The translations under genes and the position numbers were made by a program. The notes under the pieces are model-generated. The model saw only the letters and a program-made list of their open reading frames with translations. It did not search any database and was not told the DNA's origin. A stretch of 64,000 nt of DNA from Takakia lepidozioides (taxonomy: Eukaryota > Plantae > Bryophyta): contig CM060733.1 in the NCBI GenBank assembly GCA_030704615.1, forward strand, positions 27,714,001-27,778,000, written 5' to 3'. This document shows positions 1 through 64,000 of the stretch, piece after piece; within the stretch, counting starts at the first letter, position 1, and every line of letters begins with the position of its first letter.

Positions 1-1746
1 TCAAAATCTTGAGGCTGAGCCTAAAGCCCTGGCCCTCTTGGGGTCTCATTGCTGGGCGGCTCACACGCAGCAACTCAATGCTTTTGTGAAGGCTTTCTAT
101 AGGATATCATCCAGAACTCATTTTCTCTGTCAGGGTAACTCACACTGCCAGAGTGAGCCCCTCACAAAGGTAGTTTCTGTTCAGTTTTATTCCGCCCGGA
201 GTGTATGGCCACAAGGCTACGGCAAACAACGACTTAGAGTGCTTTCTTTGGTAAAGCTCGTTCTCTATACCCCATATTGCCCGCTTGCATACGTTCCTTA
301 CACACAACCCTCCTCTCTTTTGGGGACCAGAGCGGACGTTATCAGATCTCTTTCTTTCTTTCTTTCTTTCTTTCTTTCCTTCTCTCTATCTCTGGAAACC
401 CTGTGTGAAGTCGCTAATGTTAATGCCAATTGCGCAGACCTCTCTCTGCCAGAGCTCGGTTTCCGGCACCCATCATGGACGTCCAGAGGGAACATGAGAC
501 GGGCTGTTTGAGACCCGGGCCTGCCCACGCAACAACCAGGGCGTGCCATTCATCCTGAAAGCCGCACCTGCTGTTGCAGGAGGACAATCCACGGGCACTC
601 TGCGGAGTACCGGCATTCACTGGCTAACACCTCTGCGGCAACGGGCAAGGGCCCAGCGTGATGAACGAAAATGGGGCCATACGCTCAAAGAAAAACATGG
701 ACAATGGGGAGGCTTGGAGAGAGAGAGAGAGAGAAGGGGGGGGGTGAAGGGAAGAATACCTGCAGACCAGCACGAGAGGACCTTGAAATGGGTTTCTTCT
801 TGTCCTTCTTGTCGTTGCTGTCCGTGGACTTCCCTAGAAGCAGTCCTTTAGCGCCTTTGCCCGACTGGTTACCTCCCACCACCATTTTGCCTACCTTGCA
901 ATTCTAAGCACACTCGTAATGCTGATATTGGGATGAATGCGCCGAGAAACAGGACCCCTGAGACACGGGAATGGCTGTGGTGAGAAAATATTAGCCCAGA
1001 ACAGAGAAAGGAAGATGTTTTGGGGCAAAGTCAGAGAAGAAAGCGCCGAAGGAAGCAGAAGAAAAACCGCAAACAGGACAAGAATATGGGTTAACAGGAG
1101 TACGTTCACTTACTTTACAATAGTCACCGCTGGGGAAAGAGGGGAGAGGAGAGACACCGCCAATTTCCAAGACATCAACAAGGGCGACCAGAAAGGAGGC
1201 GAAAATGCATACAGGGAGGCCCCGCACAGACAAGTTACACACCCGAGACAAACAGAGAGGGATGGGTGCACCAGCAACGGCAAAATAGGGCTCTGGGAGT
1301 GAACCCAAGAGAGCGACAAGATATGAAAACGAGATATAGTCGGGACCAAGCACAAGATATGTAGAGACACCAGACAAGTGAGCGACAAACAGGGAAGCCT
1401 TAAGAGACCAAGCCACAGCAGAATGGTACTCCCCAAGAAAAAAGGCAGGAAGAATATCCACAAAAAGCGGGGGAAAACAGTCAATGGAAGAGAGACAAAC
1501 CGACGAGAGAGAGAGAGAGAGAGAGAGAGAAGCACAAGAGATCAACAACCCTCCTGCACACACACGCACACACACCCCGTCCCAACAACGCAGCAAGAAC
1601 CCAGTTCCCTTCGAATCCAGAGATGTGCAGCACCTCAGATTCGCAACTTGGGACGCGATCTCTGCCGCAGACACCGAGATGAGCGAGAGATCGTGCGCGG
1701 GCTTGGTTTAACGGAAGACGGCCTTGAGCGACCCCTTGATACTTTT
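1..1746. repeat. Left arm of an inverted duplication (partner ~40858-42605) covering the H2A.Z upstream region, exon 1 and part of the intron
   Basis: Reverse-complement match, e.g. cgagagatcgtgcgcgggcttggtttaacggaagacggccttgagcgaccccttgatact (1684-1743) vs 40861-40920; mirrored ORFs 991-1674(-) and 40971-41615(+). Confidence 0.95.
760..885 (-). CDS. H2A.Z: Histone H2A.Z paralog A, first coding exon (rest of gene lies left of the window)
   Basis: Translates [42 protein letters not shown] followed by a GT donor at 759; same peptide as exon 1 of the complete H2A.Z gene at 41718-41843 and resembles the plant H2A.Z (HTA9-type) N-terminus. Confidence 0.85.
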
Positions 1747-2015
1747 CACCTGCCCTCCCTTCCTTCTTTCTATTCTTTGCCTGCTGCCCCCTCTTCTGGT
1801 CAAATTATCTACATAGATGCCAAATTCCACCCGGAACCAGTAACCCAATACTGCCCATTCCACCTGGAACTGTAGTGGTAACCCCAAGAGAACTACATAG
1901 TGCTTGTGCATGGTGGAATCCAATCTGGAACCATTTGGTAAAGTTACCACTCCGTTCTGCATGGAATCCGGGCTTGCATAAGGATTATCTAGTTGTTTCC
2001 GGGGTTACCAACTAG

Positions 2016-2306
2016 TTCCGGATGTGATTCGACTGCGCATAAGCATTATCTAATTCTCTTTGGAGATTACAAGTTACAACTTGGGTTCCGGATGGGATTC
2101 GACCACGCATAAGCATTATCTAATTCTCTTTGGGGGTTACAACTTGGGTTCCAGATGGGATTCGACCGCGCATAAGCATTATCTAATTCTCTTTGGAGAT
2201 TACAAGTTACAACTTGGGTTCCAGTGGGATTCGACCGCGCATAAGCATTATCTACAGGTTACAACTTGGGTTCCGGATGGAATTCGGCCACGCATAAGCA
2301 CTATCT
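2016..2306 (+). repeat. Tandem array of 5 units (~52-70 bp, core ttccggatgggattcgaccgcgcataagcattatct) with inverted unit copies on both flanks (~1826-1935, ~2338-2360)
   Basis: Units start near 2016, 2086, 2149, 2219 and 2271; ttcggccacgcataa vs ttatgcgtggccgaa forms an inverted pair. Confidence 0.85.
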
Positions 2307-3766
2307 TGTTGTGGTTGGGCCCCAAGGACAACTAGATAATGGTTATGCGTGGCCGAATACCACGCGAAATGGGGTGGTAAACTAAATGGGTTACCATTCC
2401 GACGCCGTGTTTTTCAAATTGGTGGGATTTCCACCCCAACAATTGTCGGGTAGTGCCCAAAAAAATCAGGCAATCTTTTATAGCCCTAATGTGAAAGAAT
2501 GACAAAAAATTGTGTCTTCCATCCACAAGACCCACCTCATACTTGTACAGATTGAAAGTATGACAGTTGATGACCACCATCATTATCTGGGTAGAAAGGT
2601 ACTGTTTTGTACCACACGTCAGAACTGCAGCAGTCTGCTTTTCGATTCAATACTGCAGGCCTCCTCACTGCAAAGGGCTTGTAGTTTTGAGAGGGAAAAA
2701 AAATTCTTTCCTTGCATCACATGCTCCAGAGATCACACGGACGTAACGATGATGTCCTCTGCCATATCATAAGGAAAAAATCTGAAGGAAGCAGAATGAC
2801 GGACAAGGGCTGGAGAACCTGCATCATGTGAGGGCCCACAGGTTGCCGGAGATTCTAGCATTTCTCCGTGGTAGCTTGTAGGAAACACATTCCCTCCCAA
2901 ACACTACACCAAGAATAAACTAGAAAGACTTGTGGATTCATGGCATCGTCGTGCAGCGAGGCTGAAGTGCTATAAATGGAGTGCCGGATGGAGGGTTTGC
3001 CAGTTTGGAGGACTTGCTTCTACTGGGGGGTCGGCGAGTTATATAAAGGACAAAGAGATCATAGAGATTGTCGTCACAAAGATTGTAGAGAAAAGACAAG
3101 ACGGATTTCAATATATAATCTAGCCCTATGAGACTTTGTTTCTCCTCTTGGGGACAGTTATACCCATTTGTACAGTCACCCCCACTTTGGGTCTTTTTAT
3201 AAAAGCTATGCGGAGAGATCTCAAGCTTTCCTGACCAGTGGTTATATTTTCCTTTCCCCTATGATCTATCTGCCGTGAGCAAGAGATCCAGGCACTGCAC
3301 CACGTGTGTTGTGGAGAAAGTGCCTTCGCTTTAAGTGTGTAGAGATGGAGCTCTAATTATGTCTTGTGCACCTTCCTGCTAGAGGAGATTGCACTCCACC
3401 TGGCTCTTGCAGCATTGTTTCCGGGTCGCTCTCGCAACGATGAACATTCTCCCTCAGCTAAAATCCAAACGCTTCATACACTGAGCCCCCTTTGCCGACC
3501 TGCTTCGCGACCCCTCTCTCCCTCTCTCTCTCACGTGGGCTCTAACACCACATCAATTGCAGTGTTTGCAAGAGCTGACTGTGCTGTCAAGATCTGCAAT
3601 GTTGGAGCAGTTGTCACCCTCTCGGTTAGCGAGTGTGGGTGGGTATGCAAAAGGCAGTGCTTGAAATTCAAAACCTCTCTAGCTCATTTCTCAGCAGTAA
3701 TCTGGGCATGCGTAGGGAATAGATCAGGGGTGAAATCTTCTCAGTGCAAATTTGTGCAATAGGGCC

Positions 3767-4231
3767 ATGAAGCGGATGGCGCAGTTCCTGACCCCACAGC
3801 ATCCTCGCTTCCGGCGATGGGGAGGGGCGTCCCCCATGCTAGCGCGCGAGCTGCCGCTGGAGACGTTGGAGATTGGCTACGAGAGACTCAGCCGATCGCA
3901 GGTGATACGCTTGTGGCGTGAAGTTGACATGCCCGACAGAGAGCGTCCCGATATTTTAAACCTCGGAAAGTGTTCTGGAGGGACGTTTCTTTCTAGATCG
4001 AACTGGGCGCGATGGCTGAAACCTGCTTCCTGGAAAGGCCGCCTGGCAGAAACGAGCAACTATGGCAGTTCCATTTCGGACACTAATTCGGGGATTGTAT
4101 CTAATAGTCTATTAGCAGCGTTTGAAATTACAGAGATTAGCCATGATATTCCAGTGACCAAACCTGTAAAGAAGCGGAGGTCCTGGTGGCCTGATCCTTC
4201 AGAGAGACGGTGGCCACAAGGTTGGTATTAG
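3767..4231 (+). CDS. Uncharacterised single-exon plant protein (154 aa) with GYERL motif and basic C-terminal ...KKRRSWWPDPSERRWPQGWY motif
   Basis: Open ATG-TAG frame; C-terminal WxPDPxxRWPQGW pattern recalls a small conserved land-plant family of unknown function (recognised from memory, not searched). Confidence 0.65.
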   Translation: MKRMAQFLTPQHPRFRRWGGASPMLARELPLETLEIGYERLSRSQVIRLWREVDMPDRERPDILNLGKCSGGTFLSRSNWARWLKPASWKGRLAETSNYGSSISDTNSGIVSNSLLAAFEITEISHDIPVTKPVKKRRSWWPDPSERRWPQGWY

Positions 4232-5956
4232 ATGTACCCATCGGACCAAAATTGATTCATCCAAGTGGTCTTAGATCTGGCTCACCTCCGGCTCAGTTGA
4301 AGGGCACTCCGACTGGTTGCTCAGATCTTTTGAGCTTGAACATTGATAGATCTGAAGACATAGAGTGACGTCTCAAGTGTGCCTTAGGAGAGCGAGAGGA
4401 GAGCGCCCCAGCCCAGAAGTCTCTATTCAAACATTATCTAGATTGCTGGACTATCAATCAATTGTTGCGAAGTTAATGAAGGATTGAGCTGTACTGATCA
4501 TGAATTGGATTAGAATACATGTCTCTAGAGTTAAATAAATGCATGCGCGTTGACATCTCAACAGCATTGAAGAATTGTTGCAGCAGTGAGAGGAGAGTCA
4601 CAGGTCCAGCTCAAGGTTGTGCACCTCGGAGGGTGGGCCAGGACCGCACAAATGATGCCGAGCTGTTGATGCAGCTGCTGCTTCACGCACTGATCTCTGA
4701 GCTCCTACACATGTGACAGTATCAGTCTTGGATTGATCTGGGTAACAGCGTCACACACTATTCTAGTTGTTGAAACAGCTCATCAATTGATGTAGGACGA
4801 GCTCATGCTGCACAACAAACCATCTCTTCATTTCTTGCTTGCAAAACGGGAGAATCACACTCACTGTTGTGCTTGCAACATGTTCACCCAAACATATTGC
4901 AACTCTTGAGAGAAACTTGTGCACAAGATACTGTAAATCTTTGAACATGAAATTTAACTTATGTCAAGCATGGGAAAATCACTCATCAATATGCCGAGTC
5001 TGCATGTCTAACATTTTGCTAGCTTAGGTCGTATATATCTGATTTTGAATTCACGGATTTCAATTAGCTCGTTGTTTGGTGAACTCCCTGGCTGAGTTTA
5101 CATCATGAATAGCTACCACCAGACCTCAAACTACACAAGTTCCATACAAGAATTGATGCAACTTGACTCTCAGATCCATGATGGGCGGAACCGATCGAGA
5201 TTTGTGGGTAATCCCAATACCGGGAAACTTGGGTTTCGCTCCAGTTTTGCTTTGCAGCAAAATCCCCTGTCTGTACACGGAATCTTTTGAGCACTACAAT
5301 TGCATCCCCCAACATCGATGTAGCCGAATAAAGATCGCCGTGCATCTCTGTCCTTTTATCACAACAGTTCACCCTGGAAAGTTTCGATATCTAGCTTATG
5401 TGGCCCGCCTCAACATACCATACATGTATCTAGAGCAGGCCGGGGCCTGCAGCTCACTGATCCGGATTATCCTTGAGTCCTTGAACACAAGCAGATCTGA
5501 GCTCAAAACCTCCTACAACTCTGACTATGTAACCCTATGTACATGATGTTTAATCACAGGAGCCAAATTTTTATAGCTCGACTAAAGCTCTAAAAGTGCT
5601 CAGAAACTAGAAGTCTCCAAATCCTGGACAGGGTTCGGACTAGCAATCAAGACTTCAGGTGGTCAGAACTAGCTACCAGTACTTGGGATCCGTCTCCTCC
5701 CCATCTTTTCTTTTCACAGTGCATCAGTACATGTTGGTGTAGGCTATGAGCGGCGGTTCAGGTGTTATAACCAAGGATTAAGGCATTTCTTACGAAACCA
5801 GTAGTCTTGGTGTAATTCTACATAGAACAGTTTGTCCGTAAAATGGTGCTAGTGATATTCCGTTTCTGAACAACAGAACATCCAGCACTAACGACCTCAT
5901 TTTTTTTCGGTAGTCTGAGTAGAAATCATTTAAGGCTTCGTCTTGTACAGCTTGCC

Positions 5957-8100
5957 TTGAAGAGAGTCAGCAAGAGTATTTCTAGCACTGGGGATTTGAA
6001 GGTACTGTGTAAGGAGGGAAGATTGCGAGAGGCACTACAAATTTTGGACAAATGGGGCGGTTGGGCAGATTCCAGTACTTATGTTTCTCTCTTGCAGCGG
6101 TACACCACCATGAGAGCCGTTGCAGAAGGAAAGCAGGTGCATGCCCACATTCTCCGCAGTGAATTCAAGCCAAACATCCTTTTAGTCAACACCCTTTGTC
6201 AACATGTATGTCAAGTGTGGGAGCATGGTGGATGCACGACAAGTGCTTGAGGAAGTTTCCCAACGAGATAAATTCACATGGGCTACGATGATGGCAGGAT
6301 ATGCCAAACACGGGCATGCCGACGAGGCTTTTAAACTCTACGAACAAATGCAACAGGAAGGTGTAACAACTGACAGGGTCACATTCATATGTGTTCTCAA
6401 AGCATGTGCTAGCCTAGGAGCCCTGGAAAAGGGCAAACGAGTCCATTCTGACCTCATGAAAGCTGGAATTGAGGCGGACATGATTTTGGAGACGGCCCTT
6501 GTTGACATGTATGGTAAATGTGGGCGCATAAAGGATGCGCGCCAAGTCTTTGACAAAATGGCCAAACAAGATGTAGTCTCATGGAGTGCAATGATCGCAG
6601 GATATACTCTGTGCGAGCATGCTGAAGAAGCAGTCAAAATCTATGAGCAAATGCAGCGGGAAGAGGTGACTCCTGACAGGCTGACGTTCATTTGTATTCT
6701 CAATGCATGTGCCCATCTAGGAGCCTTGGAAAAGGGCAAGGAGGTCCATGCTCATATCATCAAAGCTGGAATTACATCATATATCAATTTGGAGACAACC
6801 CTTCTTGACATGTATGCCAAATGCGGGAGTATAAAGGATGCTCGGCAAGTGTTTGATAAAATGGTTAAACGAAATGTGATCTCTTGGAGTGCAATGATCA
6901 CAGGATACGCTCAGGGCGGGCATGGTGAAGAGGCACTCATAATCTATGAGCAAATGCAACAGGAAGGGGTGACAGCTGACAAGGTCACCTTTATTTCCGT
7001 GCTCAATGCATGTGCCAGACTAGGAGCCCTGGAAAAGGCCCAGGTAGTTCATACTGACATTGTAAAAGCTGGAATAGCGTCATATTTGAATCTGACAATG
7101 CTCTGGTCGACACTTATGCAAAATGTGGGAGTGTAATGGATGCGCGTCAAGTGTTCAACAAAATGGCCAAATGCGATCTGGTCTCATGGAACGCGATGAT
7201 TGCAAGGTATGCTCAACATGGGAATGGTAGAGAGGCCCTCCAACTATTTGAACAAATGCAACTTGAAGACTTAAAGCCCGACTGTTTCACTTTCACTTCA
7301 GTTATCTCAGCATGCAGCCATGTGGGCCTTCCAGATGAAGGCTGTGGCTACTTTGTTTCCATGAGCCGAGATCATGGCCTAATACCTACAGTGGAGCATT
7401 TTGGCTGCATGGTGGACCTCCTGGGCCGTGCGGGGCGATTGGATGAGGCAGAGGACCTCATCAAGAAAATCCCAATTGAAGCAGGTGCTTCAGTGTGGGG
7501 AGCCTTGCTTGGTGCTTGCAGAGTCCATGGCAATGTAGAGATAGAAGAACACACTGCCAACTGCATTCTCAAGAAGGATCCACAACATGCCTCAGCTTAT
7601 GGTTGCTGTCAAACATCTATGCTGCAGCTGGCAGGTGGATGATAAAGCCAAAGTGAGGAAAATGATGGAGGACAGAGGTGTCACAAAGGAACCAGGGTTC
7701 AGCTGCATTGAGGTCAACAAGCAGGTGCATGCATTTGTCTCCGAAGACAGACTACATCCACAAATTGGGGAAATCCATGCTGAGCTAAGCAGATTGTCCC
7801 TCAACATGAAGGATGGTGGATATGTGCCTGACACACGCTTTGTATTGCATGACATGGAGGAGGATCGAAAACGCTTTTCTCTTTGCCACCACAGTGAAAG
7901 GCTGGCAATTGCTTTTGGGCTCGTAAGCACACCTCCAGGGACATCTATCTGCATCATAAAAAACCTTCGAGTATGTGGTGACTGCCACAATGCCACCAAG
8001 TTTATTTCAAAAAATCGTTGGACGACCCGTTGTTGTAAGGGATGCCCACCGCTTTCACCACTTCCAAGATGGAGTTTGTTCTTGTGGTGACTATTGGTGA
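5957..8100 (+). pseudogene. PLS-class PPR protein with E1/E2-DYW deaminase domain, frameshifted (pseudogene or consensus indel errors); 5' end approximate
   Basis: Consecutive ORFs 5957-6250, 6204-7136, 7136-7642 and 7587-8090 carry P-L-S repeats, WGALLGAC, EPG box, HSERLA, CGDCH; ends tgttcttgtggtgactattggtga (CSCGDYW*) at 8100; ~4 frame breaks near 6195, 7095, 7600 and 8010. Confidence 0.9.
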
Positions 8101-8994
8101 AACATGAACATGAGAGACATATGTTGGTTCTGTAATGTACTTATTGTTTCTGTGAGCCATGAGCCCCTTGAAAGAAACGACAGTGAAAACCTCTTTTCAG
8201 GTGAACTGCCATTGTGATCACCACAATTGAAATATGAGAAGCAGCAAAGGTGCTGATAACCTTATCACAGAGCAGTTCTCCACACTTAGCATGGACAAGC
8301 AAGGATCAAGAAGCTTCTCAAGGTAGATGGTCTGAGATCTAAGCACAGGAAAACTGGCCAAGAGGTATTGCCAGTGATTTTCCTCGGTGCGACTGGGGGG
8401 AGCCAACATCGCATACATGTTGACAGTTGTTCCTTCATATTACAAGAGATGGAGAAGTACAAGGCTTGTCAGATTGATTAATGTCAATCCAACGCTTTTT
8501 GTCCACCAAATATCTGTTGCAACAACATATTTTTGTTATGGTCACACAAATGAAGGTATAACATGACCAGCTGCCAGAAGTTCTGCAGATGAATTGCATG
8601 TTCTGATTTATTACGAAATTACTTTTGAGACACTTTGTGGGGTAAGCCTGAGACAGTTTGTCAAATTGAGATTGACCCAATTTATGTAGAACTATTAGCA
8701 TGCTGTGGCCATCATCTAACCTGCCAACAGGGGCATATGGTCTGTGCAGGGAGGGACAACATAAATCTGTGGACTTCACTAAGCACACCGAGGCCTGATG
8801 AAAAAATCTGTTACATGGTCTCAGTGGTTTCCAGGGAGAGTTCTCAATGCGATGTTTCCTCACTTGAAGTTGGGGTTGTAATCCGGCTTGCGCTTGCTAC
8901 CTGATAAATATGTATCCCAAGTTGATGGAAAATAACATAGCTAGCAGTAGGGCCATGTTGGGACCACTTCGATTGCATGCAGGAATGTCCTCGG

Positions 8995-9230
8995 AAGACT
9001 TTGTTTGCCATAGTCTTGTGGCCATCGTACCATGCCCCAGTTTGGATAGAAACACAGGGTATAGACACTACCTTTGTGAGGGGCTCACGCTAGTTGTGTG
9101 ACTTTCCTTTATATAAACACCTAGTTTGTGCTTTCCAGATATCCTCTAGAAAGCCATTCACACAAGCATCAACTTGTTGTGTGAGCAGCCCAAAAGCTAG
9201 ACCCCAAGAGGCCGAGGTCTATAGCTTTGG
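8995..9230 (-). repeat. Copy of a dispersed ~250-400 bp repeat family (other copies ~1-260, ~42360-42620, ~52640-52700, ~57810-58120, ~58430-58495)
   Basis: Shared blocks such as ctagaaagcc..cacacaagcatcaacttg.tgtgtgagc.gccca and ttgtttg.catag.cttgtggccat. Confidence 0.75.
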
Positions 9231-9477
9231 GATGAACATTTGTGTGGATGAACGATGTGAGAGACAGAGCGCTGGTGGATGGGTTGCCTTGAAAGGGTTG
9301 CTACCAGTGTTGGGCAATTCTTTATTCGTGGCAAACCCCCAATGTTCCAGCCGAGTTCTATACCCTTGTAACCACAGGATCCAAGGGCTGGGACTGGATG
9401 TTTGACACTGCTTCGTACACCCTTAATATGGTAGAAGTATGTCAGAGGTTGTTTGTAATTAAGTGGCTCTGTGCAAT

Positions 9478-9961
9478 GGTGATGATTGGGAACATGAAGA
9501 AACGTTTACAGATGACGATGAGGCAGTGGGCAACGATCCTGAAGAGCGGGAGAGCAGGTTCTGGAAGGACCAGCGCCACCTTGAATCAAACAGGTAAGTG
9601 GTTTGTTGGTTCTGGCGCCCACAAGACTGTGATTAGCGCCTGTTCTGCAGCTCGATTGCGTGGTTGAAGGTCACAGTTAATTTAATGTAGAACATTGGTT
9701 CAGCAGCTGTTTCACTGCATGAATCATGTTTTGTTCTGAGAGGTGGCTTTTGTTCTGGCCTGAATTCTTCAGTGTTGTGTTTGTGAATGGATGTTGGCAC
9801 TCTAGGACGAAGAAGAAGAGGAGCTTAGCCTAGAGGGACAGCGGAATGAAGAGGGGCCAGGAGGCTTGAGCAAGTCTGGTCGTGAGCTGAAGAAGTTGCT
9901 TGGTAAACGAGGTCTTGACGACTCTGACGGTGGTGATGATGACGAAGAAGATGATGAAGAT
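9478..9961 (+). pseudogene. RAP74: Orphan two-exon fragment of the TFIIF large subunit (RAP74) gene; exons ~9478-9593 and 9806-9961
   Basis: Translates GDDWEHEETFTDDDEAVGNDPEERE..PAPP*IKQ | GT..AG | DEEEEE..GGLSKSGRELKKLLGK..DDDEEDDED | GT, matching the plant RAP74 central region; first exon has a frameshift, a stop and a degraded acceptor. Confidence 0.8.
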
Positions 9962-10432
9962 GTAAGGGTGTATGTATGCAGGGTGCTTGTTAGGTATTCA
10001 CCGTCACTAGACGGCGTCAAAATGACAATCCCAGTCTGTGATTGAAAGTCCGCTATGCATAACCAGAGTGTATACAAATCCAAAAATCTGGGTATAACGC
10101 AAGTATGCTGAAACTCGTATACCAACCCAACACTGGAATCCACAGTACTCATCTTGAAAGCTTCTGCAGCTCGTGGTATATAAGGAGAATGGGTGACAAT
10201 GCATGTCAGAGACACTGGATGTTCTCCAATCATACCAGAAAGCACCAATCTTCCTTCCAAACCCCAATTTTTGTCACACCTATTCCGAACTAGTATCATC
10301 TGTTCCTAAAAAATTCACCCCTTTGCTACTACTGTTCAGATCACACTTGGATGTGGTCCTCAGACCAGCTCACAGGGAGTGCTATGCTGACTGGTGCTAT
10401 GCTGACTCCATCTCTTTGGTTTTAAAGGTACT

Positions 10433-13084
10433 TCACCAGTACTCTCCACAGGAACAGACCCCATCTTGAAAGTGGTGAAAGCGGTTGAAATCCCGTACAA
10501 CAATTGTTCGCCCGACAATCTTTGAAATGAACTTGGTGGCCATGTGGCAGTCACCACACACCCGAAGGTTCTTAATGATATAGAGAGGTGTCCCTATCGA
10601 TGTGCTGATGAGCCCAAAAGCAATGGCCAGCCTCTCACTATGGTGACAAAGGAAAATTTCCTTCAGCTCCTCCCCCACATTGTGCAATACGAAGCTAGTG
10701 TCAGGCAGGTATCCAGCCTCCTTCATTTGCCTGGACAATCTCTTCAGCTCAGCATGGATGTCCTCAATTTGTGGATGTGACTTGTCATCAACAACGAATG
10801 TATGGACCTGCTTGTCAACCTCAATGAGGCAGCGACCTGGCTCCTTAATGACACCTCTGTCCTTCATCATTTTCCTCACCTTTGCAGTATCGGCCCACAT
10901 GCCAGCTGCAGCATAGATGTTTGATAGCAGCACATAAGTTGCAGCATCATGTGGATCGCGCTTGAGAATGCATTTTGCTGCACGTTCTGCCAGCTCCACT
11001 TTGCCATGGATTCTGCAGGCTCCAAGTAAGGCCCTCCACACTGAAGCCGCTGGTTCAAATGGCATTCTGTAAATGATGTCCTCTGCCTCATCCACTTGAC
11101 CTGCACGACCAAGAAGGTCCACCACACAGCCAAAATGCTCCACTGTAGGAGTGACACCATGATCTCGAGGCATGGAGTGAAAGTAGTGTAGTCCTTCATC
11201 CACTAGGCCCACATGGCTACATGCACAGAGAACCCCAATAAATGTGACACCATTTGCCTTCAAGCCTTCCTGCTGCATTTGTTCAAACAGTTGCAATGCC
11301 TCCCTACCGTGCCCTTGCTGAGCATATCCTGCAATCATTGCACTCCATGAGACCACATCTCGCTTAGCCATGCTGTCAAACACTCGACGGGCATCATTTC
11401 CACTCCCACATTTACCATACATGTCAACAAGGGTATTGTCCAAAATGGTATTTGGCTGAAGTCCAGCTTTAATAATGTCAGTGTGGACCTCCTTGCCCTT
11501 TCTCAAGGCTGCCAAGCTGGCACACGCATTGAGAACACAGACAAATGTGACCTGGTTAGGTGTCACCCCTTCCCGTACCATTAGCTCATAGGTCTCCAAA
11601 GCCTCCCTACCACACCCATGCTGAGCATATCCTGCGATCATTGCACTCCATGAGACCACATTTGGCTTCACGCCTTCCTGTTGCATTTGTTCAAACAGTT
11701 GCAGGGCCTCTCTGACATACCCATGCTGAGCATATCCTGCAACAATTGCATTCCATGACACCACGGATCGCTTAGCCATGTTGTCAAAAACTTGCCGTGC
11801 GTCATTCAGGCTCCCACATTTGGCATACATGTTGACAAGAGTATTCTCCAGAATCACATTTGGCTGAGTTCCAGCTTCGGTGATGGAAGCATGGACCTCT
11901 CTGCCCTTTTCCAGGTCTGCCAGGCTGGCACACGCCTTGAGAACGCAAATAAATGTGACGGTGTTGGGTGTCACCCCTTCCTGTGTCATTTGCTCGTACA
12001 TCGCTACAGCCTCCCTACCACACCCATGCTGAGCATATCCAGTGACCATTGCATTCCAGGACACCACATCTCGCTTAACCATATTGTCGAACACTAGATG
12101 TGCATCCTTCATGCTTCTGCATTTAGCATACATATCAATAAGGGTATTCTCCAGAACAATATCTGACACAATTCCAGCTTTGATGATGTCAGCATGGACC
12201 TCTATGCCCTTTTGCAGGGCTACCAGGCTGGCACATGCTTTCAAAATACAAATGAATGTGACCCTGCCTGGTGTTACCCCTTCCTGTCTCATTTGCTCAT
12301 ACATCTCAAAAGCCTCTGTACCAAAATCATGCTGAGCATATCCTGCAATCATTGCATTCCATGAGCCTATATCTCGCTTAGCCATATTCTCAAACACTAG
12401 ACACGCATCCTTCATGCTCCCGCATTTGGCATACATGTCGATGAGGGTATTCTCTAACATGACATCTGCCGAAATCCCAGCTTTTATGATGTCAGCATGG
12501 ACACGCATGCCCTTTTCCAGAATCATGAGGCTGGCGCACGCCTTAAGAACAGCAGTGTAGGTGACGTTGTCTGGTGTCAACCCTTCCAAGATCATTTGCT
12601 CATAGATCTCCAATGCCTCCCTACCACACCCATGCTTGGCATATCCTGCCATCATTGTATTCCACGTAAATATATCTCGTTCAGGCATTTTGTCAAACAC
12701 TTGGCGTGCATCCACCACACTTCCGCATTTGGCATACATGTTAACAAGGTTATTGAGGATTAAGATGTTGGGTTTGAATCCACTTTGGATAATGTGGGCA
12801 TGGACCTGCTTTCCCTCTGCTAGGCCTTTACTCCGGATGCACATCTGCAGCAGACAGATGTAAATGTTGGAGTCTGCCAATGTGCCTGGCTGGTGCAGAC
12901 CGTGCAGAGCCTCTTTCAGTCGTCCTGCCTTACACAGTGTCCACACATCCCAACAAATTCTAGAAGAGTTCAATTTGACTCCCTGTGTTGATCCTCTTTC
13001 AGCAGCAGTGGTGATGGTGCAGGTGCTGCCCTTGCTTTTGGTCAGATGTCCAGGATACAATGGTGCCTGACTTAGGCCTGCCAT
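10433..13084 (-). CDS. Intact intronless PLS-DYW PPR protein (883 aa), putative organellar C-to-U RNA editing factor
   Basis: N-terminal extension, ~20 P/L/S motifs including one P-P doublet, E1/E2, EPGRCLIE box, HSERLA, CGDCH, terminal CSCGEYW. Confidence 0.96.
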   Translation of the reverse strand: MAGLSQAPLYPGHLTKSKGSTCTITTAAERGSTQGVKLNSSRICWDVWTLCKAGRLKEALHGLHQPGTLADSNIYICLLQMCIRSKGLAEGKQVHAHIIQSGFKPNILILNNLVNMYAKCGSVVDARQVFDKMPERDIFTWNTMMAGYAKHGCGREALEIYEQMILEGLTPDNVTYTAVLKACASLMILEKGMRVHADIIKAGISADVMLENTLIDMYAKCGSMKDACLVFENMAKRDIGSWNAMIAGYAQHDFGTEAFEMYEQMRQEGVTPGRVTFICILKACASLVALQKGIEVHADIIKAGIVSDIVLENTLIDMYAKCRSMKDAHLVFDNMVKRDVVSWNAMVTGYAQHGCGREAVAMYEQMTQEGVTPNTVTFICVLKACASLADLEKGREVHASITEAGTQPNVILENTLVNMYAKCGSLNDARQVFDNMAKRSVVSWNAIVAGYAQHGYVREALQLFEQMQQEGVKPNVVSWSAMIAGYAQHGCGREALETYELMVREGVTPNQVTFVCVLNACASLAALRKGKEVHTDIIKAGLQPNTILDNTLVDMYGKCGSGNDARRVFDSMAKRDVVSWSAMIAGYAQQGHGREALQLFEQMQQEGLKANGVTFIGVLCACSHVGLVDEGLHYFHSMPRDHGVTPTVEHFGCVVDLLGRAGQVDEAEDIIYRMPFEPAASVWRALLGACRIHGKVELAERAAKCILKRDPHDAATYVLLSNIYAAAGMWADTAKVRKMMKDRGVIKEPGRCLIEVDKQVHTFVVDDKSHPQIEDIHAELKRLSRQMKEAGYLPDTSFVLHNVGEELKEIFLCHHSERLAIAFGLISTSIGTPLYIIKNLRVCGDCHMATKFISKIVGRTIVVRDFNRFHHFQDGVCSCGEYW

Positions 13085-13849
13085 CCTGCATGACTCAAAG
13101 TCTTAGTTACAGACCTGTACAATTCAAGTCACAACTCTCAAGTCCCAGGTAGGCTCCCTGCGCAGGTACTGCAGTCATGTACTTTCCAAAATGTTCTACC
13201 AGTTCTATCTGTTTGGGTCCCTGAATATAAACTATATCCATCGTATTCTTGGCCTTTAGCTCCACATTGTACATCGACATTAGAACCATCAAAAGATTGT
13301 GCTCAATGCAAAGGACCTCCTTTGTGTGCATATGTCTGAAGTCTGGCGATCTTGGACTTTTCTGTGAAACCACCAGTGATCCATGCCTTCATTCCACCAC
13401 AGCCTTGCTTAGCTCCAAGCATCTTTCAAAGACCAGGGCACAACTTTAAACAACTATCTCCATCCCTGTTACCAGGAAGAACCACCCACTCAAAGGCCGA
13501 ATGGCATGGTTTCAAACTGAAAAAACCCCTGGCGACAAGTAAAAGTGGTTTCCTCCTTGCTGTCTTTTGGGTGACAAAGAGAGAATCCAAGCAGCTGAAG
13601 ACACAAATCTAGTCTACAGCTCATCACTATGCCAGCTTCAGCCACAGATCCTCAACAGACTCTTTGAAGTCCTATGTGAAGATTCTTACCTTACCGAGCC
13701 TGTTGTTCCACCACTGAGATGGAACGAACTCCTGCCAGAGCCATTCTAAGCTCATAGTTTGACCTGCATTCAAGGAGTGCTGTGATAACTTTGCCAGATG
13801 CTATTTGCTTCACTCCCCATTTAGAAGTGCTAGTGCTTAGGCCTAAATC

Positions 13850-16550
13850 CTTAGTTGCTGCAAATTACATCAAACCTAGGCCCACAAAATACCCCTGTTG
13901 ACATCCCCTGGGCCGCCATGCAGACTACAATTATTGTCAAGCAGTTATTACCACACACGGGTAGCTTTCTATGTATAGCAGAAGCAACACCCCCTCTCAA
14001 GCAACTGCCTGGCTGCGCCATAGAAGATACAACACTTGTTATTAAAAGCTGCGCCCACAACACCCCCACCACAGCAATAAACCCATATAAATATGCTAAA
14101 AAAACAACTGCATGCCTATCTGCTTGGCAGGCATTCTGTACAGATACAACATTGGTGCACCTGAGGCATGACTCCGAGTTCAGCAATACACTAGAATTCA
14201 CAACACACACGAAAAATCATATATTGATCCCCTCCGAGCAAACATACACTGCATACTATGGCCCCATACCACCAATAATCATTACCACAACATTGCAAAA
14301 CCTCCCTCCTCTCATTGCCCCCCTTACCAGAATCTCCTCTGGAACCTCGCTTGCTGGCCCCCTTACACAACCATTAGAGCAACACATGACCCAGCAAAGA
14401 CTACAGCTCCTATGTTAACAACTACTCCAAGAAATGCCACATACCTATATACTGCACGTTTGAGGCAGACTGAATGCCATTTACACAAGCCTGGCCACGC
14501 TCTGATCCCAGCAAAACAGCTGCAAAGTATGATGGCCCACACTGCCAGCCTTCACCCCTCTTACCACAATCAAATATACCCATATCCACCCCGCTGCCGC
14601 GGTGGGCCATTCAAAAATTTCTTACTTTAACTACAATATGGCCCCATACAAACAAATACCACCAATGCGGTACAAAATGCTACCCCCAGCGATATATCAC
14701 CAAAATACTCTCACACTCCCAAACTCTGCACTATGTTTGGCATTCAGAACTGCTACAAAGCACCCCCCCGTTGCTCCACTGTCAGGTCTCCGTTACAATG
14801 CAAATTGGTTAAAATGTGCAAGGTTATAGATACTGACACAAGGTCTTCTGAATGCAAAAGAACTGCAGCCCTTTATACATCCCATTTTAGCAACACTTCT
14901 TTAGACCCACCTCCAGCCCACACCTGTATGAACAACATATTACACACCACAAAAAGGACACTCAAAAGTTTAGAATTAATACTCTCAACTGTTGCTCACT
15001 TGGCATCCTAAGCTGGCAGCAACAAGTAGCAACAGAGCCAGGAAACCCGCGCACTGCAAATCCCATACCAACTCCTCTTAAATCTACACATGCCAGTAAG
15101 GGAGTCTCTTGCTTTTTGGCCAGAGCTAAAACCACATAAAAAGCGCCGACGCTGCCACCATAACTTGTACAATACCCTCTCAAAAACAGCTCCTCCCTTT
15201 CAACTATATATAATCCTTCCAGGCAATTACCAAAGACCAGAAGCAAACGGTGCAAATGCTACACCCACACTACAAGGACCACAGTGCAATTACAAAATAA
15301 AACAAGGACCTATACCAATACCTGCTCACACATGGTACCCCCCCATGCCAAATCAAAAACTTACCCCCTTCTATCATTATAGCACTACCCCCTAACGCTA
15401 CCACGTGAGCAGATGCAACAATTATCACACTACCACAAATACCCCAGTTCAACAAAAGCCCACCCCCTCCAGCCTCACATCTCAGGGGCCACAGAACTCT
15501 GTTTACATAGTTTTTCGAAAAAATAAGCATGGAACCACATCACACCTCCACAAGCTGAACACCCCATGCACCACAGACCCCATACCAACCCCCCTAGAAT
15601 CTACACATGCTACAACACCCCTCTTGTATTATGAAAGCACTACACCACACGCTGTTCCAACTGCATCTCAGCATAGGCAAACATTAATAGAACTGAGAAA
15701 ATTTGCCCAAACACACTCTCTTCCTGATAACTGCAAAAAAACCCACACTCGCAAGCAGCGCCCTTCAATGTAAAAATAACGGAACAGCACCGCACCTCGT
15801 AGTCAAGCCTCTGAGTCAACCCATTCAATTTCCTGGCGCACAGTGGGTACCTTCCTGGAGTGTGGCAAATTCTCACTGCTATCCAGAACTGCGAAACAAC
15901 ATAGTCCCAACTGCTGCAATTAGGCTGGAGCATGCAATTCCCAGGGAACACCAAGAAAACAGCCCACATGAGCCGGCACTAAATCCCCACACAACCCACA
16001 GTCTATCCACTGCAAGCTCCCCTTCTAAAATCTGCCAAACATATAAAGTGCTAACTCCACATTCCAAACAACAAAATCAGTGGGTACTTACGCTACATAC
16101 TTCAGATGGATCTATATGTTGCCAAAAACACCCTCCACCCCGCAGAAAACTGAAATGCAGGCTGCTGGAAAAAGAACGCCATGTATCCAGGCCAGCTGAC
16201 ATTTGGTCTGCAACGGTTACCGAACATACTCTCCCAAGACCTCACTCTCTGCCACTGTGGGCCACGGCTGGGATGAGATTACAACAAATCGCTTGGCCTA
16301 CGCCATTAAAACACACAATCGACCTCTACATGTGCCCAGTCATGGCGCCAGCCACTGGCCAACAAACTCGCAAAAGCAGATTTGTAAGAAAATCCCCTAG
16401 CAGCATCGTTAGCCAGCTCAAAAAAATTTGCAATCATCGGAATACTAAAATCCACACCATATTCGATAGAACCGTCCCCCACCCAACTCACCTTGGCCCC
16501 CATTACAGCTCCAACTTATAAATACTGCCATCAGCGAAACTGATTTTGGG
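13850..16550. repeat. Strand-skewed C/A-rich degenerate repetitive region, probably non-coding or TE-derived
   Basis: Recurring short motifs (ctacaa, cacacccc, ataccacca, aactgc); + strand ORFs are T/P/H/Q-rich with no recognisable domain. Confidence 0.4.
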
Positions 16551-17496
16551 GTTGGCTGTAGCTGAATCATGAATAGTAGTTTAATGTTAATACGGTATGC
16601 TTATTTCAGTAGTAGATATGTTTGGACACCAATAAGAACTATGTAAGAACTTAATGGACAGGTGAGCTGATGGTGCTTTTGCCGGATTCCAGCTGCGTGG
16701 GCTAGCTCCTTCGGCCCATGTCAAATCCTTAACCTTGGATTCACAATACATATATGTATACATTCGTATGCAAGAGGTTGTCAAGCAGCTGTAAGGGAGG
16801 AGAGTGCTCTTCTCCTTTATATACCCTCTTAAGGCCCCTTCAAGCGGTCGTGGACCTTTGTTAGAAGGGTGCTCCACACATGTCCCCCCAGAAATCACCA
16901 CTTGACACCTGTACTCCACTTGCCTACCTTTGGCGCCTAAACCATCCTCCATTTAATAGTTGTCGCCTTCCTACCATCTTTTTCTGGACCCCTTACAGGA
17001 TGGTTATTTCCTCGTCTCCTTGCGTAGCTTACTATATATCCCTTTTAATTCCTAGACGACCGTCTAATCGACAATGCCCACTCAGACTTGGGGGGTTTAT
17101 TAGCCTACTGGTAAGGTGATTGCAACTATAGATGGTGACATGGGCCCATCCTTGAAAGGCGCAGTAGCCTCTTAGTTGCGCTGGCCGGGGTCTTCTCTCT
17201 AGATGGCGAGCAATCGGGTTTGACTCTCAATGGGTGGCTCGCTAGGCTGATTTTTGCACCTGTCACAAGGCATTTGACAGGCAAAAAAAAATGAGCCTAT
17301 CAAAAGAGAGGCAATGAGAAAAAAATGCCGATCACAATGAAAGTCAAAAAAAAATTAGCCTGTCAAAAGAATGGAAGAAATTTCTGATAATTAGGGGTAA
17401 TTATATTACTAAGTCCACCTACAAGAGGCTCACAAGCCTGAAAGGTACAAATTATGAATAATGAATCAGCCAGAGATTACTGATAGTTATTAGTAT

Positions 17497-18120
17497 ATTT
17501 TTATTTTTATTTTGAACAGGGGAAGGCCCTGAATTAATTTTATTGAGTTTATTGTGGGGAAAAAAATTAAAACCCCATATTACACCATGAGGTACACACA
17601 CCGTAGTCAGTGATGAATGAACTAACCTCTCGAAGGGAGAAGATGACCTAGGGTTACAAGCCCTATGTAGAAGTCACACCCGTAGGGGGTTGCTTTGAAT
17701 GTAGGCAATCGTTTTTGGACTAGTGAGATCTACAAGGAATCTAAAACGTGAATGGCTTAACAGCCGCTTGGAACTTGTCCGAAGCTTATTTGTGTGCATG
17801 ATCTCTGCACGGATCTCAGTAAAATTTCAGTGGTACCAATTGATATCCCTGTCAAACTCGGGGGGACACCGCATGGAGGGGTGTATTGAGTTCTCGCCAT
17901 CGATCTGGAGGTTGAGCTGCCCAAGCATAGTGGGAAGGTGACGAGCTAGTGCAGAGAAGACCGTTTCTTGCCCAAGTGCTGGCAAACTGACCGTGGATCG
18001 TTGCCGCTTGTTGGGGTCTTCTTGCGACATCTGCACAGAGTTTTGCCCAAGTCTTCTTCCCTTCAATCTGCAAGTCCCAGAATACCCTAGAAAGCAAGGT
18101 AGATAAAGTGCAGGTGGTAC
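17497..18120 (-). mobile_element. Possible 3' end remnant of a LINE
   Basis: T-rich tract at 17497-17513 (A-rich tail on - strand) next to decayed coding-like sequence (..WYH*NF.., cf. LINE IWxxRN motif); weak. Confidence 0.3.
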
Positions 18121-18307
18121 CCGAGAGGGTCCATGCACATCTAACTTTCCATGTGATGAATTTTGATTGATCTCATATTTGTCCGAATGGTATGTAGAAC
18201 ATACTTGCAAAGTTTCAAAGCAAAAAAAAAATCAATTGGATGGGCGACGATTCGATCGCCCTTTTGAATAAATTTTGATTGATGTCATATTTGTCTGGGA
18301 TCTATCA

Positions 18308-19906
18308 TGTCGCGCACCTCACTTCGGTAAACTCCCCTTCAAGTCATAGTTACTTGCTTTGATGCGCGCGCCTAACTCCCAACCTGGCCGCTGGGTCAAC
18401 TTGGAGCTTTTGCTACTCACCTAGACATAACGGTCCCCCTTTACTCTTCCACTAGACCCTCCACCAATTTGGGCCTGGTGGAAATTCCCTTTGGTAGATG
18501 ACAGTCCGGAATAGCTCCCCACTCCTTGCTCGCTTTCCGGCTCGCTCGCTTACCGGCTCGCTCGCTTACTCACTAGTTTTTGGTCACCAACGGGCTTGCA
18601 CCGTTCTCAGGGTCACTACTCCCTATATATACTTCTGTGACTGTCCGCGGGGGTTTCATAAACAACCATGCCATTTTATGGCGAACCACCACGAAGACCC
18701 TCGACTCCCGGTGATGAGTCGCGGTGAGTCTTGGCCCACCCACCACGGCCCCATTGGACCGTGATGAGTCCCAAGACTCCCCATGACTCCCACCACGAGG
18801 TATTCGCCCCATGGTGAGTCATATGCCATCCCCACTAAGTCCCGCTAAGCTACCACCACCCCTTGTGGAGCCACCCCCACCGCAACCCGGTGTGCGGGGC
18901 CCCACCTAGTGAGCGTCTCCACCTCCTTGAGTGCCTTGGGCACTCAAGGGTGCTTCAACCCCCCGTACCTATTGCTGCCACTGCCCCCACCACAGGGGCA
19001 GCCCCTCCTGTGTCCCGACCCCCTACCCTCAAGGCAAAGGGCCGCGACATACACCCCTACCAACAGGGAGTCGATGTCCTCATCGACTTGTCCATTTTGT
19101 AGAAACGAACATCCAAGTTGTGGCATCCCACATCAAGGAGTTTGTTTCTGTACCATGGCGTCCCATGGCAAAGAACCAAACCCCACACTTGACTCTACTC
19201 TCCACTAGCTAGTTCGGCCGACTTCCTCCAAGTCCCGGCCAAGGGTGGAGCCTCTCAAGCTCCTCCTAGTGCACTCTTCTTGGCCTACTTCAAGGCCAAG
19301 GAACGATCATCCCCGAGGATCGAATCGCCTTACTGCAACAACATTGCTTGCGACCGCTCATGATGCCGCTTTTGGCATCACCTTGCATAAGGGTTCACCT
19401 CGCACCCTCTTTGACTAGGAAGATACCCTTGAACCAACCGTGCACCCCAATCACTACAATTGGGTCTGCCTTGGAATGTTGGCCTGAGGTACGGGAACAC
19501 GCCAAAGCCGCACTACGACTTCGTTCCAAGGCTACACGATTATAGTACGTAAACGGAAGCACGTAGCTTCCGCGTTAGCCCGCACTACAAGGCAACCTCC
19601 TCGGTAGCGCAATTATAGTACGCGCACGCGCCAGGTGCGCACTAGCACGTGAACTCCCAAAGTAGGCGTAAGTCACCTTGCCCCTTGGATGAGAGTCACC
19701 CGATTTTGGCACTACACAAACACACGATTACGTCTCCTACTTTTGTAAGCTAGCATGCATTCTACACATTAGCCAACCATACCATGCATTACCATTCCAA
19801 ACAAAATAAGAGGCGCAACATTCGAAAACCATTTATAACAAAATTTGTACAGCACAAGTTTTTGCAATCGGATTTCCTCAGCTAGCTAAATCAGGCTAAG
19901 CATGCA
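18308..19906 (-). repeat. 3' LTR of chromovirus copy A (~1.6 kb)
   Basis: Begins tgtcgcgcacctcac on +, matches 24551 onward directly and 28001-29569 in inverted orientation. Confidence 0.92.
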
Positions 19907-19940
19907 TTTCCTCCCCCATGATCCAAGGTTGATGTCCCTA

Positions 19941-22900
19941 TCAACGTTTCTTCCGCTTTTGAGGCCGCCCTTCGAATGCTACGACCGCCTCGGATGCGTT
20001 TCCCATTTCTGAGATACGCACACAAGATCCCTCCACATGATGATAGCCCTTCCATTTCACGAGATACTCTGTTTCTCGGTTCTTGAACCTCCTCGACTTA
20101 AGCACTACCTCCACCTCGTACTCAGGTTCATTTTCATGATCCAACAGCACAGATGGCAGATACAACACTTGATGGACGTGCTTCATCTTTAAAGTAAGGC
20201 TTCAAAAGGGCGACGTGGAATACTGGATGCACCTTGCTGTTTGCCGGCAGCTCCAATTCATACACATCCTCATTCATAACCTTCCGGATGCGAAAGGGTC
20301 CCGCATACAGAGGTACGAACTTTGGACTCACTTTCGGAGGTAGTCGAAAATACTTGATGTTCAACCAGACCTCCGTGCCTGCCTCAAACTTCATTTCCCT
20401 CTGCTTCCGATTCGTCTGCCTTTCATACCGTTTCCTAGCTTTGGCAATGTTGTACTTTGCGAGCTTCAACAAACGTTCGCGTTCTTCCAGTACCGCGGCT
20501 GCTGCCGGTTCCTCAATGTCCTGGGCGGCCCAACTTGTCGGCACCAGAGGTGCTTTTCCATAGACCAACACGAAACAGGAAACTCCCGTTGCAGAGTGTT
20601 TTGTATTATTATAACAGAACTCTGTCGCGTCCAAGTGCTCTACCCAGTCTGATTGGTCCGCCGACACGTAATTCCGCAAGATCTGCTTCACCACGAAATT
20701 CACTCTTTCCGTTTGGCCGTCCGTCGTAGGTCGGAAGGCGGTGCTCATCTTGAGCCTCGTCCCTATCTTCTTCCAAAGTGCCCTCCAAAATTTACTCGCA
20801 AATTTTGGATCGCGGTTCGAGACAATATCCTTCGAAAGTCCATGATGTTTGAAGACGTGGGTGAAGTAAAGTCGTCCCGTCTCATGCGCCGTTGCCGTCT
20901 CCTTGGTGGGGATGAAATGGCCCATTTTACTGAACCTATCCACCACCACCATGATTGCATTGAATCTTTTTGACAGCGGCATAGCAGTCATGAAATCCAT
21001 CGAGACGCTTTCCCAAGTCCCCTCTGGAATCAGCAAGGGTTGTAACAGCCCTGCTTGTTTTTTGTACTCGCTCCGGTTTTGTTGGCATGTGGTGCATGTC
21101 TTGACATACTCCTCGGCCTCCTCCCTCAGTTTGGGCCAGAAATACTCTTTCTTCAAGAGTGTCGCGATGTGCTTGGCTCTGCCGTGGCCCGCAAGCGGGC
21201 CATCATGGCATTCTCTCAAGAGACTATCTCTGATCCCTCCCTTTGACACGTAGAGATGCTTTTGTTTATACCGGAGCAGTCCATTTTGCAAGTGGAACTG
21301 CGATTTAACCCCCATCCTCAAGTCCCACATCACGGACTTCGTCATCTCATCCTTCCGGCAAGCCTTCCGGATCTTCCTTTGGAGCGTCGTCTCGTCCCTA
21401 TACACCAACATGAGCTGCTGCTTTCTACTTAAAGCATCGGCCACCACATTGTCTCGTCCCGGTTTGTACTGGATATCCACGTCAAACACCGCCAAAGTAT
21501 CTTGCCACCTAAGTTGTTTTGTGGACAACTTAGGCTGCGTGGCAAAATATTTCACCGTGACATTGTCTGTGAACACCTTCACTGGGTTGGAACCAATATA
21601 GTGGCGCCAAAGCTCAAGGCAATGCACCACCGCCTTCATCTCTTTTCTCGTGCGTCGGCCACCGTCGCTCCACTTCATTTAGTTCTTGCTTTTGTAAGTC
21701 ACTGGACGTCCATCTTGCATAAGTACACCCCCAATCGCAAAGTCCAACGCATCTGTATGAATCTTGAACGGACGGTCGAACTCCGAGATTTTCAAGACTG
21801 GAGCTTCCGCCATCCGCTGCTTCAATTCAATAAAAGCTTGGCCACAAAATGTGTTCCATGCCCAGACTTTGGATTTACATAGAAGGTCCGACAGTGGCCC
21901 CGTGATCTTGGCGAAATTTCTCATATACTTCCGGTAATAGGAGGCGAGTCCTAGGAAGGATCGCACTCCCGGGATCGAAATCGGAGGCTCCCAGTCCAAG
22001 ATTGCCCTCACCTTTCTGTCATCCATTTTGATCCCATCCTGTATAATCACATGCCCCAGGAACTCCACTTTCGTGACCCCGAATTCACACTTTGAAGCTT
22101 TGGCATACAGCTTCCCTTCCCGCAATTTCTGGAACACCCTTTTAAGGTGCTCATGGTGCTCCTCCTTTGTTTTTGAGTACACCAAGATGTCGTCGATGTA
22201 CCCGATCACAAAGTCATCCAACCACTCTTGGAAAAGGCTGTTCATCAACGTACTAAAGGTCGCGGGTGCGTTGGTGAGCCCAAAAGGCATCACCAAGAAC
22301 TCATATGAACCATACCTTGTCCTGCATGCGGTCTTATCCTTATCTCATTCCGCCACTCGAATTTGATGATAGCCGGAGCGCAAATCGATCTGACTGAAAT
22401 ACTTTGCTCATGCCAACCAATCGAAGAGGTCGTCGATCCTTGGCAAAGGGTACCGGTTTTTTATAGTCACCTTATTCAAAGCCTTGTAATCGACACACAT
22501 CCGCATCATCCCATCTTTCTTGTCTGCGAATAGCACCGAGGCTCCGTAAGGTGACTTACTCGGCTGGATGTACCCCTTTGACATTAGATCATTGAGCTGA
22601 GTTTTCAGCTCGACCAACTCTCTGTGGCTCAACCGGTAGAGTGCCTTGGCAGGCAGTTCCGATCCCGGTATCACCTCAATCTTGTGGTCAACTCCTCTTC
22701 GCGGTGGCAAGCTGCTTGGTAGATCCTCCGGCATCACATCCTGGTATTTCTCCAAAATCCCCTTGATCCAATTTGGGCTCGGCTCCCCATCGCCTTCTCC
22801 CTTCACTTGTCTTACGTAAAGCAAAAACTGGGGCTCGTGTGACTCAACCACAGCCCACTCCCTTGCTGACAGAAGGTTTATTCGCCCTCCTATGGGTTTG

Positions 22901-24300
22901 GGCATTTCCGACACTCATAAGAATTCGCCACCATTCTCGCATGGCAGCGTGACTACTCTCTTGCGGCCATCTATGACCGCTCCGGATTTGCTCAAAAATG
23001 TCATCCCCAAAATGAGGTCTACTCCATCGATCTTGCAAATGGTGAAGTTCTCGCGTCCCTCCCAACTCCCTAGTTGAAGAGGAACATCGAACGTCAACCT
23101 CGTTGCCAATTGCGGTTCTCATTTGGCAGAACGCACCTCAATAGAGGCCCCCACGTCACTTGTCGGGAGCCCCAGCTTTTGTGCCATTGCCGGTGTCATG
23201 AAGGAGTGTGACGCTCATGTGTCCACCAACAATGACACGTTAGTTTTGGCGATTATCCCACTAACAAACATTAACTGACTCCCTTTACGCAAGGCGTCAG
23301 TTTCTTGATACAACTCACAAGAGTAGTTGTCTACCTTGCAAGTTTTGGCAACTACCGCCTCCACCAAGCGGCTGATGGAATCTTCGGACAGCTCTGTGGC
23401 CGCCCGAGTCATGTTCAATTGTCGGGTTTCCTGCACCTCTTTGCCATGTGCCCGGGTTCCCTGTAATTAAAGCACACTCCATCGAAGGTCGCTTTCTGTC
23501 CGCCATAAGCCGCCACACCTGATTTTCCTTTCGAAGCACCGGGTACCGCCTTGACGTGTAAAGGCCCTCCCTTCGATTTCCACGTGCCATTGTCGTCGCG
23601 TGGCCTATCCCACTTCTTTTCCGGTTGAAAAGAGTCACCCTCCCGCTGGGTCTTCTTGTGGTTCAGCTCTGTACGGCCTTGTTTTCCGCCTCTAGGGACA
23701 CCCGAAAAACATTCAGCCCTTTTAATTGCCTCGTTCAAAATCTTAGGTGGCTTCTCCTCTAACTTCCGTCTGGCCCATGGGGCCAGTCCTGCCACAAAGT
23801 TGAAGACCGTTTCTAGTTCCGCCATATCCGCGACTTCGAGCAACAGCACGTTGAAAGCCTGAACATATCCCTAAATGTCACCCGTTTGCTTCAAATTCCT
23901 CATCTTGTCCCGGGTGAGCCACGACTCGTTGAGTGGAACAAACTGTCTTTTCATAAGTTTCTTGAACCCATTCCAGTTCAAGGTTTCCGGGTTTGGACCT
24001 TGGTCTTGAAGGCGTTTCTACCACCATTGTTGAGCATAGCCTCTCAAATAGGTGGGAGCCACTTCTACCTGATCCTCATCCCTCAATTTGGCCGCTCGGA
24101 AGTACTGCTCTAGCTCCAAGAGCCAGGTGTTGAGTGCCTTCCGATTTCGGACGCCCTCAAAGGCGTTGGGTTCCTTAGGCTTCACCTTAAACTTTGCCTT
24201 AGTGGAAGTGGCATTAGCCGCCCTCAACACGTCTTTCAACGTCCCACCAAACTACGCCAACAACCCTTCCCAAAAGGCTACTGGCATGGGAGACATCTGT
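19941..24300 (-). pseudogene. Disrupted gag-pol of chromovirus copy A
   Basis: ORF pieces: gag (KPKEPNAFEG, CFNYREPGHMAKRC), protease (LLVDT), RT ([20 protein letters not shown]), RNase H (HTDA), integrase (HDGPLAGH..CTTC, SMDF, DGQTER), chromodomain (EYEVEVVL..EYLVKWKGY). Confidence 0.93.
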
Positions 24301-24536
24301 TGGTCCGGCGGAGCCTCCGGGAGGTCATCGGGCTCTGACTCCCCAGATTCATCTTGTTCTTGAGCGGAATCGCTTTCAAAAGCATGCATCGCCTCCTCAA
24401 AATTGCCGCTTCGGTGATATGTTGCCCCCAACGGGCTCACCAGGATCATCATCTTTTGGGCCGTTCTGCTTTCGTTTTGGCTGGCCCGACCCCATGATGA
24501 GGCCAATCCCAAGGACGATCGCATACTGAACTCTAA

Positions 24537-24548
24537 GCTCTGATACCA
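24537..24548 (-). promoter_or_regulatory. Primer binding site (initiator tRNA-Met)
   Basis: Reverse complement reads tggtatcagagc, 2 nt from the LTR end at 24551. Confidence 0.9.
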
Positions 24549-24550
24549 AG

Positions 24551-25701
24551 TGTCGCGCACCTCACTTCGGTAAACTCCCCTTCAAGTCATAGTTACTCGT
24601 TTTGATGCGCACGCCTAGCTCCCAACCTGGCCGCCTGGTCAACTTGGAGCTTCGGCTGTTCACCGGGACATAATGGTCACACTTTACTCTTCCACTAGAC
24701 CATCCACCAATTTGGTCCTGGTGGAAATTCCCTTTGGTAGATGGCAGTCCGGAATAGCTCCCCACTCTTTGCTCGCTTTCCGGCTCGCTCGCTTACTCAC
24801 TAGTTTTTGGTCATCAACGGGCTTGCACCGTTCTCGGGTTACTACTCCCTATATATACTTCTGTGACTGTCCGCGGGGGTTTCACAAACAACCATGCCAT
24901 TTTATGGTGAACCACCACGAAGACCCTCGACTCCCGGGATGAGTCGCGTGAGTCTTGGCCCACCATCCACGGCCCCATTGGACCGTGATGAGTCCCAAGA
25001 CTCCCCACGACTCCCACCACGAGGTCTTCGCCCCATGGTGAGTCCTATGTCATCCCCACTAAGTCCCGCTAAGCTACCACCACCCCTTGTGGAGCCACCC
25101 CCACCGCAACCTAGTGTGCGGGGCCTCACCTAGTGAGTGCCTCAACCTCCTTGAGTGCCTTGGGCACTAAAGGGTGCTTCAGCCCCCCCGTACCTATTAC
25201 TGCCAATGCCCCCACCACAGGGGTAGCCCCTCCTGGGTCCCAACCCCCTGCCCTCAAGGCAAAGGGCCGCGACCACACCCCTTACCAACAGGGAGTCGAG
25301 GTCCTCATCGACTTGTCCATTTTGTAGAAACGAACATACCAAGTTGTGGCGTCCCACATCAAGGAGTTTGTTTCTGTCACCATGGCGTCCCATGGCAAAG
25401 AACCAACCCCACACTTGACTCTACTCTCCACTAGCTAGTTCGGGGCTTCTTCCAAGTTAGCCAAGGTGGAGCTTCTCAAACTCCTCCCATGTGCACTTTC
25501 TTGGCCTACTTCAAGGCCAATTGAACGATCTCCCCGAGGATCGAATCGCCTTACTATGAACGATCCCTCCCCGAGGATCGAATCGCCTTACTACAACAAC
25601 ATTGCTTGCGACCGCTCATGATGCCGCTTTTGGCATCACCTTGCGTAAGGGTTCACCTCGCACCCTCTTTGACTAGGAAGATAACCTTGAACCAACCGTG
25701 C
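24551..25701 (-). repeat. Partial 5' LTR of chromovirus copy A (outer ~460 bp missing; internal ~35-bp tandem duplication at ~25523-25593)
   Basis: Colinear with 18308-19443, then an abrupt switch to AT-rich DNA. Confidence 0.9.
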
Positions 25702-26325
25702 GGTTCAGATTATTAAACAAATTTTAATATTTTCATACCCGTCGGATATCAACAGTGTAAGAAATTTTGAACTTACAGGTTTATCAATAGCTCGGTTATT
25801 CTATAGTCAATACCACCAGCGGTTATTGAGTAATCCGGTCTATTGGATTTATTTATTTACAAGTGTTTATTTTGTACTTATTTATTTTTTAAAATAAAAT
25901 CTATAAATTTTTAAGGTAGCCCCCTTTGCATTTCATTAAGCCAAACATGACTAATGCTTTTCAACTGCGCTTACATTTGCAATAATGGACAACTCATAAT
26001 GACAACATGTACTAATCCGGCTTTTCTTATGAGAGTTTAATCTGGCTTTTATGAGAGGATACGTGTTGACCAATTTAAGAGGTGTGGCCCACAAAGATTT
26101 GATGTATTGATAACCGGTTCCCAAAATTTTATCGTATATTGGGTCTCTATCCGGTTATCTAGGAACTTCTAACCTCCAGTTATCAATAGGAGCCGGATCT
26201 TATAATTTACATAACCGCCGGTTATATATATCATTTTTTTTTTGAAAAAAAATCGATTTCCGATTAAGAATATATTGATTACCGAATTTTGATACCCTGA
26301 TTACTCAATACCCGCCCAACACCGG
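25702..26325. mobile_element. AT-rich segment with many CGGTTA/TAACCG motifs, likely internal remnant of a non-autonomous DNA transposon
   Basis: Repeated cggttat/taaccg motifs in a strongly AT-rich background; no termini visible. Confidence 0.45.
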
Positions 26326-29300
26326 TTCCAACCCGGTGAAGGTGTTCATGGACAATGTTACGGTGAAGTATTTTGCCACGCAGCCTAAATCGTCCCCAAA
26401 ACAACTTAGGTGGCAAGACACTTTGGCGGTGTTCAACGAGGATATTCAATACAAACCGGGACGAGTCAATGTGGTGGCTGATGCTTTAAGTAAAAAGCAG
26501 CAGCTCATGTTGGTATACAGGGGCGAGACGGCGCTCCAAAGGAAGATCCGAAAGGCTTACCGGAAGGATGAGATGACGAAGTCCGTGATGCAGGACTTGA
26601 AGATGGGGGTTAAACCACAGTTTCATTTGCAAAATGGACTGCTCCGGTACAAGCAAAAGCGTCTCTACGTGCCGAATGGAGGGATTAGAGATAGTCTCTT
26701 GAGAGAATACCATGATGGCTTGCTTGCGAGCCACGGCGGAGCCAAGCGCATCGCAACACTCTTGAATAAAGAGTATTTATGGCCCAAACTGAGGGAAGAT
26801 GCCGAGGAGTATGTCAAGATATGCACCACATGCCAACAAAACCGGAGCGAGTACAAAAAAACAAGCGGGGCTGTTACAATCCCTGCCGATTCCAGAGGTC
26901 TCCATGGATTTTATGACTGTTATGCCGCTGTCAAAAGAATTCGATGCAATCATGGTGGTGGTGGATAGGTTCAGTAAAATGGGTCATTTCATCCCCACCA
27001 AGGAGACGACAACGGCGTAGGAGACGGGGCGACTTTACTTCGCCCACGTCTTCAAGCATCATGGACTCCCGAATGATATTGTCTCGGACCGCGATCCAAG
27101 TAAATTTTGGAGGGCACTTTGGAAGAAGATGGGGACAAGGCTCAAGATGAGCACCGCCTTCCGACCTACGACGGACGGCCAAACAGAAATAGTGAATTCC
27201 GTGGTAAAGCAGATCTTGCGGAATTATATGTCGGCAGACCAATCAGACTGGGTGGAACACTTGGATGCGGCAGAGTTTAGTTAGAATAACACACAAAACA
27301 CTCCGCAATGGGAGTTTCCCCTTTCGTATTGATCTATGGAAAAAACACCTCTGGTGCCGACAAGTTGGGCCGCTCAGGACGTTGAGGAACCGGCAGCAAC
27401 AACGGTGCTGGAAGAACGCGAGCGTTTGTTGAAGCTGGCAAAGTATAACATTGCCAAAGATAGGAAACGGTATGAACGGCAGACAAATCGAAAGCGGAAG
27501 GAAGTTAAGTTTGAGGCAGGCACGGAGGTCTGGTTGAACATCAAGAATTTTCGACTACCTCCGGAAATGAGTCCGAAGTTCGTACCTCCGTATGCGGGAC
27601 CCTTTCGCATCCGGAAGGTTGTAAATGAAGATGTGTATGAATTGGAGCTGCCGGCAAACACCGAGGTGCATCCGGTATTCCACGTTTTTTTTTTTTAAGC
27701 CTTACTTCAAAGATGAAGCGCGTCCGAATCGGTATCAAGTGTTGCGTCCGCCACTTGTGCTGTTGGATCGTGAAAATGAACCTGAGTACGAGGTGGAAGC
27801 AGTGTTTAAGTCGAAGAGGTTCAAGAATCGAGAAACGGAATATCTCGTGAAATGGAAGGGCTACCATCATGTGGAAACATCTTCGGTGCGTGCCTTAGAA
27901 ATGGGAAACGCATCCAAGGCGGTTGCAGCTTTCGAAGGGCGACCTCAAAAGCGGAAGAAGCGTTGATGGGGACATCAACCTTAGATCGTGGGGAAGGAAA
28001 TACATGCTTAGCCCGGTTTAGCTAGCTCAGGAATCCGATTGCAAAAACTTGTGTTGTACAAATTTTGTTATAAATGAAATGGTTTCCAAATGTTGTGCGT
28101 CCTATTTTGTTTGGAATGGTGATACATGGTATGGTTGGCTAGTGTGTAGAATACATGCTAGCTTACAAAAGTGGGAGAGGTAAATTGGATTAATCGTGTG
28201 TTTGCGTAATGTCGAAATCGGGTGACTCCCATCCAAGGGGCAAGGAAACTTGCGCCTTCTTTGGGAGTTCACATGCTAGTACGCATCTGGCGCGTGCGTG
28301 TACTATAACTACGTCACCGAGGGGGTTGCATTGTAGTGCGGGCTAATGCGGAAGCTATGTGCTTTTGTTCACGTACTATAATTGTGTAGCCTCGGGACGA
28401 AGTTGTAGTGCGGCTTCGGCGTGTTCCCGTACCTCAAGCCAACATTCCAAGGCGGACCCAATTGTAGTGATTGGGGCACACGATTGGTTCAAGGTTATCT
28501 TCCTAGTCAAAAATGGATTCAAGGTGAACCCTTGCTCAAGGTGATGCCAAAAGCGACATCATGAGCGGTCATGTTGCAGTAAGGCGATTCGATCCTCGGG
28601 GAGGATTTTTCCTTGGCCTTGAAGTGGGCCAAGAAGAGTGCACTGGGAGGAGCTTGAGAGGCTCAACCCTTGGCTAGGACTTGGAGGAAGTCGGCCGAAC
28701 TAGCTAGTGGAGAGTAGAGTCAAGTAGGGGTTTGGTTCTTTGCCATGGGATGCCATGGTACGGAAACAAATTCCTTGATGTGGAACGCCACAACTTGGAT
28801 GTTCGTTTCTATAAAATGGACAAGTCAATGATGACATCGACTCCCTGCTGGTAGGGGTGTGTGTCGCGGCCATTTGCCTTGAGGGCAGGGGTCGGGGCAC
28901 AAGAGGGGCTGCCCTTGTGGTGGGGGCAGTGGCAACAATAGATGCGGGGGCTGAAGCACCCTTGAGTGCCCACGGCACTCAAGGAGGCGAAGGTGCTCAC
29001 TAGGTGGAGCCCCGCACACCGGGTTGCAGCGGGGGTGGTGGTAGCTTAGTGGGTCTTAGTGGGGGTGGCATAGGACTCACCATGGGGCGGAGACCTTGTG
29101 GTGGGAGTCGTTGGGAGTCTTGGGACTCATCACGGTCCAATGTGGCCGTGGTGGGTAGGCCAAGACTCACCGCGACTCATCACGGGGAGTCGAGGGTCTT
29201 CGTGGTGGTTCGCCATAAAATGATGGTATTGTTTGTGAAACCCCCGCGGATAGTCACAGGAAATATATATATGGAGTAGTAACCCCGAGAACGGTGCAAG

Positions 29301-29569
29301 CCCATTGGTGACCAAAAACTAGTGAGTGAGCGAGCAAGCCGGAAATCGACCAAAGAGTGGGGAGCTATTCCGGACTGCCATCTACTAAAGGGAATTTCCA
29401 CTAGGCCCAAATTGGTGGAGGGTCTTTTGGAGGAGCGAAGGGGGACCATTGTCCCGGCGAGCAGCCGAAGCTCCGAGTTGGCCCGACGGCTAGTTTGGGA
29501 GTTAGACGCGCGCATCAAGGTGAGTAACTATGACTTGAAGAGAAGCTTACCGAAGTGAGGTGCGCGACA
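26326..29569 (+). mobile_element. Ty3/gypsy chromovirus copy B: 3' half only (end of RNase H, integrase, chromodomain, PPT, 3' LTR 28001-29569), inverted relative to copy A
   Basis: ORFs 26336-27966 highly similar to copy A pol; gggaaggaaa PPT before 28001; LTR ends ..gtgcgcgaca at 29569. Confidence 0.93.
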
Positions 29570-30664
29570 GTGGGGGCAGAAAGACCTACTTGCAGTGTTG
29601 GTAGCCAAGGGGTAATTGAATCTTTGATGGTCTGAAAGCCAGAGGAAGTCTTGGCTGATCTTGCAATGCTAGCAATAGATGTGGAGTCCATAAAATCTTG
29701 GTTGTTCCATATGTGTCTAACCTGGTTAATGCCAGATCTGTCCCAGCAAGACCATCTTTTGGCTTGGGCCCTTTGTGGTTGGGTTGGCTTGTTGGTATTT
29801 AAGAATAGGTACTGTCGGAGGGTCTCTTCATAAGTCTGAGGTTCCATTTTCCGTAGAAAGGGTCGGAGCCTTCCCCATGCGTGCTTATGGGGGTCCACAG
29901 GGATGAACCTAAGGCTTTATGTTTGAACCCTTGAGCTACCCAACGCAGAGATGGGGTCCAGTGGGCTGTTTTGAGGGGAGAGGCATCCTGGATGTTCTGA
30001 ACCACTAAATATTTCCACCAGCCCCCTTCTAGGCCAAAGAAGCGAGGAATCCATTTACCGAGGAGAGTTGTTATCTGGGTTTCTAGATCAATAATTCCAA
30101 GCCCCTCCTTGTTTTTTGGGCAAATTGATCTGCTTCCACGAAACTTGTGGTCTCTTCTTAGTCTGGGAATCAGATCCCCATATAAAATTGCGGAGAAGAC
30201 CAGAGATTTTTTTAATCTGATTGGTGTTCGGTCTCCACGAAGTAGCGAAGTAGCGAAGTATCAGATGCTTGCCGAGAGGACCTGATCGGCCGCCAAGGCT
30301 CTCCCAGTGATGGAGAGGTGTTTAGAGCCCCAGAAGGTAATTTGGCCAGGGTGGGTGCAAACTTTTGGTCATCCGAGAGGCCAACACCGAAGGTATAACC
30401 GAGGAGTGTTGTTGTTTGTCCAGGTCGTAGCCACGACAAACCCGAGCTAGAGCCCCATGAAGGATCAGTTTCTAAATGGGATTGATGGAGGTCTCTAGTT
30501 AGGATAGCACATGTTTTTGCCCAGTTGACTTTGAAACCTGAAGCTGGCAGAAAAGGTTCAATGAAGATGTAGCCTCTTGGAGGTTTTGAGGGGTGGCCTG
30601 GAGGATGAGGAAGGTGTCATCGACGAACATTGAGTCTTTGAGTTCTGCTGGCTGAGAGGAGTAA
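29570..30664 (-). mobile_element. L1-type LINE ORF2 fragment (RT C-terminal half and downstream region)
   Basis: Minus-strand pieces read KDSMFVDDTFLIL, KHLSITGRALAA.QVLSAS, GLGIIDL..LLGKWI, WDRSGINQVRHIW. Confidence 0.8.
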
Positions 30665-30991
30665 TGTCAAGTTATTTTACCACTAGTGTGAAACTAGCTA
30701 GGAAATAGCTAGCTTTTACATATTGACATTTGGGATTGGCCCAAGTGTCAATCCAGGGGTCAAGGCAGATTTAGGCCCTGGAGTGGTTATCTTCACGGCA
30801 AGCGCGGGAGGCTCATCTTTCTCGAGTTGAGCCTCACCGCGCCTAGCTATGGCGCCGTAGTGTGGATTCCCCATGGCGTGGGGTGCACTTGGCTTGACTT
30901 GTATTTGAGTGATGAGGTTATATATGCATGAGTTTATGCTTCAGCTTTGTGAGCTCGCATGAGCTTGTGCTTGTATCCTTCTTCTTTATCA
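30665..30991 (+). repeat. 5' LTR of the DNMT-gypsy element (probably only the 3' 327 bp of a ~514-bp LTR)
   Basis: tgtcaag...tttatca, differing from 38934-39259 only by a few 1-bp indels. Confidence 0.88.
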
Positions 30992-31991
30992 CTCGACCCC
31001 TTGGGTTACATTTATCAAGCGCCTCATGCGAGTGAAAGCCTCCCTCAAGCTCTCGGTCGGCTTCCGTTGGAACTCTTGCAAGCTCCGCAACTTCTCTGTC
31101 CTCACCCCTTGGTAGTTCCCTCTCAACTCTTCGAAGAACTCCACAACAGGGTTGAAGGCAGGCACGGGTACTAGTGCTGGTGCGGTAGTGGCTTGGGTGG
31201 ACGTCGTAGCTACTGTACCACCAGTCCCACTTGTCCCTCTACTACTTGCTGAAGCTGCCGGTGCAGCGGCAGGTGTAGCCACTGCCCTCGTGGCTCTAGT
31301 GCCCCTAGTGATGGAGACATAGTCGGGTGACCAGTACATCCTCCACTCCTCGATCTCAACCTCATGCCCCCGCCTGAACTCATGATAATCATCCATAGGC
31401 GGCCCCTCAAGGTGCTGAAATAGCCCCTTCCATGCCATGAAAGGCGTAAATAGTTGTGGATTGCGCATTTGCTGCAAATCACACCAACTATCAAACTCTT
31501 GGATAAAATCATCCAACTCGATGGTGCCCACCGCCCCAGAGTACCTTCGTGGCCCCTTGGTAGCTCCATACATCTCCTCCATTGTGTCCCACAACAATGG
31601 CAAAGAAACAACTTGCACCGCCGGTATGAGTCCTCCTGATTCACAATCCGAATCAAAACCTTCCGTGGAAGACACAAGAGGTGAAGGTGGCCTAAACCGC
31701 ACACCTCGTCTCGTGTACCCACTAGTATTGCTAGTGCTCGAACCGGCACTGTCCCCAGCAACTAGTGGCACCTCGGTGTTGACACTCAACCGGTCATGAA
31801 CATGTCCCTAACCCCCTCTCCACAAGGTAACCGGGTAGAGAACCTGTTGCGGCTTATGGTTTGGAATACTAAGTTCCTAACATAGCCTACATCTGTACTT
31901 GCATGACCATGGGAATATCATGAAGATACTCCTCAAACCGCCCTCCACGAGCTTCAAAATTCGGCCTTCCAGACCACATGCCAATCCTTAG
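30992..31991 (-). other. Inverted segment carrying the N-terminal part of gag of the DNMT-gypsy element
   Basis: Minus ORF 30989-31789 is gag-like (ELDDFIQEFDSWC, QRKPTESLREAFTRM) and ends QGVE; gag continues on + from 31992 (AVQFWYGILDKELR). Confidence 0.85.
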
Positions 31992-33760
31992 GCAGTCCAA
32001 TTCTGGTATGGGATATTGGACAAGGAGCTGAGGAGAAGGGTGCGGGATGCAACTCTCCTACAAGCGGCCCAACCCACCTTAGCAAATGTGTTTTTGCTGG
32101 CAGAGCGGATAGAGCTCAACATGGTGGAGGAACGAGTGGTCATGGTGGGATTTGCTAAGGAGACACCACGGGGTAGTGGTGCTCCTAGCCAACCACTACC
32201 TCAACGTGCTCAAGGCAATAAGGGGGCTCAGGTGAAGCTCAGGGAAGGGCAGAGAGGACCTCAGATGCAGGGGTCTCTCCCTTCATTTGCTGGCCAACAA
32301 CGGGCGGATGTGGTGTGCTGGACATGTGGAGGACCCAGAAGGATTGCCCAGAGGGAGGCAAAGGGCCGGCACATGCACAGCCTGCACAGTTGCAGTGTGG
32401 GCATTGTGACAAGCACGGGCATGGAGAGGCCCAGTGTTATAGTTTGCATCCCGAGTTGCGCCCAGGCCAGTTCCAAGGGAACAATGGTGGCCGGGGGCGA
32501 GGTGGAGCAGCCCAGAGAGGACGAGGTGGCCAGCCACGAGGTGCAGGCCAAGGGCAAGCTCAACGTGGCCAAGGACGCGGAGGTCAGGGTGTTGACCAAG
32601 GCATGGCCAACCGGCTTCAGCAGCTAGAGCAGAGGCTCGCTACCATGGCTACAGCTCAGGTGGTACCGGCTCTAAGGCCGGATGGTCAACCTCCTGCTCT
32701 TGAGGGAGGAGATATGGGAGGCATGGGATTCATGTGTGGAGCAGCACTACCACTAGTGCAGGTGGAGTCTGCTGCAGCCGTGACTCGAGGAGCAGCACGA
32801 GTTCCTGAGCCACGAGGTGCAGAGGTGGAGTTGGATCCACAGCGTGGGAAGGCAAGCTGTCAGGCTAGGCTTCCTCAGTCATTCACATTGGCGGAGACAG
32901 TGTCGACGCCATCCATGGCACCTAGTTCTCGCCCGACAGTTACCGAGGCGGAGGTTACTATGCCATTGGGGAGAGCTACACGGGTAGCACCACTACCTAG
33001 TGTTGCCAAGGCTACGGCAGCGACTGTGCTGCTAGAAGCGGCCACATCTGTGTGTCAGGCTCCATTGTTCTCGGCTACCATGATTGCGACGCCGGGGGTA
33101 AAACCAGCTGAGGTGTTCAGGCTGGCAGCTACACTCTGTGAGAGTGGGGAGGTTACTTCATCTTCTGCGGAGATAGTGGGAGGTGTAGTGCCGGAGGGAT
33201 CCTCGGATTTGAGGGTCAAGACTGCCACGGCGGCGCCATGGCAAGCTGCAGCTGCCAGGTTGATGGAGCTGCCAGCTAGGCCAGCCATTGAGCGCGCCAT
33301 GGTGACACCTGGAGTTGTCATGTTAGACAACCAGGATGGCATTTCTGTTTGAGTGGACCGGCAGGCAAGAGGTACCGGCGACTGCGGGTCTTGTTGGACT
33401 CGGGAGCTCAGCCATTGATGCTGGGCAGAGCTGCTATTGCAGGCTTGGGCCTCACGGAGGCGGATATGGAGTCTTGTCCTTTCCAGATACAGACGTCTCT
33501 GGGAGGATCGGAGCAGGCTCGGGGCATGACACGGCGTGAGTTGGCTATCAGACTACGGCCGGATCACCCGACAGATGGCTCAGTGATGCGAGCCAAGGCC
33601 ATTGTGACAGACGCAGTCTCATACGATGTCCTGGTTGGTGGGGCAGTGTTGTACCCCATGGGCTTCACCCTGGATTTTTGGGAGGAGTCAGCTTCCTATA
33701 GGCCTGCATGGCAGTCAGGGGAGGGCCGGCAGTGTGCAACTCCCTGTGACGTTCATAGGA
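31992..33760 (+). pseudogene. gag C-terminus (two zinc-knuckle-like motifs, RG-rich linker) and aspartic protease of the DNMT-gypsy element
   Basis: CWTCGG..KDC, CGHCDKHGHGEAQC, RVLLDSGAQP, YDVLVG; single-base frame breaks. Confidence 0.85.
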
Positions 33761-34099
33761 GGAGTTGCGGTTGCCCAGCGAGGCAAGATGCCGACACTAG
33801 CAGCATTCACAGCGGCAGTGAGTTGGCCTAAAGAGTTGCTTGAGGGCAATGCTCATTCAGAGGATGTACCACCTCCGGGAGAGCAGGATGATATGTATGG
33901 TATGGCGGAGTTGCCTACCATGGTTGCTCAGACTCCATTGTGGGGCACGAGCAAGGATTTGCAGCGGGATGCTGATCGACGGGTGCAACAAGCCTGGGTG
34001 GAGGCTTTTGTACCGTTAGGAGAGGAGGAGAGTGTGGGGATTGCACCAGGACCACCTCAATTGTCTCCATTGGACACCACACCTATTGTATGGCAGTAT

Positions 34100-35060
34100 C
34101 CGGATGAAGGCATTTGTCTTCTGGACTTGTTTGGCGGGATCAGCACCGGATTGGCTGCTGTGTTACAAGCAGGTGTACGAGTTCGGCATTACCTGTATGT
34201 GGAGAGGGATGAGACTGCACGACGCGTTTCACTTCGCCATGTTGCTCAGTTGGTGCAGCGGTACCCTGAGTTGTTGTCGGTGTCTACAATTCGTGGATAT
34301 CAGCAGGCCTTGCCAGCAGACATTTCGTTGCTGGGGGCGCAGGATTTGGAGCGGGTTGGCTCCATTGATCTGGTAGTGGCAGGTTGGCCCTGCCAAGGGC
34401 ATTTATCAGCCGGGCATGGCAATGGATTGCGAGACTCGAGGTCGGGTCTGTTTTGGGAGATGGTGCGGGTTTTGCGCCACTTGCAGCTTCATCAAGCTGT
34501 ATCTCCAGCATACGTCTTGGAGAATGTGCCACTGATGGGCGATTCTCGGGCCAGGGTGATGGCCAGTGTGCATCAAGTCCGGTCGTGGCTTGGGTCAGCA
34601 GTGTTGCTAGATGCAGCTACAGTGGGGTCACGGGCTCATCGTCCACGGCTATGGTGGACTAACTGCCACCCGCACTGCTAAAGCGTGCATTTGATGGGGT
34701 GCAGCGGCCAGCACATCTCATAGTGGATAACATTCTGGACACAGGGAGGCAGTATCAGCGTGTGAGACACGATGACCGTTCGCCTTTGGCAGTGATCAAC
34801 AAGGTGGGTCAACCACGAGCAGCATTACCTACACTGCTCAGCTTCCCAGGATCGCATGCTTTCCGGGATAGTGGACCTGGCCTCCTGTGGGATGCTCAGT
34901 TGCAGCAGTTAGTGGAGCCTAATGCTGACGAGCGTGAGCGGGCAATGGGTTTTACACTGGTACCACGGCAGTGTCGTCTCTTTCTGAGGCATCACGTCGT
35001 CAAGTGTTGGGGCAAGCAATGGATCTCAATTGCTTGACATGGATTATCAGCTTGGCTTTG
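34100..35060 (+). CDS. C5 cytosine DNA methyltransferase domain embedded in pol
   Basis: Motif I LDLFGGISTG (34121), II YVERD, III DI, IV GWPCQ with catalytic Cys (34391), SGLFWE, VI ENV (34520), VIII RPRLWW, IX ERERAMGF, X LGQAMD; two 1-nt frame breaks near 34665 and 34950. Confidence 0.92.
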
Positions 35061-35479
35061 GCTGAGCAACGCAGATTGCGGAGTACACTTCCCTCAATGG
35101 TCTCTCTGCCTACCGAGACGGTACAGGCAGTGAGTGGGGGCGAGCATGTGAGGACTGCGGGGTGCATTCATCCATGGCACACGTGGGAGGTGCTCGAGGT
35201 TCAGAGGGAGTTGGCAGCCAAGGCGGGTGTGATGGATGAGGTTGGGGATTCTTCTCGGGTTGAGGAGGTCCTCAAGGATGAGATGATGGGGCAGGATGAG
35301 GCGCTTGTCATTGACTGAGCAGGCAGGGAGTACTGCTCAAGAGGTTGCAACATAGCAACCACTGGACGCGTCCTCTACCTCTAAGCCCACTGGACTTAAG
35401 GTTGCAGTTACGGATGACAATTGGGAGCCTGACATTGGACCCATTGTCACCGGAGGAGAGAGACGACGTATACGGCAAT

Positions 35480-36900
35480 TCCTGAGGGCTTACAGGAATT
35501 GCTTTGCCTTCAGTTTGAAGGACTTGGGAGCACTGAAGGGTCAAGAGATCCGTATTGAGTTGGCCACTGACACGCCAATCTTTCGGAGACCCTATAGATA
35601 CAGTGACATGGAGAGGTCTTTGATTCAGATGAGGACTCAAGATCTCTGGGAGGCAGGTTTGGTGGAGCTCTCTGGTGGAGAGTATGCTTCAGCCACAGTG
35701 ATGCCAGCCAAGAAGGATGTCTATGGCAATTGGACGAAGAGACGTATGTGCGGTGATTACCGGCCTGTAAATCGTCAGACCAAGTCCGATAAGTATGCCA
35801 TGCCAACACCAGAGGAGATCTTTGATGCTATCGGGCATGCTAAGGCCTTTAGCACTTTGGATTTACGATCCGGATATCACCAGTTGCCAATCAAGGAGGC
35901 GGACAAGCAAAAGACGGCATTCTGGGGATCAATGAGCACGGCAAGGATTGCCTATATCAGTGGCGGTTCTTACCATTGGGCTTAAGAATGCTCCTGCAGA
36001 GTTTCAGAGAGTCATGGATAGGATTCTAGCAGGGGTGGACTTTGCTCGGTGCTACATAGATGACATCATCATCTTTAGTGTTACGATGGAGGAGCATGAG
36101 AGACACCTTCAGGTGGTATTGGAGCGCTTGAGAGCGCACGGATTGAAGTTGCATCCGGGGAAGTGCAAGTTTTTCCACAACCAGATTGAGTATCTGGGTC
36201 ACATGATATATCCTGGAGGATTGGGGGTACAGCAGACTAAGGTAAGAGGCCATTGCACAAATTCCACGCCCCACGGATGTGAGCCGAGTTCGAGCTTTCA
36301 TGGGGTTGGCAAACTATTATAGACGGTTTGTCAAGGATTTAGTACCATTGCAAAGGCTCTAACCAAGCTGACCAAGGTGGACCAGGAGTGGCAGTGGGAA
36401 GATGAGCAGGAACGAGCTTTTCAAGAGCTCAAGGCGAGGTTGACCTCGGCGCCTATCTTGAGACGACCTATCAGGGGGCGTCCCTTTCAGCTGCATACGG
36501 ATTGGAGCATGCTGGGGCTTGGAGCGGTGCTCACACAGGTGGATGATGAGGGAAGAGAGTTCGTAGTGGCTTACGCTAGCCGCTCGAACAACGCTGCAGA
36601 GGCTAAGTACAGCTCATATGAGGGAGAGTGCTTAGCTGCAGTGTGGGCCGTGGCACACTTCAGGTGCTATCTATACGGCAATCTTTTCACCCTTGTCACG
36701 GATCACCAGCCACTCAAGTGGTTGATGGAGTCAGACAAGCTTACGGGGAAGCTTGCACGGTGGGCACTTATACTCCAGGAGTATGACTTTCAGGTTGTGC
36801 ATCGACCGGGTTTGGTCAATCGGGATGCGGATGGATTGAGTCGCAATCCATGCATGAGCCAGCAGGATGACACTGGAGCTCGGTGGCATGGTGAGACGGA
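35480..36900 (+). pseudogene. Reverse transcriptase and RNase H of the DNMT-gypsy element
   Basis: RMCGDYRPVN, LDLRSGYHQ, GLKNAPAEFQ, CYIDDII, LHTDWS..LGAVL, TDHQPL, DADGLSR. Confidence 0.94.
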
Positions 36901-37199
36901 CGAGGAGAATGGTGCCGGGATGGCACGCATCTGCATTTGTGTATCTTGGCATCGGGAGGTCAGATTGGACCTACAACAAGGATGACTGTAGACGGAGTGT
37001 CTGAGGACCCTGAGGCTAGTGATGAGCTAGGTGGTGCCAGAGATATACATGAGGATTCGGCTGTGTTGGACTACCTCCGCACGGGAGACACGGCAGCCAT
37101 TGTGACTGCCAGGGAGAGGGATCGGATCCTGCAACGAGCCAAGAGGTTCAAGTGGGAGGGGATACCCACTTCGAGTGTGGGAGGATGGTCGGGTGAGGA

Positions 37200-38486
37200 T
37201 TGTGTGCCTCACCCCACACAGCGTGCACGTTAGTGCGGCATGCCCATGAGGAGTTGGGGCATTTTGGAGTGCGACGCACTCACAGTTTACTGCAGGGGCA
37301 GTATTGGTGGCGTGGTATGCATACAGAGGTGCAACAGTTCGTGGCTAGGTGCATGGTGTGTGACAGGGTGCGTGCTTCATTCAACGCCCCTACACCACAG
37401 TTGCATCCTTTACCAATCATGGGATTGGGCTACAGGTGGAGTCTTGACTTCGCAGGACCGTTGCCACTGACTATGCGCCACCACAGATATGTGTTGGTGA
37501 TGGTGGAGCACTTCTCCAAGTGGATTGAGTTGGTTCCATTGCCTGACAAGGCTAGTGAGGGGGCTGCGTATGCATTCTTGGATCGTGTGCTTAGCCGATT
37601 TGGTGCTCCAGCTGAGGTACTCACGGACCAAGGGAGAGAGTTCTTGGGGGAGTTTCAGGCTTTGTGTGATAAAGCCTTGATAGACCACCGCACCACTTCT
37701 CGGGATCATCCTGAGGCCGATGGCTTAGCAGAGAGAGTTGTTCAGACGGTGAAGAGGGGTTTGCGCAAGTATGGCTTGCAGAAGGGACACCTAGGAGATT
37801 GGGATCTTCAGGTTCCTTGGTTAGCCATGGGCTACAGGTTCAGCAAACAAGCATCACTTGCCTCCTTCTCACCATATTTCCTTCTCTTTGGCCGAGAGCC
37901 GGATTTGCCTGCAGCCATTCGTAGGGACACTGCTCAAGTCCTTAACCTTGACGATCCGGACGTGTGGGTACGTGCATGTGATCAGCGTGCAGAGTTGTTC
38001 AAGAAAGTCATGCCCATGGCTTTTGAGAACCTTGCCATTGCACAGCACCGTGATACGTTGAGGTATGCCACTATACGTGGTGGAGGATATCGTCCTGGGG
38101 TTCGGAGGTTTAGCCCTGGTGACTATGTTTATTTGCAGCAGACTGCTCCTACGACTCTGGATGTTACTGCAGGGGCGTGTTATTCTGAGGGTTCGAGAGG
38201 TGTTGCCCTCAGGGGTCCTGATCTTGGAGGGTCGGGATGGCATGACTTGGAAGGACCATGTGCGTAATTGTGCGCCATGTCACCTTCCCAATGTCGATGG
38301 CAGAGTTGACCCAAACTTGGCAGTGGTACCTGCAGGTTTGAGGTGCATGCTCTGTGGGTCTGCCAAAGGGCAGCCACCATGCTGGTGTGTGATCGATGCT
38401 CAAGGGGTTGGCATATGGGATGCTTGACACCACCTCTTGAGAAGGTTCCTGACGGAGATTGGTTGTGTCCCCACTGCTTGGGATAG
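37200..38486 (+). pseudogene. Integrase with C-terminal PHD finger (PHD 38344-38477)
   Basis: HEELGH..CMVC, WSLDFAGP, TDQGREF, AERVVQ; then CMLC..(1-nt shift)..CDRCSRGWHMGC..VPDGDWLCPHC, stop at 38484-38486. Confidence 0.92.
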
Positions 38487-38745
38487 TGGCAGTGGACCAT
38501 GACTGGAGGCAGCTAACAAGACATGGGAGGCCAAGCTCATAGGAGTCAATACATGAGATCCCAAGCTCAAGTTCACAGGTTGCAAGACGGCGACTAACGA
38601 TGGGGCAACTCTTGCACCCGGCCTCTTGATCTATCGAGTTTGAGTGTAGTAGGGATAGTGGTGGAGGACTTAGTGAGGCTATGGTCACTATCACATCTTG
38701 TGGCTACCTGGACTTAGAGGGACCTAAGCACCAGCTAGGGGCGAT

Positions 38746-39259
38746 TGTGTGGACTAGTGACTGCCATAGTGGGCAGCATAGTGGCAGCCTAGTGACTGAC
38801 TAGTTAGCCTAGTGGTTGGACTAGTGGGTGGACTAGTGGTGGACTAGTGGTATACTAGTGTGTGGTGTGCACATGTGTTGTGTGGTTTTGGACAGCGATG
38901 TAGTTGTGTAGCGATATGTATGCGCACGACAGCTGTCAAGTATTTTTACCACTAGTGTGAAACTAGCTAGGAAATAGCTAGCTTTTACATATTGACATTT
39001 GGGATTGGCCCAAGTGTCAATCCAGGGGTCAAGGCAGATTTAGGCCCTGGAGTGGTTATCTTCACGGCAGCGCGGGAGCTCATCTTTCTCGAGTTGAGCC
39101 TCACCGCGCCTAGCTATGGCGCCGTAGTGTGGATTCCCCATGGCGTGGGGTGCACTTGGCTTGACTTGTATTTGAGTGATGAGGTTATATATGCATGAGT
39201 TTATGCTTCAGCTTTGTGAGCTCGCATGAGCTTGTGCTTGTATCCTTCCTTCTTTATCA
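38746..39259 (+). repeat. Probable full 3' LTR of the DNMT-gypsy element; a second tandem copy begins at ~39261 and runs into the gap
   Basis: Purine-rich taggggcga precedes tgtgtggactag at 38746; ends tttatca; 39260-39430 repeats 38745-38929. Confidence 0.7.
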
Positions 39260-39430
39260 TTGTGTTGGACTAGTGACTGCCATAGTGGGCAGCATAGTGG
39301 CAGCTAGTGACTGACTAGTTAGCCTAGTGGTTGGACTAGTGGTGGACTAGTGGTATATAGTGTGGTGTGCACATGTGTTGTGTGGTTTTGGACAGCGATG
39401 TAGTTGTGTAGCGATATGTATGCGCACGAA

Positions 39431-39930
39431 NNNNNNNNNNNNNNNNNNNNNNNNNNNNNNNNNNNNNNNNNNNNNNNNNNNNNNNNNNNNNNNNNNNNNN
39501 NNNNNNNNNNNNNNNNNNNNNNNNNNNNNNNNNNNNNNNNNNNNNNNNNNNNNNNNNNNNNNNNNNNNNNNNNNNNNNNNNNNNNNNNNNNNNNNNNNNN
39601 NNNNNNNNNNNNNNNNNNNNNNNNNNNNNNNNNNNNNNNNNNNNNNNNNNNNNNNNNNNNNNNNNNNNNNNNNNNNNNNNNNNNNNNNNNNNNNNNNNNN
39701 NNNNNNNNNNNNNNNNNNNNNNNNNNNNNNNNNNNNNNNNNNNNNNNNNNNNNNNNNNNNNNNNNNNNNNNNNNNNNNNNNNNNNNNNNNNNNNNNNNNN
39801 NNNNNNNNNNNNNNNNNNNNNNNNNNNNNNNNNNNNNNNNNNNNNNNNNNNNNNNNNNNNNNNNNNNNNNNNNNNNNNNNNNNNNNNNNNNNNNNNNNNN
39901 NNNNNNNNNNNNNNNNNNNNNNNNNNNNNN
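39431..39930. other. Assembly gap (500 N)
   Basis: Run of N. Confidence 1.
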
Positions 39931-40857
39931 TCAGCGCCCTTTTCTCAAGTCTATCATGGAAAGGGCCTACTATCGGGTGAGCATAGCATGAGGAAATCCC
40001 ATGCCTATAGGGTAACATGTTTATCATGTATAGGGGTTACTTGTTTCTTAAGTGTTGTTGTGAAGGCCTATGTGAGCAGTCAAAAATAGTTTCTCAATTT
40101 TCGTTTCGTTGAAGAATATTTAAAAGGCATCTTAGGAATATACGGTATATTTGCTTGTGCTCACGTGAGTACGCTCAGTCGCTACCCAACCTCCTTTTTT
40201 TTTTAAATAAAAATAAATGGGACGGAGGCCTTGTAGATCATATTAAAGAAGCATGAAAAAATAACCATGCTGGGAGGCAATGAAGTCGATACATCATAAA
40301 GGGTTACACCCAGACCAGAACCCCCTCTGACCGTGGTTTGGAAAAATAAAGAACTTCGAGGTTAATCTCTTTGTCTTATAGGATGTGTTAGATAGCGCAA
40401 TCGCAACCCCCCCAGGTTATTCGGTATGACCTGCCCAAAGGGAATCCATCAACCGTAGATCTAATTGATATGTTCTTTAGGCAGGGGGAGGCTCTAATTA
40501 CTTGAGCCACATTTCATCCTCGGCCTCCGTCATGCCCAATATTTGCTACTATTTTCCCCTCTCCGGGGAACCTCTTTCCTCTGCCTCATGGCTTTCTTTT
40601 AAGCTTATTTTTTCCTTACTCTTAAATAAAATTTCCAGGGCTACAATCCCCCTGTTTTCTTAAAATAAAAAATGCACTAACTTACTCTAAGTTATCCCAC
40701 AAAAAGTCCCTCAAGAAAAAGCCTTCCCCTCACATATAAAACCCCCCTATGAGCGTGGTTTGAAAACATAAAAGCCCTATGAGCGTGGTTGGAAACACAA
40801 AATCCCATGACCGAGGTTCGTGTTCACGCCGTTGGCCTCACGCTAGGCTCACACGAT

Positions 40858-42605
40858 AAAAGTATCAAGGGGTCGCTCAAGGCCGTCTTCCGTTAAACCA
40901 AGCCCGCGCACGATCTCTCGCTCATCTCGGTGTCTGCGGCAGAGATCGCGTCCCAAGTTGCGAATCTGAGGTGCTGCACATCTCTGGATTCGAAGGGAAC
41001 TGGGTTCTTGCTGCGTTGTTGGGACGGGGTGTGCGTGCGTGTGTGTGCGGGAGGGTTGTTGATCTCTTGTGCTTCTCGCTCTCTCTCTCTCTCTCTCTCT
41101 CGTCGGTTTGTCTCTCTTCCATTGACTGTTTTCCCCCGCTTTTGGTGGATATTCTTCCCGCCTTTTTTCTTGGGGAGTATCATTCTGCCGTGGCTTGGTC
41201 TCTTAAGGTTTCCCTGTTTGTCGCTCACTTGTCTGGTGTCTCTACATATCTTGTGCTTCGTCCCGACTATATCTCGTTTTCATATTTTGTCGCTCTCTTG
41301 GGTTCTCTCCTAGAGCCCTATCTTGCCGTTGCTGGTGCACCCATCCTTCTCTGTTTGTCTCGGGTGTGTAACTTGTCTGTGCGGGGCCTCCCTGAATGCA
41401 TTTTCGCCTCCTTTCTGGGCGCCCTTGTTGATGTCCTGGAAATTGGCGGTGTCTCTCCTCTCCCCTCTTTCCCCAGCGGTGACTATTGTAAAGTAAGTGA
41501 ACGTACTCCTGTTAACCCACATTCTTGTCCTGTTTGCGGTTTGCCTTCTGCCTCCTTCGGTGCTTTCTTCTCGGACTTTGCTCCAAAACATCTTCCTTTC
41601 TCTGCTCTGGACTAGTATTTTCTCACTACAGCCATTCCCGTGTCTCAGGGGTCCTGTTTCTCGGCGCATTCATCCCCTCAGCATTACGAGTGTGCTTAGA
41701 ATTGCAAGGTAGGAAAAATGGTGGTGGGAGGTAACCAGTCGGGCAAAGGCGCTAAGGGACTGCTTCTAGGGAAGTCCACGGATAGCAACGACAAGAAGGA
41801 CAAGAAGAAACCCATATCAAGGTCCTCTCGTGCTGGTCTGCAGGTATTTTTCCCCCCTCCCCTCCCCTCCCCTCCCCTGCTCTCCTCTCCTCTACTCTCC
41901 CTCTCTCTGCTTGTCATGACCTCATTTTCGTTCATCGCACTGGGCGTTAGGCAGTGAATGCCGGTACTCCGTAGAGTGCCCGTGGATTGTCCTCCTGCAA
42001 CAGCAGGTGCGGCTTCCAGGAGGAATGCAACGCGCTGGTTGTTGCGTGGGCGGGCCCGGGTCTCAAACCGCCCGTCCCATGTGTTCCCTCTGGACGTCCA
42101 TGATGGGTGGCGGGAACCGAGCTCTAGGAGAGAGATAGAGAGAGGTCTGCACAATTGGTGTGAACATTAGCGACTTCAATCAACATGGGTTCTAGAGATA
42201 GAGAAAAGGAAAGAAAGAAAGAAAGAAAGAAAGAAAGGAAGAAATCTGATAACATCCACAGAAGAGAGGAGGGTTGTGTCTAAGGACATTTAGGACATGG
42301 AACTATTGCAAGCAGCAATAGGGGATATAGAGAACTTTACCAAAGAAAGTACTCATTAGACGTTGTTTGCTGTAGCCATGTGGCCATATACCCGGCGCCC
42401 AGTTTGGGCGGAACAAAAGCAGAAACTACGTTGGTGAGGGGCTCACTCCGGCAGTGTGACTTACCTTGATAGAGACAATTAGTTCAGGTTTTCCAGATAT
42501 CATCTAGAAAGCCCTCCACAAAGTATCAACTTGCTGTGTGTGAGCTGCCCAGCAATTAGACCCCAAGAGGACCAGGACTTTAGGCTCTGCCTCATGATTT
42601 TGAAA
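40858..42605. repeat. Right arm of the H2A.Z inverted duplication (partner 1-1746)
   Basis: Reverse complement of the window start. Confidence 0.95.
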
Positions 42606-44016
42606 TTTGGTGAACAGAGGTGCAGGGACAATGTTCTTGGTCCTCCTGAGGAGGGTCACTAACTGAATATCCCGGAAAATGTACCAAAGAGAGAGATAGT
42701 GGATATGGAGGAACATGAATTTAGATTTGAGAGGCTGAAAGTTTGGAGGGGAAGAGTGCCATGGAAAAGTGACTAAGAGCTTTATAGAGGACAGAAACAT
42801 TTAAAGGAAAATCATGTACTAGTTAGGGGGTTACGAAGAGTGGAGTCGATTTATTTGTACTGACGGATGAGTAAGGCATCTGCACTCAGTAATTGGATAG
42901 TGATCCAAGAATGATCGGTGTGGTTTAGACTGGAGTCTCAACATTCTTGGGTCCTGCTAATTTGTGGACCTACTCACAGAGCTGATTTTACACCAATGAA
43001 CCCTAGTTGTACCTTGCTGTGTTTCTTCAATTCTTTATCTGGTGGAACTATTTTTCTGCCACCTTTCCTGTGGTGTGAACGGATTGGAATGTTAGAGAGA
43101 GAGAGAGAGCAGCAACAGTGAAGGAATTAGAGCAGCAGGGGTGCCAAACAGAGGTGGAAAGTTCACTCTAATAGTGGGACTTACCTTAAAAGTTAAAGTT
43201 GGTTCTGGTCTTGCCGATGTAAAAAAGAGAACTCCTTACATGAGCACCAATCTGATGTAAGGATTTTCAGACTCAAGAAGCCAAAACCTTCTGGGGTTTG
43301 GACATGGGGCTTTTAAGGATTGAACATGGGGGAAGAAAGGGAGAATGGAGGCAAGGATTCTCTCTGGAGTTAATATATCTCCTCCCCAACTCAATCGAGA
43401 CTGTCTTCCAAATACTTGGGGCAAGCAACAGGGTGAGATTCAGATTTTATTACAAGCAAGATTTTTCTGCGGGGTGACAGGAAAACTATTCCATAAGAAC
43501 TCTGAAATCATCCACAGCTGTGCTGGAAGCTTGTTTCTGGGGACTCAAGTACCTGATAGCTAGATACGAAGACTTGAGGTGACGTCATGGTGTGTCACAT
43601 TGGATCAATAATGCCAACAGTCAACAAGCCCGTTTCATGGGGTGCAACCTGGCATGCCTGATTGACAGGTGCAATCTCCTGTTTAATGCTTGTCTGATTT
43701 GTTATGAGCTGTGCAGTTTCCAGTGGGGCGTATCCACCGGCTACTGAAGTCACGGGTGGCAGCCAATGGGAGAGTGGGAGCAACTGCTGCCGTCTATTCA
43801 GCAGCCATCCTGGAATACCTCACTGCTGAGGTGTTGGAGCTTGCTGGCAATGCTAGCAAAGATCTCAAAGTGAAGCGCATCACACCACGACATCTTCAGC
43901 TGGCAATTCGCGGAGACGAAGAGCTTGACACTTTGATAAAGGGTACCATTGCTGGAGGGGGTGTTATTCCGCACATCCACAAGTCCCTCATTAATAAGTC
44001 ATCAAAGAAGGACTAA
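41718..44016 (+). CDS. H2A.Z: Histone H2A.Z paralog B; exons 41718-41843 and 43717-44016 (141 aa)
   Basis: Spliced ..SRSSRAGLQ|[78 protein letters not shown]; GT-AG intron, phase 0. Confidence 0.95.
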
Positions 44017-45856
44017 GCAGTGCTAGGTGGCTACCAAGGGAGACTACAGTTTGCAAGAGCATTCACTGCATGTGGTGATGATACATATGGGAAGGTGCAG
44101 AAGTTCTACAGTTCCCCTCGTTACAAATTCTTGATGATTAGTGGCAAGTAGGGTGTCAGTCCAGACAGGGCGAGGTAGTGACTACAGGGTTAACAGAGGT
44201 GGTCATGTATAGAGAAAAGCCGGGCAGAAACAGAGTGAAGCTCAACATGCAAGAGCTTTAAAGGCCACCTGAGATTCTCAGTCTGCTTGTTTACTCCAGT
44301 GGTTTGGATGCTGTGTCGTGTGTCAGATTTGTAAGTTTACTAGATGCAGTTGCTAGTGTGTACTTCATGTTTCATCCCATTTGTCAGATACTGTCCTTTT
44401 TCACATCTCCTGTCTCAAATCATCCTACTTTTTGTCAGGTTCGAATTCTTTTGTGTCATTTCCAGCAGTGCTAGAGATTGGTAGTAACCACAACGAGCCA
44501 TGGAATCACCTTCTCTTCTGCCTTGGATGGTTCCAAGGTTGATTGCTGTGACTGTCAGCAGATTTTACTGGAATACATGAGATTGATGTGAAACATGTCG
44601 GTTCAGTGACAGTGTCCTTGACTGTATCTCTTCTTTGCGGGCCTAACAAGCTGCTCAGATCACTCTATATTGTGTAGATTGCATTAGTAAGGAGCACAGG
44701 ACATTCCACTGGATAGGTCAGAAACTTGGTAGCCATGCAGCCTTTGTAACAGGGTTGCCAGGGAAAATGTGGGCCTGAGCAGATGGCGCTTCTTTGAATA
44801 GAAACTGTGCACCACTAAATTGGGCGTACATTGGTGGGTGGGTATATTTGGAAACCAGACGAGACTCAGATCATGGTAGTGCTGATAAACCAGCAGACTT
44901 CTCATAAAGATGTAGCCATGTGCTGATGACCTAAATGACTGCATCAAGTCATACTACAACTCCCACTAAGGGGGCTGAAGTTCTCAGAGTGCTGTGTCAG
45001 AGGCAGCTTCTTCCAGTGGTCTAATACACCAGTAAGTCATTCTGCAGAGTGACTGTTTTCATAGTGTGTAACGGAGAGAGACCAAGAGAGGACAAGTTGA
45101 TCAAGGATGCCGCAATCTGGGCAACAACTTGCACTGTGCATGCAGAAGCACATCCATGGAACCAGGGACTTTGTTGTTCACTCGCCACCTCATTCACTGG
45201 CTTCGTCTTCATTGATGGAGATCCATCCAGACAATACTTTGTCACCTAGATATGACAAACCAACCATTCTATATAAGTTCATCTCCTTCATCTTGGTACA
45301 AAGATGGGGATTCTCGGTACAGAAAGTTGCAGTTCTGATCACAAATCTCAAAGTTCTACTGGAGTAAGAATACCTTTTCAGCAGTACACAAAATGTGAGC
45401 TCTACATGGGTGTGAGTGAGACAGCTACTTAATTACCTGGCAATTGCATGCTTCTGCCTGATTACCCTTCATCTAAACCCTGGCACAGAAGGACACCCAA
45501 ACAGCTGTATCCAGGAGGTCAAATGAGGACCTCTGGAGTCATAAAAAGATGCATTGCTTTGTTCACTTGTAGAATATATTCCAGATTTATCAGACTCTCT
45601 CTCAACAGAGGAGTCGCTTGCCCAAGTGTATACAAAAGATGAGAGTAAATACACAAAGTCAAGCCCAAATTGGTAGAGCTGTTGTGAGAGGTATAAGTGT
45701 GTGAAAGTCTTTCTAGTGCTCCACAAAACATATACTAGATAAGACATGCGGCGTGTTTTGTATTACAGGACTGCTCAGCACTTTGTCCTTCTTCCTCACC
45801 ACTCTGAAGGGAATACATTCGATCCAAAAAGTGTGATGACTTCAGCATTAAGACAA

Positions 45857-47419
45857 TCACAATGCGTCCATATAGTCATCCCCCCCAAACTCAGATCCAG
45901 CCCTACTATCCTCTTCTATTCTAAGGTCTGCCAGAAGCTCCTCCAAGGGCACTGATGGTGGCTCTTCTCCATCGGTCATAGATCCAGTCTCAGATTGCTC
46001 CCCGTAAGCAGGATCCCTGTAGAGAGCAATCTTTGAGCGCATCTCTGGATCCTCCTCCAGCTCCTCCAAAAACTTCTCATACTCTCCCATCCTCTTCTGT
46101 TCGTCCTGTCTGCCTCCGGCACTAGGATCAATATCCATAGCCAAAGCCTTGAGTTTCCAAGGCCTGGGTTTGCCCCGTTTCTTCAGCCGCCTCTCCTCAT
46201 AGCTTTTCTTCACCAGAACTGCATCTGGAAGTACCAATCCCTTGTACTTATTCAGTTCTAAATCGTTCGTGTTCGCCCCATGAAGATCATAACCCAAAGC
46301 ATAGTCCCCTACATGAAGAAGATGACCAAGATGTGTTCTCACAGTGAAGGTTGTGTCATTCTTGCCAAAATCTGAGGTGCGAGCAATCTGAACATCGACT
46401 AAAGAGTGCTTTCCACTGCTTCTGGCCATGCCTACGTCGCTTTCAATGTCTAAGACCACATACTCCACAAGTTGTTTGCTTGACAGAAGAGGCCTGTACG
46501 GTAGTCGCCAGTACTGGGATGCATCCACGTAAACGCTTCTCAAGGTTTGAGGATCAAGCAACAACAAGCTATTGGAAACCCGAGTGCAGAGTACCAAAGG
46601 CCCTATGTTGCCCAGCCCTGCTGCCACTTTCTGTGGCAGGCAGAGAAGGTCCTCTCTGCACACGGGACAAATCTCCACGGACATAGTGAACCGATAGTTG
46701 TATGTGTTGGATTTGGTGTCGTGGGACACCAGTTGCTTATCATGCCTGCTCTTGGTCGGAACCACATTCGACAAGAAGTCCAGAAATTTCAGGCCATGGC
46801 TTCTGTTTGCGAAATAAAAGTCAACACCATCATGCATCTGCTTGATGTTGACGGCTGAAACTGCTGCACCATGCTTGATAATAAGCTGTTCAAGAAAGAA
46901 AAAGGTCCTCTTATGATCCACTTTCTGTCGCACTTGGACACAAGCAATCCACTGATCAGGGTTTGCAGCCACCCTAGCGCACTTCTCACACATGTGGTCG
47001 TCCACCACATACTCTATCACATATGCCTGCTCGAGGATTGCCCCATTCACTACCTCCTTCTGAATTTTCAGCTTCACCTTCAGCCGCTTGGAATGCGGCT
47101 CCGTCCAAATGAACCCCGCATCTACCAGCCTCACTTTGTTGATGTTCTTCAACCTCTTGATACAGAAAGTCAGAAGCTCTTTAGACTCCAATTCTGCCTT
47201 CATCCAGGTGCGCGGCGGCTGGAGATAACGCTGGCACTCGGGGCAATACAGCACCGTCACAAACTTCTGAAGCCCTTCGGTGATGTCCACCTGCGATCTC
47301 AAGCAGGCAACGCACATGTTGGCGGCGTTGGGTGCCATGGAAACTCCACACATACAACACAACACCCGCCCCACTGTGTGCGGAACTGTGAACATGTCTG
47401 CCACCGGACCTTGCGCCAT
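45857..47419 (-). CDS. NMD3: 60S ribosomal export adaptor NMD3 (520 aa, single coding exon)
   Basis: N-terminal CxxC pairs, WTEPHSKRLKVK, VQVRQKVDHKRTFFFLEQL, acidic C-terminus with LEELLADL NES-like motif. Confidence 0.97.
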   Translation of the reverse strand: MAQGPVADMFTVPHTVGRVLCCMCGVSMAPNAANMCVACLRSQVDITEGLQKFVTVLYCPECQRYLQPPRTWMKAELESKELLTFCIKRLKNINKVRLVDAGFIWTEPHSKRLKVKLKIQKEVVNGAILEQAYVIEYVVDDHMCEKCARVAANPDQWIACVQVRQKVDHKRTFFFLEQLIIKHGAAVSAVNIKQMHDGVDFYFANRSHGLKFLDFLSNVVPTKSRHDKQLVSHDTKSNTYNYRFTMSVEICPVCREDLLCLPQKVAAGLGNIGPLVLCTRVSNSLLLLDPQTLRSVYVDASQYWRLPYRPLLSSKQLVEYVVLDIESDVGMARSSGKHSLVDVQIARTSDFGKNDTTFTVRTHLGHLLHVGDYALGYDLHGANTNDLELNKYKGLVLPDAVLVKKSYEERRLKKRGKPRPWKLKALAMDIDPSAGGRQDEQKRMGEYEKFLEELEEDPEMRSKIALYRDPAYGEQSETGSMTDGEEPPSVPLEELLADLRIEEDSRAGSEFGGDDYMDAL

Positions 47420-48213
47420 GACTCCTTACTCTCTTCTCTTCTTCCTATCTCCGAGTTATGCCCAGCTCCGATCCAAGTCGAACGATGCCCAGCCAAGAAT
47501 CAACAGGGAACCAAAATCAACAGCCGACCTTGGCAATTCTCAAACCCCCTCTCCACCCAAATCCTCAAACCCAATAACCTACTTCTCTTTGCAGTCCTGC
47601 TTCTCCCCTGCAATTTTTATAAAGGTCTGTTTAATCTTTCCTGATGATCTTGGGAAGAGGTTGAGGTTGGAGTCCATAGCCATCATCCCGTCATCCCGAC
47701 ACCCCCCGCCCCTTTCCTCCCCCCCCCCCCCCCCCCCCCCCCCCCCACCATCTTCCTCAACCTGAGACCAGATGAATGTCCTCTTGGATGGATAGGCAGA
47801 ACACTGGTAGATGAATGAATGCATCACGGATGTGCCAGACAGACGGGCACGAAAAACAAATTGCATTTTAGTCCATTGATTCTACGTGATGTAAATTTAA
47901 ATGGATGAATAGAAAACATTCACGGCAATGATGAAAATGGATTGAGGAAGCTCAACGATGTCCGTACTCTGGATGGATGTGAACCCCTTTAGACGGATGA
48001 ATTCTAGATGAATGAGCAGTGGATGGATGATGGAAATGAATTTAGAAAAACCCTCTTCTTCGATTACTGTGTGGGAAAGACGGATCGGTGGTGGGAAGGG
48101 AGAGAGAACGAGGAAGACGAGCTCGGGGATGGGGCTTCTGTATTAATCGAGTGCATCCACGAGTCGTCAGAGGAGGATTGCCAGTGTGAAGGGAAGATCT
48201 TGAGGGATCTGAG

Positions 48214-51200
48214 ATGTCAAACGGATACACCAGCCTCGGATCTGAAGCTGTTTCTGGATCTGTGCCTGTACGTTCTTTATGTCCCTTCCATGTCCGGTCG
48301 ATTGGAGTATCAATGCTTATAGGCGTCGGGGAGGTGTAGATCAAGATGTTTTGAGCGATTGTGATGCGGAGAGTTTAGTTGTTTGGTAATGTTATTTCAA
48401 GTAGAACTGGAATGCGACTAGAGACAAGAAGAGAACAGAAGGGAGAGATGGAAAAAAATTCGGCGGTAAGCGATAGGAAGCAGAAATAAAATGTAATGGT
48501 ACTTTAGCAGACAAGGCTAGGCTTGGTTTAGACTTGGCTTCAATGCGAGGAAGGAAGGGATCACTGCAAGGTGGAAAATAGCCAGATGGATGATTCTGGT
48601 TTTGGAGTGAGAAAAATGGAGTAAATGCGTAAGAAGCATGTGCAGGTCAACTAGAAACACAAAACTAGGCGTGCGTGTGAAGGAAGATCGATGGCTCGAA
48701 TATGAGGGCCAGCTGAATAGGTTCCACTCTGTGGAGAGACAAGAGAACGTCCATGGAAAGTTCAAAGAGCTTATGGGACAAGAGAAAGAAAGAAACAAGA
48801 AAGAGAGAGGGGTCCTTCTCAAGGAGAGAGAGAGAGAGAGAGAGAATCTACGGTACTGCACATCGTGTGTCACTAATTTTATCTTGGCTATTCTCATTGC
48901 CATGCAGTTTGTTGAAAAATTCCATTTATTGCCTGTATTGCAAATTTCCAGCACTCTAGAAGGTCTAGATTAAGGGACATCTCTCTATTCCATCACATCT
49001 CGCAAGTTCTTGTTAATTCCTCCGTGGAGGTGCATACTTTGGAAGTTATATGCTTTTCCAGTTGACTGTAGATCTCTGTGCCAAAAGGTAGGTTCCGTAC
49101 TTTCCAAATGTTGATCTCATCACCTGTTGAGTACAGACTCCAATTTGCTGTCTGTTACTTGTGAAGTCTTGGACCTGCCTGTTGTCCACAGGTCTAAAGA
49201 GTACATCATCATTCTCTGTCCCTCTCCCTTTCTAGAGACATTGCTTGTTGGCTATCAGACTTGCACCAGGGTTAGCTGAAGGGGGATGGAAAGACAGAGG
49301 GAAAAGACAATTTTCTTACTGGATTGTTTATGCAGATTGCAGCAGGTCCAGATCATGTGCTTCAGTTCCAAGGTTCTTCCCCCCTTCTCTCCCTCGTCCT
49401 CTCTCTTTTCTGTGTCATGTCTTAGCTGTGACTTGAGATAGATGCAAGAAATTGCTAACTGAGGTGTCTTCACAGTAGAGGAAGCCGCACATGGAAGCAA
49501 GGATTGCAGTACTTTTTGATGGATGCAATGCATCTTTCCTCACTTAGGGGCTTGTCATTGTCAATTGGATGGTTCTTGACTGACAGGTTTGTCTATTGAA
49601 GTCTTCATGCTCATCTGGTCATGTGCAGATTCAAACCTACAAACATTTCCCCCAGGTGACACACGAGGCAAGGTTGCAGGCTCATTTCTGCCTCCTCGCG
49701 ATGCCGATGGTATGCAGTCCTTTAGTGTCAGTGACAGTCAAGTGACATGTGCAGTCCTATAGGATCTTGGGAAGGCAGCACCATGACATTGCTTTTGAGG
49801 ACAATTAGCTTTCCGGCATATTTGGTATAGATTTTGGTTCATAAGCAAGTCTGAGAATAATTCGAGGAAGAGCATAGAGGCTGGTGGTTCTATGATGTTC
49901 TCGTCAAATATCTCATTGAAACTCGTTTGGCTGAGGGTGTTATTGCCCAGTGCCACTCATGTTTTTCTTGTTAGGGCTTTCTCTCCATCTAACCGACCAT
50001 GGGTTTACGCCGCTAAGGTGATGGCAACCTATGTTTCATGAACAAATCCCTCTCTGGATTGCTTTCTGTTGCTCCTCACTGTGCTATGTGTCCCGTATGC
50101 CCTTTGTGTCTGCAGACACAATAGAACTCTTACTTCTCTTCTTTTTCTGTCTCACACTACATGATGGGGTTTGGTCATGGAAGAGCAGATTCATTCTCTA
50201 AGCCAGGTCCAGGAAGTCAAGGAGTGGGATCAACAGCACCAGCAGGGTGGCAGAGCTACTTCAGTGTGCTGTCTTACCGGCCCTACTTCAATGTGGACAC
50301 AGCTGATGTGCTGGAGCGAATTCGAGACTCGCTTTTCCCCTTCAAGGGTGACTTCATTGAAAAGACAAGCCACAATCCTGACATGTAAGTCTTGTGAATA
50401 CACTCTTTTTTTCAAATTGAGCCTTCAAGACTATGAGTAAGCTTTGTCATCCAGATTCTTTTTATCGTGGTTAGTGAACTCCTTTCTTCTCCAACTTGGC
50501 TTTTAAGACCACGTCAAGGGGAGAGCATTACAATGGTGACCTTCCAGACTTTATGTTGTGCGTCCATTCAAGCTTATGCTGACAAACATTTTGAATTAAC
50601 TTGCAGGTATGGTCCCTTTTGGGTTTGCTCTACACTGGTGTTTGTGACTGCAGCATTGGGGAACTTTGCAGCCTATTTGTCCCACAAGACCAGTGCTGGG
50701 GGCAGTGAAGCGTGGCATTATGACATTAACAAGGTGTCCTGGGCAGCAGCCATGTTCTATGGCTATGTGGGGGTGATACCGTTGGCCCTCTACTTCCTCC
50801 TAAAGTACTTGGGTGTTGTTTCTGGGCTTATCCAGCTCTGGTGTTTGTACGGCTACTCTCTCTTTGTCTTCATCCCAGCCTCGGTGAGACCTCCTGGTCA
50901 TGTAGTCAAATTTGAGTCTTCTGGTATGCTGGCAACCTAGCTTTCAAAATAATCTTGGTTTCCTGTTTGGTGGATATGTGTGTGTGTGTGTGTGTGTGTG
51001 TGGGGCGAAAGAGACAACAGAAAGAAAGAAGGAAATTGTAGAATGTCAGCGGGAAGCCACAAGAAAGCAGTGTGAGAGAGAGGGAGAGGAGAGAGAGGAT
51101 ATAATTGCTGTAGCCTAGTGGCCATAGGATTTGGATTGAGAAAGAGGAGGGTTGAGAATTGAGGAGAGGGAACAGCACTGGGGTATCACCTTCACTGAAG

Positions 51201-51875
51201 TCTGCCCAGGTGAGGCAGAGAGAAAGAAGGAATGAACGGAGTTAATTATGTCTTGGGCAGGCCCAAGAACACCACTGTAGAACCACAGGCAAGAGTGAGA
51301 GAGCACAAGAGACAGACAGACAGGCAGAAAGTTGCATGTACACTACTGTAATCAATCAACTCAAGCACAGAGGGAGTGCAAGGAAAGAAAAGAGAAGTTG
51401 CAATCTGTCTCCCCCAACTTCTCTCTTTCTTGTATCTTCCCATCTCTTCTGCACCCCTTTTACTCATGTCTAACCCTTTCTTTCCCAATTGCTTGAATTT
51501 TGTTCTGCCTGGACATAGTTGCTGAGCATTCTGTGATCTTGGGTCTTTCTCTCTCTCTACTGTGTCCCTTATTTTTGTATAGCAGGCATATACAACTGAT
51601 TCTACCGTAGGAAATTTGACACAGTTGCTTGTGGTGGCTGTCAGTTCTTGTCAGTTGCACCGTGGGATATCATGAGGTGGGTGGTGGTGGGAGTGGCCGC
51701 TCTTATGTCGGCAGCCTTTTTAGCCATCAACATCCGAAGCCACATCAAGACTGCAAGCGAAAGATGGGTTTTAATTGTCACAGGCTCAGCACTAGTGCAG
51801 TTGGGGTTGGGACTAGTGCTCAAGTTGTACTTTTTCACTTTTTTCTATCATGATACAATTAAAATTCCTCTTTAG
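48214..51875 (+). CDS. Yip1-domain (YIPF1/2-like) membrane protein; exons 48214-48267, 49336-49372, 49629-49709, 50189-50384, 50607-50883, 51645-51875
   Basis: MSNGYTSL..SGSVP / DSNLQTFPP / YRPYFNVDTADVLER / PDMYGPFW / LWCLYGYSL / LKLYFF; all introns GT-AG with compatible phases. Confidence 0.9.
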
Positions 51876-52534
51876 TTTATGAGCAATGTTAACATTTTTT
51901 TTTTGTATATTCTTGTGTACCTGTATGTTTTGGTCTGGATGAATGTTTTGGGTTGTTTTGAGTGATTCTCAAGTGGCACAGACTAGAAGGGAGGAGGTGG
52001 AGAGGTGGAGCCTCACATCAAAATATGGCTGTAGATTGCAGCTGATGTTCAATATCTAGTCCCACATACGTTTATGGTGTGGATCACTTTTCCCTCCCCT
52101 CCATTCCTTATGCATCATTTCTTGGTCAAAAAAACTGGCAATGACCTTGCAAGATTGGTTCACATTTGTGTTGCAAGACAATAGAGAGTAGCAAATCTTG
52201 AAAATGAAGCTGTTGGAAGTCGCTCAATTTTACATGTATGCATGATCAGTAAAACTCATGACTCAGTCAGAGTTTTCTTTTCCTAATTTACTTTTCTCAA
52301 AGGAGTCTCTAAAAGTATATAGGCTATTTGTACAATTCCTTCACCTCCTCTGCACTACACACCTTGTGGAACTTGCAACTTGTACGACTAGTATTTCCAA
52401 AACTGCTCAAATGACAATTCCCCTGTCAAGTGACTGCTCTGCCTTCTCCCACTCTTTGCAGGCCACCCCCTGCACTTGGTTGTCAAGATTTTTCCAAAAT
52501 GTACCCCATGAAAGTTGTGGCTAATGTACAGCTC

Positions 52535-55500
52535 TTACATTGCAGACATTGTGTTAACTTGAGATGAGAGCCTCTGCCCCAAGATCTTGTCAGCCTGTCC
52601 ACAGCATATCTCAACACGTGTGAGAGAATGTACTCATAAGACGTTGTTTGTCATAGCCTTGTGGCCATCGACCCCGCGCTCAAACTGAGTGGAACACGTG
52701 AGAGAGAGAGAGAGAGACATACACATATGACCCTACTTTAGCCCAAGCATTGGCGGTAGTAATATCAAGCTTAGATTGTGGTATAACTCAGATATGCCAC
52801 GTGTTTATCAGCGAAATTGTGAAAAGGGAACATCCCCATATACCTGAGACCAGTAAGAGAGCCAAACACTTCGAATCTCACGAGTCACTCTCGGGTCTGC
52901 CAGGAATTGCGCAAAGCGCTTGATGAAACGCTCTTGCCTGGAGTTCAAGCAACCCAGTCAGATTCACACCCCCAAAGGCTATCATAAAAATCCTTCTGAA
53001 AAAGTGGGTGATGAGTCAACATTCAACCATTATTTCTAGTGCACATCATGTTGCATGCTTTGTCAAGTATTCAGACAACAGCACAAGGAGATGCCCCAGA
53101 CAGCAAAAGACTTCAATTCAATCAAGGGTCTATCAAACTTCTAAAAACAAATTAAATATATACCACTACCCAGGGCCCAGTAGACATCAAACATAGTGAA
53201 AGATCTGACAACATCCCAAACAGGTGATCTCACAAGCACAAACTCTAGAACCATGATGAGCATGGGATTTGGTTAAAAAAGCCACACACTGAGATACACA
53301 CACAGATGACCGAGATATAGAGATGCTTAACCCTTGCCTTGTAAGGGGAACCTGTGCACAGACCTGTCAGGAGGCCATGAGCGGATGCGTTCACCAGGCT
53401 GCTTGAAGTTGTTCTCTTTTGCAATCACAGTCTGTCATTTCAACACCACAAATACATGAAAAAAACCATTCTTCACATACTAGGTATGAGGAGGTAATTA
53501 CATACACTAATTGTCTACTGTTGGAACAGACATGTACCCCTGAAGTGGCACAGTTGAGCTGCCAAAGAGACAGCCTTAGAAACGGTCTCAATAGTAAGAA
53601 ACAGTATGTCTCTACATACAGTGAGGAGGTCGTGACATTGGGGAAATCTCAATGCTGAAAAGATCCCAGGTCCCGGTCCTCGATGTCAACTCAACAACGA
53701 TTCCTTCTTACTGAAAGTCCATGAGCTTCAAAGTTGGAACTAATACTAAAATCTCAACATTGCTGAAGCCCACATGTGCCTCAAGATAACCCATGTGTAG
53801 AGAATATGTACACATGCTACTTACAGGTTCCCTTCAATTCAATTTTACACAGTTTTTCAAGTCCTTCTGCAACAATCATTCCCAGAAACAACAGCAAACA
53901 TGTGGCCCATTATGATTTAGTCACTCAAACCAGTTCAGAGAATGGAAAGTGGGATACTGATCTGCAATACCTTCTCCCTGGGCCCTCTCAGTGCTGATTG
54001 GGGGATGGGGACACGTTCACTGTGACGCACTGGGTCAAAGCGCGACGGGAAGTAGTTCACCTGCCCATACCAAGACAGACACCCAACTTGTAATTCTGCC
54101 ACAAAACAGGACTTCCCCCTAAATTCAACAACATTGAACCCATTGGGAACATATTTCTCTTGGCACTACCACAACTGCATCACAAGTATAAGCCACTTCA
54201 AGGTTTTCCTTAGTGACGAACTGCCCGGAAACTGAGTTCTTTAACTTTAGTGGGTTATCGGAACAAGATGTTGGTCTTCCAACGCAAATAAGAATATAAA
54301 ACTCTTCAGCTCCCTCTATGTCAGTTCAGAAAAAAACTTCAATCTAGCCACCACACCATCAATGTATCAAATGTTTCACGTCCATCATCATCTACAACAT
54401 TGCACATAGAGTACTTGATTGCAGTTCTGGGTGTGCCTAACTTGACAAAAGTCCAGAGTCTAAAGGAGCTCGAAGCTATGCACAAGTATCCAAGCTCACG
54501 TAATAGCCAACCTTCGACTGCTGTAATCAAGGATGTGAACTATTGTGACAGTGATATGTCGACATACTTCTATGATTACATAGATTCATTCAAAAAGTTG
54601 CAACAGAGAAGTGAGGAGCACCTCTTCGTCACGATGCATCGTGTTCATGAAGCCCTCATGATGGTTGTTATGATGTGCACACTTGGGTGCATTGACTGGC
54701 AGCATTAGGTAGTTGGGGCCCAGGCGATGACGCTGTGTGTCAGAGTAAGAAAAGATGCGGGTCTGGAACATCTTGTCATCTGTGTAGTAGATGCCTGGCA
54801 CTATCACGCCTGGGCAAAAAGCCAGCTGCTCATTCTCAGCAAAAAAGTTATCGATGTTCTTGTTGAGCACCATTCTGCCAACAGGCTGCACAGAATACCA
54901 TATAAATACCCTTCCAATGCGCATACTCTAAGTTAATCTTTTGCAACCCGCAGATGCTGTGTCCAATTTAAACTGTCCAGAGCTCTGACAGCAAGAGGTC
55001 TTTTTTTAGTCCTTCACTACCGTTAAGAAAGTCATATATTTGGCTACTACCTTCCAGTGTTAAGTATACCTATCCATGTGTGAAGATTCTGCAGCGAACC
55101 TGCTCCTGCTTTTGATCCAAAAAAGATCCAAAAACTGCAATGATCAATGATCCAACTAAGCTTATGTAGTACACACTCCAGAGCAATGAGAGCTTAAGGC
55201 GAAGGAGACACACCTGCAGGGGGAACCTATCTTCTGGCCAAATCTTGGTGTCATCAAGAGGGTCGAAGTCAAACTTATCCTCGTCAGCTGGATTCATCGT
55301 TTGGATGTATAGCTTCCACTCAGGCAAGTTGCTTGCAGCAATTGAATCAAACAAGTCCTTGGTGGCATGGCTGTGATTTGTACCGCCAACCACCACAGCC
55401 TCCTCATCCAGCAAAAATTTTACGCCGCAGGTAGGTTTCCAGTGGAACTTGACCCAAGTTTCTTTTCCCTCTTTGGTGAGCAGCTGCATGATGTCACACA

Positions 55501-58500
55501 ACCCAGTAATTTGAAGTAGATGATATGGAAGGCTGGACCCAGTATACATGGCATTATTCCTTTAATTGATCTTACAGTTACTCCACTAGGTACAGTTCCC
55601 CTCTACCAACAAGCTGTGGCAGGCAAGCATATACTAAAAGAGACTATTGATTATGCTCAAAGGCTGTCGCATGTATCTCCGAAGAGCATCATTCCAGAGC
55701 ACAGGTCTGTGATGCAGATCAATGCAAAAGAAAGAGAAACAAGACGACTTTTAAGACCCATAAAACATATTCTCATAGCATTGCATTCCGCAACCAATTG
55801 CAGGTTGACAGACTCAAATTGAGACTTCAGAGTTTCTTAAGAACAAGAGAATGTACATTGAGAAAGTAAGACTGAAGGGAATTACACCAATTAATAGCAA
55901 ACAAGGCAAGATTGATAGCTGACCATGAAAGCATGGACACCAAAGCCTTCCATGTGACGATAGTCAGAGGGGATGCCCCAATCATCAAAAAGCCAAGTGA
56001 ACATGTGGCACGACTCAGGGACGTGTGAAAAGAAGTCCATGATGCGCCAAGGTTCCTGAATATGTGTCCTGGGGTTGGGCTTCAAGGCATGGATCATGTC
56101 CGGAAACTGCATCCACCAACATCCACACACCACAAGTGCAAACAATCAATTGAAAACAATCCTTTCCATCCCATGCCACCAATAGTCTGAAAAATTTGAA
56201 GACAGCATTCATAAGGATCCAAAATGAGGGAGTTGACTGAGTCAAATACATCTGCCAAAAATCTGAGCGAGCAGTTGGGTTCAACTTACAAAACCCCTGT
56301 TGGCTTGGCAAAAACAGAACCCTCCACTGTTTGCATTGTGACAAATTTTGTGAGAAACATACAAACTTGTGAAGCCCATATCATCAAGAAGATCGCATAA
56401 TCCAACATTTTCCAATCAGTCTCCCCCACTGTTTAATTCTCGACAGACCTTACTCAGCTCCAACTGCAAAAAGGAATACTTAAAAATCCAAGATTATGGA
56501 AGAATAACTCTTACCTTCATGCCATCCCGGATGAAGAATACAGGGATATTGTTCCCGACCAGATCAAAGTTTCCTTCTCTTGTGTAGAATTTGACAGCAA
56601 AGCCTCTCGGATCTCGAAGAGTCTCAGGACTGCCACGCTCATGAATGACAGTGGAGAAGCGCACAATCAAAGGTGTCTGCACACCTGGAGCCCTTAGAAA
56701 GTCGGCACAAGTGAGATGTGACACATCATGCGTCACCTCAAAGAAGCCCTTGGCACCGGCTCCTCGAGCATGGACCACTCTCTCCGGAATACGCTCTCTG
56801 TCAAACTGAGCAAGTTTCTCCACCAAATGATAGTCCTCCAAAAGCACAGGGCCTGACAGACGCATTGCTCATTGTCCACGTTAGCCTTCTTCTCCAAGTT
56901 AAGAGTCTTGCATTGGAATCCAGGAAATAAGGCAATTGAATGGAATGCAAGGACCTTGAATGCCCAATGTTGCATCTTTTCCCTCCCTGGGTATTAATAA
57001 GCATGATTGCTGCTATTGACAGAAAAAATCTTTACTAATCACTATTCCTGTCAGCAACTACTCCTCAATCATCTACCATTCCAATACCTCCTGATAAGAA
57101 AGGAAATGTCTTTATAACGTCCGTGTGAAGCTCAAAGAGCTTATGGGACAAGAGGAAGAGAGAAACAAGAAAGAGAGGGGCAACAAACAGCCCAAAAGCA
57201 ACTAAAGCTCAAGGGATTGTCTAAGAGTCAACGCTTCATGCAGGTAAGCTGCCAAGCATTTCTGATCCTCGTAATGGAAGACCTCCATGACAGATTGAGT
57301 GTCGGAATAGACAGTTGAATCTCCCACGGATCTCATAGTCTAAAGGGCAGTGAAAGAAGAAATGTTCTTTCAGTTTTCCTTCAGTTCCCAGTGCAAGTGG
57401 GGCATGGTCGGTCATCACGTTGCAGATTTTCCCACCTACCAGTCTCTATCCTCAGACTTAGGCTACGACAAACAACGTCTTATGAGTACAATCTATCCTC
57501 AGACTTAGGCGGAAAACTTCCCTGAACTTGTTTCCAGTCTGTGACATGGGGGAGGACATCATGGATGACCTCAAGGGGTCTACCCACTCTCGGCACTAGA
57601 CTGACATTTAAAACTCAGGGCGGGAAGCATACCTTTAAACAGTAAACAGAACCAGAGAGGAAAGGGAGAGTGCAATTGCCGTTGTGTGGGCAACCTGAAG
57701 ACAATATTCATTTTCCAATTCATTGTTGAGGGTTCTCTCACCAGAGAGACACTCTCTTCAACTCTATCAAGGGAATTGTGCCTGTGCCTCTCTTTACCAA
57801 CTTTGAAAGTCTCGAGGCTGAGCCAAAAGCCCTGCCCTTTTGGGGCCCAGTTATTGGGCAAACCACACAGCAGGTTGATGCTTGTGTAAAGGGATATCTA
57901 GAGGATATCTGGAAAACCCGGATCATTTGTTTATTCCAGTAGATCACACACATCCGATTGATGATTGTGTGAAGGGATTTGAAGAGGAAATCAGGAACAC
58001 CTGAACCAATTTTTTATACCAAGGTAAGTCCCACTGCTAGAGTGAGCCCAGGTAGTGTCTGTTCCCTCTTGTTCTGTCCAAAAGTGGGAACCGGGTCTAT
58101 GGCCAACAGGCTATGGAAAACAATGTCACATGAGTACATTCTGTCTCTCCGTCTCTCTCTTTCTTATCAAGTTTGCTACAGCACACAATGCCTTATGTGC
58201 ACATGCTTTCTTATGCTCGGGTGTCCCACTTCTTTGAGGGCAATGGAATCTCCATTGCCTCTGGTGCCACAAAATATGGAGGGGGTGGATATTGCATCCA
58301 AACAGGACCGCAAAGGATGCATCAGAGAACTTATGGAACTGCACGTCAGGTGGACATGGAAACCAGCCACTCCAACAGCAAACTTCTGGAGACATTCTTG
58401 GTTCTCCGTGACAATACGATCTGGCGGCCTCCGCACACCTCTGTTCATCAACTTTCAAAATCTCGAGGCTGAGCCTAAAACCGTGGCCCTGGTGATGAGA

Positions 58501-59421
58501 ATACCCCGGACATTGTATCAGAAAAAGGATTGTCTTCAGGCCACCCACACATCGGGTATTGACAAATCTCCTTTTCCTTTCTGCATCTGTTTACTGTTCA
58601 AAGACTCCCCGCCCTGAGTTTAAATTTCAGTCTAGTGCAGAGGTAGGCCCTTCAGTTCATCCTTAAGGTCCTCACCCATGCCACAAAGTGGAGAGAGAGA
58701 AATGAATGAAATGGAGAGAGAGAGAGATTTACCTCGAGCGCCGACAGTGAGAGACGAGTTGTTGTTCCATACAGGCGCACCCTGGTTTGTGGTCCAAAAG
58801 GGAGCATCATATCCACTGGACGGCCGGAACTGGAAATGGCAGCCCCCACCAGTGCAAGAATCATGCAAGAACACTATGTCAAAACTTTTGATGTTTCCCG
58901 TCACAACAACTTAAATCTCTCAAAATTCAGGAGCTAACAGATCAAGCATTCTTTTGACTTTCTATTTGAGAATTGTGCATGAAAGTGTCTTTGAATTGAT
59001 GCACCGTTGGGCTTCAAAGCACTGGGCCACCAACACCTACCGTGCCTACCCAGTCCTGAGTCAACACCCAAATCATTTTTTTGCCAATTCCCTTTCCTTC
59101 TCCTTACCTTGATCCTTCAACTGAAGACCTCCCACACTCCAGAAAACAGAAAAAGTCAAACCAAGTAAAACACAGAAAACAGTCCTGACAAGCAAGTCCA
59201 TTCAACCCACACTCAAGGAGATGTAAAACCCCAGATGACTTCCGAGTACAAGAGAAAGGCAAGTGGAAAGAAAAACACATTACAGAGACATGAGGAGATA
59301 TGTAAAATAAAATGAGATCATAATTTCCAATAAATTTTATAGGAAGCCTGCTGCACATGTAAATCAGAAAAACAGAAAAGGTGGAGAATTATGATCCCAG
59401 TCGTACCTTGTATGGATCCAT
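52535..59421 (-). CDS. CAT: Catalase, 492 aa, 10 exons: 59407-59421, 58733-58829, 56515-56852, 55924-56106, 55214-55483, 54622-54885, 53971-54060, 53364-53431, 52844-52937, 52535-52594
   Basis: MDPYK start, [15 protein letters not shown] active site, RIFSYSDTQ heme-ligand motif; exon lengths sum to 1479 nt. Confidence 0.97.
57535..58690. repeat. ~180-bp degenerate inverted repeats (57535-57720 / 58515-58690) enclosing ~800 bp, inside catalase intron 2
   Basis: cactagactgacatttaaaactcagggcggga vs tccccgccctgagtttaaatttcagtctagtg, with similarity extending on both sides. Confidence 0.8.
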
Positions 59422-59944
59422 GATCACCAAAATTCATTCACGACCCCAAAATTCCACATGCACACGAACAGGAGAACAACCGATCGCTGAGATCCCAGCT
59501 GAGAGAAACAGGAACACACAAAAGAGTCCCCTGAGCAAGCGATCCGCGCTAACTAATTCTGCCAGCCCCTGCATGCTCCCCAGCAATTCCTTCCAGAGAG
59601 GCACCACGACCAAGTCGTTTATTCTACCCGTAAGAAAAAGTTAAGGCACACTCTTGTGAATGTTACCATTATCAGTCTATTCATCCGACGACCTTTGGCT
59701 GTCTGACTGGACTCACCAGCCACTTGGCAGTCTTCGGATCGACATAACAGACACTTGGTAGCGGTGGCCAGCTGAAATTAGAATGCAAAACACCACCATA
59801 CCCCATCTTTGACCACCGACTCCCATGCATATATGTTGAAACCCTGTAAGACTTTATTTACAACATGTACAATGGGTGAACATGCATACGACGAGAAGTT
59901 CCAAAAAAAGGGGGGGGGGGGGAGGGCCGGAGAGGAACAAGAAA

Positions 59945-60635
59945 CAAGAGAAGAAAACAAAAAGCTATAATAAACTACTCGGCTAGAGAAGAAAACAAAA
60001 TCTATAGTAAGCTACTCAACCAGCGACGAAAATAGAAGCTATAGCAAGCTACTCAAGCAACCTATGAGGAGATCAGGCAAGGAGATAGGCAAAGTGTCAG
60101 GTAGAGGCGGAAGATGAGATGACGCGGAGCTAGCCACATTAGCCCGATGCAAAATAGATATGGCTTGTGCTATCTGCAAAGCAACTAAAATACGTTGTCG
60201 ATAGTAGGCGACAAGGACGGAGGCATGTAGGATGCCAGTGGACCCGCTCTTGGCTACATGATGTGCACATGTCCGCAGGAAATCGTCGAAGTGCCGGTGC
60301 AACGAGCCAAGTGGAAGAAATGTGTCGGTGGGGTGACGATCACTGTAGTTGCGTTCCTTGGCCTGAGCTGCTACAGTGACTGTCGCACCTGGTGTGGTAG
60401 TTGCGCGAGATAACAGATCCGCTCGAGCAGGGTCGGCGAGAACAACATCTGCTAGGGTACGCAAACCATCTCTAGATAAAACGATATCAACACGGTGGCG
60501 TGTAGAGTGGGACGTGAGCGTGGGTCGTAGATGTGGTTGCTTACTCAATACATGATACCCTACCTCCCGAGCAATAGATGTCACCGTATCGCGAACCATA
60601 TCATGAGCCAGCAGTTTCATGCATCCTACGATCAT
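59945..60635 (-). mobile_element. 3' fragment of a restriction-like-endonuclease (CRE/R2-group) non-LTR retrotransposon
   Basis: ORF 60039-60635: AHDMVRD..RVDIV..LADV..AKERNY..FLPL followed by QR...ALQ.AQA; short duplicated 3' motif agagaagaaaacaaaa.ctata.taa.ctactc. Confidence 0.75.
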
Positions 60636-62198
60636 TGGCGCCTAAAGCACAGTGGTCATCCCTCACAGGTGAAGATGAGTCCATCCGCCAAGGCTTCTGA
60701 CTGTCTGCACCCCGGTACTTGAGCCGCAACAGCGCTATTGGAAGAAAAGATTGCTTATAAATTTGAGCTGATAGCACAGAGGGTCGCAGTGCTCACCCTT
60801 GGCAATGTGATGGAAACTTCATACAATCTGCAAAGTGCTTAACCTGAGACCAGCTACAGTAGCCCTCGGTATTCCTTAGTTCCTCAGTGAGCCCAGAAGT
60901 TGACCTCCTGAGCTCAAGCAAGAAATAAATTAGTTCTTGCTCGAGGGATTGTAAGATATGATTCAAGAGTCATGTGTATTCATGTATGCTGAGCCCAGAG
61001 GAGTAGAATCCTGCGTACATAAAGTCGATTGAAGTTAAAATCGAAGGAGGTAACGAGATGGAGCACAGGAGGAGTGGAGCATAGTTTGTCGTGCCTTTTG
61101 AATGGCAAACTTGGCTTACTGGTCCAAAACTGCAACCCCTGTCCATCTGAGAATTAATTGGGGGAAGTGACCGTGAGAGGGCCTTGAAGAAAATTCTGTG
61201 CTCACTAGGAATGCATATGGTACTAAAAAGAATTCCTGGAGATTGAAGTTGATGCTTGCCCATGCTCGCCCCTGGGTGACGAAGTCTGAATTGCTCTTCT
61301 TCCCTGGACAACATTCTTGAGTCAAAACTAGACTCACTCACCATGCCTCTGGAAATTTCCAAGAGTTCTGTCCGTAGACCAAGGTCAATTGCACTGCATT
61401 ACATGAAACAAACCCTCCTGCTGCGTTTCCTGCTGAAGTAGTGCTTCAAACATCAATCCACGCTCCCTGTCTGCTTCCAACAGGTACAAACACCTACAAT
61501 TCTATTGTTGCACATCAGCTTCTGGTGTGGCTTGTGTCTGTTCAACAATAGGCTTCACCGCAAACCTATTGACCATAGCCACCACAACTCTTACTGCCCC
61601 CTTCAGGAGATGGGCGCCATCCCTTATGGAAGTTCTCAGCCTTAATTGATAATTTCCTGTTGGTCTCCTTGACCAAGTAGCAACACCAATATACACCACA
61701 TGCACAATGCTAAGGGTGAGCCAATAGAGTCCACCTATACAGAATGAACTGAAATGAAATGATACCTCATACAGAGAAACTCATGGAAGACCAAGGGAAG
61801 CACAGGCTTGTTTCACCCAAAGCATTGCAATATTGGCTATGGCCTTCCCATCTCCCTAGCCATTCACAGTGCCAATTAATTATGTCCTTGTACTGATTCA
61901 ATCACTCCCAAGTCAATGTAGACACATGAAAATGTAATTAAGTGCAGCAACACAAATATTTACACACAATGCTACACCAGTGACCAAGGTAGCAGCTTAC
62001 ATTGCTAAAACCTAACTGAGAATGGAGTTGTACATGCTCTAATGTAACAATATATTCTTGAGAATTCAACTCGATAGACACATAATCAAAGTTCACAGAT
62101 GACACCAAGAAACTACCAATATATAAACATCTAGTCGAAAAACTTGTCTTCAACCACTTCCATTGATGTGGGAAGGCTGGGAGGGCTCTCATTTTTTA

Positions 62199-63356
62199 AT
62201 AATTGGGTCTTGAATGCAACTATGGGCCCCGCCAGTACGGCCCATGGGGTGAGCTCATGAACCCACCCCCCTTTCACCGGGTCTAGATTCTGAATTTTTT
62301 CTAAGTCCTAGTTCTTTAACGACGGCGGGCCTTCTAGCGGACTGGCCAAACCCTCAACAGATTGACTCCAACTGGCGAGCGGACTGACCGGTAGCTCTCG
62401 CTCGCCTGACCGGTAGCTCTCAGGCCCCACTGTGGACTTTTCTTTAGGTTTTTGCTCTCTCTCTATCCCATTTATAGCCCATCTCTTCAATGAAGCAGTG
62501 CAACATGGCTTTCCAACAGAGTGGACAAAGAGCATCATCCACCCCCTCTTCAAGAGAGGTGATAGGCTCGCACCGACCAACTATCGCACAATTATGGTGT
62601 CTTCGTTACTGGCTAAACTGTTTGGGGCACTAGTGGCCATGGAACTGGATGATTGGGCTGAATCCTCTCACATGCGTGCTATTGGGCAAGCAGGTTTCCG
62701 TCGCAACTGATCCGCTCTTGACCACATTGCCACTTTCAGACTATGGTAGAATGTGCAAGCTATGACAAAAGAATGGTGTATGTTTGCTTGGTAGACTTTC
62801 GAAAGGCTTTTGATTTGGGTCCTCGAGACCTTTTCCAGCGACTCCACAGGATGGGGGTCCCTCCAGACATCATCTATGCCATCTGATCCATGTATGAGAT
62901 TGTCTTTGGCATGGTCAACGTCGCAGGGGAATTCTCAGCAGAGGTGCATAGCAACACTGGGGTCAAATAGGGCTGCCCCGTCTCACCTACCCTTTTCGGA
63001 TCTACATTGACGACAGACTCCTTCGGACCCTCCTCAAACAAAATATATGTTTATTTATTAATACACGTTACCACCACAAAGTCACCTGCGAAGATTTGAG
63101 AAATAAGCCTCATGTCCATCATAAATTGTACATTACCATCACACTAGCTGTTTCTTTCTAGAAACAATTGGATAATTAGTTATATATCTACATATCTTCA
63201 GGTGTTTTGTGGGCCCAACAGACTCACTCCCCCTGTGGCTTCCCCTACGCGCGTCCCGGGCCGGCTCACCCGAGCATACTGACCCCGCCGGGTAGGGGTC
63301 GCCCCACCCTGTGGGACCGCCACAACCGCACGTCCCCGCATTGAAGACCCTATTAT
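62199..63356. mobile_element. Non-autonomous TIR element (PIF/Harbinger-like termini) containing a LINE RT fragment
   Basis: ataattgggtcttgaatgc (62199-62217) vs gcattgaagaccctattat (63338-63356): 17/19 inverted match. Confidence 0.65.
62440..63010 (+). pseudogene. Non-LTR (RTE/L2-like) reverse transcriptase N-terminal fragment
   Basis: FPTEW..IHPLFKRGD..NYRTI..QAGFR, VDFRKAFD, GVK*GCPVSPTLFG. Confidence 0.85.
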
Positions 63357-64000
63357 CAAACAGTGAGAAGCGTGGGAAGGCTGGGAGTGCGTTTAATTGA
63401 TGTGGGAAGGCTGGGAGTGCGTTTAACAGGCAATATCGTTTTCAAAAATTCCAGAAAAATTGTATAGCTCAAGTGGGACTTGGTAGTTGGCTTGCAGATG
63501 TCGTAGTGATCTGCATCTTCAATTATGTAGTTGTGAGTCCTTGACATCGAAATAGCTGAAGCATGTTCCACCACCATTGTTGGAGTCTGCACACAGCATT
63601 GCATGCATTACATGGCCATCAGCACAGGCCACTAAAACTTCCAAGACACACCATCTGAATTGATCAATCCTCCACTTCATGAGTTGGAGTACTGATACCA
63701 CACATTGCACATACATGCTTCACCAGCATTGCTCAGCCAAGTCCCTCTCCTCACGACATCAATGCGAATCAATCACGGCCTATGAATTCCCATTGTAAAA
63801 TATTTTGTAAGATAGTGCTTGTTGCTCCAATTTTGTTTCCGGGAACAATGTACAACATCTGTAACTCTACAAGTGTGAAACTTGACCCTACCTTTCCTTG
63901 TATCTTGGTGGGCCTGCCTTCCCCAAAGGCACAAATGTTGATGTTGGCGGCACCAATCAAGAAGTCGTTAGATAGTTCCACTAAGTCGTTAGATAGTTCC
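63356..64000 (-). CDS. 3' end of an alpha/beta-hydrolase-domain (SERAC1/PGAP1-like) gene; exons 63892->64000 and 63356-63586
   Basis: ICAFGEGRPT|..VVEHASA..IEDADHYDICKP..SYTIFLEFL matches the C-terminal catalytic-His region of this hydrolase type; GT-AG intron. Confidence 0.65.

Follow-up and report, generated by a model that had tools for sequence, protein, structure and literature searches.

Within the window, i.e., the whole 64,000-nt stretch of Takakia lepidozioides DNA analyzed here, positions 30665-39430 hold a Ty3/gypsy retrotransposon for which Pfam and tblastn, in this copy and in its relatives, give the domain order Gag, protease (PR), DNA methyltransferase (DNMT), stop codon, reverse transcriptase (RT), RNase H (RH), integrase (IN) and PHD finger (Table 1), with protease, RT, RNase H and DDE integrase arranged as in Ty3/gypsy (Metaviridae) elements and with Pfam rve, Integrase_H2C2, RVT_1 and RT_RNaseH matches in the ORFs of the window. 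The host is an early-branching moss, and the embryophyte nature of the flanking genes, proposed in a first-pass annotation, is borne out by the neighboring NMD3 gene, which is 88% identical to that of Sphagnum and falls within the moss clade with a support of 100/99. The element is not bounded by a plain pair of LTRs; its repeats are split (A1 ... B1, A2, B2), and a 500-N gap interrupts them. That annotation mentioned neither this splitting nor the inversion, the palindrome or the PHD finger.

Table 1. Features of the element copy in the window (positions are those of the window)
Feature	Position	Strand	Basis or remark
Repeat A1, begins TGTC, left end of the element	30665..30991	+	327 nt; against A2: 2 substitutions, 3 gap columns
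Remnant of a self-priming-type primer-binding site, ACTCG	30991..30995	+	Complementary to 30823-30827 inside A; remainder lost at the inversion break; 5 nt visible
Inverted segment: 5' leader and gag codons 1-188	30996..31989	-	Start codon 31582, minus strand; tblastn of Marchantia P0002
Gag remainder (capsid end, zinc-knuckle region, linker), frameshifted	31990..33340	+	tblastn of P0002
Aspartic protease, LDSGA at 33394-33408	33341..33750	+	Asp_protease_2 E 0.017, below cut-off; 54% identity to P0002
DNMT3-type cytosine-5 methyltransferase, motifs I-X unrearranged, three frames	34100..35070	+	Pfam, structure ranking, fold match
Stop TAG closing the Gag-protease-DNMT ORF, then CAA CCA (CARYYA read-through consensus)	35353..35361	+	In frame if base 35303 is taken as in other copies
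Reverse transcriptase and RNase H, frameshifted, zero nonsense codons	35419..36850	+	Pfam RVT_1, RT_RNaseH
DDE integrase (H2C2 zinc finger, rve core) and C-terminal part	37212..38280	+	Pfam Integrase_H2C2, rve
PHD finger, end of Pol	38340..38483	+	Pfam PHD 42.8 bits, cut-off 24
Short G-rich purine tract (PPT-like) abutting B1	38737..38744	+	Like the G run before B in relatives
Repeat B1, terminal CACGACA	38745..38931	+	Repeat comparison
GACA-GC-TGTC, a perfect palindrome where B1 joins A2; integrase likely cuts here	38928..38937	.	2-nt spacer in 8/8 complete joints
Repeat A2	38934..39259	+	Repeat comparison
Repeat B2, interrupted by the 500-N gap	39260..39430	+	Right end and target duplication hidden by the gap

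Condition of the copy and its relatives

As assembled, the window copy is not intact, carrying an inverted gag segment and many one-base frameshifts; its DNMT, previously called complete, is spread over three frames by one-base breaks near 34664 and 34954, similar breaks affect its RT, RNase H, integrase and PHD finger, and contigs from sequencing runs contain other copies free of these breaks. When the Marchantia protein P0002 was compared with the window by tblastn, residues 1-188 matched the minus strand and residues 193 onward the plus strand, and the inversion of 30996-31989 (the 5' half of gag) is confined to the window copy or its assembly, the joint of 30996 to 31990 on opposite strands being found in 4/4 runs in one comparison and in 3/4 in another. 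The joined DNMT and RT-RH frames contain no nonsense codons, which, together with the near-identity of A1 and A2 (two substitutions and three one-base gaps), would fit a young copy with uncorrected indels.

Relatives comprise 30 longer homologs (e.g., from Marchantia, Calypogeia, Sphagnum fallax and Closterium) and 79 metagenome loci, some of which are one insertion recurring in different assemblies; the green alga Scenedesmus also has a relative of the element, and Marchantia polymorpha gene models such as Mp4g09160 represent the same ORF1 as that of the window element. Other copies were examined through the metagenome loci and the sequencing runs X1, X4, X5 and X6, which cover 30/30 bins of the element (29/30 in X6), the depth jumping by about three orders of magnitude at 30665 (summed over the element, it is 4e5-1.3e6 against 285 in the flank (X1), a figure that does not equal a copy number). 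The DNMT is not missing from other copies, as the first-pass annotation had allowed for, being covered like the rest of the element in 4/4 runs and present in the relatives; as to the PR-DNMT-RT junctions, contigs tile the region, but no single piece spans the element. Trees of the DNMT and of RT-RH from the same 31 elements, with Closterium and Scenedesmus as the algal relatives and, for the DNMT, six phage-type DNMTs as the outgroup, return the same three groups, with nearly the same order in the land-plant group; they cover element-borne and phage-type sequences, and for the donor of the domain the comparison consists of the ranking against PDB structures. Scans of viral contigs yielded only phage-type DNMTs (22-53% identity over the best segments), and one clade of the elements (including L109) has the DNMT between RNase H and integrase.

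The inversion, the many one-base indels and the adjoining gap of the window copy might make one suspect a mis-join in the assembly, or a DNMT inserted just once; we rejected this explanation, to which practically no probability can be assigned, since dozens of loci, as well as proteins from Marchantia, Sphagnum and Closterium, have the same architecture, coverage over the element is even, and the DNMT and RT-RH trees are congruent.

The methyltransferase domain and the stop codon behind it

All of the DNMT motifs named beforehand are indeed present in the window in canonical order, i.e., LDLFGG (34121-34138), YVERD (34196-34210), GWPCQ (34382-34396), ENV (34520-34528), RPRLWW (34640-34657), ERERAMGF (34930-34953) and LGQAMD (35007-35024), as well as SGLFWE, with the catalytic Cys (codon 34391-34393) and Glu intact, and the HMM search suggested at that stage returned Pfam DNA_methylase at 42.2 bits (cut-off 22; E 8.7e-11). 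Among solved structures (PDB), DNMT3A ranks best, followed by DNMT3B, DRM2 and M.HhaI, and the fold match to DNMT3A reaches a TM of 0.77 over the target (for a model of the 80%-identical relative P0001, not of the window sequence); judged from its sequence, the domain is of the DNMT3 type, closest to DNMT3A among solved structures, with a predicted catalytic role. The catalytic Cys is retained in 22/23 alignment rows and the motif VI Glu in all 23, and DNMT evolution between families is not neutral, with a dN/dS of 0.07-0.18 (0.068-0.181 in six pairs with unsaturated dS; two further pairs are saturated). Among the peat-moss-type copies dN/dS is 0.4-0.5, as in decaying copies, and the C-to-T decay of 14 such copies (0.181 at CHG, 0.163 at CG and 0.047 at CHH) follows a pattern for which host enzymes can account and which does not tell methylation by the host from that by the element. 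Relatives, coverage and dN/dS taken together uphold the central claim of the first-pass annotation that a land-plant Ty3/gypsy family bears a DNMT3-type domain as a constant, conserved part.

The placement of the DNMT inside pol, by contrast with that claim, had to be revised: the domain closes the Gag-protease ORF, and an in-frame TAG (35353-35355) precedes RT. A stop at the matching place was found in 31/31 same-frame loci (22 TAG and 9 TAA, the next codon being CAA or CAG in 29), a count that leaves out 8/39 loci with a DNMT end and an RT start, in which the linker is frameshifted. The context is exactly CARYYA in the window, L012, L015, L016 and L017; in the peat-moss-type family it is CAA CCC (25/26 of its same-frame loci), a one-letter departure that counts against our preferred explanation, and in P0255 (Closterium-like group) the DNMT and RT frame is continuous. 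As the stop before RT is conserved, Pol likely needs read-through, and a leaky stop would very probably keep the DNMT at the level of Gag and RT/IN at a few percent of it. The position of the DNMT upstream of the stop therefore predicts many DNMT molecules per particle, and we would give an even chance to the step by which each particle would hold that many and they would methylate the new cDNA before integration.

Element ends and the proposed integration route

In the relatives, the elements run A-body-B-A-B or A-body-B, with TG...CA termini and 4-bp target duplications (exact in 6/7 insertions with both ends intact on one contig, the seventh having one mismatch), so that the termini and the 4-6 bp duplication expected of Ty3/gypsy are there, but the identical LTR at either end is not, split repeats (seen in L025, L041, L042 and L057) taking its place. 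The B/A joint is fixed, the palindrome with its 2-nt spacer being found in 8/8 complete joints, whereas the A/B joint is variable, differing among L025, L027 (where it retains 9 nt of the primer-binding site), L041, L042 and L057, and several of its variants are also present in the host sequencing runs. The G run before B is common to the peat-moss-type loci, L015, L016 and L109, and in the last of these, which represents the clade with the DNMT between RNase H and integrase, the same purine tract is followed by a 112-nt B and then the terminal CACGACAGCTG. The predicted self-priming pairing, found with at most two mismatches in 15/19 left ends, spans 12 nt in L042 and 16 nt in L015, with differing letters (covariation), and ends 42-43 nt past the TATA in both. 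No intact left end (0/19) has a B upstream, and the right ends comprise six of the long form and seven of the short one. With the purine tract before B, the priming site after A and the palindrome at B/A, the true LTR is likely B+A, which would be integrated in permuted form through a cut at the palindrome, probably in circularized cDNA (the circle is one that we infer).

The RNA would quite probably start inside A, about 31 nt after the TATA box, and self-prime the minus strand, as in Tf1, and reverse transcription would yield the usual linear cDNA with an LTR of B+A. The steps envisaged after that have somewhat better than an even chance: the cDNA ends would be joined, producing the variable A/B joint, and the integrase would cut each strand of GACA-GC-TGTC after CA, in a staggered fashion, leaving ordinary processed ends, so that a two-LTR circle would give A-body-B-A-B, and A-body-B would come from a circle with one LTR or from a double cut. 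The circularized-cDNA route taken by itself seems evenly balanced to us. Against the preferred explanation, a symmetric cut in a circle predicts A-B-A-body-B as often as A-body-B-A-B, and the former is seen at 0/19 left ends; besides, the window shows just 5 nt of the priming site and no visible target duplication. The missing form would be accounted for by copying of the PAT/Ngaro DIRS type, in which the RNA would extend into B2, the inner B1-A2 joint would serve as a splint restoring both ends, and A-body-B would arise later by B1 x B2 recombination, which the target duplication survives; A1-internal-B1-A2-B2 is the textbook split-direct-repeat form, and the Klebsormidium element is so described in the accessible text of de Mendoza et al. 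(PMC5890265). We nevertheless consider such copying rather improbable, as a purine tract ahead of B and a priming site behind A are what ordinary LTR reverse transcription would use (B2 would then be uncopyable from RNA), letters of the primer site can occur in the variable A/B joint whereas the B/A joint is fixed, no tyrosine recombinase is found among the 14 ORFs scanned, and the insertions carry target duplications.

For the DNMT, a role other than the methylation of particle DNA (e.g., DNA/chromatin binding together with the PHD finger, or methylation of the target site or of RNA), for which the fold would have been kept, seems unlikely. It is favored by the Klebsormidium enzyme, reported without methylation in yeast (PMC5890265, accessible text), and by CHG decay as high as that at CG, with low CHH, for which host enzymes can account; against it stand the conservation of the Cys, of the Glu in motif VI and of the SAM-binding motif between families whose synonymous sites are saturated, and the de novo CG methylation performed by DIRS-borne DNMT3 enzymes according to the same source. 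The most far-reaching combination, i.e., that a Ty3 lineage of green plants, ranging from chlorophytes to liverworts and mosses, swapped end trimming for cleavage of a built-in palindrome in circularized cDNA and packages its DNMT3 in the same proportion as Gag so as to mark that cDNA, is a long shot; if true, methylation of the CAG/CG sites in one palindrome of the two would protect the copy that a complete 3' LTR requires, and this would account for the retention of the enzyme as well as for the finding of just one of the two cuts that are possible.

The reading that we prefer is thus that the window element is probably a rearranged member of a Ty3/gypsy family that is multi-copy in the moss and belongs to the Gypsy-DNMT3 lineage; in this family, a conserved DNMT3-type domain closes the Gag-protease ORF, Pol is likely made via stop-codon read-through, and integration likely proceeds by a palindrome cut inside the LTR, not by cDNA end trimming. 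With these elements, the range of transposon-borne DNMT3 takes in land plants, Marchantia polymorpha among them; as knock-outs, methylomes and the mobilization of transposons are routine in that species, the role of DNMT3 for the element becomes testable. Some bryophyte DNA_methylase gene models are transposon ORFs; LTR finders expecting one identical pair and a tRNA site miss such elements; and the structure of the ends suggests an LTR retrotransposon with an integrase that would normally act on an internal site resembling a circle junction, which in retroviruses is a side path.

Comparison with known systems

A literature search, which had Repbase and subscription journals outside its scope, found no land-plant report of such an element, nor of the mechanism, a negative that is itself limited, as the accessible texts of PMC12344493 (2025) and bioRxiv 10.64898/2026.05.21.726589 speak of “streptophytes”, a term including land plants, and supplementary trees, together with Fig. 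4c and Supplementary Figs 13-14 of the 2018 paper, may include bryophytes. The accessible parts of PMC8226300, bioRxiv 10.1101/2021.11.30.470311, PMC12859917 and PMC11244446 make no mention of the window element. What is new here, as read from the sequences, is the set of split repeats with 4-bp duplications, the purine tract before B, the self-priming-type site and the conserved palindrome.

A DNMT-bearing Gypsy was already known, namely KnitGypsy-Dnmt3 of Klebsormidium nitens (de Mendoza et al. 2018, PMC5890265), which, as far as the accessible text goes, shares with the moss element the Gypsy domain set, an unrearranged DNMT3-related domain with its key residues kept, purifying selection on the DNMT and a DIRS-like repeat structure, a shared anatomy on which a presumed kinship rests; its enzyme showed no methylation in yeast, in an assay that its authors call inconclusive. 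The host here is a moss, however, with relatives in liverworts and peat moss, and the DNMT is placed differently: in KnitGypsy-Dnmt3 it shares the Pol ORF with RT and RNase H, but in the moss element it forms the end of Gag-protease, upstream of the conserved stop. The accessible text on the algal element describes neither a palindrome, a self-priming site or a purine tract nor a PHD finger, a target duplication or a short form. The EpiLTRs of Euglena and Cymbomonas are likewise LTR retrotransposons with a DNMT and a chromatin reader, but their DNMT is a sister of DNMT4, accompanied by DAM and a chromodomain, and the preprint, in its accessible part, deems them distinct from the streptophyte Gypsy-DNMT3 (bioRxiv 10.64898/2026.05.21.726589). 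Troyka, described as confined to animals, with CG...CG termini and a 3-bp duplication (PMC12440569, accessible text), was rejected as a match in view of the TG...CA termini, the 4 bp and the moss host.

Tf1/Sushi and the plant Tcn1 chromoviruses resemble the moss element in being Ty3/gypsy elements in mosses with no tRNA primer site and with predicted self-priming, but their chromodomain and plain LTR pair (Neumann et al. 2019, PMC6317226, accessible text) contrast with its PHD finger, DNMT and split repeats; no chromodomain match, a Tcn1/Tf1 trait, was found after the integrase in the ORFs scanned, the PHD finger occupying that place. With the PAT/Ngaro DIRS elements and SymbioDIRS-Dnmt3 it shares the A1-body-B1-A2-B2 order, a proposed circular intermediate and, often, a methyltransferase, whereas DIRS have a tyrosine recombinase and no target duplication and the moss element has a DDE integrase, TG...CA termini and 4-bp duplications (PMC8969392, PMC7192593 and PMC5890265, accessible parts). 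Assignment to the DIRS order (PAT, Ngaro) was rejected on the rve integrase, the lack of a recombinase in 14 ORFs and the presence of duplications.

HIV and foamy-virus integrases can cut a palindromic two-LTR circle junction in vitro. The moss palindrome resembles that junction in its CA-nn-TG form, in which a staggered cut would leave processed ends. Retroviral circles are side products of host ligases (PMC8708047, accessible part); the retroviral junction forms on such circles, whereas the palindrome of the moss element is built into the LTR and inherited.

The methyltransferase domain, the window copy and its host

Every one of the DNMT motifs that the first-pass annotation had placed between protease and RT, in canonical order, was found in the window sequence, and the Pfam DNA_methylase profile scored 42.2 bits for the main frame. 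Ranked by sequence, the nearest solved relatives of the domain are DNMT3A, DNMT3B, DRM2 and M.HhaI, and the predicted structure of the related protein P0001 (80% identical over the searched part; model mean pLDDT 60) matches that of DNMT3A (TM 0.77 over the target). As assembled, the window copy carries 1-base indels all through the element and an inversion at 30996-31989, which turns round the first 188 gag codons; in contigs from other copies, 30996 is joined to 31990 on opposite strands, and the indels are absent. Between A1 and A2, the two A end repeats, there are 2 substitutions and 3 gap columns, and neither the DNMT nor the RT-RH pieces contain a nonsense codon, so this is possibly a young copy carrying assembly errors.

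The NMD3 protein encoded in the flank shares 88% identity with that of Sphagnum and 79-80% with those of Physcomitrium, Ceratodon, Marchantia and Diphasiastrum, and falls inside the starred moss clade of the NMD3 tree (8 of 23 rows), at its base, in agreement with the embryophyte origin initially proposed for the surrounding genes. Judged by these sequences, the host belongs to an early-branching moss lineage. The ORF pieces at the insertion site resemble what we take to be a LINE remnant, and the one piece scanned gave no Pfam match.

Other features of the window
Feature	Window positions	Strand	Remark
1.75-kb repeat	1-1746 and 40858-42603		inverted orientation; 87% alike
Intronless PPR genes	5991-8140 and 10433-13102		inverted pair; 889-codon PPR-E-DYW frame intact in one, broken by frameshifts in the other
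Second gypsy element	18308-25701	minus	no DNMT; Tf2-type SH3 end
Its LTR-like repeats	18308-19443 and 24551-25701		89% alike
Its partial copy	26324-29569		inverted
ORF pieces	29799-30616	minus	element inserted into them
NMD3	45857-47425		host gene; intronless
Yip1-domain gene	50437-50940		host gene
Catalase	54586-56868		host gene

A conserved stop between DNMT and RT

The DNMT had been described as lying inside pol, a placement that has to be revised, as an in-frame stop divides it from RT. With base 35303 read as in the other copies (119,320 of a depth of 121,177 in the host sequencing run X1), the DNMT frame extends to TAG CAA CCA at 35353-35361 and is the one that RT shares. A stop occupies the matching place in 31/31 metagenome loci having the DNMT end and RT start in one frame (39 loci had both; 8 frameshifted ones were excluded, and some loci duplicate one insertion), being TAG in 22 and TAA in 9, with CAA or CAG as the next codon in 29. 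Stop-CARYYA, cited as a read-through consensus in a passage of PMC5397192, is matched by the window and by L012, L015, L016 and L017, and the context in the peat-moss-type family is CAA CCC. The Marchantia ORFs P0002 and P0008 likewise terminate soon after the DNMT; no corresponding stop is present in P0255, a member of the Closterium-like group. A stop kept across families whose synonymous sites are saturated is best read as programmed read-through, which would make the DNMT part of the abundant Gag-protease product.

Distribution, phylogeny and selection

Onto the 9-kb stretch with the element, 91,202 contig records of X1 map, and the summed depth, which does not equal copy number, is 4e5-1.3e6 over the element's 29 bins vs 285 in the flank. 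Searching the longer proteins yielded 30 matches, among them Calypogeia fissa, Sphagnum fallax, Closterium and numerous Marchantia polymorpha models, and a metagenome scan gave 79 related loci; in the linker that follows the DNMT, most of these loci match the model from Sphagnum fallax. Among 1.84 billion representatives searched, 510 fell below 1e-10; in the best 150 of these, the DNMT lies before RT in 7 and between RNase H and integrase in 29, the others being protease-DNMT only (11), partial (16) or DNMT only (87). The second arrangement, with a PHD end, characterizes a sister clade (P0244, P0263, P0028 and others; locus L109), and as one such cluster is named Scenedesmus sp. PABB004, the lineage reaches chlorophytes and holds the DNMT at two places.

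The DNMT is present across relatives rather than missing from the family's other copies, the outcome that the first-pass annotation had named as refuting its reading, and the separate DNMT and RT-RH phylogenies that it proposed (31 elements) agree on three groups: 8 land-plant-type (support 96/97 and 97/96, respectively), 5 Closterium-type and 18 with DNMT between RNase H and integrase, whose mutual order the trees leave unsettled. On the evidence of both trees, the DNMT has accompanied its own RT over a very long time. Nor does its evolution between families look neutral, a second such outcome: 6 pairs from different families have dN/dS values of 0.068-0.181 (2 further pairs being saturated), compared to 0.048-0.070 for RT-RH, and 0.4-0.5 among decayed copies within one family. 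The catalytic Cys is retained in 22/23 rows of the DNMT alignment, and the motif VI Glu in 23/23.

In both trees, the peat-moss-type family is nearer to the Marchantia element than to that of the window moss, consistent with either old parallel lineages or horizontal transfer. In L041, the studied insertion has on either side fragments (490-5485 and 18515-19625) from another, more distantly related gypsy family with DNMT and RT, the DNMT being 37% identical. L109 (1-10362), an algal-type DNMT retrotransposon (59% GC, ORFs overlapping in different frames) filed in a bacterial genome bin, is likely a binning contaminant.

Split ends and their possible origin

The split end repeats run A1, body, B1, A2, B2 in the window, L025, L041, L042 and L057. 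Insertions start with TG, end with CA and have 4-bp target duplications, exact in L025, L027, L042 and L057 (long form) and in L029 and L034 (short form, A-body-B), and with a single mismatch in L040; L041, its left end damaged, was excluded from this count. In all 8 complete cases, the B/A joint reads ACA-nn-TGT, its 2-nt spacer being GC in 4 and a deamination product of GC in the other 4, and the end of L109, of the sister clade (RT 36% identical), consists of a G run followed by 112 nt and then CACGACAGCTG, terminating at the conserved palindrome. A G-rich tract precedes B wherever visible. Directly after A1 there is no tRNA-type primer site; the stretch there is complementary to a word inside A ending 42-43 nt after a TATA box (pairing over 12 nt in L042, with a duplex energy of -15.2 kcal/mol, and over 16 nt, of other letters, in L015), with at most 2 mismatches in 15/19 left ends. 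The A/B joint is variable (a single letter in L041, L042 and L057; ~20 in L025; 16 in L027, 9 of them from the primer site), and several variants are present in host sequencing runs.

Given the purine tract before B and the primer site after A, reverse transcription would be expected to yield B-A-body-B-A cDNA, with B+A as the LTR and the integrated form as its circular permutation. On the simplest account of the permuted ends, the two ends of the cDNA would become joined, and integrase would cut both palindrome strands after CA, leaving 2-nt overhangs identical to those of ordinary end processing, an equivalence resting on established integrase chemistry; retroviral integrases are able to cut circle junctions. 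A single cut in a two-LTR circle would give the long form, which alone would retain a full 3' LTR and be able to move again. A symmetric cut should, however, also produce A-B-A-body-B insertions, and B was seen upstream in 0/19 intact left ends (right ends: 6 long, 7 short), a one-sidedness with a chance of ~7e-4 (calculated by hand) were both cuts equal, which counts against cutting of a circle. This leaves two readings: a preference for one of the sites, or copying by the splint model proposed for split repeats in PAT/Ngaro (DIRS-type elements). DNMT made at the Gag level would encounter cDNA inside the particle, where putative methylation could set the chromatin state of the new copy or shield one palindrome.

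The Gypsy-DNMT3 kind is known already, from Klebsormidium, where the DNMT of KnitGypsy-Dnmt3 is described as being in the RT frame, whereas window-type elements have a stop between the two. De Mendoza et al. give the DIRS-like repeat structure of that element in a figure legend, with no mechanism offered in the relevant passages, and report its enzyme as silent in yeast (PMC5890265); neither the main text nor 3 supplements of that paper mention Marchantia. PMC12344493 and bioRxiv 10.64898/2026.05.21.726589 say "streptophytes", their relevant passages naming no land plant, and literature searches, covering the relevant passages of these two texts, returned no land-plant report of such a DNMT element and no account of these ends. 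The arrangement of the stretch after A1 and its complement inside A is the self-priming layout predicted for Tf1-like elements in the pertinent part of PMC6317226. The range into land plants extends a known kind on solid grounds; the surprise lies in the end structure.
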